A stretch of DNA of 62,953 nt, the filler included. It is 4 parts of 4 records of this genome, joined end to end, with 100 filler letters (N's around TTAATTAATTAA, not from the genome) between each part and the next. Parts side by side here need not be neighbours in the genome. Positions count along the whole stretch, not along the records: positions 49,462 to 62,953 come from SRR20825019_2646; 3 more parts are not named here. One strand, written 5' to 3'. Shown in pieces: positions 1-62,953 of this stretch. Both the position numbers and the translations under genes were made by a program. Below the pieces are notes generated by a model. The model was given only the letters and a program-made list of their open reading frames with translations, made no database searches and was not told the origin of the DNA. Positions within the stretch are counted from its first letter, which is position 1. Each line of letters opens with the position of its first letter.

Positions 1-579
1 TTTTTTTTTTTTTTTTTTTTTTTTGTGTTTATAGATGTGATTCTCGACACATTTCCTCCGACACATGTCTCGCTTGTGGCTGGCGAGTCCTGTTTCGAGG
101 ACAATCCGGTGCCTTGCCGAACGGGAAGATAAATTTGGAGTCCGGACTACAAATGAGATGCGATTGACGGCCCCCTCACGGGCCCAGCGTTGCCCCCCGC
201 GGGAGCACCACCGCTCCTGCTGGTCGGGCCTGGCCGACGACCCCGCGGATGACTCGGCCGTGTGGTCGACCGCCGGCCGCTCTCGTCAGGCCCGCCAGAG
301 TTTGGGCCTGGCCTTGCCGGCCGCCCTAGTCACGGACTACATCGGGCCCGGCGGACCACGCGGCCGGGTCGGGCGGACCAACTTGCAACGCCCCCCGCCG
401 CGGCGCCCGGCCCCCGCGCGGCCCGCCCGACCCCGCGGCCCTCCCACCCGACCCCGCGGCCCGCGCACCCTGCGCGCGCGCCGCGCCCTGAACCGCATAA
501 TTATCCCCCCCCCGGCCCTGACTGTCTGGTGATACATTCGCAAGTTCCACCCCCGGCGCCGCCCCCCAACCCAACGCAC

Positions 580-3500
580 ATGGCCGACCAGCTCGAGGAG
601 GAGCTCCGTAAGCTGCTGAGCCCCGGGACGAGGCAGCAGGAGCGGCGGCAGGCGGAAAAGAACCTTCTCGCGTTCAAGACGTCGAACGAGAACCACTGGG
701 GCGTGACGTGGGCGATCCTCGACAACAGCTCCAACGAGTACCTGCTGTGGTTTGCCGCGTCGTGCCTGGAGTACCACGTGTGCTGGCGCTGGGCCGGGAC
801 GGACCCCGAGAGCCGGAAGACCATGCGGCGCGCGCTGGTGGGATACCTCGGCGCGCGGCGGGACGTGGGCAAGTTTGTGTTCAACAAGGTGGCGCAGGTC
901 CTGGTGCTGATTGCCAAGCTGGGGTGGCCCGAGGAGTACCCGGAGTTTTTCCCGGACGTGCAGGCCCTCCTGGAGCGGCCGGACACGCTCCTGCCGGGCC
1001 TCGCGCTCTTCAGGCTCGCGATGGAGGACTTTGTCTCGGGCAAGGAGAACGTCCCCTCCGACCGCCGGGCGCGGCTGGCCGCGGGCCTGGCGGAGAACGC
1101 GGCCGGGATCCTGGAGATCCTGGAGCGCATGTCGCTCTGGCTGGTGGAGGCGATGCGGTCGGCCCAGCGCACGCCGCTGCAGTCCGCGTGCTGCGCGCAG
1201 CTGCTCCAGACCGCGCAGCAGTTCTTCGCCTCGGTGTCCCTGAACCGCTGCGCGGCCGAGCCCAGCGCGGTGGCCGCCTTCCACAACGTCGTGACGTCCG
1301 CCCTCGAGCTGGCGCTGCTGCCGGACGAGGTCGGGGCGTGCGCGCTCGCGTGTGTGGCGGAGCTGCTCCAGCGGGCGCAGGTCCCGCCGGCGCTGCTGGA
1401 CGCGGCGCTGCCGGGCATCGTGAACCAGCTGGCCGTGGTGATGGAGCGGTTCCCCTCCTCCCCGTCCCCCTCCGACGATTACGCGGAGCACGTCGTGCAG
1501 TGCGTGGACAGCGTCCTGACGCGGCGGGTGCGCCGGGCGGGCGAGGTCTCCGGGTGCCGGATGGACGCCTTCCTCGGCGCCTTCCTCAAGCTCACGTTCC
1601 GGGCGGGCGCGGAGCCCGACCAGTACGCGTCGTGCCTCTCCACGTGGTGCTCCTTCCTGGAGTTCTGCGGGCAGGCCGCGGAGGAGTCCCTCCGGCTCCC
1701 CGGGATGCCGCTCGGCTCGCTGGGCGGCGGCTTCCTCGCGCTGGTGACGGAGACGGCGGCGCGCGCGTCCTTCCGGTCCAACGCCGACTTCCTCGAGGAC
1801 ATCGAGGACGACGACCCCTCGTCCGACTTTGGCGAGATCACCTCCTCCTCCGTGGAGATCGTCGCGGGGGTGATGGCCGTGTGCCCCGGCGCGGCCCTCG
1901 ACGTCCTGAACGCGGGCCTCGCGTCGCAGGCGGACGCCGTCCTGGCGCTCCCGGGCGAGGCGATGGCCGCGGGGTCGCCGGAGAACGGGCGCGTTGCCAA
2001 GGACCTCGCCCTGACGCTGCGGATGTACGGGGCCGTCGCGCTCAACATGGCGGCGCCCAACGCCTTCGAGGAGCGCTTCAACATCACCTACGCCATCGTG
2101 GACAAGGTGCTGCAGGTCGGGGAGGCCCTGGCCAAGGTCCAGCTCCGCGGCCGGCCCGACGAGTACGCGAGGCTGCAGGCGGGAATCTACTCGGCGCTAC
2201 GGGACTACTGCCCCTGGCTGGCGAGGTACTCGGGGGTCCGCTCCGACGTGCCGCCGTTCGAGGCGGTCCTGGGCCGCGTGGTGGGGCTCGCCGCCGCGGC
2301 GCTCTCCGGGCACGTCGACGTCAACGTGGCCGAGGCCGCGGGCTCGCTTCTCCGCGCCCTGTCCGGCGCCGTGCCCCCGGCCCACCTCTTGGCCCAGCCC
2401 CCCTTTGCGCTCATGTGCGAGAGCATCGAGGCCGTCTGCGCGCCCCTGGCCGTCCCCGTCCAGGAGCAGCTCTACGTTTCCGTCGCCCAGGCCCTGCTGC
2501 GGCCCCCGCAGCAAAAGGGCGAGCAGGAGCAGCGCGAGTGGGCCGCCAGGGTCGCAGCGTTCGAGGCCTTTGTGGCGCCGCTGTGCGGCTCCGTGGCGAA
2601 GATTGCGGAGCAGTGCCGGGCCGGGGGCGGGACCCACCGCCAGGACCAGGTCATGTGCGCCATGTCGCGCAACAGCAAGATCTTTGCCGCGCTGGCCCAG
2701 GGGATGGCCGGCGCGGCGCGGGAGCCCAGGGTGGTGTTTCACCGGTGCGCGGCGGGGGCCGCGGAGGCCCTCCTTGACATGCTGTCGCTCTACGGCGAGG
2801 ACGCCCAGCCGTACGTGGTGCTCGAGCACATCATGGAGGCGCTGCACCGGCTGCTCGCGGGATTCAGGGCGCAGCTGGGGCCGGCGTACCTCCGGCGGGT
2901 CCTGGCGGCCCTGGGCAGGATGTTCGCGGAGCGGCGGATGCGCCGGGACGAGCTCGCGTACGTGATGATGGAGAAGTTCCTCGGGCTCGCGACCGAGGTG
3001 GTGGACGACAACCTGTCGGGCGCCGAGGACGTGCTCCCGGGCCTCCTCGGCATCGCGCTGACCGAGGTGTTCCAGGAGTTCAAGGCCGGGGTCGAGCTCG
3101 CCGAGTCGCTCCACGAGCCCTTCGCGGCATTCATGGAGCGGCTCCTGTTCAGGCACTTCCGCAAGTTCTTTGCGCCGGCCGTCGGCGTGGCGCGCCCGGG
3201 CGACGGCCTCCTGCGGGAGTACCTGGGCGCGGTCCTGGAGACGTTCACGTGGGCGCTGTCGCAGCCGGACCCGGACCCCTTCCGCGCCGCCGTGGCGACG
3301 CTGAACAGCCTCGAGCGCACCAACCGGCTCTTTGGCAAGGAGGAGTTCCGCGCCACCATCCGGTGGGAGGTGGTGAGGGGGCTGTTCCTCGCCCTGCTGC
3401 TCAAGACCCACGACGGCCTGCGGGACGACATGACCCAGCTCGTCCACGGGGTGGTGGGCGACGACACGGCCGTGTTTGTCGGCCAGTTCCTGCCGCAGTT

Positions 3501-3669
3501 CCTGCAGGGCGCCGCGGCCCTGCCCTCCGACCAGCAGGCCAGCCTCGTGGCGGGCTTCTCGACCGACCGGGACTACCCCACCTTCCAGATCAGCGTCAAC
3601 CGCATCATCAACGATTTCAATTTTTACTCTATGATACAGGGCCAGCAGTCCGGCGTGGGGCTGGGCTAG
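580..3669 (+). CDS. XPO6: Exportin-6-like importin-beta family nuclear export receptor (intronless)
   Basis: IBN_N-type N-terminus (RQAEKNLLAFK...YLLWFAASCLE...W). C-terminal segments LLLKTHDGLRDDM and DRDYPTFQISVNRIINDFNFY resemble the exportin-6 C-terminus. First in-frame ATG after the GC-rich leader is at 580. Confidence 0.8.
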   Translation: MADQLEEELRKLLSPGTRQQERRQAEKNLLAFKTSNENHWGVTWAILDNSSNEYLLWFAASCLEYHVCWRWAGTDPESRKTMRRALVGYLGARRDVGKFVFNKVAQVLVLIAKLGWPEEYPEFFPDVQALLERPDTLLPGLALFRLAMEDFVSGKENVPSDRRARLAAGLAENAAGILEILERMSLWLVEAMRSAQRTPLQSACCAQLLQTAQQFFASVSLNRCAAEPSAVAAFHNVVTSALELALLPDEVGACALACVAELLQRAQVPPALLDAALPGIVNQLAVVMERFPSSPSPSDDYAEHVVQCVDSVLTRRVRRAGEVSGCRMDAFLGAFLKLTFRAGAEPDQYASCLSTWCSFLEFCGQAAEESLRLPGMPLGSLGGGFLALVTETAARASFRSNADFLEDIEDDDPSSDFGEITSSSVEIVAGVMAVCPGAALDVLNAGLASQADAVLALPGEAMAAGSPENGRVAKDLALTLRMYGAVALNMAAPNAFEERFNITYAIVDKVLQVGEALAKVQLRGRPDEYARLQAGIYSALRDYCPWLARYSGVRSDVPPFEAVLGRVVGLAAAALSGHVDVNVAEAAGSLLRALSGAVPPAHLLAQPPFALMCESIEAVCAPLAVPVQEQLYVSVAQALLRPPQQKGEQEQREWAARVAAFEAFVAPLCGSVAKIAEQCRAGGGTHRQDQVMCAMSRNSKIFAALAQGMAGAAREPRVVFHRCAAGAAEALLDMLSLYGEDAQPYVVLEHIMEALHRLLAGFRAQLGPAYLRRVLAALGRMFAERRMRRDELAYVMMEKFLGLATEVVDDNLSGAEDVLPGLLGIALTEVFQEFKAGVELAESLHEPFAAFMERLLFRHFRKFFAPAVGVARPGDGLLREYLGAVLETFTWALSQPDPDPFRAAVATLNSLERTNRLFGKEEFRATIRWEVVRGLFLALLLKTHDGLRDDMTQLVHGVVGDDTAVFVGQFLPQFLQGAAALPSDQQASLVAGFSTDRDYPTFQISVNRIINDFNFYSMIQGQQSGVGLG

Positions 3670-3760
3670 CCGGCCCGCGGGGCCCGGTCCCGGGGCGAAG
3701 ACAAGCAATAAAGCTGGACGGCGGCCCGGCGGCGGAGGGGAGGGGATCCGGGGGACAGCC

Positions 3761-6700
3761 CTACGCGCGGGCGCGCTGGGACCGGATGTACTCCAGCTCC
3801 TCCAGCCGGGCCGTGATGTCCTCGAGAACACTCACGCTCTCGCTCATCTTTTGCGGGTCGGCCGTCGAGCGGGACGCCGCCTCCAGCTCCTTCCGGTAGC
3901 CGTCGATGATGTCGCCTATCACCCCCGGGTTTGCGCCGGGGGCGCGGCCCTTGCGCACCGGCCCGCCCCCGCGGCCGCGCGCGGATATGAACGGCACGCC
4001 CATCTGGCCGCCCGCGGAAGCCGGGGGCAGGTCGTCCAGGTCCGTGATCTCGATGTGCGAACCCAGGCTCAGATCCGCCGCCGCCGCCCGCTGCGGCCCC
4101 CTGCGGGATGTGATGGGGGCCTCCGGGCCCTCCTCCGTCCGGGATGATGCGCCGCCGGTGAAGCAGAAAAAGTCCTTGCGCGCGGACGACTTGGCCCTGC
4201 GCGCGCTGCGGGGCCGCGAGCGGCCGCTGTGGAGGGCCCTGCCGACGTTCCGCGAACGCGCCATCCCGCCCGCCGCGGCGGGGGCGGGGTCCGTCCGTTC
4301 CATCTCCTCCTCGGCCGCGTCGGCGGCCTCGCCCCCGGATCCGTCGTCCTCGGCCCGCCACGGGGCGGGCCCCGCGGGGATTTCCGGGCCCAGGTCCGCC
4401 GACCGGGCGGACCGGTCCGACCTCGGCGTCCGGCGGGGCGTCCTCTTTCGCGCCCACGTGCCGCCGGCCCCCTGCTGTTTTTCCTCCATCCCGATCACGT
4501 CGTTGCCGATGGCGAGAACCGTCCGCACGACCGGGCTGTCCAGCAGGCCCGACCGCGTGCTGTTGTGGTGCGGCGCGGTCGCCTGCCCGCCCAGGCTGCC
4601 CTTCGAGTCCACGCTGACAATCTCTAGGTCCAGCCCCGGCACGTCGTAGGGCCGCGAGGCGGCGGCCCCCCTCTTCGACGCGGCGCTCCCCGGCCTCGCC
4701 CGGGGGGCGGGGCCCGTCTCGTCGCCGGGGCCCGCCGAGGGCTTCATGGAGGACGGCGGCCGGTTGATGATGCCGCGCTGGAGAAGCTGCTGGGGGATCC
4801 ACATGGGCCAGATGTCGCGCATCTCCGCGAGCAGGGCCTGCCGGGAGGGGTCCTCGGCGGCCGCGGCCGTCTTGTCCGCGACGCGGACCCACGTGTGCCG
4901 GGACATGTGCCGGCGGATGTTGCCGCGCGCCTCCTCCGCCCGCTCGATGGCCCCCGGCATCTCCAGCAGCACCAGCTCCACCGCGAGCTTGTGCGCCGAG
5001 AGGGCGACCTGGATCCCTGCGACCTTCTTCGCGACGGCGGCGGACTTGTCGGGCCTCGTCCTGCGCTGGATGCCCTGGCTCACCTCCCTCCGGATCCTCT
5101 CCACCTCGTAGGCGTGCTCGGCCTCCTCGGACAGCTTCAGTGACAGCTCGTGGGCGATCTTGGCCAGGTCGAGGGCCTCGGTCCTCCTTCCCAGCTGCGA
5201 GTAGATGGCGGCGCAGTGCAGGGCCGCGGTGACGCTGTTGGTGCGATCGCCGCTGTTCCGGGTGACGATGCCGAAAGCCTTCTTGGCATTGTCGAGGGCC
5301 AGGGTCTTCTTGCCCTCGCGAAAGTACATCCACGCGAGGTTGTCGTGCGTCCACGCCTTGAGCTCGGCGCGGGACTCGAGGCCGGGGCCCACCGAGTCCA
5401 GCACCTCCAGGCACTGGTGCAGCATGGACTCGGCCTCCGCGGCCGCGTTCTTGAGGATCGCCTCCACCGCCGTGATGTTGTAGAAGCAGCACAGGTCCTC
5501 GCACATCACCATGCGCTGGCTCTTCTTGAGGCGGAACACCCCGCGCTGCCAGAGGAGGCCCGTGTAGAGCTTCTCGCAGGTCGCCGCGGCCGCGTGTCCG
5601 CGCGAGTGGGCGGTGCAGCACTGGCACCGCGCCGAGCCGGCCGCGGACCACACCAGGCACCAGTTGCACGCGGGGCACTTGCGCGTGCTCTTGGTGACGG
5701 GGTAGGCGAGGAGACGGAACCGCTTGACCTCCACCTCCTCGCGGGCCATGTGCAGCGCGTTGATAAACATGACTCGGCCCCGCCAGCCCCGGTACCACGC
5801 TTGCAGCCTCAGCGCCGCCACCACGCGGCGGTCGTGGGCGTCCCCGACGACCTCCATCCACGCCGCCATCGCCCCGGCCATCTTCGACCGCACCCGCACC
5901 CGCATGTAGCCCCCGATCACGCGCATCTGGCGCTCGTTGTCCGCGCGCTCCCGGCCCTGGCGGCCGCGCACCATCGCCTGGATCATCGTCGCGGCGCCGT
6001 ACCTGTACTCGGCCTCGATTTCCTCCAGGTGGTGCCGGAGCATCCGCGCCTGATACCCGCGCCACCGCGTTTGGATCGCCGTGCACGCGCGGTTCATCTC
6101 GCCGATCATCCGCCTCCGTTCCTCCCGCGCCTTCTTGCGCCTCCACGAGCCGCCGATCTTCCTCGAGGCGTCGTTGTTCTCGGCGTGCCGCCGTCGCACC
6201 CGCCGGCCCCGGTAGACCGCCTGGATCTTGGTCGCCGAGACGTGGCGGCGGTTCGTCCTGCGAATCAGCCGTTCCCTCGCCAGCCTGCGCCGGTAGGCGT
6301 TCTGGATCACGGACGCGCTGCGGTGCCTCTTGTCCTGGATCATCTTGTACTCCGACCTAGCGCGGCGGCCCCGGACCATGCACTGGATCCGCGTCGCCTT
6401 CTCGTTGCCCCTTTCCGTCTTCATCTGGTCGAGGCGCCCGCGCTGCTGGTGAGAGCGGAACCGCGACTGGATCAGCGTCGCGGCGTTGCCGAACAGCTCC
6501 TTCTTCTCGGCGAACTGGCGCTGGGCCATCCTGCGCCGGACGAGGGCCTGCATAAGCGTCGCCCCGCGGGTCGCCCTCGCCTTCTCCGCGCCGAACTTTT
6601 TGCGCTGAAGGTGCGCGCGCACGCGCGACTGGATTGCCGTGGCGGCCCGGCCCATCGCCGAGGTCTGGCGGCGGGCGTAGGCCCGGTACCCCGCCTGGAT

Positions 6701-9700
6701 CACGGCCGCCGCCTCGTGCCTGATCCCGACGACGAGGCCCACGCAACGGCGGGTCATGTGGCCGCGGAAGTGCCTCTGGATCGTCACAACGGCATGCCGC
6801 AGCTCCTCGGTCAGCACCCGCGCGAGCATCTCCACGGTCTGGACGCGGGCGCGGTACGTCCTGAACCGCGACTGGATCGCGACCGCGCTCCTGCTCTTGC
6901 GCTCGTGGTCGCGCCTCCTCCCTAGGTACAGCCCGTACTCCCCCTGGATCAGGCGGGCCGCCTTCTCCTCCTGCTTCCTCATATTCTCCGCGGCCTCGCG
7001 CTGGTCCAGCCTCGACATGTGGATGTTGAACAGATCCCGCCGGAGGGCGGGGTCCCGCACGGCGGCGTAGGCTGGGCGGCCCATCATTGACTCCTCGGCG
7101 GTCTTGAATAACGTCGCCGCGGTGATGTCGCGGTTCTGCGCCAGCGACTCAAAGAATGCCCGGATGACCGGGACCTCGGGGAGGAACGGGTCCTGCGGGA
7201 GTAGGCCCCGCACCACCAGGACCGTCTCGTCCGAGGTGGGGGGCGGCTGGGTGTGGATCTCGCTGATCGCCTCGAGCCCCCGCGCCACGAATCGGGAGAT
7301 GGTCCGCCGCGCCTGGTCGCTCCGCAGCAGGTCGAGGGGCGCCTCGCCCCCCGCGGGAAGTGCAATCTGCGACGAGGCGGCCTCCGCGGCCATGTATTCA
7401 AAGTAAAGCTGCGCGCGCTGGCTGTTCCAATTCACCACCGCGTCCTCCGCGCCGGCGTCATCGCCCAGCAGCTCCCCCTCCAGGTCCGCCCCGGAGAGCA
7501 GCACACGCGAGAACGCATCGGGCGAGTAGACCCTCCGGCAGGTCCACCGGACGTACAGGCGGGGGTCCGTGCCGCTGGGCGCCTCCCCGCCGTGGGGCGA
7601 GACGGCGTGCCATCCGGCGTCCTCGGACTCGTCGCCGCTGACGGTGATCGGCAAGCGGACGTAGCCCGCGCTCTGGTGCCGCCCGAACCGATCCACGTAC
7701 CATACCTCGACCTCCACGGGGATGTCAAGCTGAAGGGGGGGGGGGGCACCACAATGTCAGGCGCGGCCGGGGTGTCACAACGAAAAAATACTTACCGAAT
7801 CGGTACAGAACTGGTGGACCTGCTTCCGCCAGGTGGGGTCCGCGGATTTCGAGGAGAAGTCGCTGTGGATGACCTTGGCGCCAAGGCGAGTCTTGAAGTA
7901 GGCGACCGTCCTTCCGCACTCGGTGCGGCGGAATTGGCCCAGGTTGCTGAGAGCCTCGGGCGCGACCGCGATCTCGTAGAGGTTGGGCAGAGACATGACA
8001 TCCGTGTTGAGCCGGCACGACCGGCGCGCCAGGGTGAGGAGAGACGAGGGCACATTGCCCGCGGGCGTGGGGCGGGCCCGGCGGACCCCGTTGACGAGCG
8101 CAAACGACGAGCGGACGTCCCCCACCGTGAGATCCAGCGCCTCCATCTCCCGCAGCAGCCTCGCGTCAATGGAGTCCTGCGTCTTCTTCTCGCCGATGTG
8201 GGGGTACCCCCGGAAGATGGTGTCGAGGATGGACAGCGCAAAGTGGATCCCGGCCAGGAGCTCCGAGACGTCGCCCAGCGTCCCGAAAACGCCACTGTCA
8301 TCGCTGTCCGCCGCCCGCAGGGCCGCGTGGAGCCGGGCGTGGCCGTCCTCGGCGGCAAGGGTGACGAGCGCGGTGGTGGCCACCACCGGGGGGATGGTGC
8401 CTTCGTTGCCGTCCGTCGCGGCCTCCAGCTTGAGGTAGGAGGGGCGCGGGTTCTGCATCGCATCGATGAACGCCTGGAGGAACACGTTGGTTCCGTACAC
8501 GCCGGGGAGGAGGGGGAGGACGGACTCGGCATCGGCCGGGCCCAGGAGCCTCTTGCCCTCGCACCTCGTCCTCATGGTGGCAATCAGCGCAGGGATCTGG
8601 TCGCCGGTCAGGAGCAGAGCCTCGCCGATGCTTCGGATCTTCTTCCGGGACACCTCGGCGGTCGCCAGGCCGTCCTCGGCCGTGGCCACCTTGCGCACGA
8701 CGGCCGAGTCGACCCGGTTGGACAGGGACGAAAACTCCGAGACCTTGGTGATGTCGGCCAGCTGGGACGCGCGCACGAGGAGGCGATCGATCTCCTCGCC
8801 CTCCGCGGATAGGAGAGGGACCCACCGCTCCAGATTGTTGTGCTCGTGCATCGGCCGCAGGGGCACGGGGACGGAGCTCTCCGGGCGGCCCGCGGCGCAG
8901 TCGTACAGCTGGAGGATCGCCATCGGCATGTGGGCGGGGCCGGCGGTCCCCCGGTTGACCAGCTCCGCCGGGGCGCCGTCATCCTCGCCGGCGACGAATC
9001 CGGCGCTGTAGTGCCCCGCGTCCAGCACCCTCAGGGCGTGCTCCGCGGGGAGGGGGGGCGCGGAGGCCACGCCCACCGGCACAAACACGGAAGCGGAGAG
9101 GGGCCCGTCCACGGCCGCCTCATCAAAGGACTCGAGGAGGTGGTTGAGGCGGTCGCCGATGTTCTTGGCAAGGCCCGACAGCTGGCTCCGCTTGAGGCTG
9201 AGCTCGTCGTGGTTGAGGTAGTGCAGCCGCACGCCCACGCCGATGGTCTCGCCGTCCTCCAGGTCCATCTCCACGGTCCTCTCCACATCCTCCGCGCGCA
9301 GCTCCGGGACGCTCACAATCAGCCGGCCCTTGGCCGCGGGGGCATCCTCGCCCGGGCGGTGGGCGGCGAAGTTGATGACGTGGGACCGCGCGATGGTGCT
9401 CGGCATGTTGAGGAGGCACACCCCGCTGGGGTTGACCTCGCGCTGCAGGCGGCTGTCCTCATGGGCGGCCGTGATCCGCATGCCCGCCGCGCCCCCCTCG
9501 TCCGTCAAGACCACCTTGATAATGCACAGTCTCGTGTCCTCCCAGAACTCGTTCCTCACAAACTGCCCGTCCACGCGGCCCACGGTGCCGGCCAGGTATA
9601 GCTTGAGGTCGCGCGCCAGCTCCTCCAGCCTCGCCCTTGCGTCAACCGCCCTCGGCAGCAGCTCCAGCACCACCGGCTCCTCGCTCCACGGCACGGGGAC

Positions 9701-12439
9701 CGCCTGCCGCCTGGGCCGGGCCGAGTCCCGCCAGTCCTCCACGGGCACCTCCGCGGACCCAACCACCACCATCGCGCCATCGTCGGCCCCGGCCTTGCAC
9801 ATCTGCAGCTGGATCCCCGAGGGTCGCCCGAGGCCCTTGAAGATGCACGCCGACTGGGGCGTCTCCACCGACCTGCCACCCCCCCGGAGGGCCGCGGACG
9901 TCGTCACAAACTCCTCGTCCTCGATCTGCGCCCGCACCATGTACGACTCCGCGCCCTGGTCCCGGCGGCCCTGGCTCAGCCGGACGAGCCAGTTGTTGGA
10001 CATCTGCGCGTCCGCGTCCCCAAACACGTCCTGGAAGAACCGCTCCATCTGGTCGGCCAGCGGGGCCAGGCCCGTGACGGACCACGTCGGGTCCGCGGAC
10101 GCCATCTTGATCTCCAGGAGCACGGTGCCCTTGACCTCGCCCGCGATACTAACGTCCGTCCGGTAGCACCCGGGTTCATTCTCCAACACCGCCATCCCGC
10201 TGCCCACCAGCCTCCGGCTCGTCGAATGCTCCGCGACCGTCACCAGCACCACCGGTTCGCCGCCCGAGCTCGGGATGATGTTGGCCCCGTCGTACAGCAG
10301 GCCGCGCCCCGGCCGCGTCAGGTAGATACGCACCAGGTACTTGTCGGTGTCGATGCCCATCACGGAGACGAGGCGCACCTCGGCGGAGTCCTGGTCGAGG
10401 TCGCTGCCGTCCGGCCACGAGTGGAGAATGGAGATAAAGCTGTTGAGGTCCGCCAGGACGTAGGCAAAGTTCTGCTCGTCCGATCCCGCGGGCTCGATGT
10501 CCTCCGCATCCGCGCGGCTGTACGCGGGGTCAATGGCATTCACGTTGGAGAGGTCGTCGTCCAGCGCGAGCTCCGGCTCCACGTGGAGCTGTCTCATCAA
10601 GTCCTCCTCCTGCATCCGGACGATGTTGTCGTAAGAGACCTGGAATGGGCGATCGAGCTTGAGCAGGTCCAGGCTCCAGTCGGCCTTGGACAGCAATGTA
10701 GAGCCCCCGATCGACACCGTCCTCTCCTCCGCCTGCCCCAACTCCTCGGGCTCGCTCTCGCCTTCGGACTGGGTCAGCTCACCCGCGTCGTCCGGCCCCG
10801 GCAGCGCAACGCGGGCCTCGACGCCCGGCCGCAAGTCGCCGAGGGCATCCTCGATGGCGTCGATGTAGGACAGAAGTATCGGAGAGTTACGTATCAGCCA
10901 CATGGTTTCCTCAAAGCCCATTCCGCGGCGATCCCCGAAGCTCGAGTACTGGCCCAGGGCACGCTCAATGAGCGGGAAGAGGCTCTCCACCGCCCGGATC
11001 TTCTCCTGCATCGTGGCGGTCGAGTGGTCCGCGCCGTCGCCCGGGGGCGCATCGCCCATGTAAGTGTGGACGGTGGCCATGAGCGTGTCAAAGAACCCGC
11101 GCTCGTTGACGCCGCCGCTCCTCTTGGCGGCCGCGGGCTTGCCCAGGCCCGGGCCCATCCCTTCCTCGCGGTCCGTCTCCATCTTAATCTCGACCCGGAT
11201 CTGCGCCACACCCTCGGCGAACGGCTCGCTCTGGTTCGCCTCCCGCCGGGCCGTGCCCTCCTCGGCGCCCGCCCCGGAGCAGGACAGGGCCATCCACACA
11301 TCGACGACGCCATCCCGCAGCAAAATGTCCCGCGCGGACACGTAGCCCCACCCGAGGGACACCTCGCGCTCGAGCCGTGAGCTGTCCATCAGCTCCACCC
11401 TCACCAAATCACCCGGGGACATCCCGCGGAACGCCAGCGGCTGGTCCCCCCACTCTATGGATTTCTTCCTCTTGTCCTTCATCGCCCCGTACTGGACCGC
11501 CGGCTCCGGGCCGGCGTACGCTCTTGTCACGGTGCCCTTGGCAGATCGACCCAGGGACACCACGGCCCTCACGCGGGGGTCCGCGGCCTCGTCTGATGAG
11601 AACGGGCACTGGAGACCCCTGGCCTCCATCACCGTCACGGTGATATCGAATGACTGCCCGACCTCGGCCCAGTTCACCGCCTCGGGCAGCTCCGGATCCT
11701 CCGCCCTCTTGAGGGACCGCGCGGTCACCGTGGCCACGTCCGCTGGCACGGTCCTGGAAGCCTCGGCCCGAAAGCCCTTGAAGGTCCTTCTCATCATCTT
11801 GTAGCTGGACTCCACATCCCCGATGGTGAGCCCGTGCGCCACCATGGCATCCATCAGGTTGTGGCAAACCTCGTCCGGGTCGTTGCGCGCGGCGCCGTAC
11901 AGCTTATCATAACTGCCCAGGAGCGAGGCGAGGAGGTAGAGCACCTTAGAGAGTGTCACCAGGAAGGCCCCAAGCTTCGCCAGCGGCAGCGCGACGCTCG
12001 ACTGGCAAGAGGTGAACGACTTGTACGCCAGGAACAGCCGCTCCTCCAGCGGGTACGGCCCGAGCATGCACACCGCCGCACAAAAGTCCGCCACCTCCAC
12101 CGCCTTCTTGCCGCCGGGCCGCAGCCTCCGGAACACGATGGGCCCCAGCCGGTCGCTCTCCACCCCCGTCAGCTCCCGCAGCAGCGGCACCGCGTACTCG
12201 TCAAACTCCTCCTGGCCCATGCGCCACGACGACAGGCACTTCCTCTTGTAATCCGCGATCCACCTCTCCATCATCGCGCCCGAGCAACTCACCGTGGAGT
12301 AAATGTGCCTCAGTCGCACCACCTCAGTCCGTGCCCAACGGCGGCGAATGATGTCGAACCTGGAGTCGTGGTTGACGGTATCCAACTCCATCGTCTGGTC
12401 GGCCTCGTCCTTGAGTCCTCTCATTCTATCGTCGCCCAT
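3761..12439 (-). CDS. Giant ~2870-aa protein with EF-hand-like/C2 modules, many IQ motifs, a Cys-rich finger and TPR-like helices; join(7796..12439,3761..7729)
   Basis: ORFs 7775..12709 and 3761..7717 join in frame across a 66-nt intron at 7730-7795 (GTAAGT donor, CTGAC branch site, pyrimidine tract, CAG). More than ten IQxxxRGxxxR motifs; C2-like strands (ITVTVMEARGL, VRVELMD). Confidence 0.8.
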
Positions 12440-13665
12440 AGCAGCTCTTGCTGGTACCCACGGGCCTCGGTTCTCAATATATAAAGCGCACCAGAGAAGG
12501 GGTGTGGCGTACTTATGCCGGTGCGAACGCAGCGGGCCGGAGGGTCGGGGGCCGGGAAGTGCCCCGCGGGTGCGGGTGCCGCCCTGACAAGCGGCGGCGA
12601 AGTGGCTGAACAGCCAATGTTGGCCGGGCGAGGCTCCTAGCCGACGGCAAGGGAGGAGGCTGGGGCGGCGCCGGATGGATGGTGGGTCACAATGGCCCTG
12701 AAGGGTCACTGCGGCCGGCTGACCTCCGGCTGTGCCTGCGACGACGGCTGGGTCAACGTCCGCCCCCGGTCGTGGCCAGCACGCAGCCTCTCCTCAGTGA
12801 CGTTGCTGGTACCCCCAGTCACTGACACCGGCGACCACACCGCGGCACCGGGCCCAGCCCGGCGGGAGCCGGTGCAGTACACACCCGGCGGCTATGGGGT
12901 GTTGTGGTCCCGGTCACCGACCCGTTGGCCGAGCAGTCGGGGTGGTCGTAGCTCAAAAAACGAGCCCGGAGGAGGCGGCCCTCGTCGTTCGGGCCGGTGC
13001 CGGACGGGACCACGGCCGGTGTGCCGGACGCCGCCGCGCCGGCGCCTCTCGGCCGCCTCATTCTGGGATCCCGTCATTCACGCAGGGAGTGGGGAGGACG
13101 GTGCCGCGCCCGCCATCATGACCGAGCACTCCGTTGGGGAAACTTTTTGAATTTCTCTCTTTCCAGACAATGTCCACATTCTGTTCGGTATATCTAGATA
13201 TTCGGATAAATGGTAATCTCGATCAGTATCGAGGGCGATCACCGGCTTCTTGGCCAGATTCGCGGACCGGACACAGGCCGGTGGGCGGCGTGCTCGGGGG
13301 GGGCTGCGGTGCCGCGGCCGTCTCATCGGGCCGCCGGGGAGGCCCCGGATAAGACAACCGCGAGGCGGCCCCGCCGGACTCGGACTCCGAAACAAGCCCG
13401 GCGGTGGTGCCGGGCCGGCCGGCCTGTCGTTCCGGCGCTCACCGCGGCTCACACCCAGCCCCCCAGGCCCGCCGGGGTGCGTTTCCGGCCGACGGCCATA
13501 CACTTGCCAGTGGGGGTCGTCGTCCCCACAGTTGGTTAATTCCGCGCGCCACATCCACCACTTCCAAGCATAAGACTGGCCCTGCACCGCCCTTGAAACT
13601 GCTGCACGGGGCTGGCGAGCTTCACACGGAGGCTTGGCAGCCACAACCACGGGAGGACTGCGGGC

Positions 13666-15936
13666 ATGGGTGACACAACCACCGCCAAGGAGGCACGAAG
13701 GTCGCACCGCGGCTGTAAGGTGCGGAGCGAAGAGGAGCGGGCGCTGGCCGTGGCGTCGGCCAAGTACGAGGGCCAGCAGTTCCGCTCACAGAAGTACTAC
13801 CAGAGGCAGCTTAAGTGGGCGCAGAAGCGAGACTTCAAGGTGCAAAGCGAACGCAGCAAGGCCGAGGAGGAGTTGGAGCTGATTGCCTCCCAGGCCAATA
13901 AGGAGATCCCCGCCCGGGACTGGGAGAAGTTCCACCAGCGGCAGGCCAAGTGGCGGGACATAAAGGCTAGAAACATCCGTGCACTGGAGGCCCAGGTGAT
14001 TGCCGAGAGAGACAAGGAGGCGGGCGAGTCTGCTGCTGGGGAGCGGAAGGTGGTTCCCAAGGGCCAAGAGGTTGATTTCTACCTTAAGGAAATGGCGTGG
14101 ACAAAGAAACAGGAGAAGATCCGTCAGATGCAACAGGAACTGAACCGTGCGGCGGAGATGGAGCAATGCACGTTTGCGCCCAAGATCCATGATCCCGCCA
14201 AGGCAGCGGCCGTAGCTGAGGAGGCAAGGAAGGCTGCGGCCACGCCGGACTCGCGGCGGGGGTCGAACGCGTTGCGGATATATGAGCGCAACACCAAGTG
14301 GCTCGAGAACAGGAAAAAGTGGCTGGCGGCGGAGCAGGCGCGGAAAGGACCCCCTCCTAAGGCCGTGCATAAGTCTGGGTCGGCACCGGTGCTGACGTCC
14401 ACACCCAAGGCCCCTGCAAGATGGAGTGGGGTGGAGGTGGGCTCGTGGAAGAACCGCGACAGCGAACTTGTAGAACTGGAGGAGTACTTGGACGAGGGGA
14501 TCAGGTTTGTGGAGAGAAATCAGGACCGCAAGGTCGGGTCGAGGAGGGGCAGCCAGTCGCTTCGCAGTGCCGGATCCACAACAACAACTCCTACGTCCGC
14601 CGTCTCAACAAACGGCGCCAGCCCGCATGGCACCACTGGGGCTAGTTCGAAGCCTGTGAGGGAGGCATGGGGAGACCAAACGGAGGCGTCATCGTGGGGC
14701 AAGTCAATGTCACCCGCCACGGACATTTTGAGATCAAACTTTGCCACGCCCAGCCCTGTGGATGTTGCAAGGATGAAGATTGCGTTGGCTAAGAACCACC
14801 GTGTGTCCCCGGAGCACAAGAACCTCTACGCGCTTCGGGAGAAGAACGAGGCGCTGCTGCGGAGCGTGGCTGAACTGTCAGGGCGCATTCACGAGATGGG
14901 TATGAGCCCCGCCGCAATGGGGGCACCAGAGGGGGGCGTTGACACTCCAAGCCACGCCATGGAAGGCATATTCGGAGAGCTATCGCCCGCTGTGCCACCC
15001 ACGCAGCAGGCGCGGCCCCAGCCTGCCGAGGTGCCCGTCACCATCCGATCGATGCTGCAGGATGCCGGAATGGACGCGCAACACGGGAATGACGGGCGGC
15101 GATCGATCGAGGACGTCGCCGCAAGTTATAAGGTAGGTGCATTGAATGTGGGCTTGTCTGTTTTGCCAAGGCTAATGGAGGCTCAGCCTGAGCCGAGCGG
15201 CGCCACAGCATCTTCGGGGTCCTACTATGAGGCTCACAAGGTGAGCTGCCGCATGACGCCAGGGCAAGCCTACCTGTACTCTCACATCCTGGCCTCGGAA
15301 GACTGGCAGCTACTGGTGCACAAGGACGAGCCCTGCGAGTGCGGATCCGGCACGCCGCGCGGAGACTGTTGCCGCAAGAGCAACAAGGAGGGGCAGCATT
15401 GGTCCCTACTAATCGACAGGTGTGTCAAGCTTATTCAGGCGGTCGGCGACCACCTCGATCTGGTGTCGGCACTGCAAATTGACCTGGGCAGCCTGCTGGT
15501 GTGTTTTAACGAGACGGCCGGGATGGAAGGCGGGCGGAGCGGGAAATTCCTCATGATCGAGTCGCTCATGCCCATGTGGCGGAGCCAGAACCTCCGCGTG
15601 CACTTGGTGTTCCAGTCGGACGCCCTCCTGCGAATGTGGGCGTCGCAGACCGAGGCCCACGGCCGGGACTCGGTCCACGTGATATCCGACAACGGGCGAG
15701 GCTTTATGGACGGTGGGCCGCACACCCAATTCTGGCTAACTGCGTCACTGGCTTCTGCCGCCGGGTCGTGCCCGACTGCTGACCAGATCGACGTGCTGAT
15801 CCTGACTGAGGGGAGCATCGAGGTCACGTCGGCTCTACGACCGCCGTCTGCGCCGATGTCCATGCCCGTGGCTGTGTATCACCTAATATCCACCGAGTCA
15901 CTCGAAGAGCAGGTGTACAATGCCAGAAATTTTTAG
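13666..15936 (+). CDS. Coiled-coil protein fused to a degenerate C-terminal half of an ERCC6L2/SWI2-like SNF2 helicase
   Basis: 756-aa ORF. CRMTPGQAYLYSHIL...EPCECGSGTPRGDCC, SGKFLMIESLM...LRVHLVFQS and VAVYHLISTESLEEQVY match SNF2 lobe-2 landmarks. No Walker A or DEAH motif. Confidence 0.65.
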   Translation: MGDTTTAKEARRSHRGCKVRSEEERALAVASAKYEGQQFRSQKYYQRQLKWAQKRDFKVQSERSKAEEELELIASQANKEIPARDWEKFHQRQAKWRDIKARNIRALEAQVIAERDKEAGESAAGERKVVPKGQEVDFYLKEMAWTKKQEKIRQMQQELNRAAEMEQCTFAPKIHDPAKAAAVAEEARKAAATPDSRRGSNALRIYERNTKWLENRKKWLAAEQARKGPPPKAVHKSGSAPVLTSTPKAPARWSGVEVGSWKNRDSELVELEEYLDEGIRFVERNQDRKVGSRRGSQSLRSAGSTTTTPTSAVSTNGASPHGTTGASSKPVREAWGDQTEASSWGKSMSPATDILRSNFATPSPVDVARMKIALAKNHRVSPEHKNLYALREKNEALLRSVAELSGRIHEMGMSPAAMGAPEGGVDTPSHAMEGIFGELSPAVPPTQQARPQPAEVPVTIRSMLQDAGMDAQHGNDGRRSIEDVAASYKVGALNVGLSVLPRLMEAQPEPSGATASSGSYYEAHKVSCRMTPGQAYLYSHILASEDWQLLVHKDEPCECGSGTPRGDCCRKSNKEGQHWSLLIDRCVKLIQAVGDHLDLVSALQIDLGSLLVCFNETAGMEGGRSGKFLMIESLMPMWRSQNLRVHLVFQSDALLRMWASQTEAHGRDSVHVISDNGRGFMDGGPHTQFWLTASLASAAGSCPTADQIDVLILTEGSIEVTSALRPPSAPMSMPVAVYHLISTESLEEQVYNARNF

Positions 15937-16107
15937 AGTTGGCGTGCTAGTAGGCAATTTTGCAATATGTTTGGGAAACGTGGAGGAACCGTTTACTTCA
16001 ATTCGGCCCGCGCGCGCTGCGCGGCACCAAGTTTCCGATCGGTGCCCAGATCTCGCACTGGGGCACACCGGATGCATTATGGAGTTGTGATAATGAACAG
16101 CCTTGAT

Positions 16108-19100
16108 CTAGAGATTATCGCAGCCCGACTGGCACTGCTTGTGGCAGTGTTTCTCGGTCTTTTTGTGCTTGTGAACACATTTTTTCATGCATGGCCTCCA
16201 ATTCAGCCTGCACTCTTCCGCCGGAGAGAGCTGATTCCTACGTATGAAGTCCGGATCGACCCCGCTGGTCCCATCCACCGATACCAGTATGCGTCTATCC
16301 AAGGGGGCTTCCTCGCTCATCATCGGGACGTCGCCACCGGAAAGCTTCTCTTCAAGTTCAATCCTCGCCTTCTCGGAGGGACTGATGCCCTGGCGCGGGG
16401 GAATAAGCTTCTTCAGAACCTCGGCCTGCTCCTGCGATATTCTCAAAGTGTCCTTGACAACTATCCAGCGGACCCCCTCTGTAAACGGTGGCACCAGCAG
16501 GGACCCATCGTACATGTAGTAGTTGGGATGGGACGACATTGCCTCGCTCGCGTCGATGCCGTCGGGGAAACCGGAAATAAATGACTGAATGAACGTGTTG
16601 TGGCCGCTGTTCTGAACGGTTGTCTTGGATGGATCGAGGGTAGCCACATTGGCGGCGCCTTCCGCATCGAGGAGCACGGCGAAAATCGCTGCGCCATTCT
16701 TGTTCTGGTGGACCATGTTCAGCTCCGCGGCGAACGCCTTTCCGTCAATCTTGTGGCGTGCAGGGGTGTACATGATCAGATGTGTGAGATCAAACGCCTC
16801 CTCATTAAACATCATGGTGCTCCCCTTGGGGACACGCACGTATACCTGCCCCGGGCTCCTCATCATGGGCGGCTTGGTGTGCGTGGAACGGTAGTTACGA
16901 ACTATGGTTGTTGCTGCCGAGGCGGACATCCGCACCATTTGATTATCGTCCGGCGTCAACGGGTCAAAGACCTGCTGCGGTGACCGGACTTGCTTCCCGT
17001 AGTACTCGTCCGGAATATCCACCGGTGAACGGTGAGACCCAAGCGAGAATATTTTGGCATTCCTCTTGTGAATCGGGTGGTTCTTGTGGGCAAATACGTT
17101 CCGCGAGTTCAAATCCTGGGCTGGCCTCTGGGTTTTCTTTTCGGGGATAAGGGATTTGAGCTCCTTCAGCTGGTCGGCATGAATGGTTAGCGGCCGTTCC
17201 AGCACGACCGTGTGGGAGTTCTCCGTGCACGGAGGCGTGAAGAGTGACCCGTCGTAGTAGAAGAACTTGTCCGTCGACTGACGCACACTCAAGTCCCTTT
17301 CGGGTGGCGGCACGGGAGTGCACAAGGTGATGCACAAACCGAGATCAACATCCGCCATGGGATCGGTATCATTCCCGGCCGAGTCCGCATCAGCGGGCGG
17401 TGCCGCGGTGGCATTGTGGGCGGTTGCATTCTGGTGCGTGGCATTGCTCGGCTGGTACCAGGAGAGCAAGTGAGCCTGCTCCACCTTGTCCTTCCTTCGC
17501 TTCACCTCTCCATGGATGACCTGGCGCAGCACACATCCCAAGTAGCACTTGTCAAAGCCCACATCATCCTCAGGAATCGGCACCACCTCCGCATTCACCA
17601 CGCTGTTGACAAGAACCTCCCAATCCGTCTCCAACGAGTCAATGGCGCCTTTCGCCGCGCACGCCTGCAGGCACTTCTTCACCAATCCGACATCCTGGAA
17701 GCCACTCGAGGCACAGGAAAGTATGCACTTGGAGGACTCGTCCACTTCAGTTAGGTTTCCCTTGGTGGAATTATCTGGGGCCTCCGCAAAATAGCCATCC
17801 AGGAGGGACAGGGGATCGAACTGGCTCATGTTGCGGACCGTATGGGGATCCGCGGCGTACTCCTTGGCAATGGTGAGGAACTCCTGCATGCCGGTGTGGT
17901 TGCTTTCCGCGTTCTTGGATGCAACGTAGAGGGCGGATATGGTCAGGCGGCTGGCCGAGGTGAAGTTCGCGGCATCGTCCACCAGCCGGTGAATGAAATG
18001 CACCTCTGCCGAGGCTGCGTGACCCCCAAACAAATGCTCTGATGGCCAGTGCATCTCTAGTCCTTCCAGCCGCCACTTTTCGTCGAGGAAGGATGCCCCC
18101 CCATAGTCCCGCCCGCCCCGTGCGAACCGCGTCGAGAGTACAGAGCCAAAGTGGACATCCATGGTGGCGTTGGTGGAGTAGTTGAACCCGATCGCCGTCA
18201 GGTGTTCTAGCGGCAAGATTTTGGCCGTCTCTATGTTGATAGGAGACTGATGCCGGCCGGCCCCGCACATCGCATAGCCCTGGCTCAGCTTGCTCCACAC
18301 TTTGGGTTCGCAGGACATATCCTCGTAGCACCACGAGTGCTTTTCGCAGGATTCGCCCTTCAGGCCCTCAGGGCACTTACACTGGCAGGTGTCCATGTCC
18401 AGCGTCCCTCCATTCTGGCACATCCTCCGGCATTTGCCGAGGTCGGTGCACGTGTTTCCGACCCAGGGAGGAGGGCACTTGCACCTGCAGTTGTCCTTGT
18501 CCAGCTCTCCGCCATTCTTGCATCGAAGCTCGCACTCGCCGCACTCGGCCCCGACCCAGTTCCCACTGCACACGCACTGACAAATCAGCCTGTCGAGATA
18601 AGCATTGTTCATGCAGTGCTTATCACACAGGCGGAAGGGAGGGTTAACCTTGCAGCGCACAAACTCCTCTGGGCACTGGTTAACCCCGCTGCAATCCCAC
18701 CCGGAATTTTTGCCGCATATATCGGCCTGGTGGGACTTTGTGTGGTCCAATACCACGATGTCCTTCTTGATGAGGACCTGAGAGCCCGCGCGCTCGGGTG
18801 GCCACAGCTTGCACCTCGAGAACTTTTCCGGGCAGACATTGTATCCGCCGCAGTCCCACTTGCTCTGTTGTCCGCACATCGGCAACTTCACTGGTGGAAG
18901 GGTTACCGACCTGATCGGATAGACCTTGACTGCCTGCTCAGGCGGCGGAGCTGGGACTCTGGGATGAATAGCATGGTCGGGGTGCTTGTGGCACTTGCTG
19001 CAGTCATCCTCCGGTTCAGCTGGCTCGGGGCACCAACTCAGTGGGGTCTGGATCTGCAGGTACTTGCAATGGTACATTTTCATGACCGCCACACCAGGCC

Positions 19101-21084
19101 GTGCAAGGATGTTCTCGCGGTCGAGTGTCCACTTCAGTGCGCGCGCCTCGGGAGTCAAATGGAGCCCCTCCATTGAAGGGCCATTGGTAGCCACCGTGGG
19201 GAACACTTGGACAAGCCTGCGATAAAACTGGGTGCTGTACTGACCGTAGCCATTGTGGAGATTAAGGTGGAACTCCCCGCTCCGCTGGTCCACCGCAAGA
19301 TCCAGATGGCCCTTTCGCCCCTCGATATTCTTCTTCAGATTGCTCGGCCATGCCTCGAAGTCCCAAAACACGCCATACATACTGGCACTGTAAATCTCGC
19401 CCGTGTACCACCGGTGCACCACGTTCAGCAGGGTCCCGATCGGCGCCCGGAGGTCCCAGTACGCGTGATCGGTATGTGCCCCGACCATGTGGGCGTGCCA
19501 GCCCATTGCCTTCGCCTCGGCGGTCAAGGAGAATGATTCAATCGTTTCTCCCATATGCGCCACCACGGGTCCGATCTGTTTCATGCGGTGGTATATTCTC
19601 ACGGCATATCTCCCCCTACCCCCGGGATGCGTCACGTACATCCGCCCCGTTCTCTGGTGCACGGGAAGGTAGCTCAGCCCGAAAGTCCCGTTCCCATGGA
19701 CCATATGATCAGACGGCCAAGCTCGGTACTTGTATGCAACCCCGTCCAGACTCGCAGTCCATGCAGGCCCATGGTAATAATGGTTCTGTGTAGACATGAC
19801 CTGGCGGGGCGGCATCAGGTACTGAGTGTTGCCGATGGTCTCCATCTTCCACCCCATGGCCGCGGCCTCCTTGGTGATCTCCACCGTCATCCTGTGGTGA
19901 TCCATGAACCGAACCTTGGCGACAATTGGTCCAATAGCCTCCAGTTTCCAATAAAATCGTATGTGGAACTCGCCCGTCCCGTACACCATGTTCGTGTCCA
20001 CCGTTAAGCGGATCGCCCCTGTGCGCTGAATTACGTACAACGCGTGGTTGCCGAACATGGGCTGGTTGTTGTTTGCAGAGGCCACGTCCGCCCACAGATG
20101 TGTGGGCCAGGTGTAGTACCTGAGGAACTGCCCGTCGAGGGAGGCGGTCCAGATGGGGCCCTCCAGGGGACACCCCTTCTTGTGCTCCCTGGCCCGCTCG
20201 ATCTCCTTCCAGCGGTCGATCACCATGTAGTGCCCGTCGTGCAGAATGTCGTACTGGCAGTCTCGTCTGTGCCAGGGGAGATCAATATCGACAGATACGT
20301 ACTCATACCTCGTGTAACGAATCTTGGTCACCCCGTTCCCGTACCCAATCCCCGGAACCCCTACGAACGCCAGCGGGTGGCCGGTGCCTCTCCGGCTGTA
20401 CATGTATGGCCAGAGGCTCTTGGACCCACACCACTTCAATGCCTTCACCAGCTTGTACGTCACGTATCGCTCCCACCGCCCCACGCTCACAATCACTACG
20501 AATGAAGAGGACCAGTGAGCCTGGTTATAATATCCATGCCAGTGATAGTGGTCCGCCTTGTACACTTCGTGTAAAGACCACAACTTTTCCGCAAGGTCAT
20601 CTGCCTCGCGAGGGCTGTGGTAGGTGTCATAATGCTTACAAAAATATGGGCTCTGCTTTCCCGTCACCAGGGTACGCCGAGGAAAGACACACAGCTGGAG
20701 ACCGGTCGACTCGCACTTGTAGCCACGCCCCTGGTGCGTAACATCTTTGTGGCAGTCCTTGTGGTTGTAAGACGGGATCGCCTCTAGAGTCCGGTCGTGC
20801 TGCAGCTCGGGGCCAACCTCAATTACGTGCTTGTTTGGCCGCTTCCACCCCACGCCCCTTGCAAAGAGGTGCTGCTCCCGCCTTTGAGTATCGACTTGCG
20901 ACTTCGATACGGCGTTGTCTTTCATCTGAAGAAGTGCCAGCTCCAGCCCATTCGCCGGCTTACTGGTGGGTAAGTCTGGTCGATATCTCCCGTTCTCGTG
21001 TGAGTCAACGTTGTACCCCGCCGAGCGATATATCAGCAGAAGTGCTGCCGAACATAGTAGGGCCCACGCAGCTACCCTCGCCAT
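16108..21084 (-). CDS. Large secreted/signal-anchored protein: possible ILEI-like domain, three ~125-aa repeats, Cys modules, EGF repeats, two alpha-carbonic anhydrase-related domains
   Basis: Hydrophobic N-terminus MARVAAWALLCSAALLLIY. EGF motifs CxNGG...CxCxxxWxGxxC. CA motifs QSPINI, YDGSLFTPPCTE, RPAQDLNSR and YMYDGSLLVPPFTEGVRWIV. Confidence 0.85.
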   Translation of the reverse strand: MARVAAWALLCSAALLLIYRSAGYNVDSHENGRYRPDLPTSKPANGLELALLQMKDNAVSKSQVDTQRREQHLFARGVGWKRPNKHVIEVGPELQHDRTLEAIPSYNHKDCHKDVTHQGRGYKCESTGLQLCVFPRRTLVTGKQSPYFCKHYDTYHSPREADDLAEKLWSLHEVYKADHYHWHGYYNQAHWSSSFVVIVSVGRWERYVTYKLVKALKWCGSKSLWPYMYSRRGTGHPLAFVGVPGIGYGNGVTKIRYTRYEYVSVDIDLPWHRRDCQYDILHDGHYMVIDRWKEIERAREHKKGCPLEGPIWTASLDGQFLRYYTWPTHLWADVASANNNQPMFGNHALYVIQRTGAIRLTVDTNMVYGTGEFHIRFYWKLEAIGPIVAKVRFMDHHRMTVEITKEAAAMGWKMETIGNTQYLMPPRQVMSTQNHYYHGPAWTASLDGVAYKYRAWPSDHMVHGNGTFGLSYLPVHQRTGRMYVTHPGGRGRYAVRIYHRMKQIGPVVAHMGETIESFSLTAEAKAMGWHAHMVGAHTDHAYWDLRAPIGTLLNVVHRWYTGEIYSASMYGVFWDFEAWPSNLKKNIEGRKGHLDLAVDQRSGEFHLNLHNGYGQYSTQFYRRLVQVFPTVATNGPSMEGLHLTPEARALKWTLDRENILARPGVAVMKMYHCKYLQIQTPLSWCPEPAEPEDDCSKCHKHPDHAIHPRVPAPPPEQAVKVYPIRSVTLPPVKLPMCGQQSKWDCGGYNVCPEKFSRCKLWPPERAGSQVLIKKDIVVLDHTKSHQADICGKNSGWDCSGVNQCPEEFVRCKVNPPFRLCDKHCMNNAYLDRLICQCVCSGNWVGAECGECELRCKNGGELDKDNCRCKCPPPWVGNTCTDLGKCRRMCQNGGTLDMDTCQCKCPEGLKGESCEKHSWCYEDMSCEPKVWSKLSQGYAMCGAGRHQSPINIETAKILPLEHLTAIGFNYSTNATMDVHFGSVLSTRFARGGRDYGGASFLDEKWRLEGLEMHWPSEHLFGGHAASAEVHFIHRLVDDAANFTSASRLTISALYVASKNAESNHTGMQEFLTIAKEYAADPHTVRNMSQFDPLSLLDGYFAEAPDNSTKGNLTEVDESSKCILSCASSGFQDVGLVKKCLQACAAKGAIDSLETDWEVLVNSVVNAEVVPIPEDDVGFDKCYLGCVLRQVIHGEVKRRKDKVEQAHLLSWYQPSNATHQNATAHNATAAPPADADSAGNDTDPMADVDLGLCITLCTPVPPPERDLSVRQSTDKFFYYDGSLFTPPCTENSHTVVLERPLTIHADQLKELKSLIPEKKTQRPAQDLNSRNVFAHKNHPIHKRNAKIFSLGSHRSPVDIPDEYYGKQVRSPQQVFDPLTPDDNQMVRMSASAATTIVRNYRSTHTKPPMMRSPGQVYVRVPKGSTMMFNEEAFDLTHLIMYTPARHKIDGKAFAAELNMVHQNKNGAAIFAVLLDAEGAANVATLDPSKTTVQNSGHNTFIQSFISGFPDGIDASEAMSSHPNYYMYDGSLLVPPFTEGVRWIVVKDTLRISQEQAEVLKKLIPPRQGISPSEKARIELEEKLSGGDVPMMSEEAPLDRRILVSVDGTSGVDPDFIRRNQLSPAEECRLNWRPCMKKCVHKHKKTEKHCHKQCQSGCDNL

Positions 21085-21909
21085 TCCGGGCAAATATTCT
21101 GTGGGGCTTTTTCTAGCACCTCTGTGCCTGCTAATCTTAAAACTTTTTAACAGGGTAGCTCTATTTGAGCGGAGAGGCATAATCGGCAGGATCCTGACGA
21201 GCCGGAACTAGCGGGAAGGACATGCCCCACACCAGCCGGTCAGCGTCCGACCAACCGCATTGGGTGGCCGGTGAGGAGCAGGTTTTTGCGGAGGGCTGCT
21301 TGCAGGTCCGGGGCGGTGGTCGAGTCGCACCACGGGACGGGGGGCCGCGTTCAGTTCTGTTGCCCGCCGGCCAGGTTCAGCAAGGGATTTTGTGCTTTTG
21401 CGCGAAAGAAAGATAACAATTTCTACTACTACATTTTATCGAGATAATACATAATATTGGGACTAGAGGAGGGTCTATGATTGTTGTGGCAATTATCCGT
21501 GTCATGTGACTTTAGGGTTGGGTTACGGGCTGGGTCCCGGCGTGTCGGGGCACACCGCACAGGGGCTCACTGTATCTCCTTCCCGAAAGGGAGGGCTGTT
21601 CGGTGCCCGAAACGATACCGCCAGTGTGGTTTTTGCCCGGTCGTGTGCACAGAGACCGGAATGATGATTTTCCCCGAGTGGCGACGGGTCGCCACCGCCG
21701 CCCCGAGCCATCTGATCATCAGTTGCTGAGGACCCGAACAACCGGGTCAAGGCCTGGCCCGGGCAACCATCGTGTGATAGCAGGCCATATCCAGTTCCAA
21801 AGTAGTTGCTCCTACCGTCGCTGTGTGTTATTGGTGCAGTTTGGAACTCTAGGTATATAGTCGCCCCACGGTTTCAGTTGCCAAATTTTGATATTGGCGT
21901 ATCGTAAAC

Positions 21910-23273
21910 ATGCGATCTACGGGAGGCATCCTTGTTGCGGGGGGCCTGACCAGCTCCATGGTCCTCGCAGCAATGGCGTGGAAGCGGAGCCTAGTTGCCG
22001 AAGCCTTGAACAAATCTCAGACTGCGTCCGGCATGCCATCTAGCTTGGTCCAACGAATTTTGCTTCAAAGGCAAAAGACATTTCATTCTGGGAGTGTGGA
22101 TTGTCACGTGGGGAGCTTCCCTGCAAATGAGCCTAGTGAAGATACCTATAGCGTTATGTATGATGCTAAGAGGAATCTGGGCGCCTTCGGGGTCTTTGAT
22201 GGTCATGGCGGTACTGCGGCTTCCAGCTATGCTGAAAGGTTCCTCTTGAAGCGTGTCGTGGGGGACTTTCCCAACAAGTACGTTGATTGTAATTTTGTTT
22301 GGAGGTGTGGTGCTGATGTGATCTCAAGGAAAAGTGCCACCACTGCAGAGTACAAAAAGGCGATGATTGACTCGTTTGAATACGCCGACCATGAGCTCTT
22401 GGAGCACTGTCTTCACTTTAAGGAGGGGTTTAATAACCAGGACCTATTCACCGGGGCGTGCCTCCTGTCCATGGTCGTGACGGACGAGAAGCTGGTGGTG
22501 GCCAGCGCGGGGGACTGCCGTGCCGTACTATGCAGGAGGGGCGTGGGGCCTGTGGAGCTGACGAAAGACCACAATGCAACCACAAACCCAGCAGAAGTGC
22601 AGCGTATCCGCCGGGAGCACCCCGAGGACCCTCTTGCAGTCTATCGTGGTCGCGTGCGCGGCAGCCTCCAGCCGACACGTGCTTTGGGCGACTTTATCTA
22701 CAAGCACAAGTTCATCCACCACAGCGTGATGAAGCAGACTGGCCGGGCCATATTCCAAGAGCCGTTCAACCCGCCGTACGTGACAGTCAGGCCGGACGTG
22801 GCCGTTCTTGAAAGGCAACGAGACGATCGGTTCGTAATATTGGCTACTGACGGACTGTGGTAAGTTGCTTGTAGGCAACTCCCAGGTGACCTGATGCTGA
22901 GTGCCAACGCTTATTTAGGGATTGTCTTTCCAACCGTGAAGCAGTGGATATTGTAGAGAGCTATGAGAGAAACGAGGGTAACGAGGACGTTGAGAATGCC
23001 GCGACGTTTTTGATACGGAAGGCGCTGGAGAAAGTGTGAGTCACATTGTGTTATGGATATGAAATACTTGGTGGCTGACTTCTGGGGACGCTCAGTGGGC
23101 GAGAGATCTTGCAGAAATCCGGGGCTTCTTCTCTTCAGGCATTGCAGGCCGTCGAGCAGATCCCAGCCAAAGTGCGGAGGAGCATGCACGATGATATGAC
23201 CGTTTCGGTGGTGTGGCTGAGCGATGACCACCCCGTTTCGCACAGCTCGGAGGCACCTCGGAGTCGATTGTAG
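21910..23273 (+). CDS. PP2C-family phosphatase (pyruvate dehydrogenase phosphatase-like); introns 22860-22918, 23036-23095 and probably 22278-22328
   Basis: FGVFDGHGG, AGDCRAVL, LQPTRALGD and ILATDGLW motifs. Splicing restores WDCLSN...NAATFLIRKAL...RRSMHDDMTVSVV, ending SRL-stop. Confidence 0.85.
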
Positions 23274-23455
23274 CTTCGCAGGTAGTTTTATTGCGTGTGG
23301 TGTGATGTGGCATGCGGACCCGCGGAGGCCAAGCCGTCGGTGTGGATCCACTCCGACGTGGCCCTCTCCTGGAGCGATAGCACTGGCTGACTGCCTTGCG
23401 CCGTGCTCCTGTTGGTTGCCTTGCTTTGATAAACAAACCGCCGTTTCAAGATCCA

Positions 23456-25032
23456 CTAGTGTAATTTAGGCAATAATATCGCCCGGGCGGAGCCCCTTGC
23501 TTCGTCTGCATTATCCACATCCCTCACGACAAGCCCGTCCTCTTCGGCTCCTTCCTCTGCCACACCCTCCATTGTCGGGGGAGCGCCATTCGCGGCATTT
23601 CCAAACAGGCTCCTCCCCTCGGCGATGGCCTGCAGCACCGGAACCACCCCCAGGTGCAAAGCAGTGATCACCAGCCCGACCAAGAACCCATATCCCGTTT
23701 CAAAGTACAATGAGGCGGCGGCGGTGCAAAATGTGACCAATCCATACTCTCTGTCAAGCACGCTCCCATCGACGCTTGACACGAGCACCTCTACGCCTGA
23801 GAACGCTAACATCATGCCCAGGATACTCTTAGGGTACACGTGCAGGAGGCCAAGAATGGACGTCCCCAGAAATACTCCTGCGAGTAGTTTCATCGTTCCA
23901 AGGAAAATAATGGACAGATTCGACCGCGCGCCGAACCGGTACTGGGCAGCCAGGCCACCGGCCCCATGGCAAGACGGGAGCGCTCCAAAGAGGGATGCGA
24001 TAACGTTGAACACGCCCAGCGAGCGGGTGACCCTCACGACGGGAATGTGGGCCCGCCGCTTGGGAAACAAGTCATGTGAAAGCCGGACGGTCGCGACGAC
24101 TGAATTCAAGGAGGTCAGGGGAAGCTGCGGCAGTGCCGCGACGGTGAGCGAACGCCAGAAGAAATCCTTCACGGGGATGTCCACGTAGCGCGGGTATGCG
24201 ACCGTAGGCCGCAGTTGAGTGAAGGCTGACGGCTCCACGATGATGGCGATAATTGCACCGAGAATGAATATGACCAGGGCTGTGGGGAAGCGATTGAACC
24301 GTGCCGTCAGAACAACCAGTACGGCCACCGCCACCGACGTGAGGCGGCTATCCCAACCGAACCAGTCCTTGTCTTCCCACGCCATCTTAAGACCTTTCTG
24401 TGCCACACTGATGCCCAAAGCAATTTGGATGCCTCGCACGCAAGCCATTGGAATCAAGCTCCTTTCCCCAAGGAGGCGAATCTCTCCCAGAAAAAGAATC
24501 ATCACTCCCACCCAGATTCCCGCAGCCAGTATTTCCTGCTGGGACAAGTTGTCGGATATTGCCGCCAGCGATATGGCCGTCATGGGCTGCACACACATCG
24601 GCACATAGAAGATTAGGCCGGTGAAAATATTAAACGCACCCGCCCAGATCAACACGGAGGGGAGATATATCTGCCCGTTACTTGCCCTGTAAGATGAATG
24701 ATTAGATTCTATTGTCGTCATCGCAGATACACATACAGGGTGGCAATGACGGGAAGAAACGAACCCAAGTCACCCACGGACCCGGAGAACTCCGCGAGAG
24801 TGGCCCGCCGACGCAGCCACCTCCACGTCCGCCGCGGCCCACAGGGGACGCTCAGGAAGCATTGACCCAGGTCCAGCTCCTCATCGAAGTCGTCAATGTC
24901 GTATTCGCCCTGGGAAGGGTGGCGCTCCCGGGGACCAGAAGATGGGGCTTCCTCCGCAGGGCGGCTGGCGGTGTTGCGCCTGTTAAGGACACCACCAGAG
25001 GAGGAAGACCCAGACAGCAGTGGCTCGTTCAT
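23456..25032 (-). CDS. Molybdate transporter, MOT1/MOT2 family; intron 24687-24736
   Basis: EFSGSVGDLGSFLP, PMCVQPMTAI, LPQLPLTSLNSVVA and CHGAGGLAAQYRFGARS signature motifs. N-terminal EPLL dileucine as in vacuolar MOT2. Confidence 0.9.
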
Positions 25033-25747
25033 TAAAATAGTGCGCGCTCCGATCCAGTCGTACCATACACAGTCTTCAAGCGCTATATATGTGTCGCGCC
25101 ACCCAAGCTCGGCGCGGGCCGGGCCGCAGTCGGCGCCGAGTCGCTCAGGGCTCACCGGCAGCCAAGTCAGGTGACTCGGCCGTGCGTGCTGGCGGGGCAG
25201 GGGTGGGACTGGACCGGCCGAGCTATCCCGCGACCCGTTGGTGCCGGCCAAGGCCCTGGCCGGCCTGGCGGCGGTGACGGAGCTGACCCGGTGCGGAGCT
25301 TGGGGCGGCGCGGTGACGCCTCCAGGTCAGCGGTTGGGCGCGACCGTCGTGTTCGGGTGATGAGTCACGAAGGGCTGTCGTCAGTGTGGCGTTCGGTTGC
25401 TATTTTCCGAGAGAGGATCGAGCGGCCAAGGCGGGGCCCGCCCGCGATGCGAGCGCTTCCCGGCTGGGGCCGCGCCGTGCGGCGGGGTCGAGCGGAGGCC
25501 GGCGGCATCGATTCGGTTCAATTGGATGTGGTACCAATCGTCCTCGAAACTGTGGAACCTGCGCCTGCTAAATGAATCATTTTCATGTCTAGGTTCCTCG
25601 AACCATCCCGTCCCGTGACTGTCCGATCACCCGCCCCCCGGCGCCGGTCTCCCCCCCCGCCCCGCCCCCCCCTTTCTTTTTTTTTTTCGGTTCCCCAACT
25701 TGGCCAGCGGCGGGTGGTTGGGGGGGTGGTTGGGGGTGGTTGGGGGG

Positions 25748-25847
25748 NNNNNNNNNNNNNNNNNNNNNNNNNNNNNNNNNNNNNNNNNNNNTTAATTAAT
25801 TAANNNNNNNNNNNNNNNNNNNNNNNNNNNNNNNNNNNNNNNNNNNN
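25748..25847. other. Artificial contig spacer (N-TTAATTAATTAA-N)
   Basis: N runs flanking an all-frame stop linker. Confidence 0.99.
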
Positions 25848-26309
25848 GCCGAACATGATGCCCTGATCGCCAGCGCCGACATCCTTGTTGCCGGCCTCGT
25901 CCACGCCAACGGCAATGTCGGCGGACTGGCCATGTAGCAGCACATCGATGCGGCAGGTCTTCCAGTGGAAGCCGGACTGCTCATAGCCAATGGCGCGGAT
26001 GGCCTTGCGGGCGGCAGACTTGAAGCGCGACGGATTGACCATCGGGGCGCCGGATGCGTCGGTGACGATCTGGCCGTCCTTGCCTTTTTTTAGAAGGGTT
26101 TGCGGCACGCGCACTTCACCGGCGATGACCACGCGATTGGTCGTTGCCAGGGTTTCGCAGGCGATGCGAACCTGGGAGGGGTCCATGCCGGCCTTCTTGG
26201 CCTCCCTGAACACCAGATCGACGATTTCGTCGGAGATACGGTCGCAAACCTTGTCGGGATGCCCCTCGGAAACGGATTCCGAGGTGAAGAGATAGTTGGA
26301 ACGGGCCAC
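25848..26309 (-). CDS. metK: S-adenosylmethionine synthetase, N-terminal part (truncated by contig end)
   Basis: GTG start with [30 protein letters not shown] and [10 protein letters not shown]. Confidence 0.97.
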
Positions 26310-26564
26310 GTTAAACCTCTTTGCAAGTGGCGAGGGCGCACGCGGAAGTGCGCGTGTCCGGACGTTTTGCCGGACACTTTCAGCCTTGTTATTCGCAGGT
26401 CCGGGCCGGGAAAGCAATAGCGATATAAAGAAAGCTTTATATGGAAACGCTGTCCGGAGCAGCAAGTCCTGCCCCTGGGCAGGGCAAGCCTTTCCGTGTG
26501 ATGCCTTTTCTTGGCCACCGCTCTGTGCCAAGGAAGGACCGGTTACAGACAAGCGGATGACAAT

Positions 26565-27179
26565 ATGGCCATCAGAGTGCATCGCGGCGATTTGCCCAAT
26601 CTTTCCAATTATGGCCGCGAGGTTGCGATCGACACCGAGACCATGGGCCTCAACCCGCATCGCGACCGGCTCTGCGTGGTGCAGCTCTCCCCGGGCGATG
26701 GCAGCGCCGATGTCGTGCAGATCCCCCAGGATGCGAGCGAGGCGCCGAACCTGGTCAAGCTCTTGTCCGACCCCGGCGTGACCAAGATTTTCCATTATGC
26801 GCGGTTCGACGTGGCCGTCCTGCAGAACCGTTTCGGCGTGGTGACCGGACCGGTCTATTGCACCAAGATCGCCTCCAAGCTGGTGCGCACCTATACCGAC
26901 CGGCATGGCCTGAAGGACCTGGTGCGTGAATTGTTGAGCGTGGACCTCAGCAAGCAGCAGCAAAGCTCGGACTGGGGCGGGGAAAAGCTGAGCGACGCGC
27001 AACTCGATTATGCGGCCTCCGACGTGCTCTATCTGCACGATCTGAAACGGCATCTGGATCGCATGCTGGCGCGCGAAGGCCGCACCGAGATCGCCAAATC
27101 CTGCTTCGAGTTCCTGCCCACGCGCTGCGCCCTGGATCTGTTGGGCTGGGAAGAAACCGACATTTTTGCCCATAGCTGA
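26565..27179 (+). CDS. rnd: Ribonuclease D (short 3'-5' exonuclease form)
   Basis: [10 protein letters not shown]...[28 protein letters not shown]. Confidence 0.92.
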
Positions 27180-27195
27180 GACCGGGTCGGGAGCC

Positions 27196-27840
27196 ATGCC
27201 TGCCGCCACCGCGCCACGCCGGATGTATGATCGCCTGGGGCGGCGCAACCGCATCGTGGCGATCTTGCGCCTGGGTGTGCCGCTCCTGGGCAGCATCGTG
27301 CTGGCCGGACTGCTGGTGCAGATTTATGTCTCGAGTTTTACCGGGCGGTTCAATATCGAGCAGATCAGCGTCACCCCCGATGCGGTGGTCATCGATGCGC
27401 CCGAATATGTGGGCACGCTGACTGATGGATCGTCCTATCGGGTCTGGGCGGAAACGGCGCGGGCGCGAGTGGAGCAGAGCAATCTGGTCGATCTGAGCAA
27501 TGCCAGGCTGGTGCTGAACCGGATCGATGGGGTGCAGTTGACCATGGAGGCCGCGGTGGCGCAGCTCGATACCGCCGCCCAGCTCACCCTGGTGCCGGGG
27601 CAGGCTGATGTCGCCGACAGCACGGGAACCACCGGCACGCTCAACAATTCAGTGTTTGACTGGAGCAACCAGCTTTTGACCAGCCGGGGCGCGGTTGCCA
27701 TCGACTATGCGGATGGCACGACCGTCCGGGCCGATGGCCTCGTCTATGATGCGAGCACCATTATCTGGACTTTCTCCGGGTCGACGATCACCCTGCCCTC
27801 GACACCCGGCGAGGCCGATTCCGAAGCCAATGGAGAATGA
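27196..27840 (+). CDS. lptC: LPS export ABC transporter periplasmic protein LptC
   Basis: Single N-terminal TM helix plus beta-rich domain, directly upstream of lptA/lptB. Confidence 0.75.
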
Positions 27841-28304
27841 AGGCCATGAAGCGGGCCTGCCTGATCGCCCTGACCACCATGCTGCTGCTGGCATCGCCGG
27901 CGCTGGCGCAGAACCGCGTCGAAATCACCGCCGACCAGACGGTGATGAATGACAGCGCCCGCGAAGTAACCTTTACCGGCGATGTGATCGTGATCCATCC
28001 CAGTGTCACGGTCTGGGCGCCCAAAGTGATCGCCACCTATGGCGAGGGCGGCACCACCGATATCAAGACCTTCGTGGCCACGGGCGGCAATGTGCGGCTC
28101 AAGACCGATGAGCAGGACGCCACGGGCGAACATGCCGTCTATACACCAGGCGACCAATTGCTGCGCCTGACCGGTAATGTGGTGGTCAACAACGCCAGCG
28201 GCACGGTCAATGCCACCGAATTGGTGGTGAACCTGGCCACTAATGTGTCGACCTTTACCAGCGGCGGCGGCGGACGGGTGACCGGGGTCTTTACCTCGCA
28301 ATGA
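27837..28304 (+). CDS. lptA: LptA/OstA family LPS transport protein
   Basis: Signal peptide; VEITAD...FTGDVIV, ATGEHAVY, LTGNVVV, GRVTGVF. Confidence 0.9.
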   Translation: MKAMKRACLIALTTMLLLASPALAQNRVEITADQTVMNDSAREVTFTGDVIVIHPSVTVWAPKVIATYGEGGTTDIKTFVATGGNVRLKTDEQDATGEHAVYTPGDQLLRLTGNVVVNNASGTVNATELVVNLATNVSTFTSGGGGRVTGVFTSQ

Positions 28305-29056
28305 GTGATCCGTCCCGCCCCCGCATCGACCAGACAGGCTGGCTGGTGGCCCATGGCCTGGCCAAGAGCTTTGGCAAGCGCGAAGTGGTGCGCGACGTTT
28401 CGCTGGCGGTGCGCCGGGGCGAGGCTGTCGGGCTGCTTGGCCCCAATGGGGCGGGCAAGACCACGGTCTTCACCATGATCATGGGGCTGGTCAAACCCAA
28501 TGCGGGCAAGATCCTGCTCGATGGACTGGACATTACCCGGCTGCCGCTGTTCCAGCGCGGCCAGCTTGGTATCGGCTACCTGCCCCAGGAACCCTCGATC
28601 TTTCGCGGATTGACGGTGACCGGCAATATCATGGCGGTGCTGGAAAACACGGTGCGCGACAGAACCGAGCGCAAGCAACGGCTGGAAGCGCTGCTCGACG
28701 AATTTTCCATCACCCATATCGCCAAGTCCAATGCGCTGGCGCTATCGGGCGGCGAGCGGCGTCGCGTGGAAATTGCCCGGGCCTTGGCCGCCGACCCCGG
28801 CTTCATGCTGCTCGACGAACCTTTTGCCGGCGTTGACCCCATTGCGGTTGCCGAAGTCAAAGGGCTGGTGCGGCAATTGACGCAGCGCGGCATTGGCGTG
28901 TTGATTACCGACCATGCGGTGCGCGAAACGCTGGGGCTGGTCGACCGGGCCTATCTCATTCACGGCGGCAAGGTGATGATCCAGGGCAAGCCGGAAACCA
29001 TTTCGGCAGACCCTGAGGCGCGGCGGGTTTATCTGGGCGAGAGTTTCTCGATCTAG
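28301..29056 (+). CDS. lptB: LPS export ABC transporter ATP-binding protein
   Basis: GPNGAGKTT, YLPQEPSIFR, LSGGERRRVEIARAL, LLDEPFAGVDP. Confidence 0.97.
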   Translation: MSDPSRPRIDQTGWLVAHGLAKSFGKREVVRDVSLAVRRGEAVGLLGPNGAGKTTVFTMIMGLVKPNAGKILLDGLDITRLPLFQRGQLGIGYLPQEPSIFRGLTVTGNIMAVLENTVRDRTERKQRLEALLDEFSITHIAKSNALALSGGERRRVEIARALAADPGFMLLDEPFAGVDPIAVAEVKGLVRQLTQRGIGVLITDHAVRETLGLVDRAYLIHGGKVMIQGKPETISADPEARRVYLGESFSI

Positions 29057-29087
29057 AGGCTCACGAAAGCGTCACAGAGCCAGCATC

Positions 29088-29102
29088 TGGCACGAAACTT
29101 GC
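29088..29102 (+). promoter_or_regulatory. Sigma-54 -24/-12 box upstream of rpoN
   Basis: TGGCAC-GAAAC-TTGC matches the TGGCAC-N5-TTGC consensus. Confidence 0.65.
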
Positions 29103-29186
29103 CGAGATGACAGATTTGAGTCATGGTCCGGGCGGGAAGCAGCCGCAAGCGGCTGGAGAATTTTTGCACGCAAGGGCCCTTAACGC

Positions 29187-30713
29187 ATGGCGCTTTCGCC
29201 ACGGCTGGAGTTTCGTCAGTCTCAAAGCCTGACCCTGACGCCACAATTGATGCAGTCGATCCGGCTGCTGCAGCTCAGCCATCTCGAACTCAATGATTTC
29301 GTTGATGCCGAACTTTTGCGCAATCCGATCCTGGAGCGCGAAGAGGGCGGGGACGATGCCGAACCGGCCGAGGCGCCCGAAAAGCGCACCGAGATGAGTG
29401 CCTATGAGGATACGGTGGCCCAGGGCGACCGCATCAAGGATGCCGACCAGATCGCCGAGGGCTATGATACCGCGGTGGACAATGTGTTTCCTGATGCCGG
29501 ACAGGAACTTGGCCGGATTGTCGGACCGGACCGCAATGGCAGTTTCGAAGGCGGCGAGGCGCCCGACCTTGACCAGTATGTCGCCAGCCGGCCGCGCCTG
29601 TCCGATCATCTCGAAGCCCAGGCGCATATGGTGCTGCGCACCCCGGCAGACCGGCTGATTGCCCAGCATCTGATCGATGGAATCAATGAGGCCGGCTATC
29701 TGGTGGTCGAGCTCGATGCCATTGCCGATTTGCTGGGCGCCGAACTGGCCGATGTCGAAGCGGTGCTCGAAGCCCTGCAAACCTGTGATCCGGCGGGGAT
29801 CTTTGCCCGCGACGTTGCCGAATGCCTCTCGATCCAATTGCGCGAACGCGACCGGCTCGACCCGATCATGCAAAAGCTGATCGAAAACCTGCCGCTCCTA
29901 GCCGAACACAATATACCCGCCCTGCTCAAGGCGGTGGGCTGCGATCGCGAAGACCTTGCCGACATGCTGGCCGAGATCAGGCTGCTTGATCCCAGACCCG
30001 GGCTGGCCTTTGACAGCGGACCGGTCGAAACGGTTGTGCCCGATGTCTTCGTGCGCCCCGGGCCCGACGGGGGCTGGCAGATCGAGCTCAACAGCGAAGT
30101 GTTGCCACGCGTGCTGGTCAACCGGGTCTATTATGCGACAGTCTCGAAAAAGACCCGCGATGCGACCGAAAAGACGTTCCTGGCCGATTGCCTGAGCACA
30201 GCCAACTGGCTGACCAAGAGCCTGGACCAGCGCGCCCAGACCATCACCAAGGTGGCGGCGGAAATCGTGCGCCAGCAGGACGGGTTCCTGACCCATGGGG
30301 TGGCGCATCTCAAACCCATGACGCTCAAAATGGTGGCCGAAACCATCGACATGCATGAATCCACGGTCAGCCGCGTGACTTCGAACAAATATATGGCCAC
30401 GCCGCGGGGCCTGTATGAAATGAAGTATTTTTTCACCACTGCGATTGCCTCGGCGACCGGCGGGGTCGACCATTCGGCAGAAGCGGTGCGTCACCGGATC
30501 AGGCAGCTCATCGATGCCGAACCGGCCAGCGCCATCCTGTCGGACGATACGATTGCCGAAATGCTGCGCAAGGAACAGGGGATCGATGTGGCGCGCCGCA
30601 CGGTCGCCAAATATCGCGAGGGAATGAACATTCCCTCCTCGGTGATCCGGCGCCGGCAGAAGAAAGACTTCGATGCGGCGGCACGTCAATTCGCTCCAGT
30701 GGAACGAATTTAG
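29187..30713 (+). CDS. rpoN: RNA polymerase sigma-54 factor
   Basis: LTPQLMQSIRLLQL, HESTVSR and RpoN box ARRTVAKYRE. Confidence 0.98.
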   Translation: MALSPRLEFRQSQSLTLTPQLMQSIRLLQLSHLELNDFVDAELLRNPILEREEGGDDAEPAEAPEKRTEMSAYEDTVAQGDRIKDADQIAEGYDTAVDNVFPDAGQELGRIVGPDRNGSFEGGEAPDLDQYVASRPRLSDHLEAQAHMVLRTPADRLIAQHLIDGINEAGYLVVELDAIADLLGAELADVEAVLEALQTCDPAGIFARDVAECLSIQLRERDRLDPIMQKLIENLPLLAEHNIPALLKAVGCDREDLADMLAEIRLLDPRPGLAFDSGPVETVVPDVFVRPGPDGGWQIELNSEVLPRVLVNRVYYATVSKKTRDATEKTFLADCLSTANWLTKSLDQRAQTITKVAAEIVRQQDGFLTHGVAHLKPMTLKMVAETIDMHESTVSRVTSNKYMATPRGLYEMKYFFTTAIASATGGVDHSAEAVRHRIRQLIDAEPASAILSDDTIAEMLRKEQGIDVARRTVAKYREGMNIPSSVIRRRQKKDFDAAARQFAPVERI

Positions 30714-30994
30714 CCGAGAGGGCCATCAGGGCTGCGCCCGAATGGCCAGGCGCGCATCGTCTGACCGGCGCCAAATCATCCGAGCGGAACGGTAAGTGGC
30801 AGGTTCGTGGCTGTCACGCCTTTTGTTGCCAATTGTGCCTGTTGTTGCGCATGGACAGCGTGAAGGGCCGGGTCTAGCATCCTTGCTGTCGGCACCCCAT
30901 GTCTGGGTGGTCGGCAGACGCAGGTCCCGTGAAGCCGGGAGCGGCTTTTTCGGAACTCTCGTGTCGAGCCAAACGACCGAAAGGAACAAGAGCC

Positions 30995-31573
30995 ATGACC
31001 CTACGCGTTTCGGGAAAGAACATGGATGTTGGCGAGGCCCTCCGGGGCAAGGCGGAGGAGCACTTCACCTTAGTAGTCGGAAAATATTTCGACGGCGGCT
31101 ATGACGGCCATCTCACCCTCACACCGGACGGTATCGGTTTTCGCGCCGATTGCGTTGTGCACCTGGATTCGGGGGCAACGCTGCAGGCCAGCGCCCAGGC
31201 AGGCGACGCCACCAGCGCCTTTGAAGTCATGGCGCTCAATATCGAGAAGCGCCTGCGCCGCTATAACCGCAAGCTCAAGCAGCACCGCCGGGGCAATGGC
31301 GCCAACGGCATTGACGGATTGACCGCGCAATACACCGTGTTCGGCTCGACAGACGAATATGACGAGCTCGACGAAGATTTCGCACCGGCCGTGATCGCGG
31401 AAGCCACCAAGAATTTGCGCGAGATGAGCGTGGAGGAAGCGGTGATGGAGCTCGATTTCTCTGGACAACAGGTCGTGATGTTCCGCCATGCTGGACATGG
31501 CGGGCTGAATGTGGTTTACCGCCGCGCAGATGGCAATATTGGCTGGGTTGATCCGGCCCTGAGCGCAAATTGA
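30995..31573 (+). CDS. hpf: Ribosome hibernation promoting factor (long HPF/RaiA)
   Basis: MTLRVSGKNMDVGEALR, IEKRLRRY, NVVYRRADGNIGWVDP; follows rpoN. Confidence 0.93.
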   Translation: MTLRVSGKNMDVGEALRGKAEEHFTLVVGKYFDGGYDGHLTLTPDGIGFRADCVVHLDSGATLQASAQAGDATSAFEVMALNIEKRLRRYNRKLKQHRRGNGANGIDGLTAQYTVFGSTDEYDELDEDFAPAVIAEATKNLREMSVEEAVMELDFSGQQVVMFRHAGHGGLNVVYRRADGNIGWVDPALSAN

Positions 31574-31620
31574 CTGGCGCTCCCTAAGCCCGAACGCTTG
31601 GTAGATCCTAAGGCAGATTT

Positions 31621-32088
31621 ATGGAATTGGCCGATATTCTGGCAAAGCACGCCGTGCTGACTTGCACAGGCGTGTCTGACAAACGCCAGATCTTTGATAT
31701 TCTTGCACAAAAGGCCGCAGAACTGACTGCTTTTCCTGCCAGCCAAATCCTTTCGACCCTGTTGGGCCGGGAGGAGCTTGGCTCGACGGGCCTGGGCAAT
31801 GGCATTGCCATTCCGCATGGCAAGATCCAGGGGCTCAAGGGCGTGACCGCCATATTTGCCCGGCTCGACCAGCCGATCGAGTTCGATTCGGTGGATGACG
31901 AACCGGTGGATCTGGTGGTGATGCTGCTCGCCCCGGTGGGTGCCGGGGCGGACCATCTGAAGGCCCTGTCGCGCTTCGCCCGCCTGCTGCGGACCGACAG
32001 CGTGACCGACCAATTGCGCCGCGAAACCGATCCCACGCAATTGCATGCGATCCTGACCGCGCCGCTGGAAGACACTTACGCGGCCTGA
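31621..32088 (+). CDS. ptsN: PTS IIA-like nitrogen regulatory protein
   Basis: REELGSTGLGNGIAIPHGK and GADHLKALSR. Confidence 0.95.
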   Translation: MELADILAKHAVLTCTGVSDKRQIFDILAQKAAELTAFPASQILSTLLGREELGSTGLGNGIAIPHGKIQGLKGVTAIFARLDQPIEFDSVDDEPVDLVVMLLAPVGAGADHLKALSRFARLLRTDSVTDQLRRETDPTQLHAILTAPLEDTYAA

Positions 32089-32109
32089 CCGGCCCGACGA
32101 CGAGACAAC

Positions 32110-32143
32110 AAAAAACCCCCGCAGTCCGGCTGCGGGGGTTTTG
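32110..32143. terminator. Bidirectional rho-independent terminator between ptsN and the DUF1150 gene
   Basis: AAAACCCCCGCAG-tccgg-CTGCGGGGGTTTT hairpin flanked by A and T tracts, between convergent genes. Confidence 0.9.
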
Positions 32144-32171
32144 CTTTGTCCGGAGGTTTGGGCGGGCCAGG

Positions 32172-32456
32172 CTAGTGCAGGGTGGCCACGCCGATATTCT
32201 GGTCGCCGAGCCATTCGGCGACGGCTTCTGTGGTGTCAGCCACCATCAGCGGCGTGCCATCGGCCGACATCACCAATTGATATTGGGTTGTGCCATCGAA
32301 CTCGGCATCCTCGATCAGGCCCGCAAGCAAGAGGCCGGAAACCGGTTTGACATAAGCGACGGCGTCCCCGCCCAGCGCTGCGAATTGCGCGCGCGTCAGG
32401 TCCTTGAGCGGGTTGGCGGCATCCATGGCCGCTTCGGAATTGCGCTTGTCCATCAT
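32172..32456 (-). CDS. DUF1150 family small protein
   Basis: FAALGGDAVAYVKPV...SADGTPL...VATLH; typical partner downstream of alphaproteobacterial ibpA. Confidence 0.8.
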   Translation of the reverse strand: MMDKRNSEAAMDAANPLKDLTRAQFAALGGDAVAYVKPVSGLLLAGLIEDAEFDGTTQYQLVMSADGTPLMVADTTEAVAEWLGDQNIGVATLH

Positions 32457-32481
32457 AGTGTCGGCCCTTTCTACTGTTTCC

Positions 32482-32901
32482 TCAAACTGAGCGAATGTCG
32501 ATCTGTCGGGCGATCTTGGGCGCCGGTGGGCGCTCAAGCATAATAACGAGCATACCATGCCCCAGAGTTGCATCCTTCACATTCATGCCATCGGCAAGAA
32601 GGAAGGTGCGCTGGAACTGGCGGGCCGCGATCCCGCGATGCAGGAAGTCACGACCGGGTTCGTCCTTCTGGCGGCCGCGCACCTGCAACTGGTTGTCCTC
32701 CACACTCACCTCGAGGTCGGATTGAGCAAATCCGGCCACGGCGATGGAGATGTGGAACCTCTCGGCTCCGTCCTCGCCCGTGGTGCGTTCTATATTATAG
32801 GGAGGATAGCCCTCCGCTGACCGGGTCAACCGGTCGATACGCTCCTCGAAACTGTCGAAACCGAGGAGAAAGGGGGCGGAAAACACCGAGATACGCGACA
32901 T
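32482..32901 (-). CDS. ibpA: Small heat-shock protein, Hsp20/IbpA family
   Basis: YPPYNIER, AVAGF, FLHRGIAARQFQRTFLLADG. Confidence 0.93.
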   Translation of the reverse strand: MSRISVFSAPFLLGFDSFEERIDRLTRSAEGYPPYNIERTTGEDGAERFHISIAVAGFAQSDLEVSVEDNQLQVRGRQKDEPGRDFLHRGIAARQFQRTFLLADGMNVKDATLGHGMLVIMLERPPAPKIARQIDIRSV

Positions 32902-32974
32902 CAAAAGCGTCCTTGAGCATCAAGCAACGTCTGGTGCGCGACCCGTAAACTCTGGCATCGCGAACCTGCCAGAG
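32902..32974 (-). promoter_or_regulatory. ROSE-type RNA thermometer in the ibpA 5' UTR
   Basis: On the minus strand GTTGCTTGA-tgc-TCAAGGAC pairs the U(U/C)GCU motif against the AGGA SD with a bulged G. It is preceded by hairpin CTCTGGCA...TGCCAGAG. Confidence 0.75.
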
Positions 32975-33003
32975 ATATGGGTCAGACGAGCAAAAGGTTC
33001 AAG
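32975..33003 (-). promoter_or_regulatory. RpoH (sigma-32)-type promoter of ibpA
   Basis: Minus strand CTTGAA-N16-CCCATAT immediately upstream of the ROSE leader. Confidence 0.7.
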
Positions 33004-33005
33004 TC

Positions 33006-33851
33006 ATGTCCCAGACCGTCGCCATCGTCACGCCGGCCTACAAGGCGCAATCCACCCTGACCACCACGGTCAGGAGTGTCATCGAACAGACCCATGCCGA
33101 TTGGCAACACTGGATCGTGGCCGATGACGGTTTCGATTATGGCACTTTTCTCGATGAACAGGGGCTGAATGATCCGCGCCAGGTGTTTCTGAGCAGTGGC
33201 GGCGTGGGCCGGGGCGCCTCGGTGACCCGCAATGTGGCGCTCGAGAAGATCGACGCGCCCTTTGCCGCCATTCTCGACGCCGATGACCGGCTGAAGCCGG
33301 GCAAGCTCGAACAGGCGGTGGAAATGCTCGACCGGCATGGCATCGTCACCACGGCGCTTGATGTGATGAGCGAGGATTTCCGGCACTTGCGTCATGTCGG
33401 CGCTGGCCCGGATCGGGTGCTGAGCCCCGGCGAACACAAATGGGTGAGCCTTTCGATGGACGCCATGGTGGTGTGGGACCGGCGGCGCGGCGACGGGCGG
33501 TTCGATCCGGACATGAGCAATATGACCGATCTCGAATTTCTGCTGCAGCTCTATTCGAGCAATCCGCAGAGCTATCATCTGGGCACGCCGCTGCACGATT
33601 ACATCAAGCGCGATGGCTCGATGAGCAATGCCAGGGATGTTACCGCGGGGATGATCGCGTCCAAGCGCGAGATCATCAACCGGCTGGAGGCCGGGCGCTA
33701 TGGCCTGAGCGAACAGGATGTTGCCGGACTGGTGGGGTTTCTCACGATCTCGATCCAGGCCGAGGCGGCGTATGGCGCGGCCACGGCGGCGCGGCCGGGA
33801 CTGCTGTTCGAGGATCATATCGAGCCGATGCTGATCGCAGCACGGGGCTGA
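33006..33851 (+). CDS. Glycosyltransferase family 2 protein
   Basis: VAIVTPAY, WIVADDG, GASVTRNVAL and AILDADD (DxD). Confidence 0.88.
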   Translation: MSQTVAIVTPAYKAQSTLTTTVRSVIEQTHADWQHWIVADDGFDYGTFLDEQGLNDPRQVFLSSGGVGRGASVTRNVALEKIDAPFAAILDADDRLKPGKLEQAVEMLDRHGIVTTALDVMSEDFRHLRHVGAGPDRVLSPGEHKWVSLSMDAMVVWDRRRGDGRFDPDMSNMTDLEFLLQLYSSNPQSYHLGTPLHDYIKRDGSMSNARDVTAGMIASKREIINRLEAGRYGLSEQDVAGLVGFLTISIQAEAAYGAATAARPGLLFEDHIEPMLIAARG

Positions 33852-33931
33852 CAACCGGGCCGAACAATGAGCAACCGTGTCGAAGCCGGTGATAATTGTT
33901 CGTCGATGAACGGACAGCAAGGGAGATACGG

Positions 33932-34513
33932 ATGGATAAGCAGACCGATATTCTCAAGACGGATGGCATTATCTGGCATACGGCGATCAGCCTTGATGGC
34001 TTTGCCGCCGATGTAGATGACAGCCTGATGTTCATGATGGGCGAAGGCGAAGAGGCCGGGCCGCCGCCGGACAATCCGCTGGTCGAGCTGGTCATGGCCA
34101 ATGTCGGCTGCACGCTGGGCGGGCGGCGTGGCTATGACCTGTGCCAGGGCTGGGACGAGATTCCCAAGGCCTATGGACTCGACGACATTCCCGAATATGT
34201 GGTGACGCGGCGGCCCTTTCCGGACGATCCGCGCTTTTTCTGGGCCGATGGCCATGACCTGCCGGGCGCCGTGGCCAAGGCGAGGGCAAAGGCCAATGGC
34301 AGAATGGTGGTCATTCTCGGGCCGACCTTGGGATCGGCCATGCTGCGGGCTGGCCTGGTCGACCAGATCTTCCTGCAGGTCGCGCCGGTGATGATCGGCG
34401 CAGGCGTCAAGATCTTTGCCGATACGGGCGGGCCACCGGTCGATCTGACGCTCATTCATTCCAGCCGGGCGGGCCAGGGCATCAACCTGGTTTATGAGCC
34501 GAAGCGGAAATAG
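33932..34513 (+). CDS. Dihydrofolate reductase/RibD C-terminal family protein
   Basis: ISLDGF, GRRGYD, LRAGLVDQIFLQVAPVMIGAGVKIF. Confidence 0.85.
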   Translation: MDKQTDILKTDGIIWHTAISLDGFAADVDDSLMFMMGEGEEAGPPPDNPLVELVMANVGCTLGGRRGYDLCQGWDEIPKAYGLDDIPEYVVTRRPFPDDPRFFWADGHDLPGAVAKARAKANGRMVVILGPTLGSAMLRAGLVDQIFLQVAPVMIGAGVKIFADTGGPPVDLTLIHSSRAGQGINLVYEPKRK

Positions 34514-34651
34514 CGCAGAGGCCTTGCCACTCCCGCCTTTTCCCCTTATGAAGCGCCATCTTCGGACCGCCCGGCCAAAAGGCATGCCGTGGCGGTCTTT
34601 GAATGCGATGGGCCTCAAATCCATCCAAAATACTCTAAAGGACCAAGCAAA

Positions 34652-34852
34652 ATGCCCAAAATGAAGACCAAGTCCGGCGCCAAGAAGCGGTTCAGCTTCA
34701 CCGCCACGGGCAAGGTGAAGTCCGGCGTCGCCGGCAAGCGCCACCGCCTGATCAGCCACAACGCAAAGTACATCCGCACCAACCGCGGCACCAAGATCCT
34801 GTCCAAGGGCGACGAGGGTCTGGTGAAGTGGTACATGCCGTACAATCGCTAA
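34652..34852 (+). CDS. rpmI: 50S ribosomal protein L35
   Basis: [23 protein letters not shown]. Confidence 0.98.
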
Positions 34853-34872
34853 CGCTGAAAGGAAGCTGACAT

Positions 34873-35274
34873 ATGTCACGCGTAAAGAGAGGCGTTACCG
34901 CCCACGCTCGTCACAAGAAGGTCTTGAAGGCCGCCGAGGGCTATTATGGCCGTCGTAAATCCACGATCCGTATCGCCAAGCAGGCCGTCGAAAAGGCCGG
35001 CCAGTACGCCTATCGCGATCGTCGCGTCAAAAAGCGCAATTTCCGGGCTCTCTGGATCCAGCGCATCAACGCCGCTGTGCGCGATCACGGCCTGACCTAT
35101 GGCCGATTTATCGACGGCCTCAGCAAGGCCGAGATTGCTGTTGACCGCAAGGTGCTGTCCGATCTCGCGATCACCCAGCCCGAAGCGTTCGCAGCCCTGG
35201 TCGTCAAGGCCAAGGAAGCGCTGGCATATCTGGAAAGCGTGGATACCGTTACCCACGCCCGCGTCACCGCTTAA
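34873..35274 (+). CDS. rplT: 50S ribosomal protein L20
   Basis: [19 protein letters not shown]...[12 protein letters not shown]. Confidence 0.98.
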
Positions 35275-35304
35275 ATTCTCCCAGCACTGCTGAGGCTGAA
35301 AATT

Positions 35305-35350
35305 GCGCCTTGCGCCGCCCGGAAGGGCTGGCGCAGGGCGTTTTGTTTTG
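35305..35350 (+). terminator. Probable rho-independent terminator after rplT
   Basis: GCGCCTTGCGCC...GGCGCAGGGCGT stem followed by TTTTGTTTT. Confidence 0.7.
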
Positions 35351-35392
35351 GTCTAACACCGCCCGCAAGTCCGTCCGAATTCGAGAACAAAG

Positions 35393-36099
35393 ATGTCCCT
35401 GGAAGCCCAGATCGAAACCCTGCGCAGCGAACTGTCCACCGCCATTGCCGGCGCAGACAGCGAAGCGGCGCTCGACAATGTGCGCGTTTCGGCGCTGGGC
35501 AAGAAAGGCTCCGTCTCGGCCCTTTTGGCCACGCTGGGGGCGATGGCCCCGGACGAGCGCAAGACCGCCGGACCGGCGATCAATGGGCTCAAGGGCGAGA
35601 TTGCCGGGCTGATCGAAACGCGCAGCGCGGAACTGAAAGCTGCGGCACTCGAGGCGCGGCTCGCCGCCGAAACGGTCGACGTCACTCTGCCGCTCAAGCC
35701 CGCACCCACCGCGCGCGGCCGCATTCATCCGATTTCCCAGACCATCGACGAGATCACCGCGATCTTTTCGGACATGGGCTTCTCGATCGCCGAAGGGCCC
35801 GATATCGAAACCGACTATTTCAATTTCACCGCGCTCAACTTTCCCGAAGGCCACCCCGCGCGCGAAATGCACGACACTTTTTTCATGAAGCCCGGCCCCG
35901 ACGGGGTGAAGAAGGTTCTGCGCACCCACACCTCGCCGGTGCAGATGCGCGTCATGCAGAAAACCAATGAAAAGCCGGCTGCCGCCTATATCACCCCGGC
36001 CATGGATCCGCCGATCCGCGTAGTGATGCCCGGCCGCACCTATCGCAATGACAGTGACCAGACCCACACCCCGATGTTCCATCAGGTCGAAGGTCTGGT
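35393..36099 (+). CDS. pheS: Phenylalanyl-tRNA synthetase alpha subunit (truncated by contig end)
   Basis: [47 protein letters not shown]. Confidence 0.98.
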
Positions 36100-36199
36100 N
36101 NNNNNNNNNNNNNNNNNNNNNNNNNNNNNNNNNNNNNNNNNNNTTAATTAATTAANNNNNNNNNNNNNNNNNNNNNNNNNNNNNNNNNNNNNNNNNNNN
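36100..36199. other. Artificial contig spacer
   Basis: N-TTAATTAATTAA-N. Confidence 0.99.
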
Positions 36200-36345
36200 C
36201 CCCCCCCCCCCCCCCCCCCCGTCCGCCCCTCCCCCGCCGCCGGGGCGCGGCTCACCCGTGGGCCCGGGCCGCCGGGCCGCACAAGAAAGATGTCATAGAT
36301 AGCAAACTTTAATTTAACAATAAGCCAGTTGGCGCACCACTTGTG

Positions 36346-38222
36346 ATGCTCACTCTTGCAAAGGGTGCTGGCACATTTCTGTCTCGGGGTTTCCGAGGAG
36401 CTGGTTACCAGTCCCGACGCCTGGCCCACGTGACCGTAGGTGACGGGGGCGTCGTACACCTCTCCGCAGAACCGGGCGAAAAGTGAGTTTTTTTGAGTCG
36501 CCGTCGACGGTTAATTGCATCCTGACTTGTTGCAGGCGTGGTGTCGCACCTCTTTGGCCGTGCTCACTGGAGATATCGGCCGTCAGTAACGTTATCTCGG
36601 TGTCTGAGGTAAGACTTCGGTGGCGTCTGCCGAGTGCGTACACCATTGTCTTATAGATCCGCGGGCTCAGAGTGACGGCAATAGCGTTTTGTTGTTGACA
36701 AGCAACGAAGGTGATGTGTTGCCGATACCTTCCTCTGCGGATGGCTATGATCAGGTTGCATCGAGGTGGGTGACTGCCTCCTGTCGGGGAACTCTTTGAG
36801 TTGACCTTGGGGCGCCGCAATAGCGTGCGGGGCGCAGTGAATGGGCCCGTAGGAACCACGTGCTGGTATCAGTGGAGCGAGGGATCATTCAGCGATAGGT
36901 CGCACCTGGCGGGCGGGTCTGAGCCGTTGTTCTCTTGTCTTCTAGACAACTACTCGGTGCATTCGCTCGCCGCCATTGAGACGCTCACGTCCGGGTCAAG
37001 GAGCGCTTTAGCTCTGGAGGAGGTCTGTATTCATTTTTGGCGGTTACATTTATATGTTGACACCTTGCATACCTTCAGCTTGCGATGGTGCCAATGGTCG
37101 TTCCGAGGCTGCTGTCGAGTTACGAGGGTCGGGGTGGTTGTGACACGAGCTGGGTGGAGAGAGGCATTGCGTCCAGGGTGATATCCGCCCTGGCCAAGGA
37201 CGAGACCTGCGCCGTCCACGTGGCGACCCACGCTGCCGCGTTGATGAAAGCACTGGGGATTGCAATGGAGGACAACGCCGATCCTGAGAGGAAGCGGGCA
37301 CGTAATTTGGGTGGCGCACTGGCTAGCCTGCTGACGCGCGTGGACAGTCGTGATGTAAGCTGACAAAGTCGTCGCGAGATTGGGGTCGACTGGGCTGACG
37401 GGTCCTTGGCTTTCAGAGAATTCATGATAGCGATTGCCTTGGCATGGTCGTTGAAACTGCGGAGAAGATGTCGGGGGTAACGGGAGTTCCTCAGCTCACC
37501 ACCCTGGCTTGTGCATGCATCCTCGGTGCCGCGATGGACGTGCGGAACCACACGGGCTTGCTCACCGCTGGGGCGATGGACCTTACGGAAAAGTTGGCGG
37601 CCGCTCAGGTACGTCATGAGCCCGCATAAGAGTGCTGACGGAGTGCTGGGCCAACCGCATTTTGCAGGACGCCGGGACCCCAGAGCATCATATGCTTGCC
37701 CTTATTCTGCAACTGTTCTTCGAAAATCAAACAGATGAGGCGCAGGCGCTGCTAGGTGAATGCCATGGTGCCGTTACGGCGTGCTCTTCGTTTCTAACGA
37801 TGGTGGCAGATGGAGGGCAGGGGGTGAAATCATGTCGGGCGCTGGTCTCTAAGGCCCCTGGGGACATTCGCGTGCAAAAGTGGGCTTAGTTGCAATCGTG
37901 TGATGGACGGTCGTAGATCCATTGCTGACTCGTAATCGCAGGGCAACATCGAGTGTTCTGCTGAATCTATGCCTGGATGAGGGCAATGCGGACCCTGATA
38001 AGCTGTACGAAATGATTTTAGATAACACAGATCTGGACTATCTGATTCTTGGTGCGGTCTGACGTCTTGCGCTGTTGGTAATTTGCACTGATAGCAGACG
38101 CAGAGCTTCAAAGATCTCCAGACGTGGGGGTAAGGCAGGCGATTGCTACCGTCAAAGAGGTGTATGAGGCTCTTGCACGAGTCCATGCCCCGCTTTCAAC
38201 AGAGGACACTGATAAGTCCTGA
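36346..38222 (+). CDS. Multi-exon gene, helical (ARM-like) protein of unknown function, possible mitochondrial presequence; 5' exon phases uncertain
   Basis: ATG at 36346 gives MLTLAKGAGTFLSRGFRGAGYQSRRL. A series of short GT...AG introns separates open exons (LAMVPMVVPRLL..., ATSSVLLNLCLD...). Terminal TGA at 38220-38222. Confidence 0.5.
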
Positions 38223-38279
38223 AGATGTCCCGTTCTAGCTACCTTCGGGGCGCCACACATTACTGAACATTTGATACAT

Positions 38280-40841
38280 TTACTCATCAACTCCTTTATG
38301 GATGGGCATGGTAATTTCATCAACGGCGTCCATTGGGAAGGACCAGGTGTTGCCCCTAGTATTTTTAACCTGCAGCACCATTAGCATGCACCCGCGTCCC
38401 CACACACATCGGCAGCCCCACCAGCATCCAAATATATTTTTCAACATTGTCCTTGGTAAATCCACCTTCGGGAATGGGCAAGTCGGAATAACCGTAGCGG
38501 CGACCCGGTGTGCCTTCTGCCTTTGAGGAGACGGACCAGAAGATACCTTCAACAACAAAAGTGAATCCGGCACTGTCATCCTTGGGAACTACCCAGTAAT
38601 TCTGCGAGCATTCCCGTCAGCTGCCACCTCATTCCCCGATGCCCACTGCCACCCACCTTCTCGGTAACAGGGTTAACGTAATCTTCCTTGAATCTCACCA
38701 CAATCTTCTTGCCCTCGTAAGACTCCACGGCATCCGTAAACTCTTTCACGGCAAGGTCCATGTTCTCACCGGCCTCCATCTTCGCAAACACAGGGTTGAC
38801 GGGAGGTTGGGGCCTGCCCCGCTTCTCCTCGCGCTCCTTCTTCTCCTCGGGCAAAGGCCCATGTTGCCGCCTCATATTCTCCTCGACCTAAATCATATGA
38901 GCATGGCATCATCAAGCAAAATGCGACTACAAACATACAATTTCCTTGTTGCTCTTCCAGGCACAACATTCTTCCATAGGACTTCCTTCTTCATCCATTG
39001 CCTTGTAGCATCCCCATCGCTGTGTACAGTTAGCCCGACAGCACATCGCCTCATAAGCGAAAGCTCACTTTAGAGATCTCTCGGAGCGGGCGATCGGATC
39101 CCCCGACCCCAAAATACTTGTCACAATTTGAAGTGCACTTCCTAAAACAAAACATTTCAGTATGACAACCCATCACCGCCGCATAAGGTCCCACAACACC
39201 AGGAACACACACAAAACGGAGTGTTGGTTCAAGATATCGGCGTGCCAACTTACTTCACAGAGTCGTTGGAAAGCCTGCAATGGGTCTCATAACCTTCTGC
39301 CACATTGAATGTAGTCTTGCTACCCAGGTTCACGTGCATCTGGGAGCACTCCCCGTCCTTCCAATTGCAGGGCGCGCACTTGGCCTCACCTGGCCTAATG
39401 AACTGCTGCAAAAACATCTTGCTCTCTTCTGTGAAAACACCATTCTCGTCAACACCTTCAGGATCGGCCTTCCTCAAAAGCGCCTTAAATTTTGCTATAG
39501 TATTCTCGTCCTTCATGTCTCCAATATTAAATTCAACAGTGGATTTCCATATGCACCGCCCTCCAGGTTTGGCACCGTCGATGTCAAGACGCCTCGGCAG
39601 GGAACTGTCACCCTCTCGGTCGGATTCTTCGACCAAATTGACCTCGTGCTGGCCAGAATGCTACGGGTACAAATAAGTCCACCAGGCACGCGGGCCAGGG
39701 TAATATTCAAACCTGCAAGCATTCATGGGCCGTGGTGTACTGATTGCACTCCTCTGTGATATTATGAAGTCAGATATGCTCGGGCAGAGGAGGGACGGTC
39801 AAGGAGAGAAACGGCAACACATACCAAGCCATTGCGTATTAAACTCACTCTCCGTCTTAGGAGGTGTAAGGCCCTTAATGAAGCCGTTTGTATCCTTGTC
39901 GACAAGCCACCTCAACTGCCGGGAGATGAACCGTTAGCTGAGCAATAAGTATGTTACTCTGGCCTGGGTATGCCTACGTTGGTCATGGCACTGAACACAT
40001 CGTCGGGGGTTGAGATCAATACGTAGCCTCGCGAATTCGCTGGAGTGCTTGCTTGTCAAAAAACTACACTGAAATGAATATATATAGACAAATATACGCA
40101 CTTTGCTGAGCCCTCCCTTTGGAAAGATTCTCCCACCACTCCAACATTTTGTTGTACAATATGTCTAGTTTTTGGCTTGCTCCATAGTATTCAATTGGAC
40201 CAAGGGCCTTTCCATCCACAGCGGGCCCGAGTGCTTCCACAACTCTGCGCATGTTATCATAAATGCCTCCGTCTGTCATGTCCTTCACCAAGGATTGCTG
40301 AGCCATGCGCAGGGCGAAAAACAAAGCAGTCTTGTCGGTGGTCACGTCACAGTCCGTCGCCATGAACTTATCCAACTCTTCCTGAGTAAACCTGCCCAGG
40401 GCAGGCACATTTTCGAAAACAAAATCTGGGCCTGCAAAGTTGTGAGAAAACGTAGCTAACTCAGGTGACAGGTTGCTGACCCTCCCGTCCAAGAGCGAAA
40501 GGCCTTCCGATCCGTTGAAGCAGCACGCGATCTTCGTCATCCTCTGCATTAACCTCAACTCAATCTTCACACTCCATCAGATGTCCCGAGTCCTACGTAC
40601 CTTCGTCCGGGCTCTCAAGGATCCTGTGGCGCTCCCGCCACTCCTTCTGGCACTTGCTAATTGTTTTCTGAATAGGAAATCTGTAGTTAGCCCCATGCAT
40701 CGCAAATGTCAGGGTCATCGCCCTCTCGTTACTCACCTCCTTCTTTCGTTGCGCTTCTTCGGCCAACTCGTCGGCGCCGAGTGCCGCCACGGCCATCATG
40801 GCCACAAGAGCTATGGCCAGTATAGCACGCTGCGAGGCCAT
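38280..40841 (-). CDS. Multi-exon secreted protein of unknown function
   Basis: Signal peptide MASQRAILAIALVAMMAVAALGA. Minus-strand exon ORFs (40064-40570, 39250-39636, 38576-38875) are bounded by GT/AG sites. Last exon ends ...PIHKGVDE-stop. Confidence 0.55.
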
Positions 40842-41611
40842 CGTACAATCTGTAACACTGCCACATTTGCTTTGCCTCCACATATATGTTGGGCCGCGTG
40901 ACCGACGAATGCTACTTAGGCCTGCCTCTGGGTTCCGGCCACGAAGTTGCCGAGGCCCGGGAGGTCACGAGCTCGGAGGCGCCTGGGCTACGTCGCATCA
41001 TCATCCGGTCCTCTGCTTCTGGCTATTTTGGCCGTGCCAGCGCGCCCCAGCATGTGGTCATACCGCTGGTCAATGGGGGGGGCGGCTGCCGCCCGGCCGG
41101 CTGGCGGTCATTGCCATGCGGTCCCCGGGCTAAACTGACTGAACCCGGCCGCCCGGCCGGCCGGCGGCTGGCCGGTGAATGACCAGCACTGCCTCATGCC
41201 GGGATGAGGCGGCACGCGCCGATCCGTCTTCTGGAAAAACCTACGCACTTTGAGTCAATCATGCCGCCACCCTCGACTCTCTTTGATTTCTGGCGGGAAT
41301 GTGAACTATTAAGTGATATCAGCGATAGCAGGGCAAGGCAGGACTGACCCGGGCCCGCGGGCTGGGGCCGGCCGGCCCCGGCGGCGGGGCCGCGGCTCGG
41401 TCCCCGCCGAGCCCCGCCCCTCACTTTGCCCGTGCCCGGGCCCCCGCAGTCCCGGCGCGGCGCCGGGGCCCGCCTGCCGGGCCGGAGCCCAGGCTGTGCT
41501 GATAGGGGACCCTCCGCTGCCCGCTCCCCTGACTCAAAAAAATATATGTCACCGCGATGAAGCTGTGCACAAGGCCCTGGGGACTGAGTTGTGACGAGAC
41601 GGCTTGTGACG

Positions 41612-44388
41612 ATGGCAGCGGGCACGTCGGATATCTTATCTAGGCCTGCTAAGGACCTCTTCGCCCTTGACGTCCAGTCACTCTCGCTCACAAGTTATGA
41701 CCAGCTCCGTTCTCTCACCGCTCTCCTGAGTACGCGTTTGGGCCTTATGACTGAAGTCCCCACGGAAGGCTCGTCGGACTCGTGCCATAGTCTTTCAGCG
41801 GGGCCGACTGAGAACTGCCGTGTGGCATGGGGCGAACAACAAGAAGGTGCGCCAGCGCTTGGTGGAGATGGTAAGTGCGCCACGGTTAGTGCGGACCGAG
41901 CAGTGGAGATGGTGACAGGTCGCGACGTTATGGGGCTGCGGGGCGGCAGCGAGATTACGGTCGTGTCCGCGCGCGATGTAGACGCGGTAATTGACGGCAA
42001 CGCCATCGAAATAAGTTCTACTCTGGGCCCACCTCTCCTGGCCCATCGACTGGCCTTCCTCGAAAAGTTTCTTGACGGAGTGTCACACGGCGGTCAGCTA
42101 TATACGGACTGTACCATAAACTCCGATGGCGTGCGGAAGTGGAGCATCAAGCACGTGGTCGCACTACCCCACGATATCCTCCATCACATCGCATCGTTCC
42201 TCAAGGTAGCCGCAAGCACAATAATGACTCGCCGCTGCAGCGTCAGTGTGACTGACCATGGATTTTAGGTATCCGATGGTGTCCTTAATATGCGTCTCGT
42301 ATGTAAGGACTGGTGTGAGGCGCTGACGGAGTCAGGGGTGCGATTCTGGGGCAACATCATGGTAACGCCGGCGGTGGACACGTTCCCCTCGCAGGCATAT
42401 ACGATGATGAAAGCGGTCTTGAACGGCAGGTTTGCAAGCCGGGTGTATAACTACACGGGGAGGACTGTACACGGTGGGTCGGCCGGCGCATGTGGGCAAG
42501 GGGGAAATGCTGACGCGCCACGGCAGGGACGGGGCCGGAGGCGAGTGGCGATGATGAGATGGATCTGCTCACTCTCTGTCCAAACCTCCATTCGCTTACC
42601 CTGCGGCACGATGGGCACGGGCAGTTCAGCGGCGACGCGTGGGAAGTCGTTGGCGGCCGCATTCGGATGCTCTTCTCCCCGCCCAATCTTCAGGCAAACC
42701 TCCCCAGCGGAGTCTTACATCCATGCCGCAGTAAGCCGCCGGGCCAATGGCTCGTACCCCGCGGGGTCACCGCTAATACCACGTGTTTGTGCAGACCTCG
42801 AGTGCATCTCAATGCCGAACAGCAGCCTCACCGACCGTGCAATGGTCCATCTCTCAGCCTGTCAGGGCACCCTCAAGAAGGCGTGCCTTTCAGGCTGCAC
42901 GCGCATCACGGATGTTGGTCTCAAGGAGCTCGCAAAGTGAGGCGCTTATGAGACGTTCTTTCGTCTTCATTGATCATTTCTTTTTTTAGGTGCGGTAGGC
43001 TTGAAGTGCTTGATATAAGCAAGTGCCGTTCGATCACGGACCGGGGCATTGGGCACTTGTCGGACTGTCGGTCACTAAAGGAGCTGAACATTGAGGGTTG
43101 TTACAAGGTCAGCGATGTCGGGCTGGAGAGCCTGTCGTCATGCGTCTCACTAGAGGCAAGTATTCCTTGATTCAGTCATGGCCATTATATTCGCCAAACT
43201 AACACGTGTCCTTGCCAGGAATTGTACATTGAGGCGTCGCGCCCCTATTCTCTGAATCGCGATGTTGATGAGGTCCTGTCCGACAAGGGCCTGGCTCATT
43301 TAGTCAAATGTGACCGGCTCCACACACTCAGTCTGCAGTGGTATGTCCTCATTCACCGCCACACACCGCCATGTACACTGACGCCACGGCTGCTCAGGTG
43401 CGCGGCCGTGACGGACGATGGGCTCGCAGCATTGTCGCAATGCAAGAATCTGACGTCACTAAACCTCTACAACAGTGCTGGCAGTGTCACGGATCAGGTA
43501 AACGAACAAGCCACCCTCATGTCTTACGCCAAAACCGCCAAGTGTCTTGTTCTGATCAGTGCCTTGCTTTAGGGGGTATGCATTCTTGCTGAGGGATGCG
43601 CCGAGCTCAAGCTTCTAAACATGAGCGGGTGAGTCAGGTCTATTCCTACCATTGGAGAGGTCTGATGTCATTGGCTGCAGATGCGTCAATCTCACGGACA
43701 TGGGCGTTTCTCGGCTCGCGGCTTGCTGTAGCCGGCTAGTTAGCCTCAATCTCTCATTCTGTCCACTTCTTGGCGATATTGGTGTACAGGTAGCCGCGCG
43801 GGTGTTGGTGCGATGGTGCCGCTAATCATTACCCCCTTCTGCCAGGCTATCGCGACGTGCACGAATCTTGAATCGTTGAGCTTCTCCGACTGTGAGGTTA
43901 CTGACTCCGCGCTTGAGTCATTCCGGCTTCTGACTCGCCTGACCAACCTCCACATTTCCAAGTGCAAGCATATTACGGACCGCGGCATCGGCTGCCTCGG
44001 TAAGTTAGCCCCAAGGCACGTACGTGAACGTACCGTCTAATTCATTACGACAGCGGACATGGTTGCTTTGAAGACATTGAGGCTGTTGTGGTTGCAGCAT
44101 GTCACGGCGAATGGCCTCGCCGTCCTCGCCAGTTGCCGCACACTTCGGACACTCACGCTTCTGGGGTGCAGGTGATATCATGTCTGTGGTGTATGTGGAG
44201 CCGGGCAGTGTTGACGCTTCACCGATCAATGCAGCCAGCTCACCGATTACGGGCTCGTCCACCTCACCAAGCTGACACAACTTCAGTCTCTGAACCTTTC
44301 GTACAGCACCCAGCTCTCGGAGGGCGCTGTGAACCAGCTGTGCCGGGCCATGCCGCAAGTGGACATCGAATGCAAAAAGGCAATGTGA
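41612..44388 (+). CDS. F-box/leucine-rich repeat protein (FBXL/AMN1-like), many short introns
   Basis: F-box LPHDILHHIASFL...MRLVCKDW. Repeated LxxLxIxxCxxITDxGL LRR_CC units across exons. Stop TGA at 44386-44388. Confidence 0.82.
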
Positions 44389-44421
44389 TGGCGGTACAAT
44401 GATGCTTTAATATTATGCACC

Positions 44422-47169
44422 CTAGTCCTCCGCAGCCACACCCTGGCTTTCGTCTGGAGCAGTCGTCTGGGCAACGGGGGCCACCGGCGCGGGGGCCGGA
44501 TCCGCATTTGCCATAGGAGGTCGTTGGAACGACAGAGCGCGAGTCATGATGAGGAGGTACCGTACGGCCTCCTGGAAAGCCGGCGCGGCGCTCTTTACAC
44601 GGGCGATTGCGTCCGCGGAGAAGACCGGGATCGGCAGGGTATCGAGGTTCGTGAGGGGCGCATCGGGGTTGAAGGGCGGCGGCTGAGGCTCCGGGGGCTT
44701 GATGAGCTTTCCATTGCTATCGTACTGTGGCCTCGGTGGCTCCGGCTCCGGCTGGCGTAGGGTCAGTACGGCGCGTGTGTGCACATTAAAGGAACCATGG
44801 AAACAAACAAATGCACGACGCGCTCATGTGACTGACTGAAACAGCGCCGTGGATAGACGCGCGCGACTCGTACCACACTACCCGCAGCTATGACAACAAC
44901 CCTCCCATCACTCTCCATCCACTCACCTCGGGTTCCTTCTCCTCGGGAGGCTCCAAGTCAACCTCCTTGAGGCACTGCTCAAGCCGGTAGTGGTACTCCA
45001 CCTTGAGGATGTCTGTCCACAGATCAACTTCTCCCTCAACGGGCCAGTACACATCCACGCCGTCCTGAGTCTGCATAGCTTCGATGCAGTTTGGCATGAA
45101 GGTCACTCCCTGCTTGTTCACGGCCAGATGCTGCCATCCGGGGGACTCAGGCTCGGGAGGAGGCTTGGAATGGTCAAGGTGTTCGTGGATCCTAACAACG
45201 CATTCGTCGGGTCCGCGGCGGTGGTTCCACCTGGAGGAACTGACGGCAAAGCCGGCAACGGCGCAGCTGACCTCAAACGTGGTTTTGTCGTCGATCTCGG
45301 TAGACTTGAGCTCAATGCCTTCGATCTTTTCTGCAGCTTCAGGCTTCGGCATAATTAGGTAGCCGGAGCGAACCAGCTCGTTCAGAAGATGGCCCGGGCG
45401 GAGCGGCGACGTAAGTCGCTGCAGCTCTGGCCTGCTGGGCTCCTTGAGCGTGCAGTATCCCTCACCGATCTAACGGGCCTCCGTAAGAGTCCAGAACAGA
45501 ATGCCGCCCGCCAATTCTCCAGACTCACCTCAATCTGAATCTCCTCGAACGAAGTCTTCAGGACGAATATTGCACTGTTGACCCCGTTGGGGTAGATCAT
45601 CCACGACTCGTACGGAATGTCGATGAAGCGCTCGGAAAGCAGCGCGAACGCTGCCATACGAGTGGTCTCGAACTTGATGGTCCTGTGGACAGAGTCAAAC
45701 TGCGGCTCGTGGACACCATCCGTGTTCCAGTTCTGGTCCTCCTCATCCCACCATCCGATCTAAAAAAAAGAAGATGGGGTTAGCGTCATCGGGAATTGAA
45801 CGCAAGGCGGGAGTTGGGCGAACCTTCGGCGGCATCGTGCGGAGAACGATGTGCTCTGCCAAGGGGAATGATATCCTGAACGACGGTCCACCCTGGTTTG
45901 CCATGGGGACGCGGGGCGCCGGAGCGTACTCTGCACCGGTGGGGGGGAGCGGGTACGGCAGGACCACAAGGTTGTTCTCGAGTCCATTCATCTGGCGCAT
46001 CGTCCACCCCTTCACCTCCACGGGGGGCGGGGGGATCGCCATTAAGTCCATCGAAAAGACGCCACCGACGCTGACGTACTCGCTCATGCTGCGATGCGAG
46101 AAGTGGTCGTATGTGAAATGCACCATCCGCACCGCGACATTGGCAAGCACCAGAGCCTGCGGGTGTGTCAGTCCGGCCAGAAGAGTTACCAACTACACCG
46201 GGGCCTACCTTGGGGAGATCGAACCAGGTGTTGAGATCCTCATATTCAATCTTCTTTACACGAAGGTTCTTGGCCATATTTACCCACATCCCAAACTTGA
46301 TATCAGGCATGTTCAGTGAGATCTGTAGCGTCTTGTTTTCCGTCTGAAGTTCCTCAGAGTACATCAACACCTTGGCAGTCGCAATGTCCAGTTTCTGATT
46401 GCTGATATCGCGAAGTTCATACCTGTAGCACCATAAGTAAGCCGACCCCCGCCACCACTCCGCCCGCAGCCACTCACTGAATCTCTTTCAAGACATTAAC
46501 CCAACCTTCATGTCTCCTCTCTTGTGCAAACGAAATGACGCCAGCCATGTCGTTGTTGATGTCCTCGGCGGCCTGGCAGTCATCCAGGACCGGGTCCACA
46601 TCGTCTCCCTTGTGTTCCCTCCACGCAGATATGTACGTGTTCAATTCCCCCTCCTTGTTCGCGTCAGGAAGCTCGGAGCACTCCAAGAACTTCACCCAGT
46701 CCTCCCGGTCGAGCTGCTTCTGCTCGGCCTCTCTTAGCTCCTTGTTCCTCACACTCAAGGCCATCAGTGCCTCCTTCTTCTCCTCTGCAAACCGATACAT
46801 CAGCCCGAGCACCAAACCAGCCGTACTCGTCGCGTTACCTTCCAGAGACTCATCAACAGCAACCTGTTTCTCTGCACGCTCAATCTTCTGCTTTTCTAGT
46901 TCCTCCTGCCACCGCACGCGCTGCCTCTCCAGCTCCTCCTGCTCCAAGCGCCTTCGCTCTGCCTGGAGTCCCCAAATGTCAACACCACACCCGTCCACTC
47001 CATCCCCCCATCAACGCCTACCTCCTCCTCGGCAAGACGCATGGCCTCCAGCTCGGCCGCTGTGGGCCCCTTTTTCTTCTTCTTTCCTCCCTTCTTCTTA
47101 GGGGGCTGCACCACAGCACGTTAGACACCATCTCCCCAGCCACCGCACAGACAAGCCTCCACATACCAT
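44422..47169 (-). CDS. DNAI7: Axonemal dynein intermediate chain IC97/CASC1 (DNAI7/CFAP94)-like, multi-exon; first coding exon is the ATG alone
   Basis: ATG, then intron 47106-47166, then PPKKKGGKKKKK. WVKFLECSELPD...ELNTYISAW, VGGVFSMDLMAIPPPP.EVKGW and DIPYESW resemble CASC1/IC97. Confidence 0.75.
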
Positions 47170-48150
47170 GGTTGCTATCACTGATGAATGGGAAGTGTTG
47201 GTGGTGTATATTTATGCCAAAGTTCTTTTGAGGCAATAGCATCAGTCGGCCCAATCACCACTCTGGCCGGCGTGCCACCCATGGAGGCTCACCGGTCCAG
47301 CGGCTAGGTCCGCGAGGTGGTATCGTGGGTTCTGGGCCTCTGTTCGCCCACCGGGTTTTGCAGTCGGGGCCGGCGGCCGGGGTGCTCCGAACGAGGATGA
47401 CCATCACAAGGAGGCCGAGGGCACCGCCGGCCATTGCACGATTCTTTGGATGGCTGAGGAGCAGTTACTGGGACACTGGTGTTTTGCGAATTTGAACTGG
47501 CCCGGTGCCCATGATTGGATCAGTGTGGCACCCGTCGGGCGGACGGTGACTGCCGCGGCCTCGCGCACACAGCACGCTGAGTGAGACTCGGGAGAATTGA
47601 AAACTGGTCGTTATATCAAGATCCAACGGAAGTGGTTTGAGACCAGACCACGTTTAAGACCATAACCAATCAAAGATGGTCAGTTTGAGGCCGTGGCCGG
47701 TCTCAGTGACCGTTCAGGCACGCCCCGTCTCGGCCCGCGGCGGCGGCGCGCGGCCGCCGGGCGGCCGGCCGGCCACATGGTGACCGGCCACCGTGGAGCC
47801 GGAGACCGGGGGCGCCCCGCACCCGAGCCGCAGTGATGGGCGCCCCCCGGCCGGCCGGGCCGCGGGCCTCGGGCGCCCCCGGCCCCCGCCTCTGTGCGGA
47901 GACCGTGGACAGTGTGCGCAAACGCGCCGGCCCCGGCCCTCCGGTGACCCTCAGCTCAACTGTTGGTTCGGCATACCAGGGCTGTCGATTGTTCCCTCTT
48001 CCTACTTCGCTCGGCTTGATCCCGGTTTCAGCGAGGACCCGTCGCAGCTCTTGTACTCGGCTCACCTCACGTTCGAGTGTGCGCGTGACACTATCTCTTC
48101 GATCCTACATCTAAGTGTTTTCACACGGCAGAACGTCTTGAGCGCACCAA

Positions 48151-49335
48151 ATGGAAAGGGAGGATCGCATCCGGTCGATCGTGAACAAGTATGCTCCTCG
48201 ACGATCGAGTGCGGTGGGCACCAGCTCCCTCCAGCGGCTACTGGAAGTCAGCCAATCGGGCGGGAGCGTCTCGTCCTTCAGGACACCCGACTCTGCCAAG
48301 GCGCCTACTCCCACCATTCCCTCCAACGTAACCGCGGCCGGGCGGACCTCGATGCAGGACCAGTTTTCCCTTTCTGAACCTCAGTCAGCAGTCAGCAGTA
48401 GGTCCGTTAGCGTTGCGAACTCCCCGCGGGCTATGGGCTCTTCTCCGGTGGTGTCTGCAAAATCGGGCCTGTTCCAGCGTGCCGGTGTGTGGCCAAGCCA
48501 ATCTAATGGCTCGGTTCAGGGGGTTTCCCAGGGGGTTTCCCAGGGGCTTGCTGTTGATGGTGGTGAGAAGGTGGGGGCCGAGTCACAAGGGTTAGCCCCG
48601 CCACAGTTGAGCGAGGGATCTGGTGGGACACCGGGTGTGGCGGAGGAAGGGACGGTCCACTCCAAGGGTTGGGCAAAGAAAGCCAAGAAGGATAAAGAAA
48701 ACGAAGCCGAGGAGTTCAAACTGTGGCGAAAGCCGCGGCTCATCTCGTCGTGGCACGACGAGAACGAGGAGGAGGAGGAAAGGAAAAGCAGCTGGGGGTG
48801 AGTGTTATTTGTGTTTGTCTCTACAGACTCCCCAGTTTTGTGTTTGTGGGGCCGACTGGTTTGTGGGGCCGACTGGTCTGTGCACGGCTCTTACCACTGC
48901 ATTGTTGCAGAGAGCTTTTTCAGGACCTCATTTACGTCGGCGTGGTCAGTCGACTCTCCAGCGACTTCCGAGAGTACGACCACTTGTCAGTACTGCGCTA
49001 TCTGATCATTTATATACCGCTGTTTCGGCTCTGGCTGGTAAGACCCTGCTTGCTTCCGTCTTCCATCGTTGGTGTGCCGTGGTGCAATCGTGATAACCCA
49101 GCCATTAACAGGATGTCACTGCTTACGCGACATGGCTCCACCAGGAAGATCTGATCCACAGCATATTCTATCTGCTGGTTATGGGAGTGGTGCTAGGAAT
49201 TGGTTCATCGGCATCTCTGGTGTTTGAGGTCACTGCCAAGTCCTGGCAATTCTCTTTGTTCATTATATGCGGGCAGCTGCTCGTTGCGGGAATGTACTTC
49301 CGTGCAGCGTTCCATATTTCCACCATCAGACAGGT
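48151..49335 (+). CDS. Low-temperature requirement A (LtrA) family membrane protein, 5' part (truncated)
   Basis: Low-complexity N-terminus, then ERKSSWG, an intron, and ELFQDLIYVGVVSRL followed by hydrophobic exons; matches the LtrA W.ELFFDL motif. Confidence 0.7.
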
Positions 49336-49361
49336 AATACCCCCCCCCCCCCCCCCCCCCC

Positions 49362-49461
49362 NNNNNNNNNNNNNNNNNNNNNNNNNNNNNNNNNNNNNNN
49401 NNNNNTTAATTAATTAANNNNNNNNNNNNNNNNNNNNNNNNNNNNNNNNNNNNNNNNNNNN
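49362..49461. other. Artificial contig spacer
   Basis: N-TTAATTAATTAA-N. Confidence 0.99.
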
Positions 49462-49492
49462 CCCCCACCCACCCACCCACCCACCCACCCCC
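49462..49492 (+). repeat. (CCCA)n microsatellite at contig start
   Basis: CCCCCACCCACCCACCCACCCACCCACCC directly visible. Confidence 0.9.
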
Positions 49493-50171
49493 CCGGCCCG
49501 AGTTGGCCAGTCAGCTTCGTAGTGCTGACTACTGATACGTATTAATACCACTGCCCTTTCCCTCAGACGAATACTAATTCCACACTACTTGGTGCTAACA
49601 TAGTATTGTGGATTTTCGTGTTATGATAAGAAGCTTTACAAGAAACCATAAGTCTATATCAAATATTCAGAAAACCTGACCGAAAAAAGGTAGCACAAAA
49701 AACAAGAAACAACACTACTAGATATATCAAGGACTAACTAAATGGCTGGCTCGAGACAAGTGACAAACACATCAGGGACTTCTCCACCTGAGGAGGCAAC
49801 CAGTGCGCTGCGACAGTGGCTGCAGTGGGCTCAACACCGAAGGCAAATGCGAGATGCATTTGATAACTTTCGGGTAACGAGCAACCGAGGCCCCGCATGA
49901 CAAACCCTGTAACATTGATACTACTAAACTAACTGACACCTTACATGCATTGTGACTACTGCCCGACTCCTCCATTTGGATTCGAACACTGAAACACCAT
50001 TGGTTTGGAAGCAGCTTCGCACTTTTACTCCCGAACCATCTCCCCATATTCTCATGTGCACATAATGGGAAGATGATTACCAAACAGTCTCCCCTCCACA
50101 AGTGAAACGTTTTGTACAGGGTCAGGCTTCGCGTTAGTAATACAAGAAAAAGATTTCAAGGAATGAATCAT

Positions 50172-51328
50172 TCACGCCCTCATGGACGACTTCAAGCTTT
50201 TCAGCTCGGCCGGATTTCCACCCAAAGTAAGGTTAGTCTTCCTCTGTTGGAAGCGCATCGAGAGAGCATCAGGGTCATCAGACCTGTTTCCTGCAACATT
50301 GTAGCCAGACATGGTCTTCACGGCGTCAGAGTGAGCGTCCTTCAGCTGCCTAACGTTCTCCATGATGTTCTCGACCAGTGGCGCTGCGCTCTCCACTGAT
50401 AGCACTGATATGAGCATTTGTCTATGAACTTGGTACAGTGCCACCTACCACTTCCCATATCACCAGCCATCTCCTGCAACTTGTTCACGTCGACCTGATT
50501 AAGAGCCTCAATTTCCGCGTGCATCGCTCCACGCATGTATTTTGCGGCGGACAGTTTCTTCCGGAGAACCTTGATTTCGTTGTTTAGTGCGTTCTCCTCC
50601 TCCCCATTAGCAACGTCTTCTCTCTGCACCCGACCATCAAAAACACGGCAGCGACAGTCCACAACAAACGAACCTTCTGGAACGGGGGGACAACAATGCC
50701 GTCTGGGACCTTGAAGATGTTCCTCTTCAAGTACAGCTCGAACTTATCGAAGTTGGCATCAATAGAATCCTTCAACTTCTCCATCAAGTCATTGAGGCAC
50801 TGTGCTAATACGTCAGCTCATGTACACAAAAGAGCTTGACCAGCAGACGCCCCTCCCGCCAACTAAGCTCGCGCGGCACAAGATAGCAACATAAAATTCA
50901 CATCTTCGAACTCTATACCGATACCACGTCCACTCGCACAAAATCTATCAGCACCATTCTTTCCAATACTTACGTGGTGAATCTTCCGTTCAAGCTCAGA
51001 ACGGAGCTCAGTCGAAGCATCGGAGGGAATGCACTCTTCGCGCAGCTTCAACTCGATAGTGTCGATGGCTGCACAACGACTTGTGAGCACGCAGCACGCA
51101 GTTCTACCGGCCGACGGCATGCATTCAGCATAGTGCCTTGGTACCACCACACATACCATCACAAGAATATTCGGTTGCCGCGTTGATTACGTCGTCGGCG
51201 AAGAGCGTTGGCTCGAGGCCCAGGACAGGCTCCGAGTAGGCACCGTCTTGACCAGAAGGAGCAGCCCCAGAAGCGGACGCCCCCTGGGTCTCGTCGACGT
51301 GTGTAGGTTGCTCACTATGGTTTTCCAT
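50172..51328 (-). CDS. MIS12: Kinetochore protein Mis12-like, multi-exon
   Basis: LGLEPTLFADDVINAA and IDANFDKFELYLKRNIFKVP are the Mis12 signature blocks, followed by coiled coil. Confidence 0.82.
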
Positions 51329-52132
51329 TCTAGTGTCTGCAGAGATCTGTCTGTGTGAGTGCATGTAAATATACGTATATATTCTCTTGGCATCAACAGG
51401 GGGCGGGAGGACCTATGCGGTAGCGCCCGTCTCATGAAGCATGCCTGCCGGCGCCGTCCGTTCTGTTGCAAAGGCTTGGCTTTTGCGATACTCTCTTGTG
51501 GCGAGCTCGACGCAGACCACAGTGTAAGGCAGAGGCCGACCGCTGGGCGTCCCACTGTGGCCCTTTTCCAACGGGCCTGACACAGCCCTGCTCTGGAGCC
51601 CGGGCCGGGCAGTCCGCCTAGCCGGCCTCGCAAGTGTGCGCGCGCCAAGCGTTCAAAGAGGATCGTTCGGAAACGGTCATATTCTAGGCCCCCCTCGACT
51701 TACACCATAATCTCAATCAATCTCGTCGGTGAGATTCAATCAAGAAACGTAACGACAAGACACGCCGAGCAAGATCATGTTGGGCGCTCTGCACCCGGCA
51801 GCGTGACGCCAACGGTGAGCCAGTCATTACGCGCCCTATCAGGGGCCGGTGATAATCACGACCCTCTCGGTGATCCCACGGCCACACTCACGGCGGCAGG
51901 AGGATGACGAATGGTCATAAGGGGTCATGGCCAACGGGAACACGGGGGCGGCTTTGGGCACTTGGTGCTCCACGGACAGCCCTGGTACCGGGACACAGCG
52001 GGTTTGATGCTGCTGCTGTAGAAACCAGTCCTTGGCGCGCTGTCATATATGTGACACCACCTCATGTTTTTTAATGAGGACATAATATAGACTAACCCGG
52101 GGGTACTCGAAGAGAAATCTGAACCTGTGAAG

Positions 52133-55100
52133 ATGCCGCAGCAGGTGCTTGGCTCTGGAGGGAAAAGCTGGTCGCGGTTCGGGGCATATCCTAACAGTGC
52201 CGCCGATGATGCTTACCTCTCAAAGTCAGCAAGCATGAGTGTCCGGACACAAGAGATCCTCACAGCTGGAAGTTATGCTGGCGACATGAGCAACTTCAAG
52301 TCACTGTCGTATTTAGATGGAAAGGATGGAGACGGCGGGAGGGCACAATATGATAAAACGGCAATGCACCATGGAGTCGCTGAAATCAAGTCGCGGATCT
52401 CCGCGGCGCTGCTGAGTGGAGCAGTGATTGTGGGTATTGAGCATTGTACTGGTTGTTCACGAGGCTCGCACGACCACAAAAACGAGGTAAAGATGCCCGC
52501 TCCCTAAACTGATCCCTCCCTTACCATCGTTTGTGCAGGACTATGAGGAAGCCTTCAACTCGCTTGGGTTCTACCTGGAAGACAATGTCACCCGTATAAG
52601 GGCGAAGATGGCTCAGTCAGGTCGCCAGGAACAGATTATACCGCCCGTTAAAGTGGTGGGGAACTGCGATGGAGCGCCTCGACTCAATGCATTTGAAGTT
52701 TATTACTGGTTCAACAACCGAAAGATCCTCATTTTTAGCAAGTTGAAGTCTGGGAAGTTACCAAAGAACGAGGTCATCTTGGCGGCACTGAAGTTTGCCT
52801 TGCGTCGAGATGGCACTGGGAGCAAGGCAGAGATGCCCCCAAAAGATTCATTTGCGTCTCCGATTCCCCTGTGGCCACATGCTCACCTTTTTCCTTACAA
52901 TTGCTTATATGACAAAGGAAGTACCGTAGAGGTGCCCAAGCATGAAGCGAATGTGGACCGAGGGAAGCAGGTTGACAAAGGAGGGCAAAAGAAAGAGAAG
53001 CGCCTTCACCCTGGAAGCTCCATCCCCAAAACTCATTTGATGGAAAGTGACAAAATAGCAAGCCCAGGTTCATTCTTCCCTGATATTTCGAAACGAAGTT
53101 CTTCAAGTAGCAAGAGCAGAAAGACGGCCACCTCGCCGACGGTAACATCATCGGGGTCTCCAGTGAGGTTGGGTTCGTCAGGGTCGGACGGAACGAACTA
53201 TGAGGAGGCAGTGGTGTCCCCACCCCCATACAGATCTCACAAGGATCAGAGCGGTGGGCACGAGGAGTCTCCCTCCATCCGGAAAAACCTGAGGCGGAGC
53301 TCCTACTTGGGGGGTGTACTTGCCGCTGTGAAAACGGATGGACGTGAGTTACAAGACGCGAGACTGCTCAAGAGTGACATTTATACTTCGGAAGAGGTTG
53401 AGTTGGTGAGCCGGACAACATCGTCGGAAACCCTGAAGCTGCGCAAAGTTATCCATTCCGAGGATGACAATGGTAAGAGCTTGCATTCGAGGCATAGCGA
53501 ACGGCCGTGGAGGACGACAGACATGCGCGGAAAGGGAAGCCGATCTCCGAGATCGACCGCCAGCACTCCAAGTGCAGCCGCATCTCGCGGCCATATCACT
53601 CCGCCGACACCATCCACAGAAATCGATGCCAGGTCAGGCAGCGGAGGAGAGCAGGGGAAGACACAGACATTAGTTGTACACGAGGCCTTGGCGAGGAGGA
53701 TTGAGGAAGCGACAGCTCAGTATACCAGTAGCAGTGATAGCGAAAGCTCTGGTAATAACGTGGGGACGAGAAAGAGAAAGAAGAATGAGCGCGGCGCGAG
53801 GAGCGCTGTGTCTGAGCCCGGGTCACGGTCACAAAGTGTAGGGCGGGCGTCTTCTAGGAGGTCGCGGAAAAAGAGTCAGAGCAGTACTGAGAAAGAGCTA
53901 AGGGGAATGAAGGCCTCTGCTGAGTCCTCACGGAACTCGACGTCGCGCAAGAAGCAACCGGTGAAATCTCCGCGGGAGCCAGTGTATGTGATGGAAGGCT
54001 CATCCAAGCCGGCTCCGAGTGATAGAAACAACAAGCGGACAAACAGATGGCTGGTGGACTTGGTCGAGAAGAATTTCAGATCCAGTGAGGAAGCCAGGAC
54101 TAACCGCTACGCCAAGGAGGTGAACGCTGTCAAGCAGCACATGGAGGATAAATCCATTAACCTCTCGCATCTTCCCCACAAACCTGTGAATCAGGCTTCC
54201 ATCGGAACGATGCTGCGGGAGTCCTTGTTAAAGGCTCAGGAACAGAAGGAGGCCGACGAAAAAGGCAAGGAGAGGGAACTCGAGGCTAGGAGAGCCGCGG
54301 AGAAGGCGGTTAAAGCTAAGAGTGAACAACGCAAGCTCGCATCATCCACTCGCGCCGCAATTTCTAACCTTGCACCAGCGTCGGTGAGCGTCCCTGTTAC
54401 GCAGCGTGAATCAGAAAACACTGAAGAAAGGAGCCGACGGCGGGGAGGAGGGTACGGTGGCGGGGTAAAGAGCAACCCTGTCACATCAAGACTGCCCACA
54501 TCCGCCCAGTCCGACCGGAGAGAAGGATCTGTAGAAGAGAGTGAGCCAATTCAGAATTCCATCGAGAGCTCTTCAAGCGGCTCTGAGACTGAAAAGGATG
54601 ACACTGAAGAAGTGGAGTGCAATACGGGGGGTGATGGTTTGGCTGAAACGGAAGGAGGAAAGGAAAGCTTGACGAAGGACAGGCCTTCTGGAGAACTTGA
54701 GGAAAACCCTGAAGATGACACTGGGGATGGTCAGGCGGAAGATGCGAAGGAGATCGTTGAGGCTGACGTAGAGGGAAGAAGCGGCACTGCCCCGACGAGG
54801 ACAGAGGCGGAGCCACGGCCAAACAATGAGCCTGGTGCAAGTGTACGCAACAGCTTCACGTCGCCTCGCAAGAGTGCCAGGGGGAAGAAACTATCAGCCA
54901 GGGGAGCACCAACCACACCCAAGACCCCGCGCGTAGTTGTGGACAATCTTGCAATAGGTCCTTCACCACGGGGGTCCCGCGAGAATAGAGAAACCATCCT
55001 CCCTAACGGGCATGTGGAAAGGCAGCCAAGCCCTGAGCCCGTGCCGGAACCGGAGCCTGTTGTTGACTGGAACCGTAGTGATACTGCCATGTGCATCCGT

Positions 55101-57113
55101 CTTGGTTGCCGCAAGTGGGTCGTCATGGAGAATGATGTTATTACATCCACGCATATGTGTCAGCGCGGGAACGATTCCAAGTCTGACTCTGGCGAGAAGG
55201 ATGCCGATGTGTCCGATACCGACAGTGAGCAGGAAGAAGATTCCACACCGATTGAAGTTGCGCCCGAGGATGGAGAGGGCGTAAAGATCCAGGCACCAGA
55301 CCAAGCTCCGAATGCGTCGCCTAGCCCTCCCTCACGCTTGAGCATGGCACCGAGCCCGGCACCAACCTTAGCGATACCCGTTAGAACGCCGCGGGACGTT
55401 TGCCGATATCACCCGGGTATCTTCGACTTTGCTCATCCCAACGGATGGTGGAAGGACCACTGGACATGCTGCGGGAAGGAATGGACCGCACCAGGTTGTA
55501 CCAAGGGGGAGCACAAGGTGAAAACTGCAGAATCTGTGAGCCAGCTGTGCAAGAATTGCGGGCGTTGGTTCATGCAATGCGAGAACACAGAGGATTCCTG
55601 TGGTGGGCATGGAAGGCACACTGGCTACGCAGATTGGCCTCACCCTAACGGAAAGAACCGGTTTGTGAAAAACGGCGTGCAAGGAAGATCGCGGGACCCC
55701 AAGAAAGCCAAGCCTATGGACCCTGAACTGGTTTCCTTCCTGCAGTGGTGCCTTCCTAAGATGGGCTTGCGGTGGGGGGCCTTTGAGCGCCAGAACCAAT
55801 TCAACGACCGTCCCCAATTCATCATGTGGAAGAAGCGCTTGAGCACTAGGTGTGAGCAGCTGAAGCTTAAAGGTCCACAGGGATATAGACAGTACCTGGA
55901 GAAGAATTTCCCAAAATGTAACCTCAAGACAGCCGATGAGAACAATGAATGGCGCGTCCTGGAGAAAATGTTCCGATTTGATATCAGTCACTTCTATAGA
56001 GACAGAGAGGTATACGATGATATCGCACAGAATCATTTTAAGAGGATGTGTGAACTCGCAAACGCCACTAGCGGAGAATCAGACGAAACTCCAGAAGGGG
56101 AATCGAAGGCAGTTCGGGTGTGGTGTGCTGGTTGTGCTTCAGGCGAGGAGCCCTATACGCTGAAGGTGTTGTGGAATGACATTGTGCAGAAGAATCCATT
56201 GGAGATTATGGCAACCGATGTCAATGCGTCATCCATCGCACGAGCGACCAAGGGCAGATACAGGTTCCTCCCTCCCAACCTCCCTCAGTCATTTATTGAC
56301 AAGACATTCATCTGCGGTGGACGTGGGCGGGCATATTCGATTCGAAACGAGTTGAGGGAAGGAATTGACTTCCAGGTTCAAGATATCCGTCATCACACCC
56401 CGGATGGACCTCTCCATATGATCTTCTCCCGAAGGTGCCTCTTCCTTTACTTTGATATTGTTGTCCAAAAGATTGTGCTCCAAAAAATGCTTGAGAGGTT
56501 GGTAGTTGGAGGCCTTTTGATAGTAGGCTACCGGGAGAAGCTACCATGCCAAGTCAAGGGGCTGGTAGAAGTACGGCCTTGCCTATGGATGAAGACCGAG
56601 GAGTGTGTGCCACCGTATGTGAGCCTTACAGCAGAGGAGATGGAGAAAGCACTCGAAGGAGAAGATGAGGAGGAGGAGGAAGTGGCGGAGAACAATGAAT
56701 CCATGAAATCCGAAGATCCCGGCATAGAAAACGAATCCTTCAGCAGGTCCGCCAGCACCTGCGAAATGGTATCCAATGAACCTGAATGGTTTGAACTACA
56801 AAAAAAACCAGAGGTTGAACAGGAGGAAGTTGAACTGAAGGACCCTAAGGAAGAGCAGGGAAGGCAGTCAGTAAGGAGCAACACAAGTTCAAGTGAGAAG
56901 AGCGTGGGCGTTAATGACGAAAATGCCGGAAGTCGTGGCTCTTCATACCCTGCCAGCGACATACAAGAAAGTGAGAGTGAATCTGAGGAGTCGGATATTG
57001 AGAATGAGGTGTGGGGCCGCGCCAGCATTAGAGAACGCAGGCAAGACTTCTCCAAGACCAAGTATAAGATCAAGGAGTCACTCGACTGGTTCGCCAACAA
57101 CGGTTTGTTCTAA
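52133..57113 (+). CDS. Rdx/SelW-like domain + long disordered region + Cys/His zinc motifs + CheR-type SAM methyltransferase; join(52133..52486,52539..57113)
   Basis: 52-nt phase-0 intron at 52487-52538. Rdx: IEHCTGC...PRLNAFEV...FSKLKSGKLP. Zinc motif: CRYHPG...WTCCG...GCTKGEH. CheR: ISHFYRD, VWCAGCASGEEPYTL, ATDVN, LFLYFD, GGLLIVGYRE. Confidence 0.85.
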
Positions 57114-57282
57114 TTATAGAAACATGGGGGTTGGGGGGGGGGTAAGGCCTCCGCGTTCCTCTTTGTTGGATGAAGAACGAATAAAGAGTACATCACCTAT
57201 TTACAAAAGCACACGAATGATATCACATCCACTTGGTCGCTTTGAAGAATGTCAGTTTACTACTCGCAGCTCACTGCCGCTA

Positions 57283-59979
57283 TTATCCCTGAATGGGAAT
57301 AACCTTGCGAATATGTGACTTTTTGGACAGTTGTCCTACTGGGAATGACGTTGACGCTACGAGGCGGCGATTTGTCCTCTGCGTGCGCCTGGAGTCGTGC
57401 CCAGCGGGCATTCGCGAGAAGATAGCCTCCACCTGTTCGCTTGAGGCTGTCTGAATCTCCTTCATGACCACCCAACGCACCCCTTCTGTGCAGGGCCCCG
57501 GGGGCGTGCACAGCGACCCGTCATACATGTAGTAGTTGGGATCATCCGGGAGCCCCTTGACCGGATTGATCGATGTAGCACCGTCCAATAGCTGCTGAAC
57601 CCACTCACTCTTCTCTCCCACCCTGAACAATGTCGACATCATAACTTTTCCAGATGAGTTCTCATGTTCAAAAATAACCTCCAGCGCCGAATCTTCTCCG
57701 TTCACTCGGTGCAGCCCCGGAGAGTGAACCTGTACAGATTTCAATTCAAAAAGGGAGTCCTGCACCTGCAGCGTACTACCAGGAGGAATATTCGAGTAGA
57801 CCAAATGTTCATCCTCCTCCAAAGTAAGCTTGGGGACAATATTATAGAAGGTGACCAAAGCGCGCACACTTGGACTATGCAAAACAGGCATATTGTCAAG
57901 GTTGGCGGTTGTGTCTTCCTCGTCCTGATACGGCTTCCCATTGCTACCCAGAGCCCCCACCGCCTCGGTGTCCTTATCACCAGACTTCTGGGCCTCGTCC
58001 TTCACCTCCTTTCCATACTTTTTCATGAGCGCCTCATAATCGGTGATATCTATAGGTGTCTGGTGCTTTCCCATGGTGCACATAGGGTCGGTGTAAGGAA
58101 CCGCCTTGGATGGTCGCGCATCGTACGTCCAAACGTTCTTGGTGATTTGGCTGTCGCCATATGCATGAGTGAAAACTTTCCTGCGCTTCAATGGTTTCAA
58201 CGGGCGGGCATTATGGAAGAAGAGAGCATCCGTAATATGAGTGAACTGACGAAGGGACATGCTGGCAATGTCTTGATTCTTCAACACGATCCACGTGACA
58301 TGCTCCTGGCATGGAGGTGTGGTCATGGATCCTTCGTACTTGTAGAAGTTCGTTGTCGCCCTATGCTCCCGCGATATCGAGAGCAGCTTGATGAGTGGAA
58401 GTGAAACCGACGAGGTGACCTTAAGCTCAACAGGGTCGGTGGTATTCGTAATAGGGGGAATGGCCTCCACAAGCGGCGCAAACACGGGGTTGTCCGTCTC
58501 CGTGAGATGGATAGGCAGGGCGATATTGAGCTTCCTCCCCCGGGAGGCCTTGTGCTGGATCTGAATCTCCATGTCTGCACGATGCCCATTGACAATATGC
58601 TCGCCGGGCCAGTGGAATGTGACCCGACTTGCGTGGTACTTCACCTTGTTGTACCTTACATAATTGTTCCCCCCGTTATCGACCTTCACGCTTAGTCGGA
58701 AATTCTTCAAATTCAGTTCTCCTCCCATATCACCACGATACTCCACCTCCAGCAGAGACATGTACATATCCCTAATGACAGATGTGGAGGCTATTTCGAC
58801 AGGGGACTGGTTCCCTCCGTCGTTGCATTTCGCGTAAGCGCTATCCAACATTCCCCAGCGTCCTGACCCGCAATCCGGATCGTCATAGCACCAGTCCTTC
58901 CTCCGGCACTCGCGACCCCGCCAGCCATTGATGCAGTTGCACTTGCACTCGTTCTCGTCCAGAATGCCGTGGTTCTGGCACTTCAACGAGCACCCCACCT
59001 CGGCACAGGTTGGACCCTTAAACCCTGGTTCGCATAGACACTTGCATTTGGCTGACTTAGAAGGCTTTCCGTGCAAGCACTTAATCTGGCACTCGTGACA
59101 AGACTCGCCCCCCCATGGGGCCTTGCACGTGCAGCGACAGGGCTCCTTGTCGTTGTAGTTGTGAGTCATTGTCCCTCCGTGTTGGCAGGAGTGGCTGCAT
59201 CGCTTCCCCGAAGTATAGATATCCGGATCCTCCAGAATAGTTTTGCGCTCCCCAATCTCTGTTTTATGCTGTTTCCCCCATTGCTCATGAGACATCCCAG
59301 CCGCGTCATTTCTTTTCTTGTTCTCCATCTGAACTTTGCACCGCGAGTTCTCATCGTCGGTATTGCTATAGCAATACTTCGGTGCGTTCTTCCCCCCAAG
59401 AACCCTGCACCGAGAGTATATTTTCGGGCAGCCATTGTACCCTCCACACAAGAAAAGAGTGCCTGGCCCACAGTCCTGCCTGTCCGGGCAGTCAGTCTTG
59501 CCCTCGCCAAGCGATTCGACAGACTCATGCAAGTCAAAACCCAGCGGTGACTTCATTTTCAGGCTCGACTTCCGTAGTCTGTGCCGAAGTCTGTGCTCTC
59601 CCGATGACTTCTGCTTCTTCGACCCGGCATCCTTACTAGTGACCTCGCTCCGTGAGCGTTTCCTTCTGTGTACCTCACTCAAGGCTCTCTTCTTATCGCC
59701 CACAATTGCACTTGCTTCACCGTCAGCCCCATCGTCATGACGTGACGTAGCATGCTTTTGGCTGCTCTTGGATATGGAATCAAGATCACTGCTGGAGGAG
59801 CCAGTTTTCTCCAGGTTTTCCTTCAGCTTGCACCTTTTCATGGACTTTGGGCAGCCATCCTCACCACCACAAGCAAAACCCGTACCCTTCCCACAGCGTT
59901 TATGAGAATCTGCGTGAGACACGGCCACCAACACTACCAAACATACTAGCAGGAGAGCTATACTCTTCCGGCTTACCAT
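57283..59979 (-). CDS. Secreted protein with Cys modules, EGF repeats and two alpha-carbonic anhydrase-related domains
   Basis: Signal peptide MVSRKSIALLLVCLVVLVAVSHA. Three EGF-like repeats. NQSPVEI, YKYEGSMTTPPCQEHVTWIV, NARPLKPL and YMYDGSLCTPPGPCTEGVRWVV. Confidence 0.88.
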   Translation of the reverse strand: MVSRKSIALLLVCLVVLVAVSHADSHKRCGKGTGFACGGEDGCPKSMKRCKLKENLEKTGSSSSDLDSISKSSQKHATSRHDDGADGEASAIVGDKKRALSEVHRRKRSRSEVTSKDAGSKKQKSSGEHRLRHRLRKSSLKMKSPLGFDLHESVESLGEGKTDCPDRQDCGPGTLFLCGGYNGCPKIYSRCRVLGGKNAPKYCYSNTDDENSRCKVQMENKKRNDAAGMSHEQWGKQHKTEIGERKTILEDPDIYTSGKRCSHSCQHGGTMTHNYNDKEPCRCTCKAPWGGESCHECQIKCLHGKPSKSAKCKCLCEPGFKGPTCAEVGCSLKCQNHGILDENECKCNCINGWRGRECRRKDWCYDDPDCGSGRWGMLDSAYAKCNDGGNQSPVEIASTSVIRDMYMSLLEVEYRGDMGGELNLKNFRLSVKVDNGGNNYVRYNKVKYHASRVTFHWPGEHIVNGHRADMEIQIQHKASRGRKLNIALPIHLTETDNPVFAPLVEAIPPITNTTDPVELKVTSSVSLPLIKLLSISREHRATTNFYKYEGSMTTPPCQEHVTWIVLKNQDIASMSLRQFTHITDALFFHNARPLKPLKRRKVFTHAYGDSQITKNVWTYDARPSKAVPYTDPMCTMGKHQTPIDITDYEALMKKYGKEVKDEAQKSGDKDTEAVGALGSNGKPYQDEEDTTANLDNMPVLHSPSVRALVTFYNIVPKLTLEEDEHLVYSNIPPGSTLQVQDSLFELKSVQVHSPGLHRVNGEDSALEVIFEHENSSGKVMMSTLFRVGEKSEWVQQLLDGATSINPVKGLPDDPNYYMYDGSLCTPPGPCTEGVRWVVMKEIQTASSEQVEAIFSRMPAGHDSRRTQRTNRRLVASTSFPVGQLSKKSHIRKVIPIQG

Positions 59980-60755
59980 ATCTAGTATATTGCGGTGTCA
60001 GTTTAGCATCTCATGAACGCACGGTCCTCGCATTTACACCAGCGGATAGTAAAATACTTGTACCAACACCCGTCAAGGCACAGCCTCCAAGAATTCATTG
60101 CTATTCGGCCAGCCGGCCGCCAACCGGCCGGCGACCAACCTGTTGACCAACTTGCTGCCGGCCACTTTTGCTGTGAGCGCTTGGATCTGTCAGACCGTAC
60201 CCGCCCGCCTCAGTTTGCCCGCCGTCATGAAACGCACGGGGGCTTCGGGCAGGGAGTTGGGGGTGGAGGGCGGGGGGCGACTGACCGGCCCGGGGCCACT
60301 GCGCCCGAACGCTGGCCAGTCTGCAATCCGGCAGCCGGAGAGAAGAGGTTATCAGAAATCTTAGAAAATCTACTCATTGGGCCACCCTCGATTTTTAATT
60401 TTAGTAGAGGATAGCCTACATAATCGGCTCAGATGTTAGGGCTCGTAAATTCAAATTTTGGTTCATCGGCCCGGCGCTCCCAGGCGCCGCGCGGGCCGGC
60501 CGGCTGGCTGGGACCGCGGGCGTCATCCACTGCACTCAGCCCGGATTGTTCAAGCGAGGCGCCTTGTCCGCGGGGCGCCCTGCTGCTGCCAGGCACCGGA
60601 CCCGCCTCACGGCAGGCTGCACCACGCGGCAGGTCGTCCTCGCAGGAGGGTGGTTGCAGCACTACACGACCTGTTAGTCCCCACGCGTGGCACTAGAGTA
60701 TTCTGTCTGCTCAAGATATACGTATCATTTTTACAACAGTGCCGTAGTTGTTAGT

Positions 60756-62953
60756 ATGGTTAACATGACTCAAGAGCTTCCCACTCCGGAGTTCCCCGAT
60801 GTGGAAGAAATGGCCGCAATGGCCCAAAAAACCATCATGGATGCTAACGGTGGTGAGATGCCGCCTCTTGCTAGTGAGGAGGACCAAGCAGCTATGAAGA
60901 AGAGGGCGGATGCCTACATTAACAATGCCCTGAACCAGTTTGACCACAAAGTTCATGAAGCTACCGGAGATGAGTTCGAACTCTTCATGGAGAAAGTTGA
61001 CCTTGCAAACAAAGCAATTAACGACATGAAGGAAGGAGACTTAGAACCGGAGAAGTTTGACGAAATGTATGGCTCCCAGCTGAAACAGGTTGAGAAGAAG
61101 GAGGAGGAGTACAAGGTCAAAAAGAAGGAAGAAAAGGAGCAGATCAAACTTACGGAAGAGGAGATCCGCCAAAAGAACGAAGAGCGGAGGAGGGAGTCTG
61201 GTGTCAAGGTTTGCCTTCTGTGCAACCTAGAGTATACCCCAGAGTCCTTGCAGTGCACCAAGTGCGATGGTCACCTGCGCACCCAGAAGGAGATCGATGA
61301 GAAAAGGAAGGGGAAGGTTGACGACATTGTTGGCGATATCAAGAGGCGGCGTGAGCGCATGGAGCGCTGGGAGCGCTGGAAGAAGTCGCATCCCAGCAAG
61401 TTTGGCCGCCGCGCCAAGGCAACCGACTACCAAAAGTGGGACAGGTGGGAGCCGAGCGATTCTGAGGAGGAACGTCTGCTTCGGGATATCCCCCCCGCGG
61501 ATAGGCCCGAGTTTGCTGCGATGGAAAAGGACGCCGAGGAGCGGCACAAGCGCCGCAAGGAGAAGCAAGCCGTTGCCCTAAAGCACAAGGAGAAGGGCAA
61601 TGGACTGTTCCGGCAGGGAGAGTTCCAGAAGGCTCTTGAGGAGTATGATGAGGCGATTGACCTCGTCAGGGACAACCCGGTTCTGTACACTAACCGCGCC
61701 CAGGCTCTGATTAAGCTAGAGAAGTTCGAGAAGGCTCTTGCTGACTGTGACAAGTGCTTGGACCTATGCGAGTTCTTGGAGTACCCCGACTCTCACGCCT
61801 CCGTTGTAAAGGCGCTGCACCACCGCGCCAACATCAAGAAGTTGCAGGGTGATTGGCGTGATGCCCTGGAAGACTTTGAGAGGGCTTTGGCAGGCGCCCC
61901 TAACAACAAGGACTTGGTCAAGATGGTCAATGCCGCCAAGCTCGAAGTGGATAAACTGGACGAGGAGTACCGTGTAGCAAAGATGGCGCGGGATGCACGG
62001 AAGAAGGAGAGGGCCGAGAAGGAAAAGGAGGAAAAGGAAAAGGAGGCTGCCACAGAGAAGGTTGAGGAGAAGGAGGAGGCCGAAGCACAGAAGGATGGTA
62101 AGGTGACGGTCATGAAGCATGCCTGGGAAGACAAGAAGGATGCATCCAAGAGCGACTTTGACACCATTGACGAACTGTTGAAGGGCCTGGTTGGTGTTAA
62201 GGAGGCTGATATGGGAGAGGAGCACTCCAAGGCCATCTGGGAGTTGGGCATTCTGATGGATACTGATGATAACCGCATTTATGTGAGGCAGAAGAAGGCA
62301 GTCCCTGTGCTGGCTAAATTCATGAAGAAGTGTGCCCAGGTGACCTTGCCGGTGTTGGCGGTGGTCTGCTTCGATGCACATAACAGGAGGGAGTTGTGCC
62401 GCGTGGATGGTGCTCTTGAGAGCCTCCTTGGCCTTATGAGTGACGAAAAGGATGTGACTTGCAGCCATCTTGCGATGACCCTTGGAAAGGTCCTCACGGA
62501 ATCTGATGACTCCCGCGCCGATCTCATCAAGGCCGGCGTGTACCCCATTGTTCTCAAGCAACTTCAGAAGGACAACACTCTCATCCGCATCGCGGCTGTC
62601 GCTGCCTTGGGCAATATGGCACTTGATGCCAAGGTTAAGCGCCTTGCAAAGGAGAGCGGAGTAGAGGTGATCCGGCCCATCCTGGAGCTAATGAAGGATA
62701 AGAGCATTCGTGCGAAGGAGGTTGCTGCGTCGGCTCTTGGGAACCTCTCTGGCGAGCCATCGCTTCGTCGCATTGTGTGTGAGAACGATGGTGTGCTGAC
62801 TCTTCTCGTTGCACTGAGGTCCGCCATCAAGGACACGAAGGAGATCGGTAGCCGCGACCTTTTGGTCAACGCCATGGCGGCCCTGGTTAACTTTGCCCTT
62901 GATGAATCCGTCCCTGAGAAGGTCCATGCATGCAAGGGGGCGCTGGATGATTT
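60756..62953 (+). CDS. TTC12: TTC12-like TPR + ARM repeat protein (runs off the window end)
   Basis: Open frame from ATG 60756, absent from the ORF track because it has no stop in the window. FAAMEKDAEERHKRRKEK...KEKGNGLF...VLYTNRAQALIKLEKFEKALADCD, then ARM repeats (AASALGNLS). Confidence 0.75.
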   Translation, partial: MVNMTQELPTPEFPDVEEMAAMAQKTIMDANGGEMPPLASEEDQAAMKKRADAYINNALNQFDHKVHEATGDEFELFMEKVDLANKAINDMKEGDLEPEKFDEMYGSQLKQVEKKEEEYKVKKKEEKEQIKLTEEEIRQKNEERRRESGVKVCLLCNLEYTPESLQCTKCDGHLRTQKEIDEKRKGKVDDIVGDIKRRRERMERWERWKKSHPSKFGRRAKATDYQKWDRWEPSDSEEERLLRDIPPADRPEFAAMEKDAEERHKRRKEKQAVALKHKEKGNGLFRQGEFQKALEEYDEAIDLVRDNPVLYTNRAQALIKLEKFEKALADCDKCLDLCEFLEYPDSHASVVKALHHRANIKKLQGDWRDALEDFERALAGAPNNKDLVKMVNAAKLEVDKLDEEYRVAKMARDARKKERAEKEKEEKEKEAATEKVEEKEEAEAQKDGKVTVMKHAWEDKKDASKSDFDTIDELLKGLVGVKEADMGEEHSKAIWELGILMDTDDNRIYVRQKKAVPVLAKFMKKCAQVTLPVLAVVCFDAHNRRELCRVDGALESLLGLMSDEKDVTCSHLAMTLGKVLTESDDSRADLIKAGVYPIVLKQLQKDNTLIRIAAVAALGNMALDAKVKRLAKESGVEVIRPILELMKDKSIRAKEVAASALGNLSGEPSLRRIVCENDGVLTLLVALRSAIKDTKEIGSRDLLVNAMAALVNFALDESVPEKVHACKGALDD

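Follow-up and report, generated by a model that had tools for sequence, protein, structure and literature searches.

An orphan-type CheR methyltransferase domain within an intron-containing protist gene, probably acquired horizontally

The CheR-fusion gene and its neighbours

The stretch of DNA analysed (the window, 62,953 nt) consists of four concatenated contigs separated by spacers of the form N44-TTAATTAATTAA-N44 at positions 25748-25847, 36100-36199 and 49362-49461. The last contig (49462-62953), bounded by the third spacer, bears the entire CheR-fusion gene. This gene occupies 52133-57113 on the plus strand, with an ATG at 52133 and a stop codon at 57111-57113, and is organized in two exons whose spliced product is 1642 aa long and free of stops. 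Exon 1 (118 codons, 52133-52486, plus strand) extends from the ATG to the donor site and specifies a C-T-G-C motif at spliced residues 105-108, and exon 2 (1524 codons plus stop, 52539-57113, plus strand; coding part 52539-57110) is uninterrupted. A single ORF of 1540 codons spans the linker, zinc module, CheR domain and acidic tail. The complete CheR module lies in frame inside a spliced eukaryotic gene, as originally predicted, and the predicted coordinates of the gene are exact.

A phase 0 intron of 52 nt (GT..AG, 52487-52538, plus strand) is predicted from splice sites read in the sequence, and is supported by ciliate CxxC domains that align across the exon junction. When compared with two ciliate homologues, the spliced sequence scored 16.4 bits, against 2.1 for exon 1 alone and 6.8 for exon 2 alone; none of 2000 shuffles reached 16.4 bits, and tblastn gave the same cross-junction alignment. 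The neighbouring Mis12 gene has an intron of comparable size, at 50 nt (GT..AG, 50624-50673, splice sites again read in the sequence).

Both flanking genes named in the original prediction were confirmed by Pfam, on the minus strand. Upstream is part of a Mis12-family gene (50342-50817) that is split over two frames, which match PF05859 with E 3.8e-9 and 0.0081, and downstream is a gene for an EGF and double alpha-carbonic-anhydrase protein (57283-59997; Carb_anhydrase 151.9 bits, EGF_TEN 26.8 bits). The carbonic anhydrase is of eukaryotic type, and a TPR/ARM gene is also found on this contig.

Domains of the predicted protein

The first recognizable domain is a putative CxxC thioredoxin-fold domain (52418-52799, plus strand; spliced residues ~96-205) that is split by the intron. 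It had been described as Rdx/SelW-like, and the C-T-G-C motif is indeed present, but the exon 2 half, which was the part scored, reaches only 14.4 bits with PF10262 (E 0.045, cut-off 22.6) and 13.7 bits with TIGR02174. No signal was obtained with a home-made HMM of bacterial Rdx, while among named Atlas clusters the top three all represent Rdx families of eukaryotes (score 0.87). A model of the homologous ciliate domain, of low confidence, shows the order b1-a1-b2-b3-b4-a2, and its Foldseek matches include mouse SelW at rank 3 (E 0.013). The Rdx label is suggestive, not proven. A low-complexity linker of ~760 residues follows (52800-55091, plus strand), rich in Ser/Thr, Lys/Arg and Asp/Glu by composition over 50-residue blocks, and matched no Pfam family.

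Next are Cys/His motifs that had been predicted to be Btk/CHORD-like. The first half of the module, recognized by motif position, is a C-x4-C (55092-55109, plus strand), separated by ~97 residues of acidic insert from the second half, C-x2-H-x18-CC-x8-C-x4-H (55401-55514, plus strand). The best Pfam match is BTK (20.2 bits, E 5.5e-4, under the 24-bit cut-off), and the best PDB match, using a two-sequence profile, is the CHORD domain 2yrt (E 0.0076). All Cys and His residues of the motif are kept in the ciliate contigs and in P0018, a relative described below. The scores of this CHORD/BTK-like module lie below the curated thresholds. A further motif, C-x2-C-x13-C-x5-H (55548-55619, plus strand), shows no difference at these columns from P0018 and may be an extra zinc site.

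The CheR-family module comprises a helical N-terminal domain (55710-56099, plus strand), beginning with the subfamily-specific signature F-L-Q-W-x-L-P, and a SAM-binding methyltransferase domain (56100-56627, plus strand). The latter matches PF01739 with 98 bits (cut-off 27) over ORF residues 1204-1360 (56100-56570) and PDB 5ftw_A with E 5.4e-15, and the pLDDT of the AlphaFold model of the CheR part is mostly above 90. Foldseek ranks 1-10 are all CheR (E 6e-18 to 4e-15), with the next methyltransferase at 1.6e-6, and a profile of the subfamily finds CheR chains in the PDB with E from 1.2e-44 to 3e-35. The CheR identity is thus secure, and every motif quoted in the original prediction is present. 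The Pfam CheR_N model, which it had proposed as a check, does not match the module, although the Foldseek alignment to 1bc5_A (304 columns, target 269 residues) takes in the helical N-domain; this domain is also covered by an end-to-end alignment of the module with bacterial proteins of ~275 aa, and its helices are confident in the AlphaFold model. The protein ends in an acidic tail of ~160 residues, defined by composition (56628-57110, plus strand). In alignments the tail is missing from both P0018 and the bacterial relatives, which counts against it as a conserved substrate.

Is the domain likely to be an active enzyme? It retains 48 of the 58 columns that are conserved in at least 85% of the subfamily, including the Arg of F-Y-R-D, G-C-x-x-G-E-E, T-D, the Arg of C-R-N, and Y-F-D. 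Because the SAM-binding and catalytic motifs are kept, it is most likely, though not certainly, active as a protein carboxyl O-methyltransferase. Alternatively, it could be a degenerate pseudo-enzyme that has lost methylation and retains the CheR fold for binding or as a scaffold. The remaining 10 of the 58 columns are changed, among them the Cys of C-R-N (98%), which is Ser, and the first Arg of S-R-F-Y-R-D (92%), which is His, and the branch leading to the window sequence is long (1.34). The canonical C-R-N does read S-R-R, as had been noticed, but its third position varies within the subfamily anyway (N, Y or H), and the intact glycine-rich SAM loop, T-D, invariant Arg and Y-F-D, together with a confident model across the whole domain, make loss of activity unlikely.

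Relatives and origin of the CheR domain

HMMER, run exhaustively against 1.84 billion representatives in a collection that includes EukProt and MMETSP entries, gave 18812 hits at E <= 0.001. The best match, P0018, is a 456-aa protein from another data set, encoded on a 2.4-kb contig of a public run, and has a CHORD-like module followed by CheR. It is colinear with the window protein along a stretch of 411 residues that begins at the C-x2-H and includes all of CheR (E 4e-55, 29% identity), and keeps every Cys and His of the window module. Its C-x4-C precedes the C-x2-H by 16 residues, and it lacks both the acidic insert at that place and the acidic tail. The zinc module occurs in only one of the best 150 representatives. 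The best matches after P0018 are proteins of ~270-350 aa with 36-44% identity, covering both subdomains. PF01739 is present in all 120 matches listed of 489, and none of these 120 has a eukaryote as its source; among 578 genome loci, the best 80 all belong to bacteria or archaea.

In the phylogenetic tree, P0018 is the sister of the window sequence (SH-aLRT 80). A clade starred at 95 either includes this pair or adjoins it, and its 65 further rows are loci of bacterial genomes or metagenome proteins without a name. The nearest relatives are all bacterial or metagenomic, which supports the proposed origin. By the AU test, a tree that unites the 66 near bacterial rows to the exclusion of the eukaryote pair is not rejected (p 0.63), so nesting of the pair inside bacteria does not follow. 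P0018, too, has a long branch (1.8), and the pairing could partly be due to long-branch attraction. The direction of transfer would rest instead on distribution, with bacterial lineages in the hundreds and the zinc module in two sequences.

The AU result is also compatible with vertical inheritance, in which this CheR clade would be ancient in eukaryotes and lost nearly everywhere, with no need for a transfer. Two sequences with only 29% identity share the arrangement, indicating that the fusion is old. Nevertheless, no eukaryote source was seen among the matches listed and the zinc module was so rare, despite the inclusion of EukProt and MMETSP. The farther outgroups in the tree are bacterial and archaeal too. 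Related scaffolds also bear on the question: in two metagenome ORFs that use the ciliate code (L105:1430-4447 and L106:2-2515), three CHORD-like modules accompany a CxxC domain. A search of the 4 kb downstream of the former found no CheR, while the L106 contig ends too early for comparison. Since these modules occur in ciliate-code contigs, one of which has downstream sequence without CheR, the best reading is that CxxC plus CHORD-like modules form an older eukaryotic scaffold that would have preceded the addition of CheR. Taken together, vertical inheritance seems decidedly improbable.

A still less probable explanation is a chimera, in which the assembler linked CheR sequence of a co-assembled bacterium to a eukaryotic contig. 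The window does mix contigs of eukaryotic and bacterial origin (lptB-rpoN-hpf lies on contig 2), contig ends have poly-C/G-like tracts typical of short-read assemblies, and apart from P0018 the close relatives of the domain are of bacterial type. Against this, one ORF runs through both flanks, with ~160 codons of acidic tail beyond CheR, and third-position GC is 0.57 in both the CheR part and the remainder of the gene, compared with 0.62-0.67 in two neighbouring genes on the contig and 0.73 in the bacterial rpoN. The domain contains acidic and low-complexity inserts that are missing from the bacterial proteins, its best bacterial identity is only ~44%, and P0018 has the same arrangement of zinc module plus CheR. 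Contigs from the coded runs X1 and X2, which are possibly the very sample behind the window assembly, match 54580-56800, outside the intron, and one of them corresponds to 55327-55879 with zero differences. The zinc finger-CheR junction, for which a check by reads had been proposed, is therefore bridged by separate contigs, and the intron lies beyond their reach.

Several observations characterize the family from which the domain would have come. The CheB esterase part was detected by tblastn at none of the 50 near loci, compared with 19 of 30 distant loci, and CheW at 1 of 80, in a distant locus. One genome holding an orphan gene had no CheW-domain match at all, and in a second the nearest was 153 kb off. 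The window domain itself reaches 51.6 bits with the NCBIfam CheR equivalog, for which the cut-off is 435. Several orphan relatives are fused or adjacent to PCMT, a protein-repair methyltransferase: CheR-PCMT in L001, PCMT-CheR in P0040, P0254 and P0289, and an adjacent PCMT in L019. Judged from sequence, the source family forms a bacterial clade of its own among CheR-family proteins, the orphans, marked by a distinct N-terminal signature and recurrent PCMT links; no paper describing the function of these bacterial proteins was found in the literature. The orphan-clade relatives, the absence of CheB and the low equivalog score rule out identity as a chemotaxis CheR. Methylation of MCP-like receptors in a eukaryotic chemotaxis-like pathway can be dismissed as extremely improbable on the same grounds, along with the lack of CheW neighbours in the bacterial members and of a CheR_N match, even though the CheR fold and motifs are present and a CheB/CheR-type histidine kinase is reported in Physarum (PMC6324907).

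In our favoured interpretation, which we consider likely, this is a nuclear gene of a poorly sampled protist in which a horizontally acquired orphan bacterial CheR was fused to a CxxC plus CHORD-like scaffold, and the enzyme likely acts on something other than a chemoreceptor. The donor would belong to a widespread bacterial clade of stand-alone enzymes (~275 aa) encoded outside chemotaxis operons, and transfer would have been followed by fusion downstream of the pre-existing scaffold. Along the product, an N-terminal CxxC Rdx-like domain would be followed by a long disordered linker, then by the CHORD/BTK-like zinc module and by CheR with its acidic tail, with the zinc and CxxC modules perhaps recruiting or regulating the methyltransferase. 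Acquisition and domestication, as originally predicted, is the best reading of a CheR in frame in an intron-containing gene, with bacterial relatives and equal third-position GC, but the source was not a chemotaxis CheR. The novelty of the predicted substrate was probably already true of the donor. What we see is then probably a transferred enzyme in new use within a protist protein.

Comparison with known systems

Chemotaxis CheR (protein-glutamate O-methyltransferase; PDB 1af7 and 1bc5 of Salmonella, 5ftw of Bacillus subtilis, 5xly of Pseudomonas CheR1) matches the window domain in its two-domain fold (target TM-score 0.76, E 6e-18), and shares the Pfam CheR domain and the motifs F-Y-R, G-C-x-x-G-E-E, T-D, x-R-x and Y-F-D. 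Identity in the Foldseek alignments is only ~21-24%, and the first ~28 positions follow the subfamily signature and do not align to canonical CheR. Unlike chemotaxis CheR, the domain sits in a large eukaryotic protein, and its relatives have no chemotaxis context. The bacterial orphans (e.g. HEU5260465.1 of Gemmatimonadales, L002 of Archangium and L012 of Hyalangium) align end to end, share the N-terminal signature, and in the tree either group with the window sequence in one clade or lie next to it. They are stand-alone or fused to PCMT in either order, and lack the zinc module, CxxC domain and acidic inserts.

The CxxC domain of the ciliate-code ORFs is homologous to spliced residues 96-173 of the window protein, and their CHORD-like modules share its motif H-P-G ... 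W-T-C-C ... G-C-T-K-G. They differ in having three such modules to the window's one, a code in which TAA and TAG specify Gln, and a GC content of 31%. The zinc-ligand order of the window equals that of CHORD proteins (Rar1, CHORDC1/Chp-1, melusin), which are known to bind Hsp90, and of the BTK motif. Its spacings of x18 and x8 differ from the CHORD consensus, which has x14 and x15-16 at the corresponding places.

Two eukaryotic cases in print may be compared. PpolyHK19 of Physarum indicates that protists can possess domains of the CheR type (PMC6324907), but is of the CheB/CheR kinase type and lies outside the orphan clade. Armt1/DUF89 has been reported to O-methylate glutamates of PCNA (PMC4741683) and is 'CheR-like' by function, but its fold family is a different one (DUF89), without homology to CheR.

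Gene structure, neighbouring genes and reality of the fusion

The studied gene lies on the plus strand of contig 4 (49462–62953). Exon 1 begins with an ATG at 52133, comprises 118 codons and ends at 52486; it is followed by a 52 nt intron with GT..AG borders, ahead of which is a pyrimidine-rich tract, and exon 2 extends from 52539 to the stop codon at 57111–57113. The spliced product (1642 residues) carries, in order, a CxxC domain, a linker, a CHORD/BTK-like zinc module, a CheR-family methyltransferase and an acidic tail. The original prediction was right in its coordinates, with start codon, intron and stop codon all read, and in its neighbours, a Mis12-family gene upstream and an EGF protein downstream. 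The Mis12 gene (minus strand) is spread over two frames, with Pfam E-values of 3.8e-9 and 0.0081, and a 50 nt GT..AG intron (50624–50673, minus strand) fits between them, so that short canonical introns are a feature of this contig.

The next gene on the downstream side is a minus-strand ORF of 904 codons (57283–59997) specifying EGF and double alpha-carbonic-anhydrase domains, and beyond it, on the plus strand, a TTC12-like gene with TPR and armadillo repeats (60678–62951). The best match of the latter is a Bigelowiella protein, with 35% identity over 30% of the query, which places the organism nowhere. Taken with a Casc1 N-terminal match on contig 3 (45786–46487, minus strand), the TTC12-like gene suggests an organism that builds cilia or flagella. 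A large ORF on contig 1 (16108–21207, minus strand) is paralogous to the carbonic-anhydrase ORF of contig 4, the two encoding EGF-like repeats and two or three eukaryotic-type alpha-carbonic-anhydrase domains. In two public sequencing runs (X1 and X2), the contig depth of the contig-4 carbonic-anhydrase gene is far above that of the CheR gene, a contig-based depth that is not interpretable.

The 62,953 bases of the window are not one molecule. Three spacers of the form N44-TTAATTAATTAA-N44 (25748–25847, 36100–36199 and 49362–49461) separate four contigs, so adjacency across the spacer points means nothing. Contigs 1, 3 and 4 are eukaryotic in look, the first with exportin-like, IQ/TPR, PP2C and MOT1 genes and one gene that combines EGF with alpha-carbonic anhydrase. 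Contig 2 (25848–36099) is bacterial: a complete gene for sigma-54 (rpoN, 29187–30713) is flanked by those for an ABC ATPase (28301–29056) and a ribosome hibernation factor (30899–31573), in the usual gene order lptB-rpoN-hpf, and a partial gene for a SAM synthetase N-domain is present at 25800–27296 (minus strand). A GT2 glycosyltransferase is also encoded there. The assembly thus mixes a protist with at least one bacterium.

Several compositional features were also seen. The exportin-like ORF of contig 1 (253–3669) has a third-position GC of 0.94, compared with 0.57–0.67 for the contig 4 genes, and the GC content of contig 1 drops along its length from about 70% to 55%. These differences may stem from strong isochores, or the assembly may contain DNA of more than one eukaryote. 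Contig ends (25715–25747, 49340–49361 and 49462–49495) bear poly-C and (CCCA)n-like tracts, which could be telomere-like repeats or artefacts of sequencing or assembly.

With a bacterial contig among eukaryotic-looking ones, and hence a mixed assembly, chimeric joining of a bacterial CheR gene to a protist gene is a serious possibility to weigh. Several lines of evidence say that the fusion is real. The ORF is continuous over 1540 codons, with a tail of about 160 acidic codons after the CheR domain. Third-position GC is 0.57 both within CheR and in the remainder of exon 2, compared with 0.62–0.67 for the contig neighbours and 0.73 for the bacterial rpoN of contig 2, and the CheR domain contains acidic and low-complexity inserts that are found in no bacterial relative. 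Contigs of the two public runs, which derive from one sample, match 54580–56800, one of them spanning 55327–55879 with zero differences and so bridging the junction from zinc module to CheR; further run contigs chain onward through the CheR domain into the tail. In total the run contigs cover 54580–57600, that is, the region downstream of the intron and 5' half. The two runs, from a single study, are the only ones listed with parts of the window, and none of those listed is of RNA. As these runs may be the source of the assembly itself, the agreement is a matter of internal consistency, not independent support. The strongest point is P0018, a protein of 456 aa encoded on a 2.4 kb contig of another data set, which shares the arrangement: it runs colinear with the window for 411 residues (E = 4e-55, 29% identity), starting at the zinc module's C-x2-H motif and finishing where CheR ends, with every Cys and His conserved.

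The CheR-family module

The domain is a genuine and complete CheR-family module, as originally described. Pfam CheR (PF01739) matched ORF residues 1204–1360 at 98 bits, well above the gathering score of 27, while the CheR_N profile (PF03705) found no match at E ≤ 1; on the two nearest bacterial relatives, CheR_N gave 19–20 bits, also below its cut-off (27). The only significant matches in a sequence search of the PDB were chains of chemotaxis CheR proteins (top match 5ftw_A, E = 5.4e-15). A 451-residue piece (55338–56690) was modelled with AlphaFold from a 101-row alignment, and pLDDT is mostly above 90 for residues of about 125–430. When compared with the PDB by Foldseek, ranks 1 to 10 are all CheR (E = 6e-18 to 4e-15) and the next methyltransferase follows at E = 1.6e-6. 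The match to 1bc5_A aligns 304 columns with a target TM-score of 0.76, an extent that includes the helical N-domain. The predicted fold therefore has both parts of CheR, a helical N-domain and a Rossmann methyltransferase domain with its inserted beta subdomain.

The conserved SAM-binding and catalytic motifs of CheR have roles assigned in the papers on the Salmonella structure. The window retains every one of the 22 invariant columns of one alignment (A1). In a second alignment (A3), 58 columns show conservation of 85% or more among 100 relatives, and the window keeps 48 of them. Among what is retained are the Arg residues of F-Y-R-D and C-R-N, the G-C-x-x-G-E-E loop, T-D and Y-F-D. The departures of note are a Ser in place of the 98%-conserved Cys of C-R-N, and a His for the Arg just ahead of F-Y-R. 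Since 48 of 58 conserved columns, SAM-binding and catalytic motifs among them, are preserved, we think there is a good chance that the protein is an active SAM-dependent O-methyltransferase.

The zinc module and the CxxC domain

The zinc module has the ligand pattern C-x4-C, a spacer, and C-x2-H-x18-CC-x8-C-x4-H, after which comes a conserved C-x2-C-x13-C-x5-H. In the window the spacer is acidic and about 97 residues long; that of P0018 has 16 residues. Scanning of metagenome contigs with the zinc-module alignment yielded two loci of 31% GC, L105 (1430–4447) and L106 (2–2515), where in-frame TAA and TAG codons are present and the frames are fully open under the ciliate code. The protein specified by each ORF is large and has a CxxC domain ahead of three CHORD-like modules. 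The putative zinc ligands (Cys and His) are conserved across the window, P0018 and both ciliate contigs.

The Pfam BTK motif (PF00779) matched at 20.2 bits (E = 5.5e-4; cut-off 24). With a two-sequence profile, the PDB entry that matched best was 2yrt, the CHORD domain of CHORD-containing protein 1 (E = 0.0076). Pfam CHORD (PF04968) did not match the window, and was the only, weak, Pfam match of the ciliate CxxC/CHORD-like family (15.8 bits against 24.6, E = 0.022). The predicted fold of the module has pLDDT below 50. The likeness to Btk and CHORD motifs that had been noticed is recovered, with neither profile reaching its curated cut-off, and 'CHORD/BTK-like' would seem a fair label rather than membership in either family.

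At the N-terminus, a C-T-G-C motif occupies spliced residues 105–108, after a hydrophobic stretch, and the ciliate homologues have C-x-x-C in the same place. The ciliate CxxC domain matches spliced residues 96–173 of the window in an alignment that crosses the exon junction. An HMM built from the two ciliate CxxC domains scored the spliced N-terminus at 16.4 bits, compared with 2.1 for exon 1 alone and 6.8 for exon 2 alone, and none of 2000 shuffled sequences reached this score (best shuffle, 12.2). Because the ciliate domains align over the junction and the spliced sequence outscores either exon, the proposed splice is supported.

The family to which this domain belongs is less sharply defined. 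On the exon-2 half only, Pfam Rdx (PF10262) gave 14.4 bits against 22.6 and TIGR02174 gave 13.7 bits against 34.2, in both cases over the C-terminal half of the profile. In an Atlas search, the three best named clusters were eukaryotic Rdx families (score 0.87, a lead only). A home-made HMM of 24 myxobacterial selenoprotein-type Rdx domains scored the spliced N-terminus at 3.7 bits, within the shuffle range, and a PDB search with the exon-2 half of the domain returned only a chance-level match to Kelch. SelW has a thioredoxin-like topology, b1-a1-b2-b3-b4-a2, and the same order of elements is seen in the model of the ciliate CxxC domain, which is of low confidence (mean pLDDT 55.6). Foldseek found nothing at E ≤ 0.001 for this model; the top rows were thioredoxin-like, with mouse SelW at rank 3 (E = 0.013). 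We conclude that the N-terminal domain is probably a CxxC thioredoxin-fold domain of an Rdx-like kind. Of the Rdx/SelW-like domain originally proposed, the CxxC motif stands, and the Rdx profile falls short on the half that it covers. Of 81 genomes sampled from the phylum that includes Archangium, 19 also have an Rdx-family gene (loci L081–L104); most of these genes have an in-frame TGA at CxxU and are likely to encode selenoproteins.

No CheR was detected by tblastn in the 4 kb downstream on L105, and L106 ends too early for the same check. The CxxC and CHORD-like arrangement thus exists apart from CheR, and the CheR domain was most likely joined onto a pre-existing eukaryotic protein. To judge from the ciliate contigs, the scaffold would predate CheR, which amends the order of assembly in the earlier account of this protein.

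Relatives, origin and possible role of the CheR domain

An exhaustive HMMER scan of 1.84 billion representatives (E ≤ 0.001) gave 18,812 matches, none above 44% identity, indicating that the lineage of the organism is absent from the representatives scanned. After the top match, P0018, the best were proteins of about 270–350 aa with 36–44% identity, from the first residue of the N-domain to the end of the methyltransferase. Window and near relatives share the start F-L-Q-W-x-L-P-x-L-x-x-R-W-x-G-F-R-K-V-R, and the subfamily profile meets solved CheR structures only from about position 27–31 on. Among the 120 matches listed of 489 in a word-indexed search, all carry PF01739 and none has a eukaryote as its source, in a collection that includes EukProt and MMETSP entries. 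In prokaryote genomes (one per species), 578 relatives were confirmed, and the best 80 of these loci belong to Myxococcota (Archangium, Hyalangium, Labilithrix), several proteobacterial classes, Gemmatimonadota, Nitrospirota, Bacteroidota and others. An Atlas search with the CheR piece found bacterial CheR clusters only, every score below 0.9, and a search for long fused relatives (847–2695 aa) found only distant CheB/CheR kinases (E ≥ 3.5e-11).

These near relatives are orphans, not chemotaxis genes. The equivalog for chemotaxis CheR (NCBIfam PRK10611, EC 2.1.1.80) reached 51.6 bits, its cut-off being 435. In a tblastn check of the regions around all 80 loci, with three CheB/CheR fusions and four CheW sequences as queries, the esterase part of CheB lies beside or is fused to the CheR gene at 19 of the 30 distant loci (L051–L080), but at none of the 50 near ones (L001–L050), and CheW occurs in the flanks of a single locus, a distant one. 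Among five genomes that contain a gene of the near clade, one lacks any match to the CheW domain, and in Archangium the nearest CheW is 153 kb away. A survey of neighbours with an ORF caller covered 38 of the 80 loci and, after 7 loci without an ORF over the match and 8 with one on the wrong strand, came down to 84 ORFs at 23 loci; no family occurs in more than two ORFs, and there is no chemotaxis family among the 25 listed of 77. This naive caller missed the protein-L-isoaspartate O-methyltransferase (PCMT) gene of one near locus, L019, so the tblastn checks over 80 loci are the ones to trust.

A quick IQ-TREE phylogeny of 96 rows combined 78 of the 80 loci, the matches of the other two being too short, with 16 unnamed proteins, P0018 and the window. 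The last two come out as sisters (SH-aLRT 80), both on long branches, and the pair was placed inside a clade starred at 95, in which all 65 remaining rows stem from bacterial genome loci or are unnamed proteins of metagenomes. An AU test did not reject a tree with the 66 near bacterial rows as one clade without the pair (p = 0.63), and the likelihood of that tree was higher. As far as sequence relationships go, the eukaryote-type pair either branches within the bacterial orphan clade or is its sister group, and nesting within the clade is not established. The direction of transfer, from bacteria to eukaryote, is inferred from the distribution. The core of the original prediction, a horizontally acquired and domesticated CheR, holds, and its source family is corrected to the orphan clade. 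Given the clade from which the domain comes, its substrate would not be a chemoreceptor. The Glu-rich tracts of the protein, once suggested as targets, are conserved neither in P0018 nor in the bacterial relatives.

PCMT recurs with the bacterial orphan genes, fused in both orders or as the next gene. There is a CheR-PCMT fusion at L001 (5995–7479), the reverse order is seen in three proteins (P0040, P0254 and P0289), PCMT is the next gene on the same strand at L019 (5908–7610), and it lies within 3.5 kb at two further loci (L004 and L024). No description of a CheR-PCMT pairing was found in the literature searched. L001 and L019, the bacterial rows nearest to the window by tree path length, both have htpG (Hsp90) divergently upstream; the two are related (Hsp90 genes 65% identical), so this neighbourhood counts as about one event. 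CHORD-like modules are of the class that docks on Hsp90. The PCMT fusions, htpG neighbours and CHORD-like module together provide a lead to proteostasis, and one could imagine the orphan clade and its protist descendant as an unrecognised system of protein carboxyl methylation serving proteostasis rather than signalling, a reading that we regard as improbable. The protist enzyme is tethered to the CHORD-like module and the CxxC redox domain, and on this view it would methyl-esterify residues that are acidic or damaged, either on Hsp90 itself or on clients bound to chaperones. If true, a bona fide CheR-homologous protein carboxyl methyltransferase would be at work in a eukaryote.

CheR is a textbook enzyme of adaptation in bacterial chemoreceptors. 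To our knowledge, true CheR homologues are hardly discussed for eukaryotes; for some proteins of eukaryotes, a CheR-type domain is annotated in domain databases. Our literature search found no CheR-family gene described in alveolates and no CxxC/CHORD/CheR architecture. The original observation as a whole is confirmed, and the locus is a well-supported example of the joining of a methyltransferase domain from bacteria to an older scaffold of eukaryotic zinc and redox modules. It is a single gene in one protist, and of moderate weight in that respect. It also points to a large, unstudied bacterial clade of orphan CheR proteins, for which the PCMT links suggest a role outside chemotaxis, and makes tractable the question of whether CheR-type glutamate methyl-esterification exists in a eukaryote. 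Two known systems can be compared. A histidine kinase of Physarum is reported to be homologous to prokaryotic CheB/CheR kinases (PMC6324907). Armt1 (DUF89) is presented as a 'CheR-like' glutamate methyltransferase by function (PMC4741683); its likeness to the CheR domain studied here is functional, and it is not a homologue.
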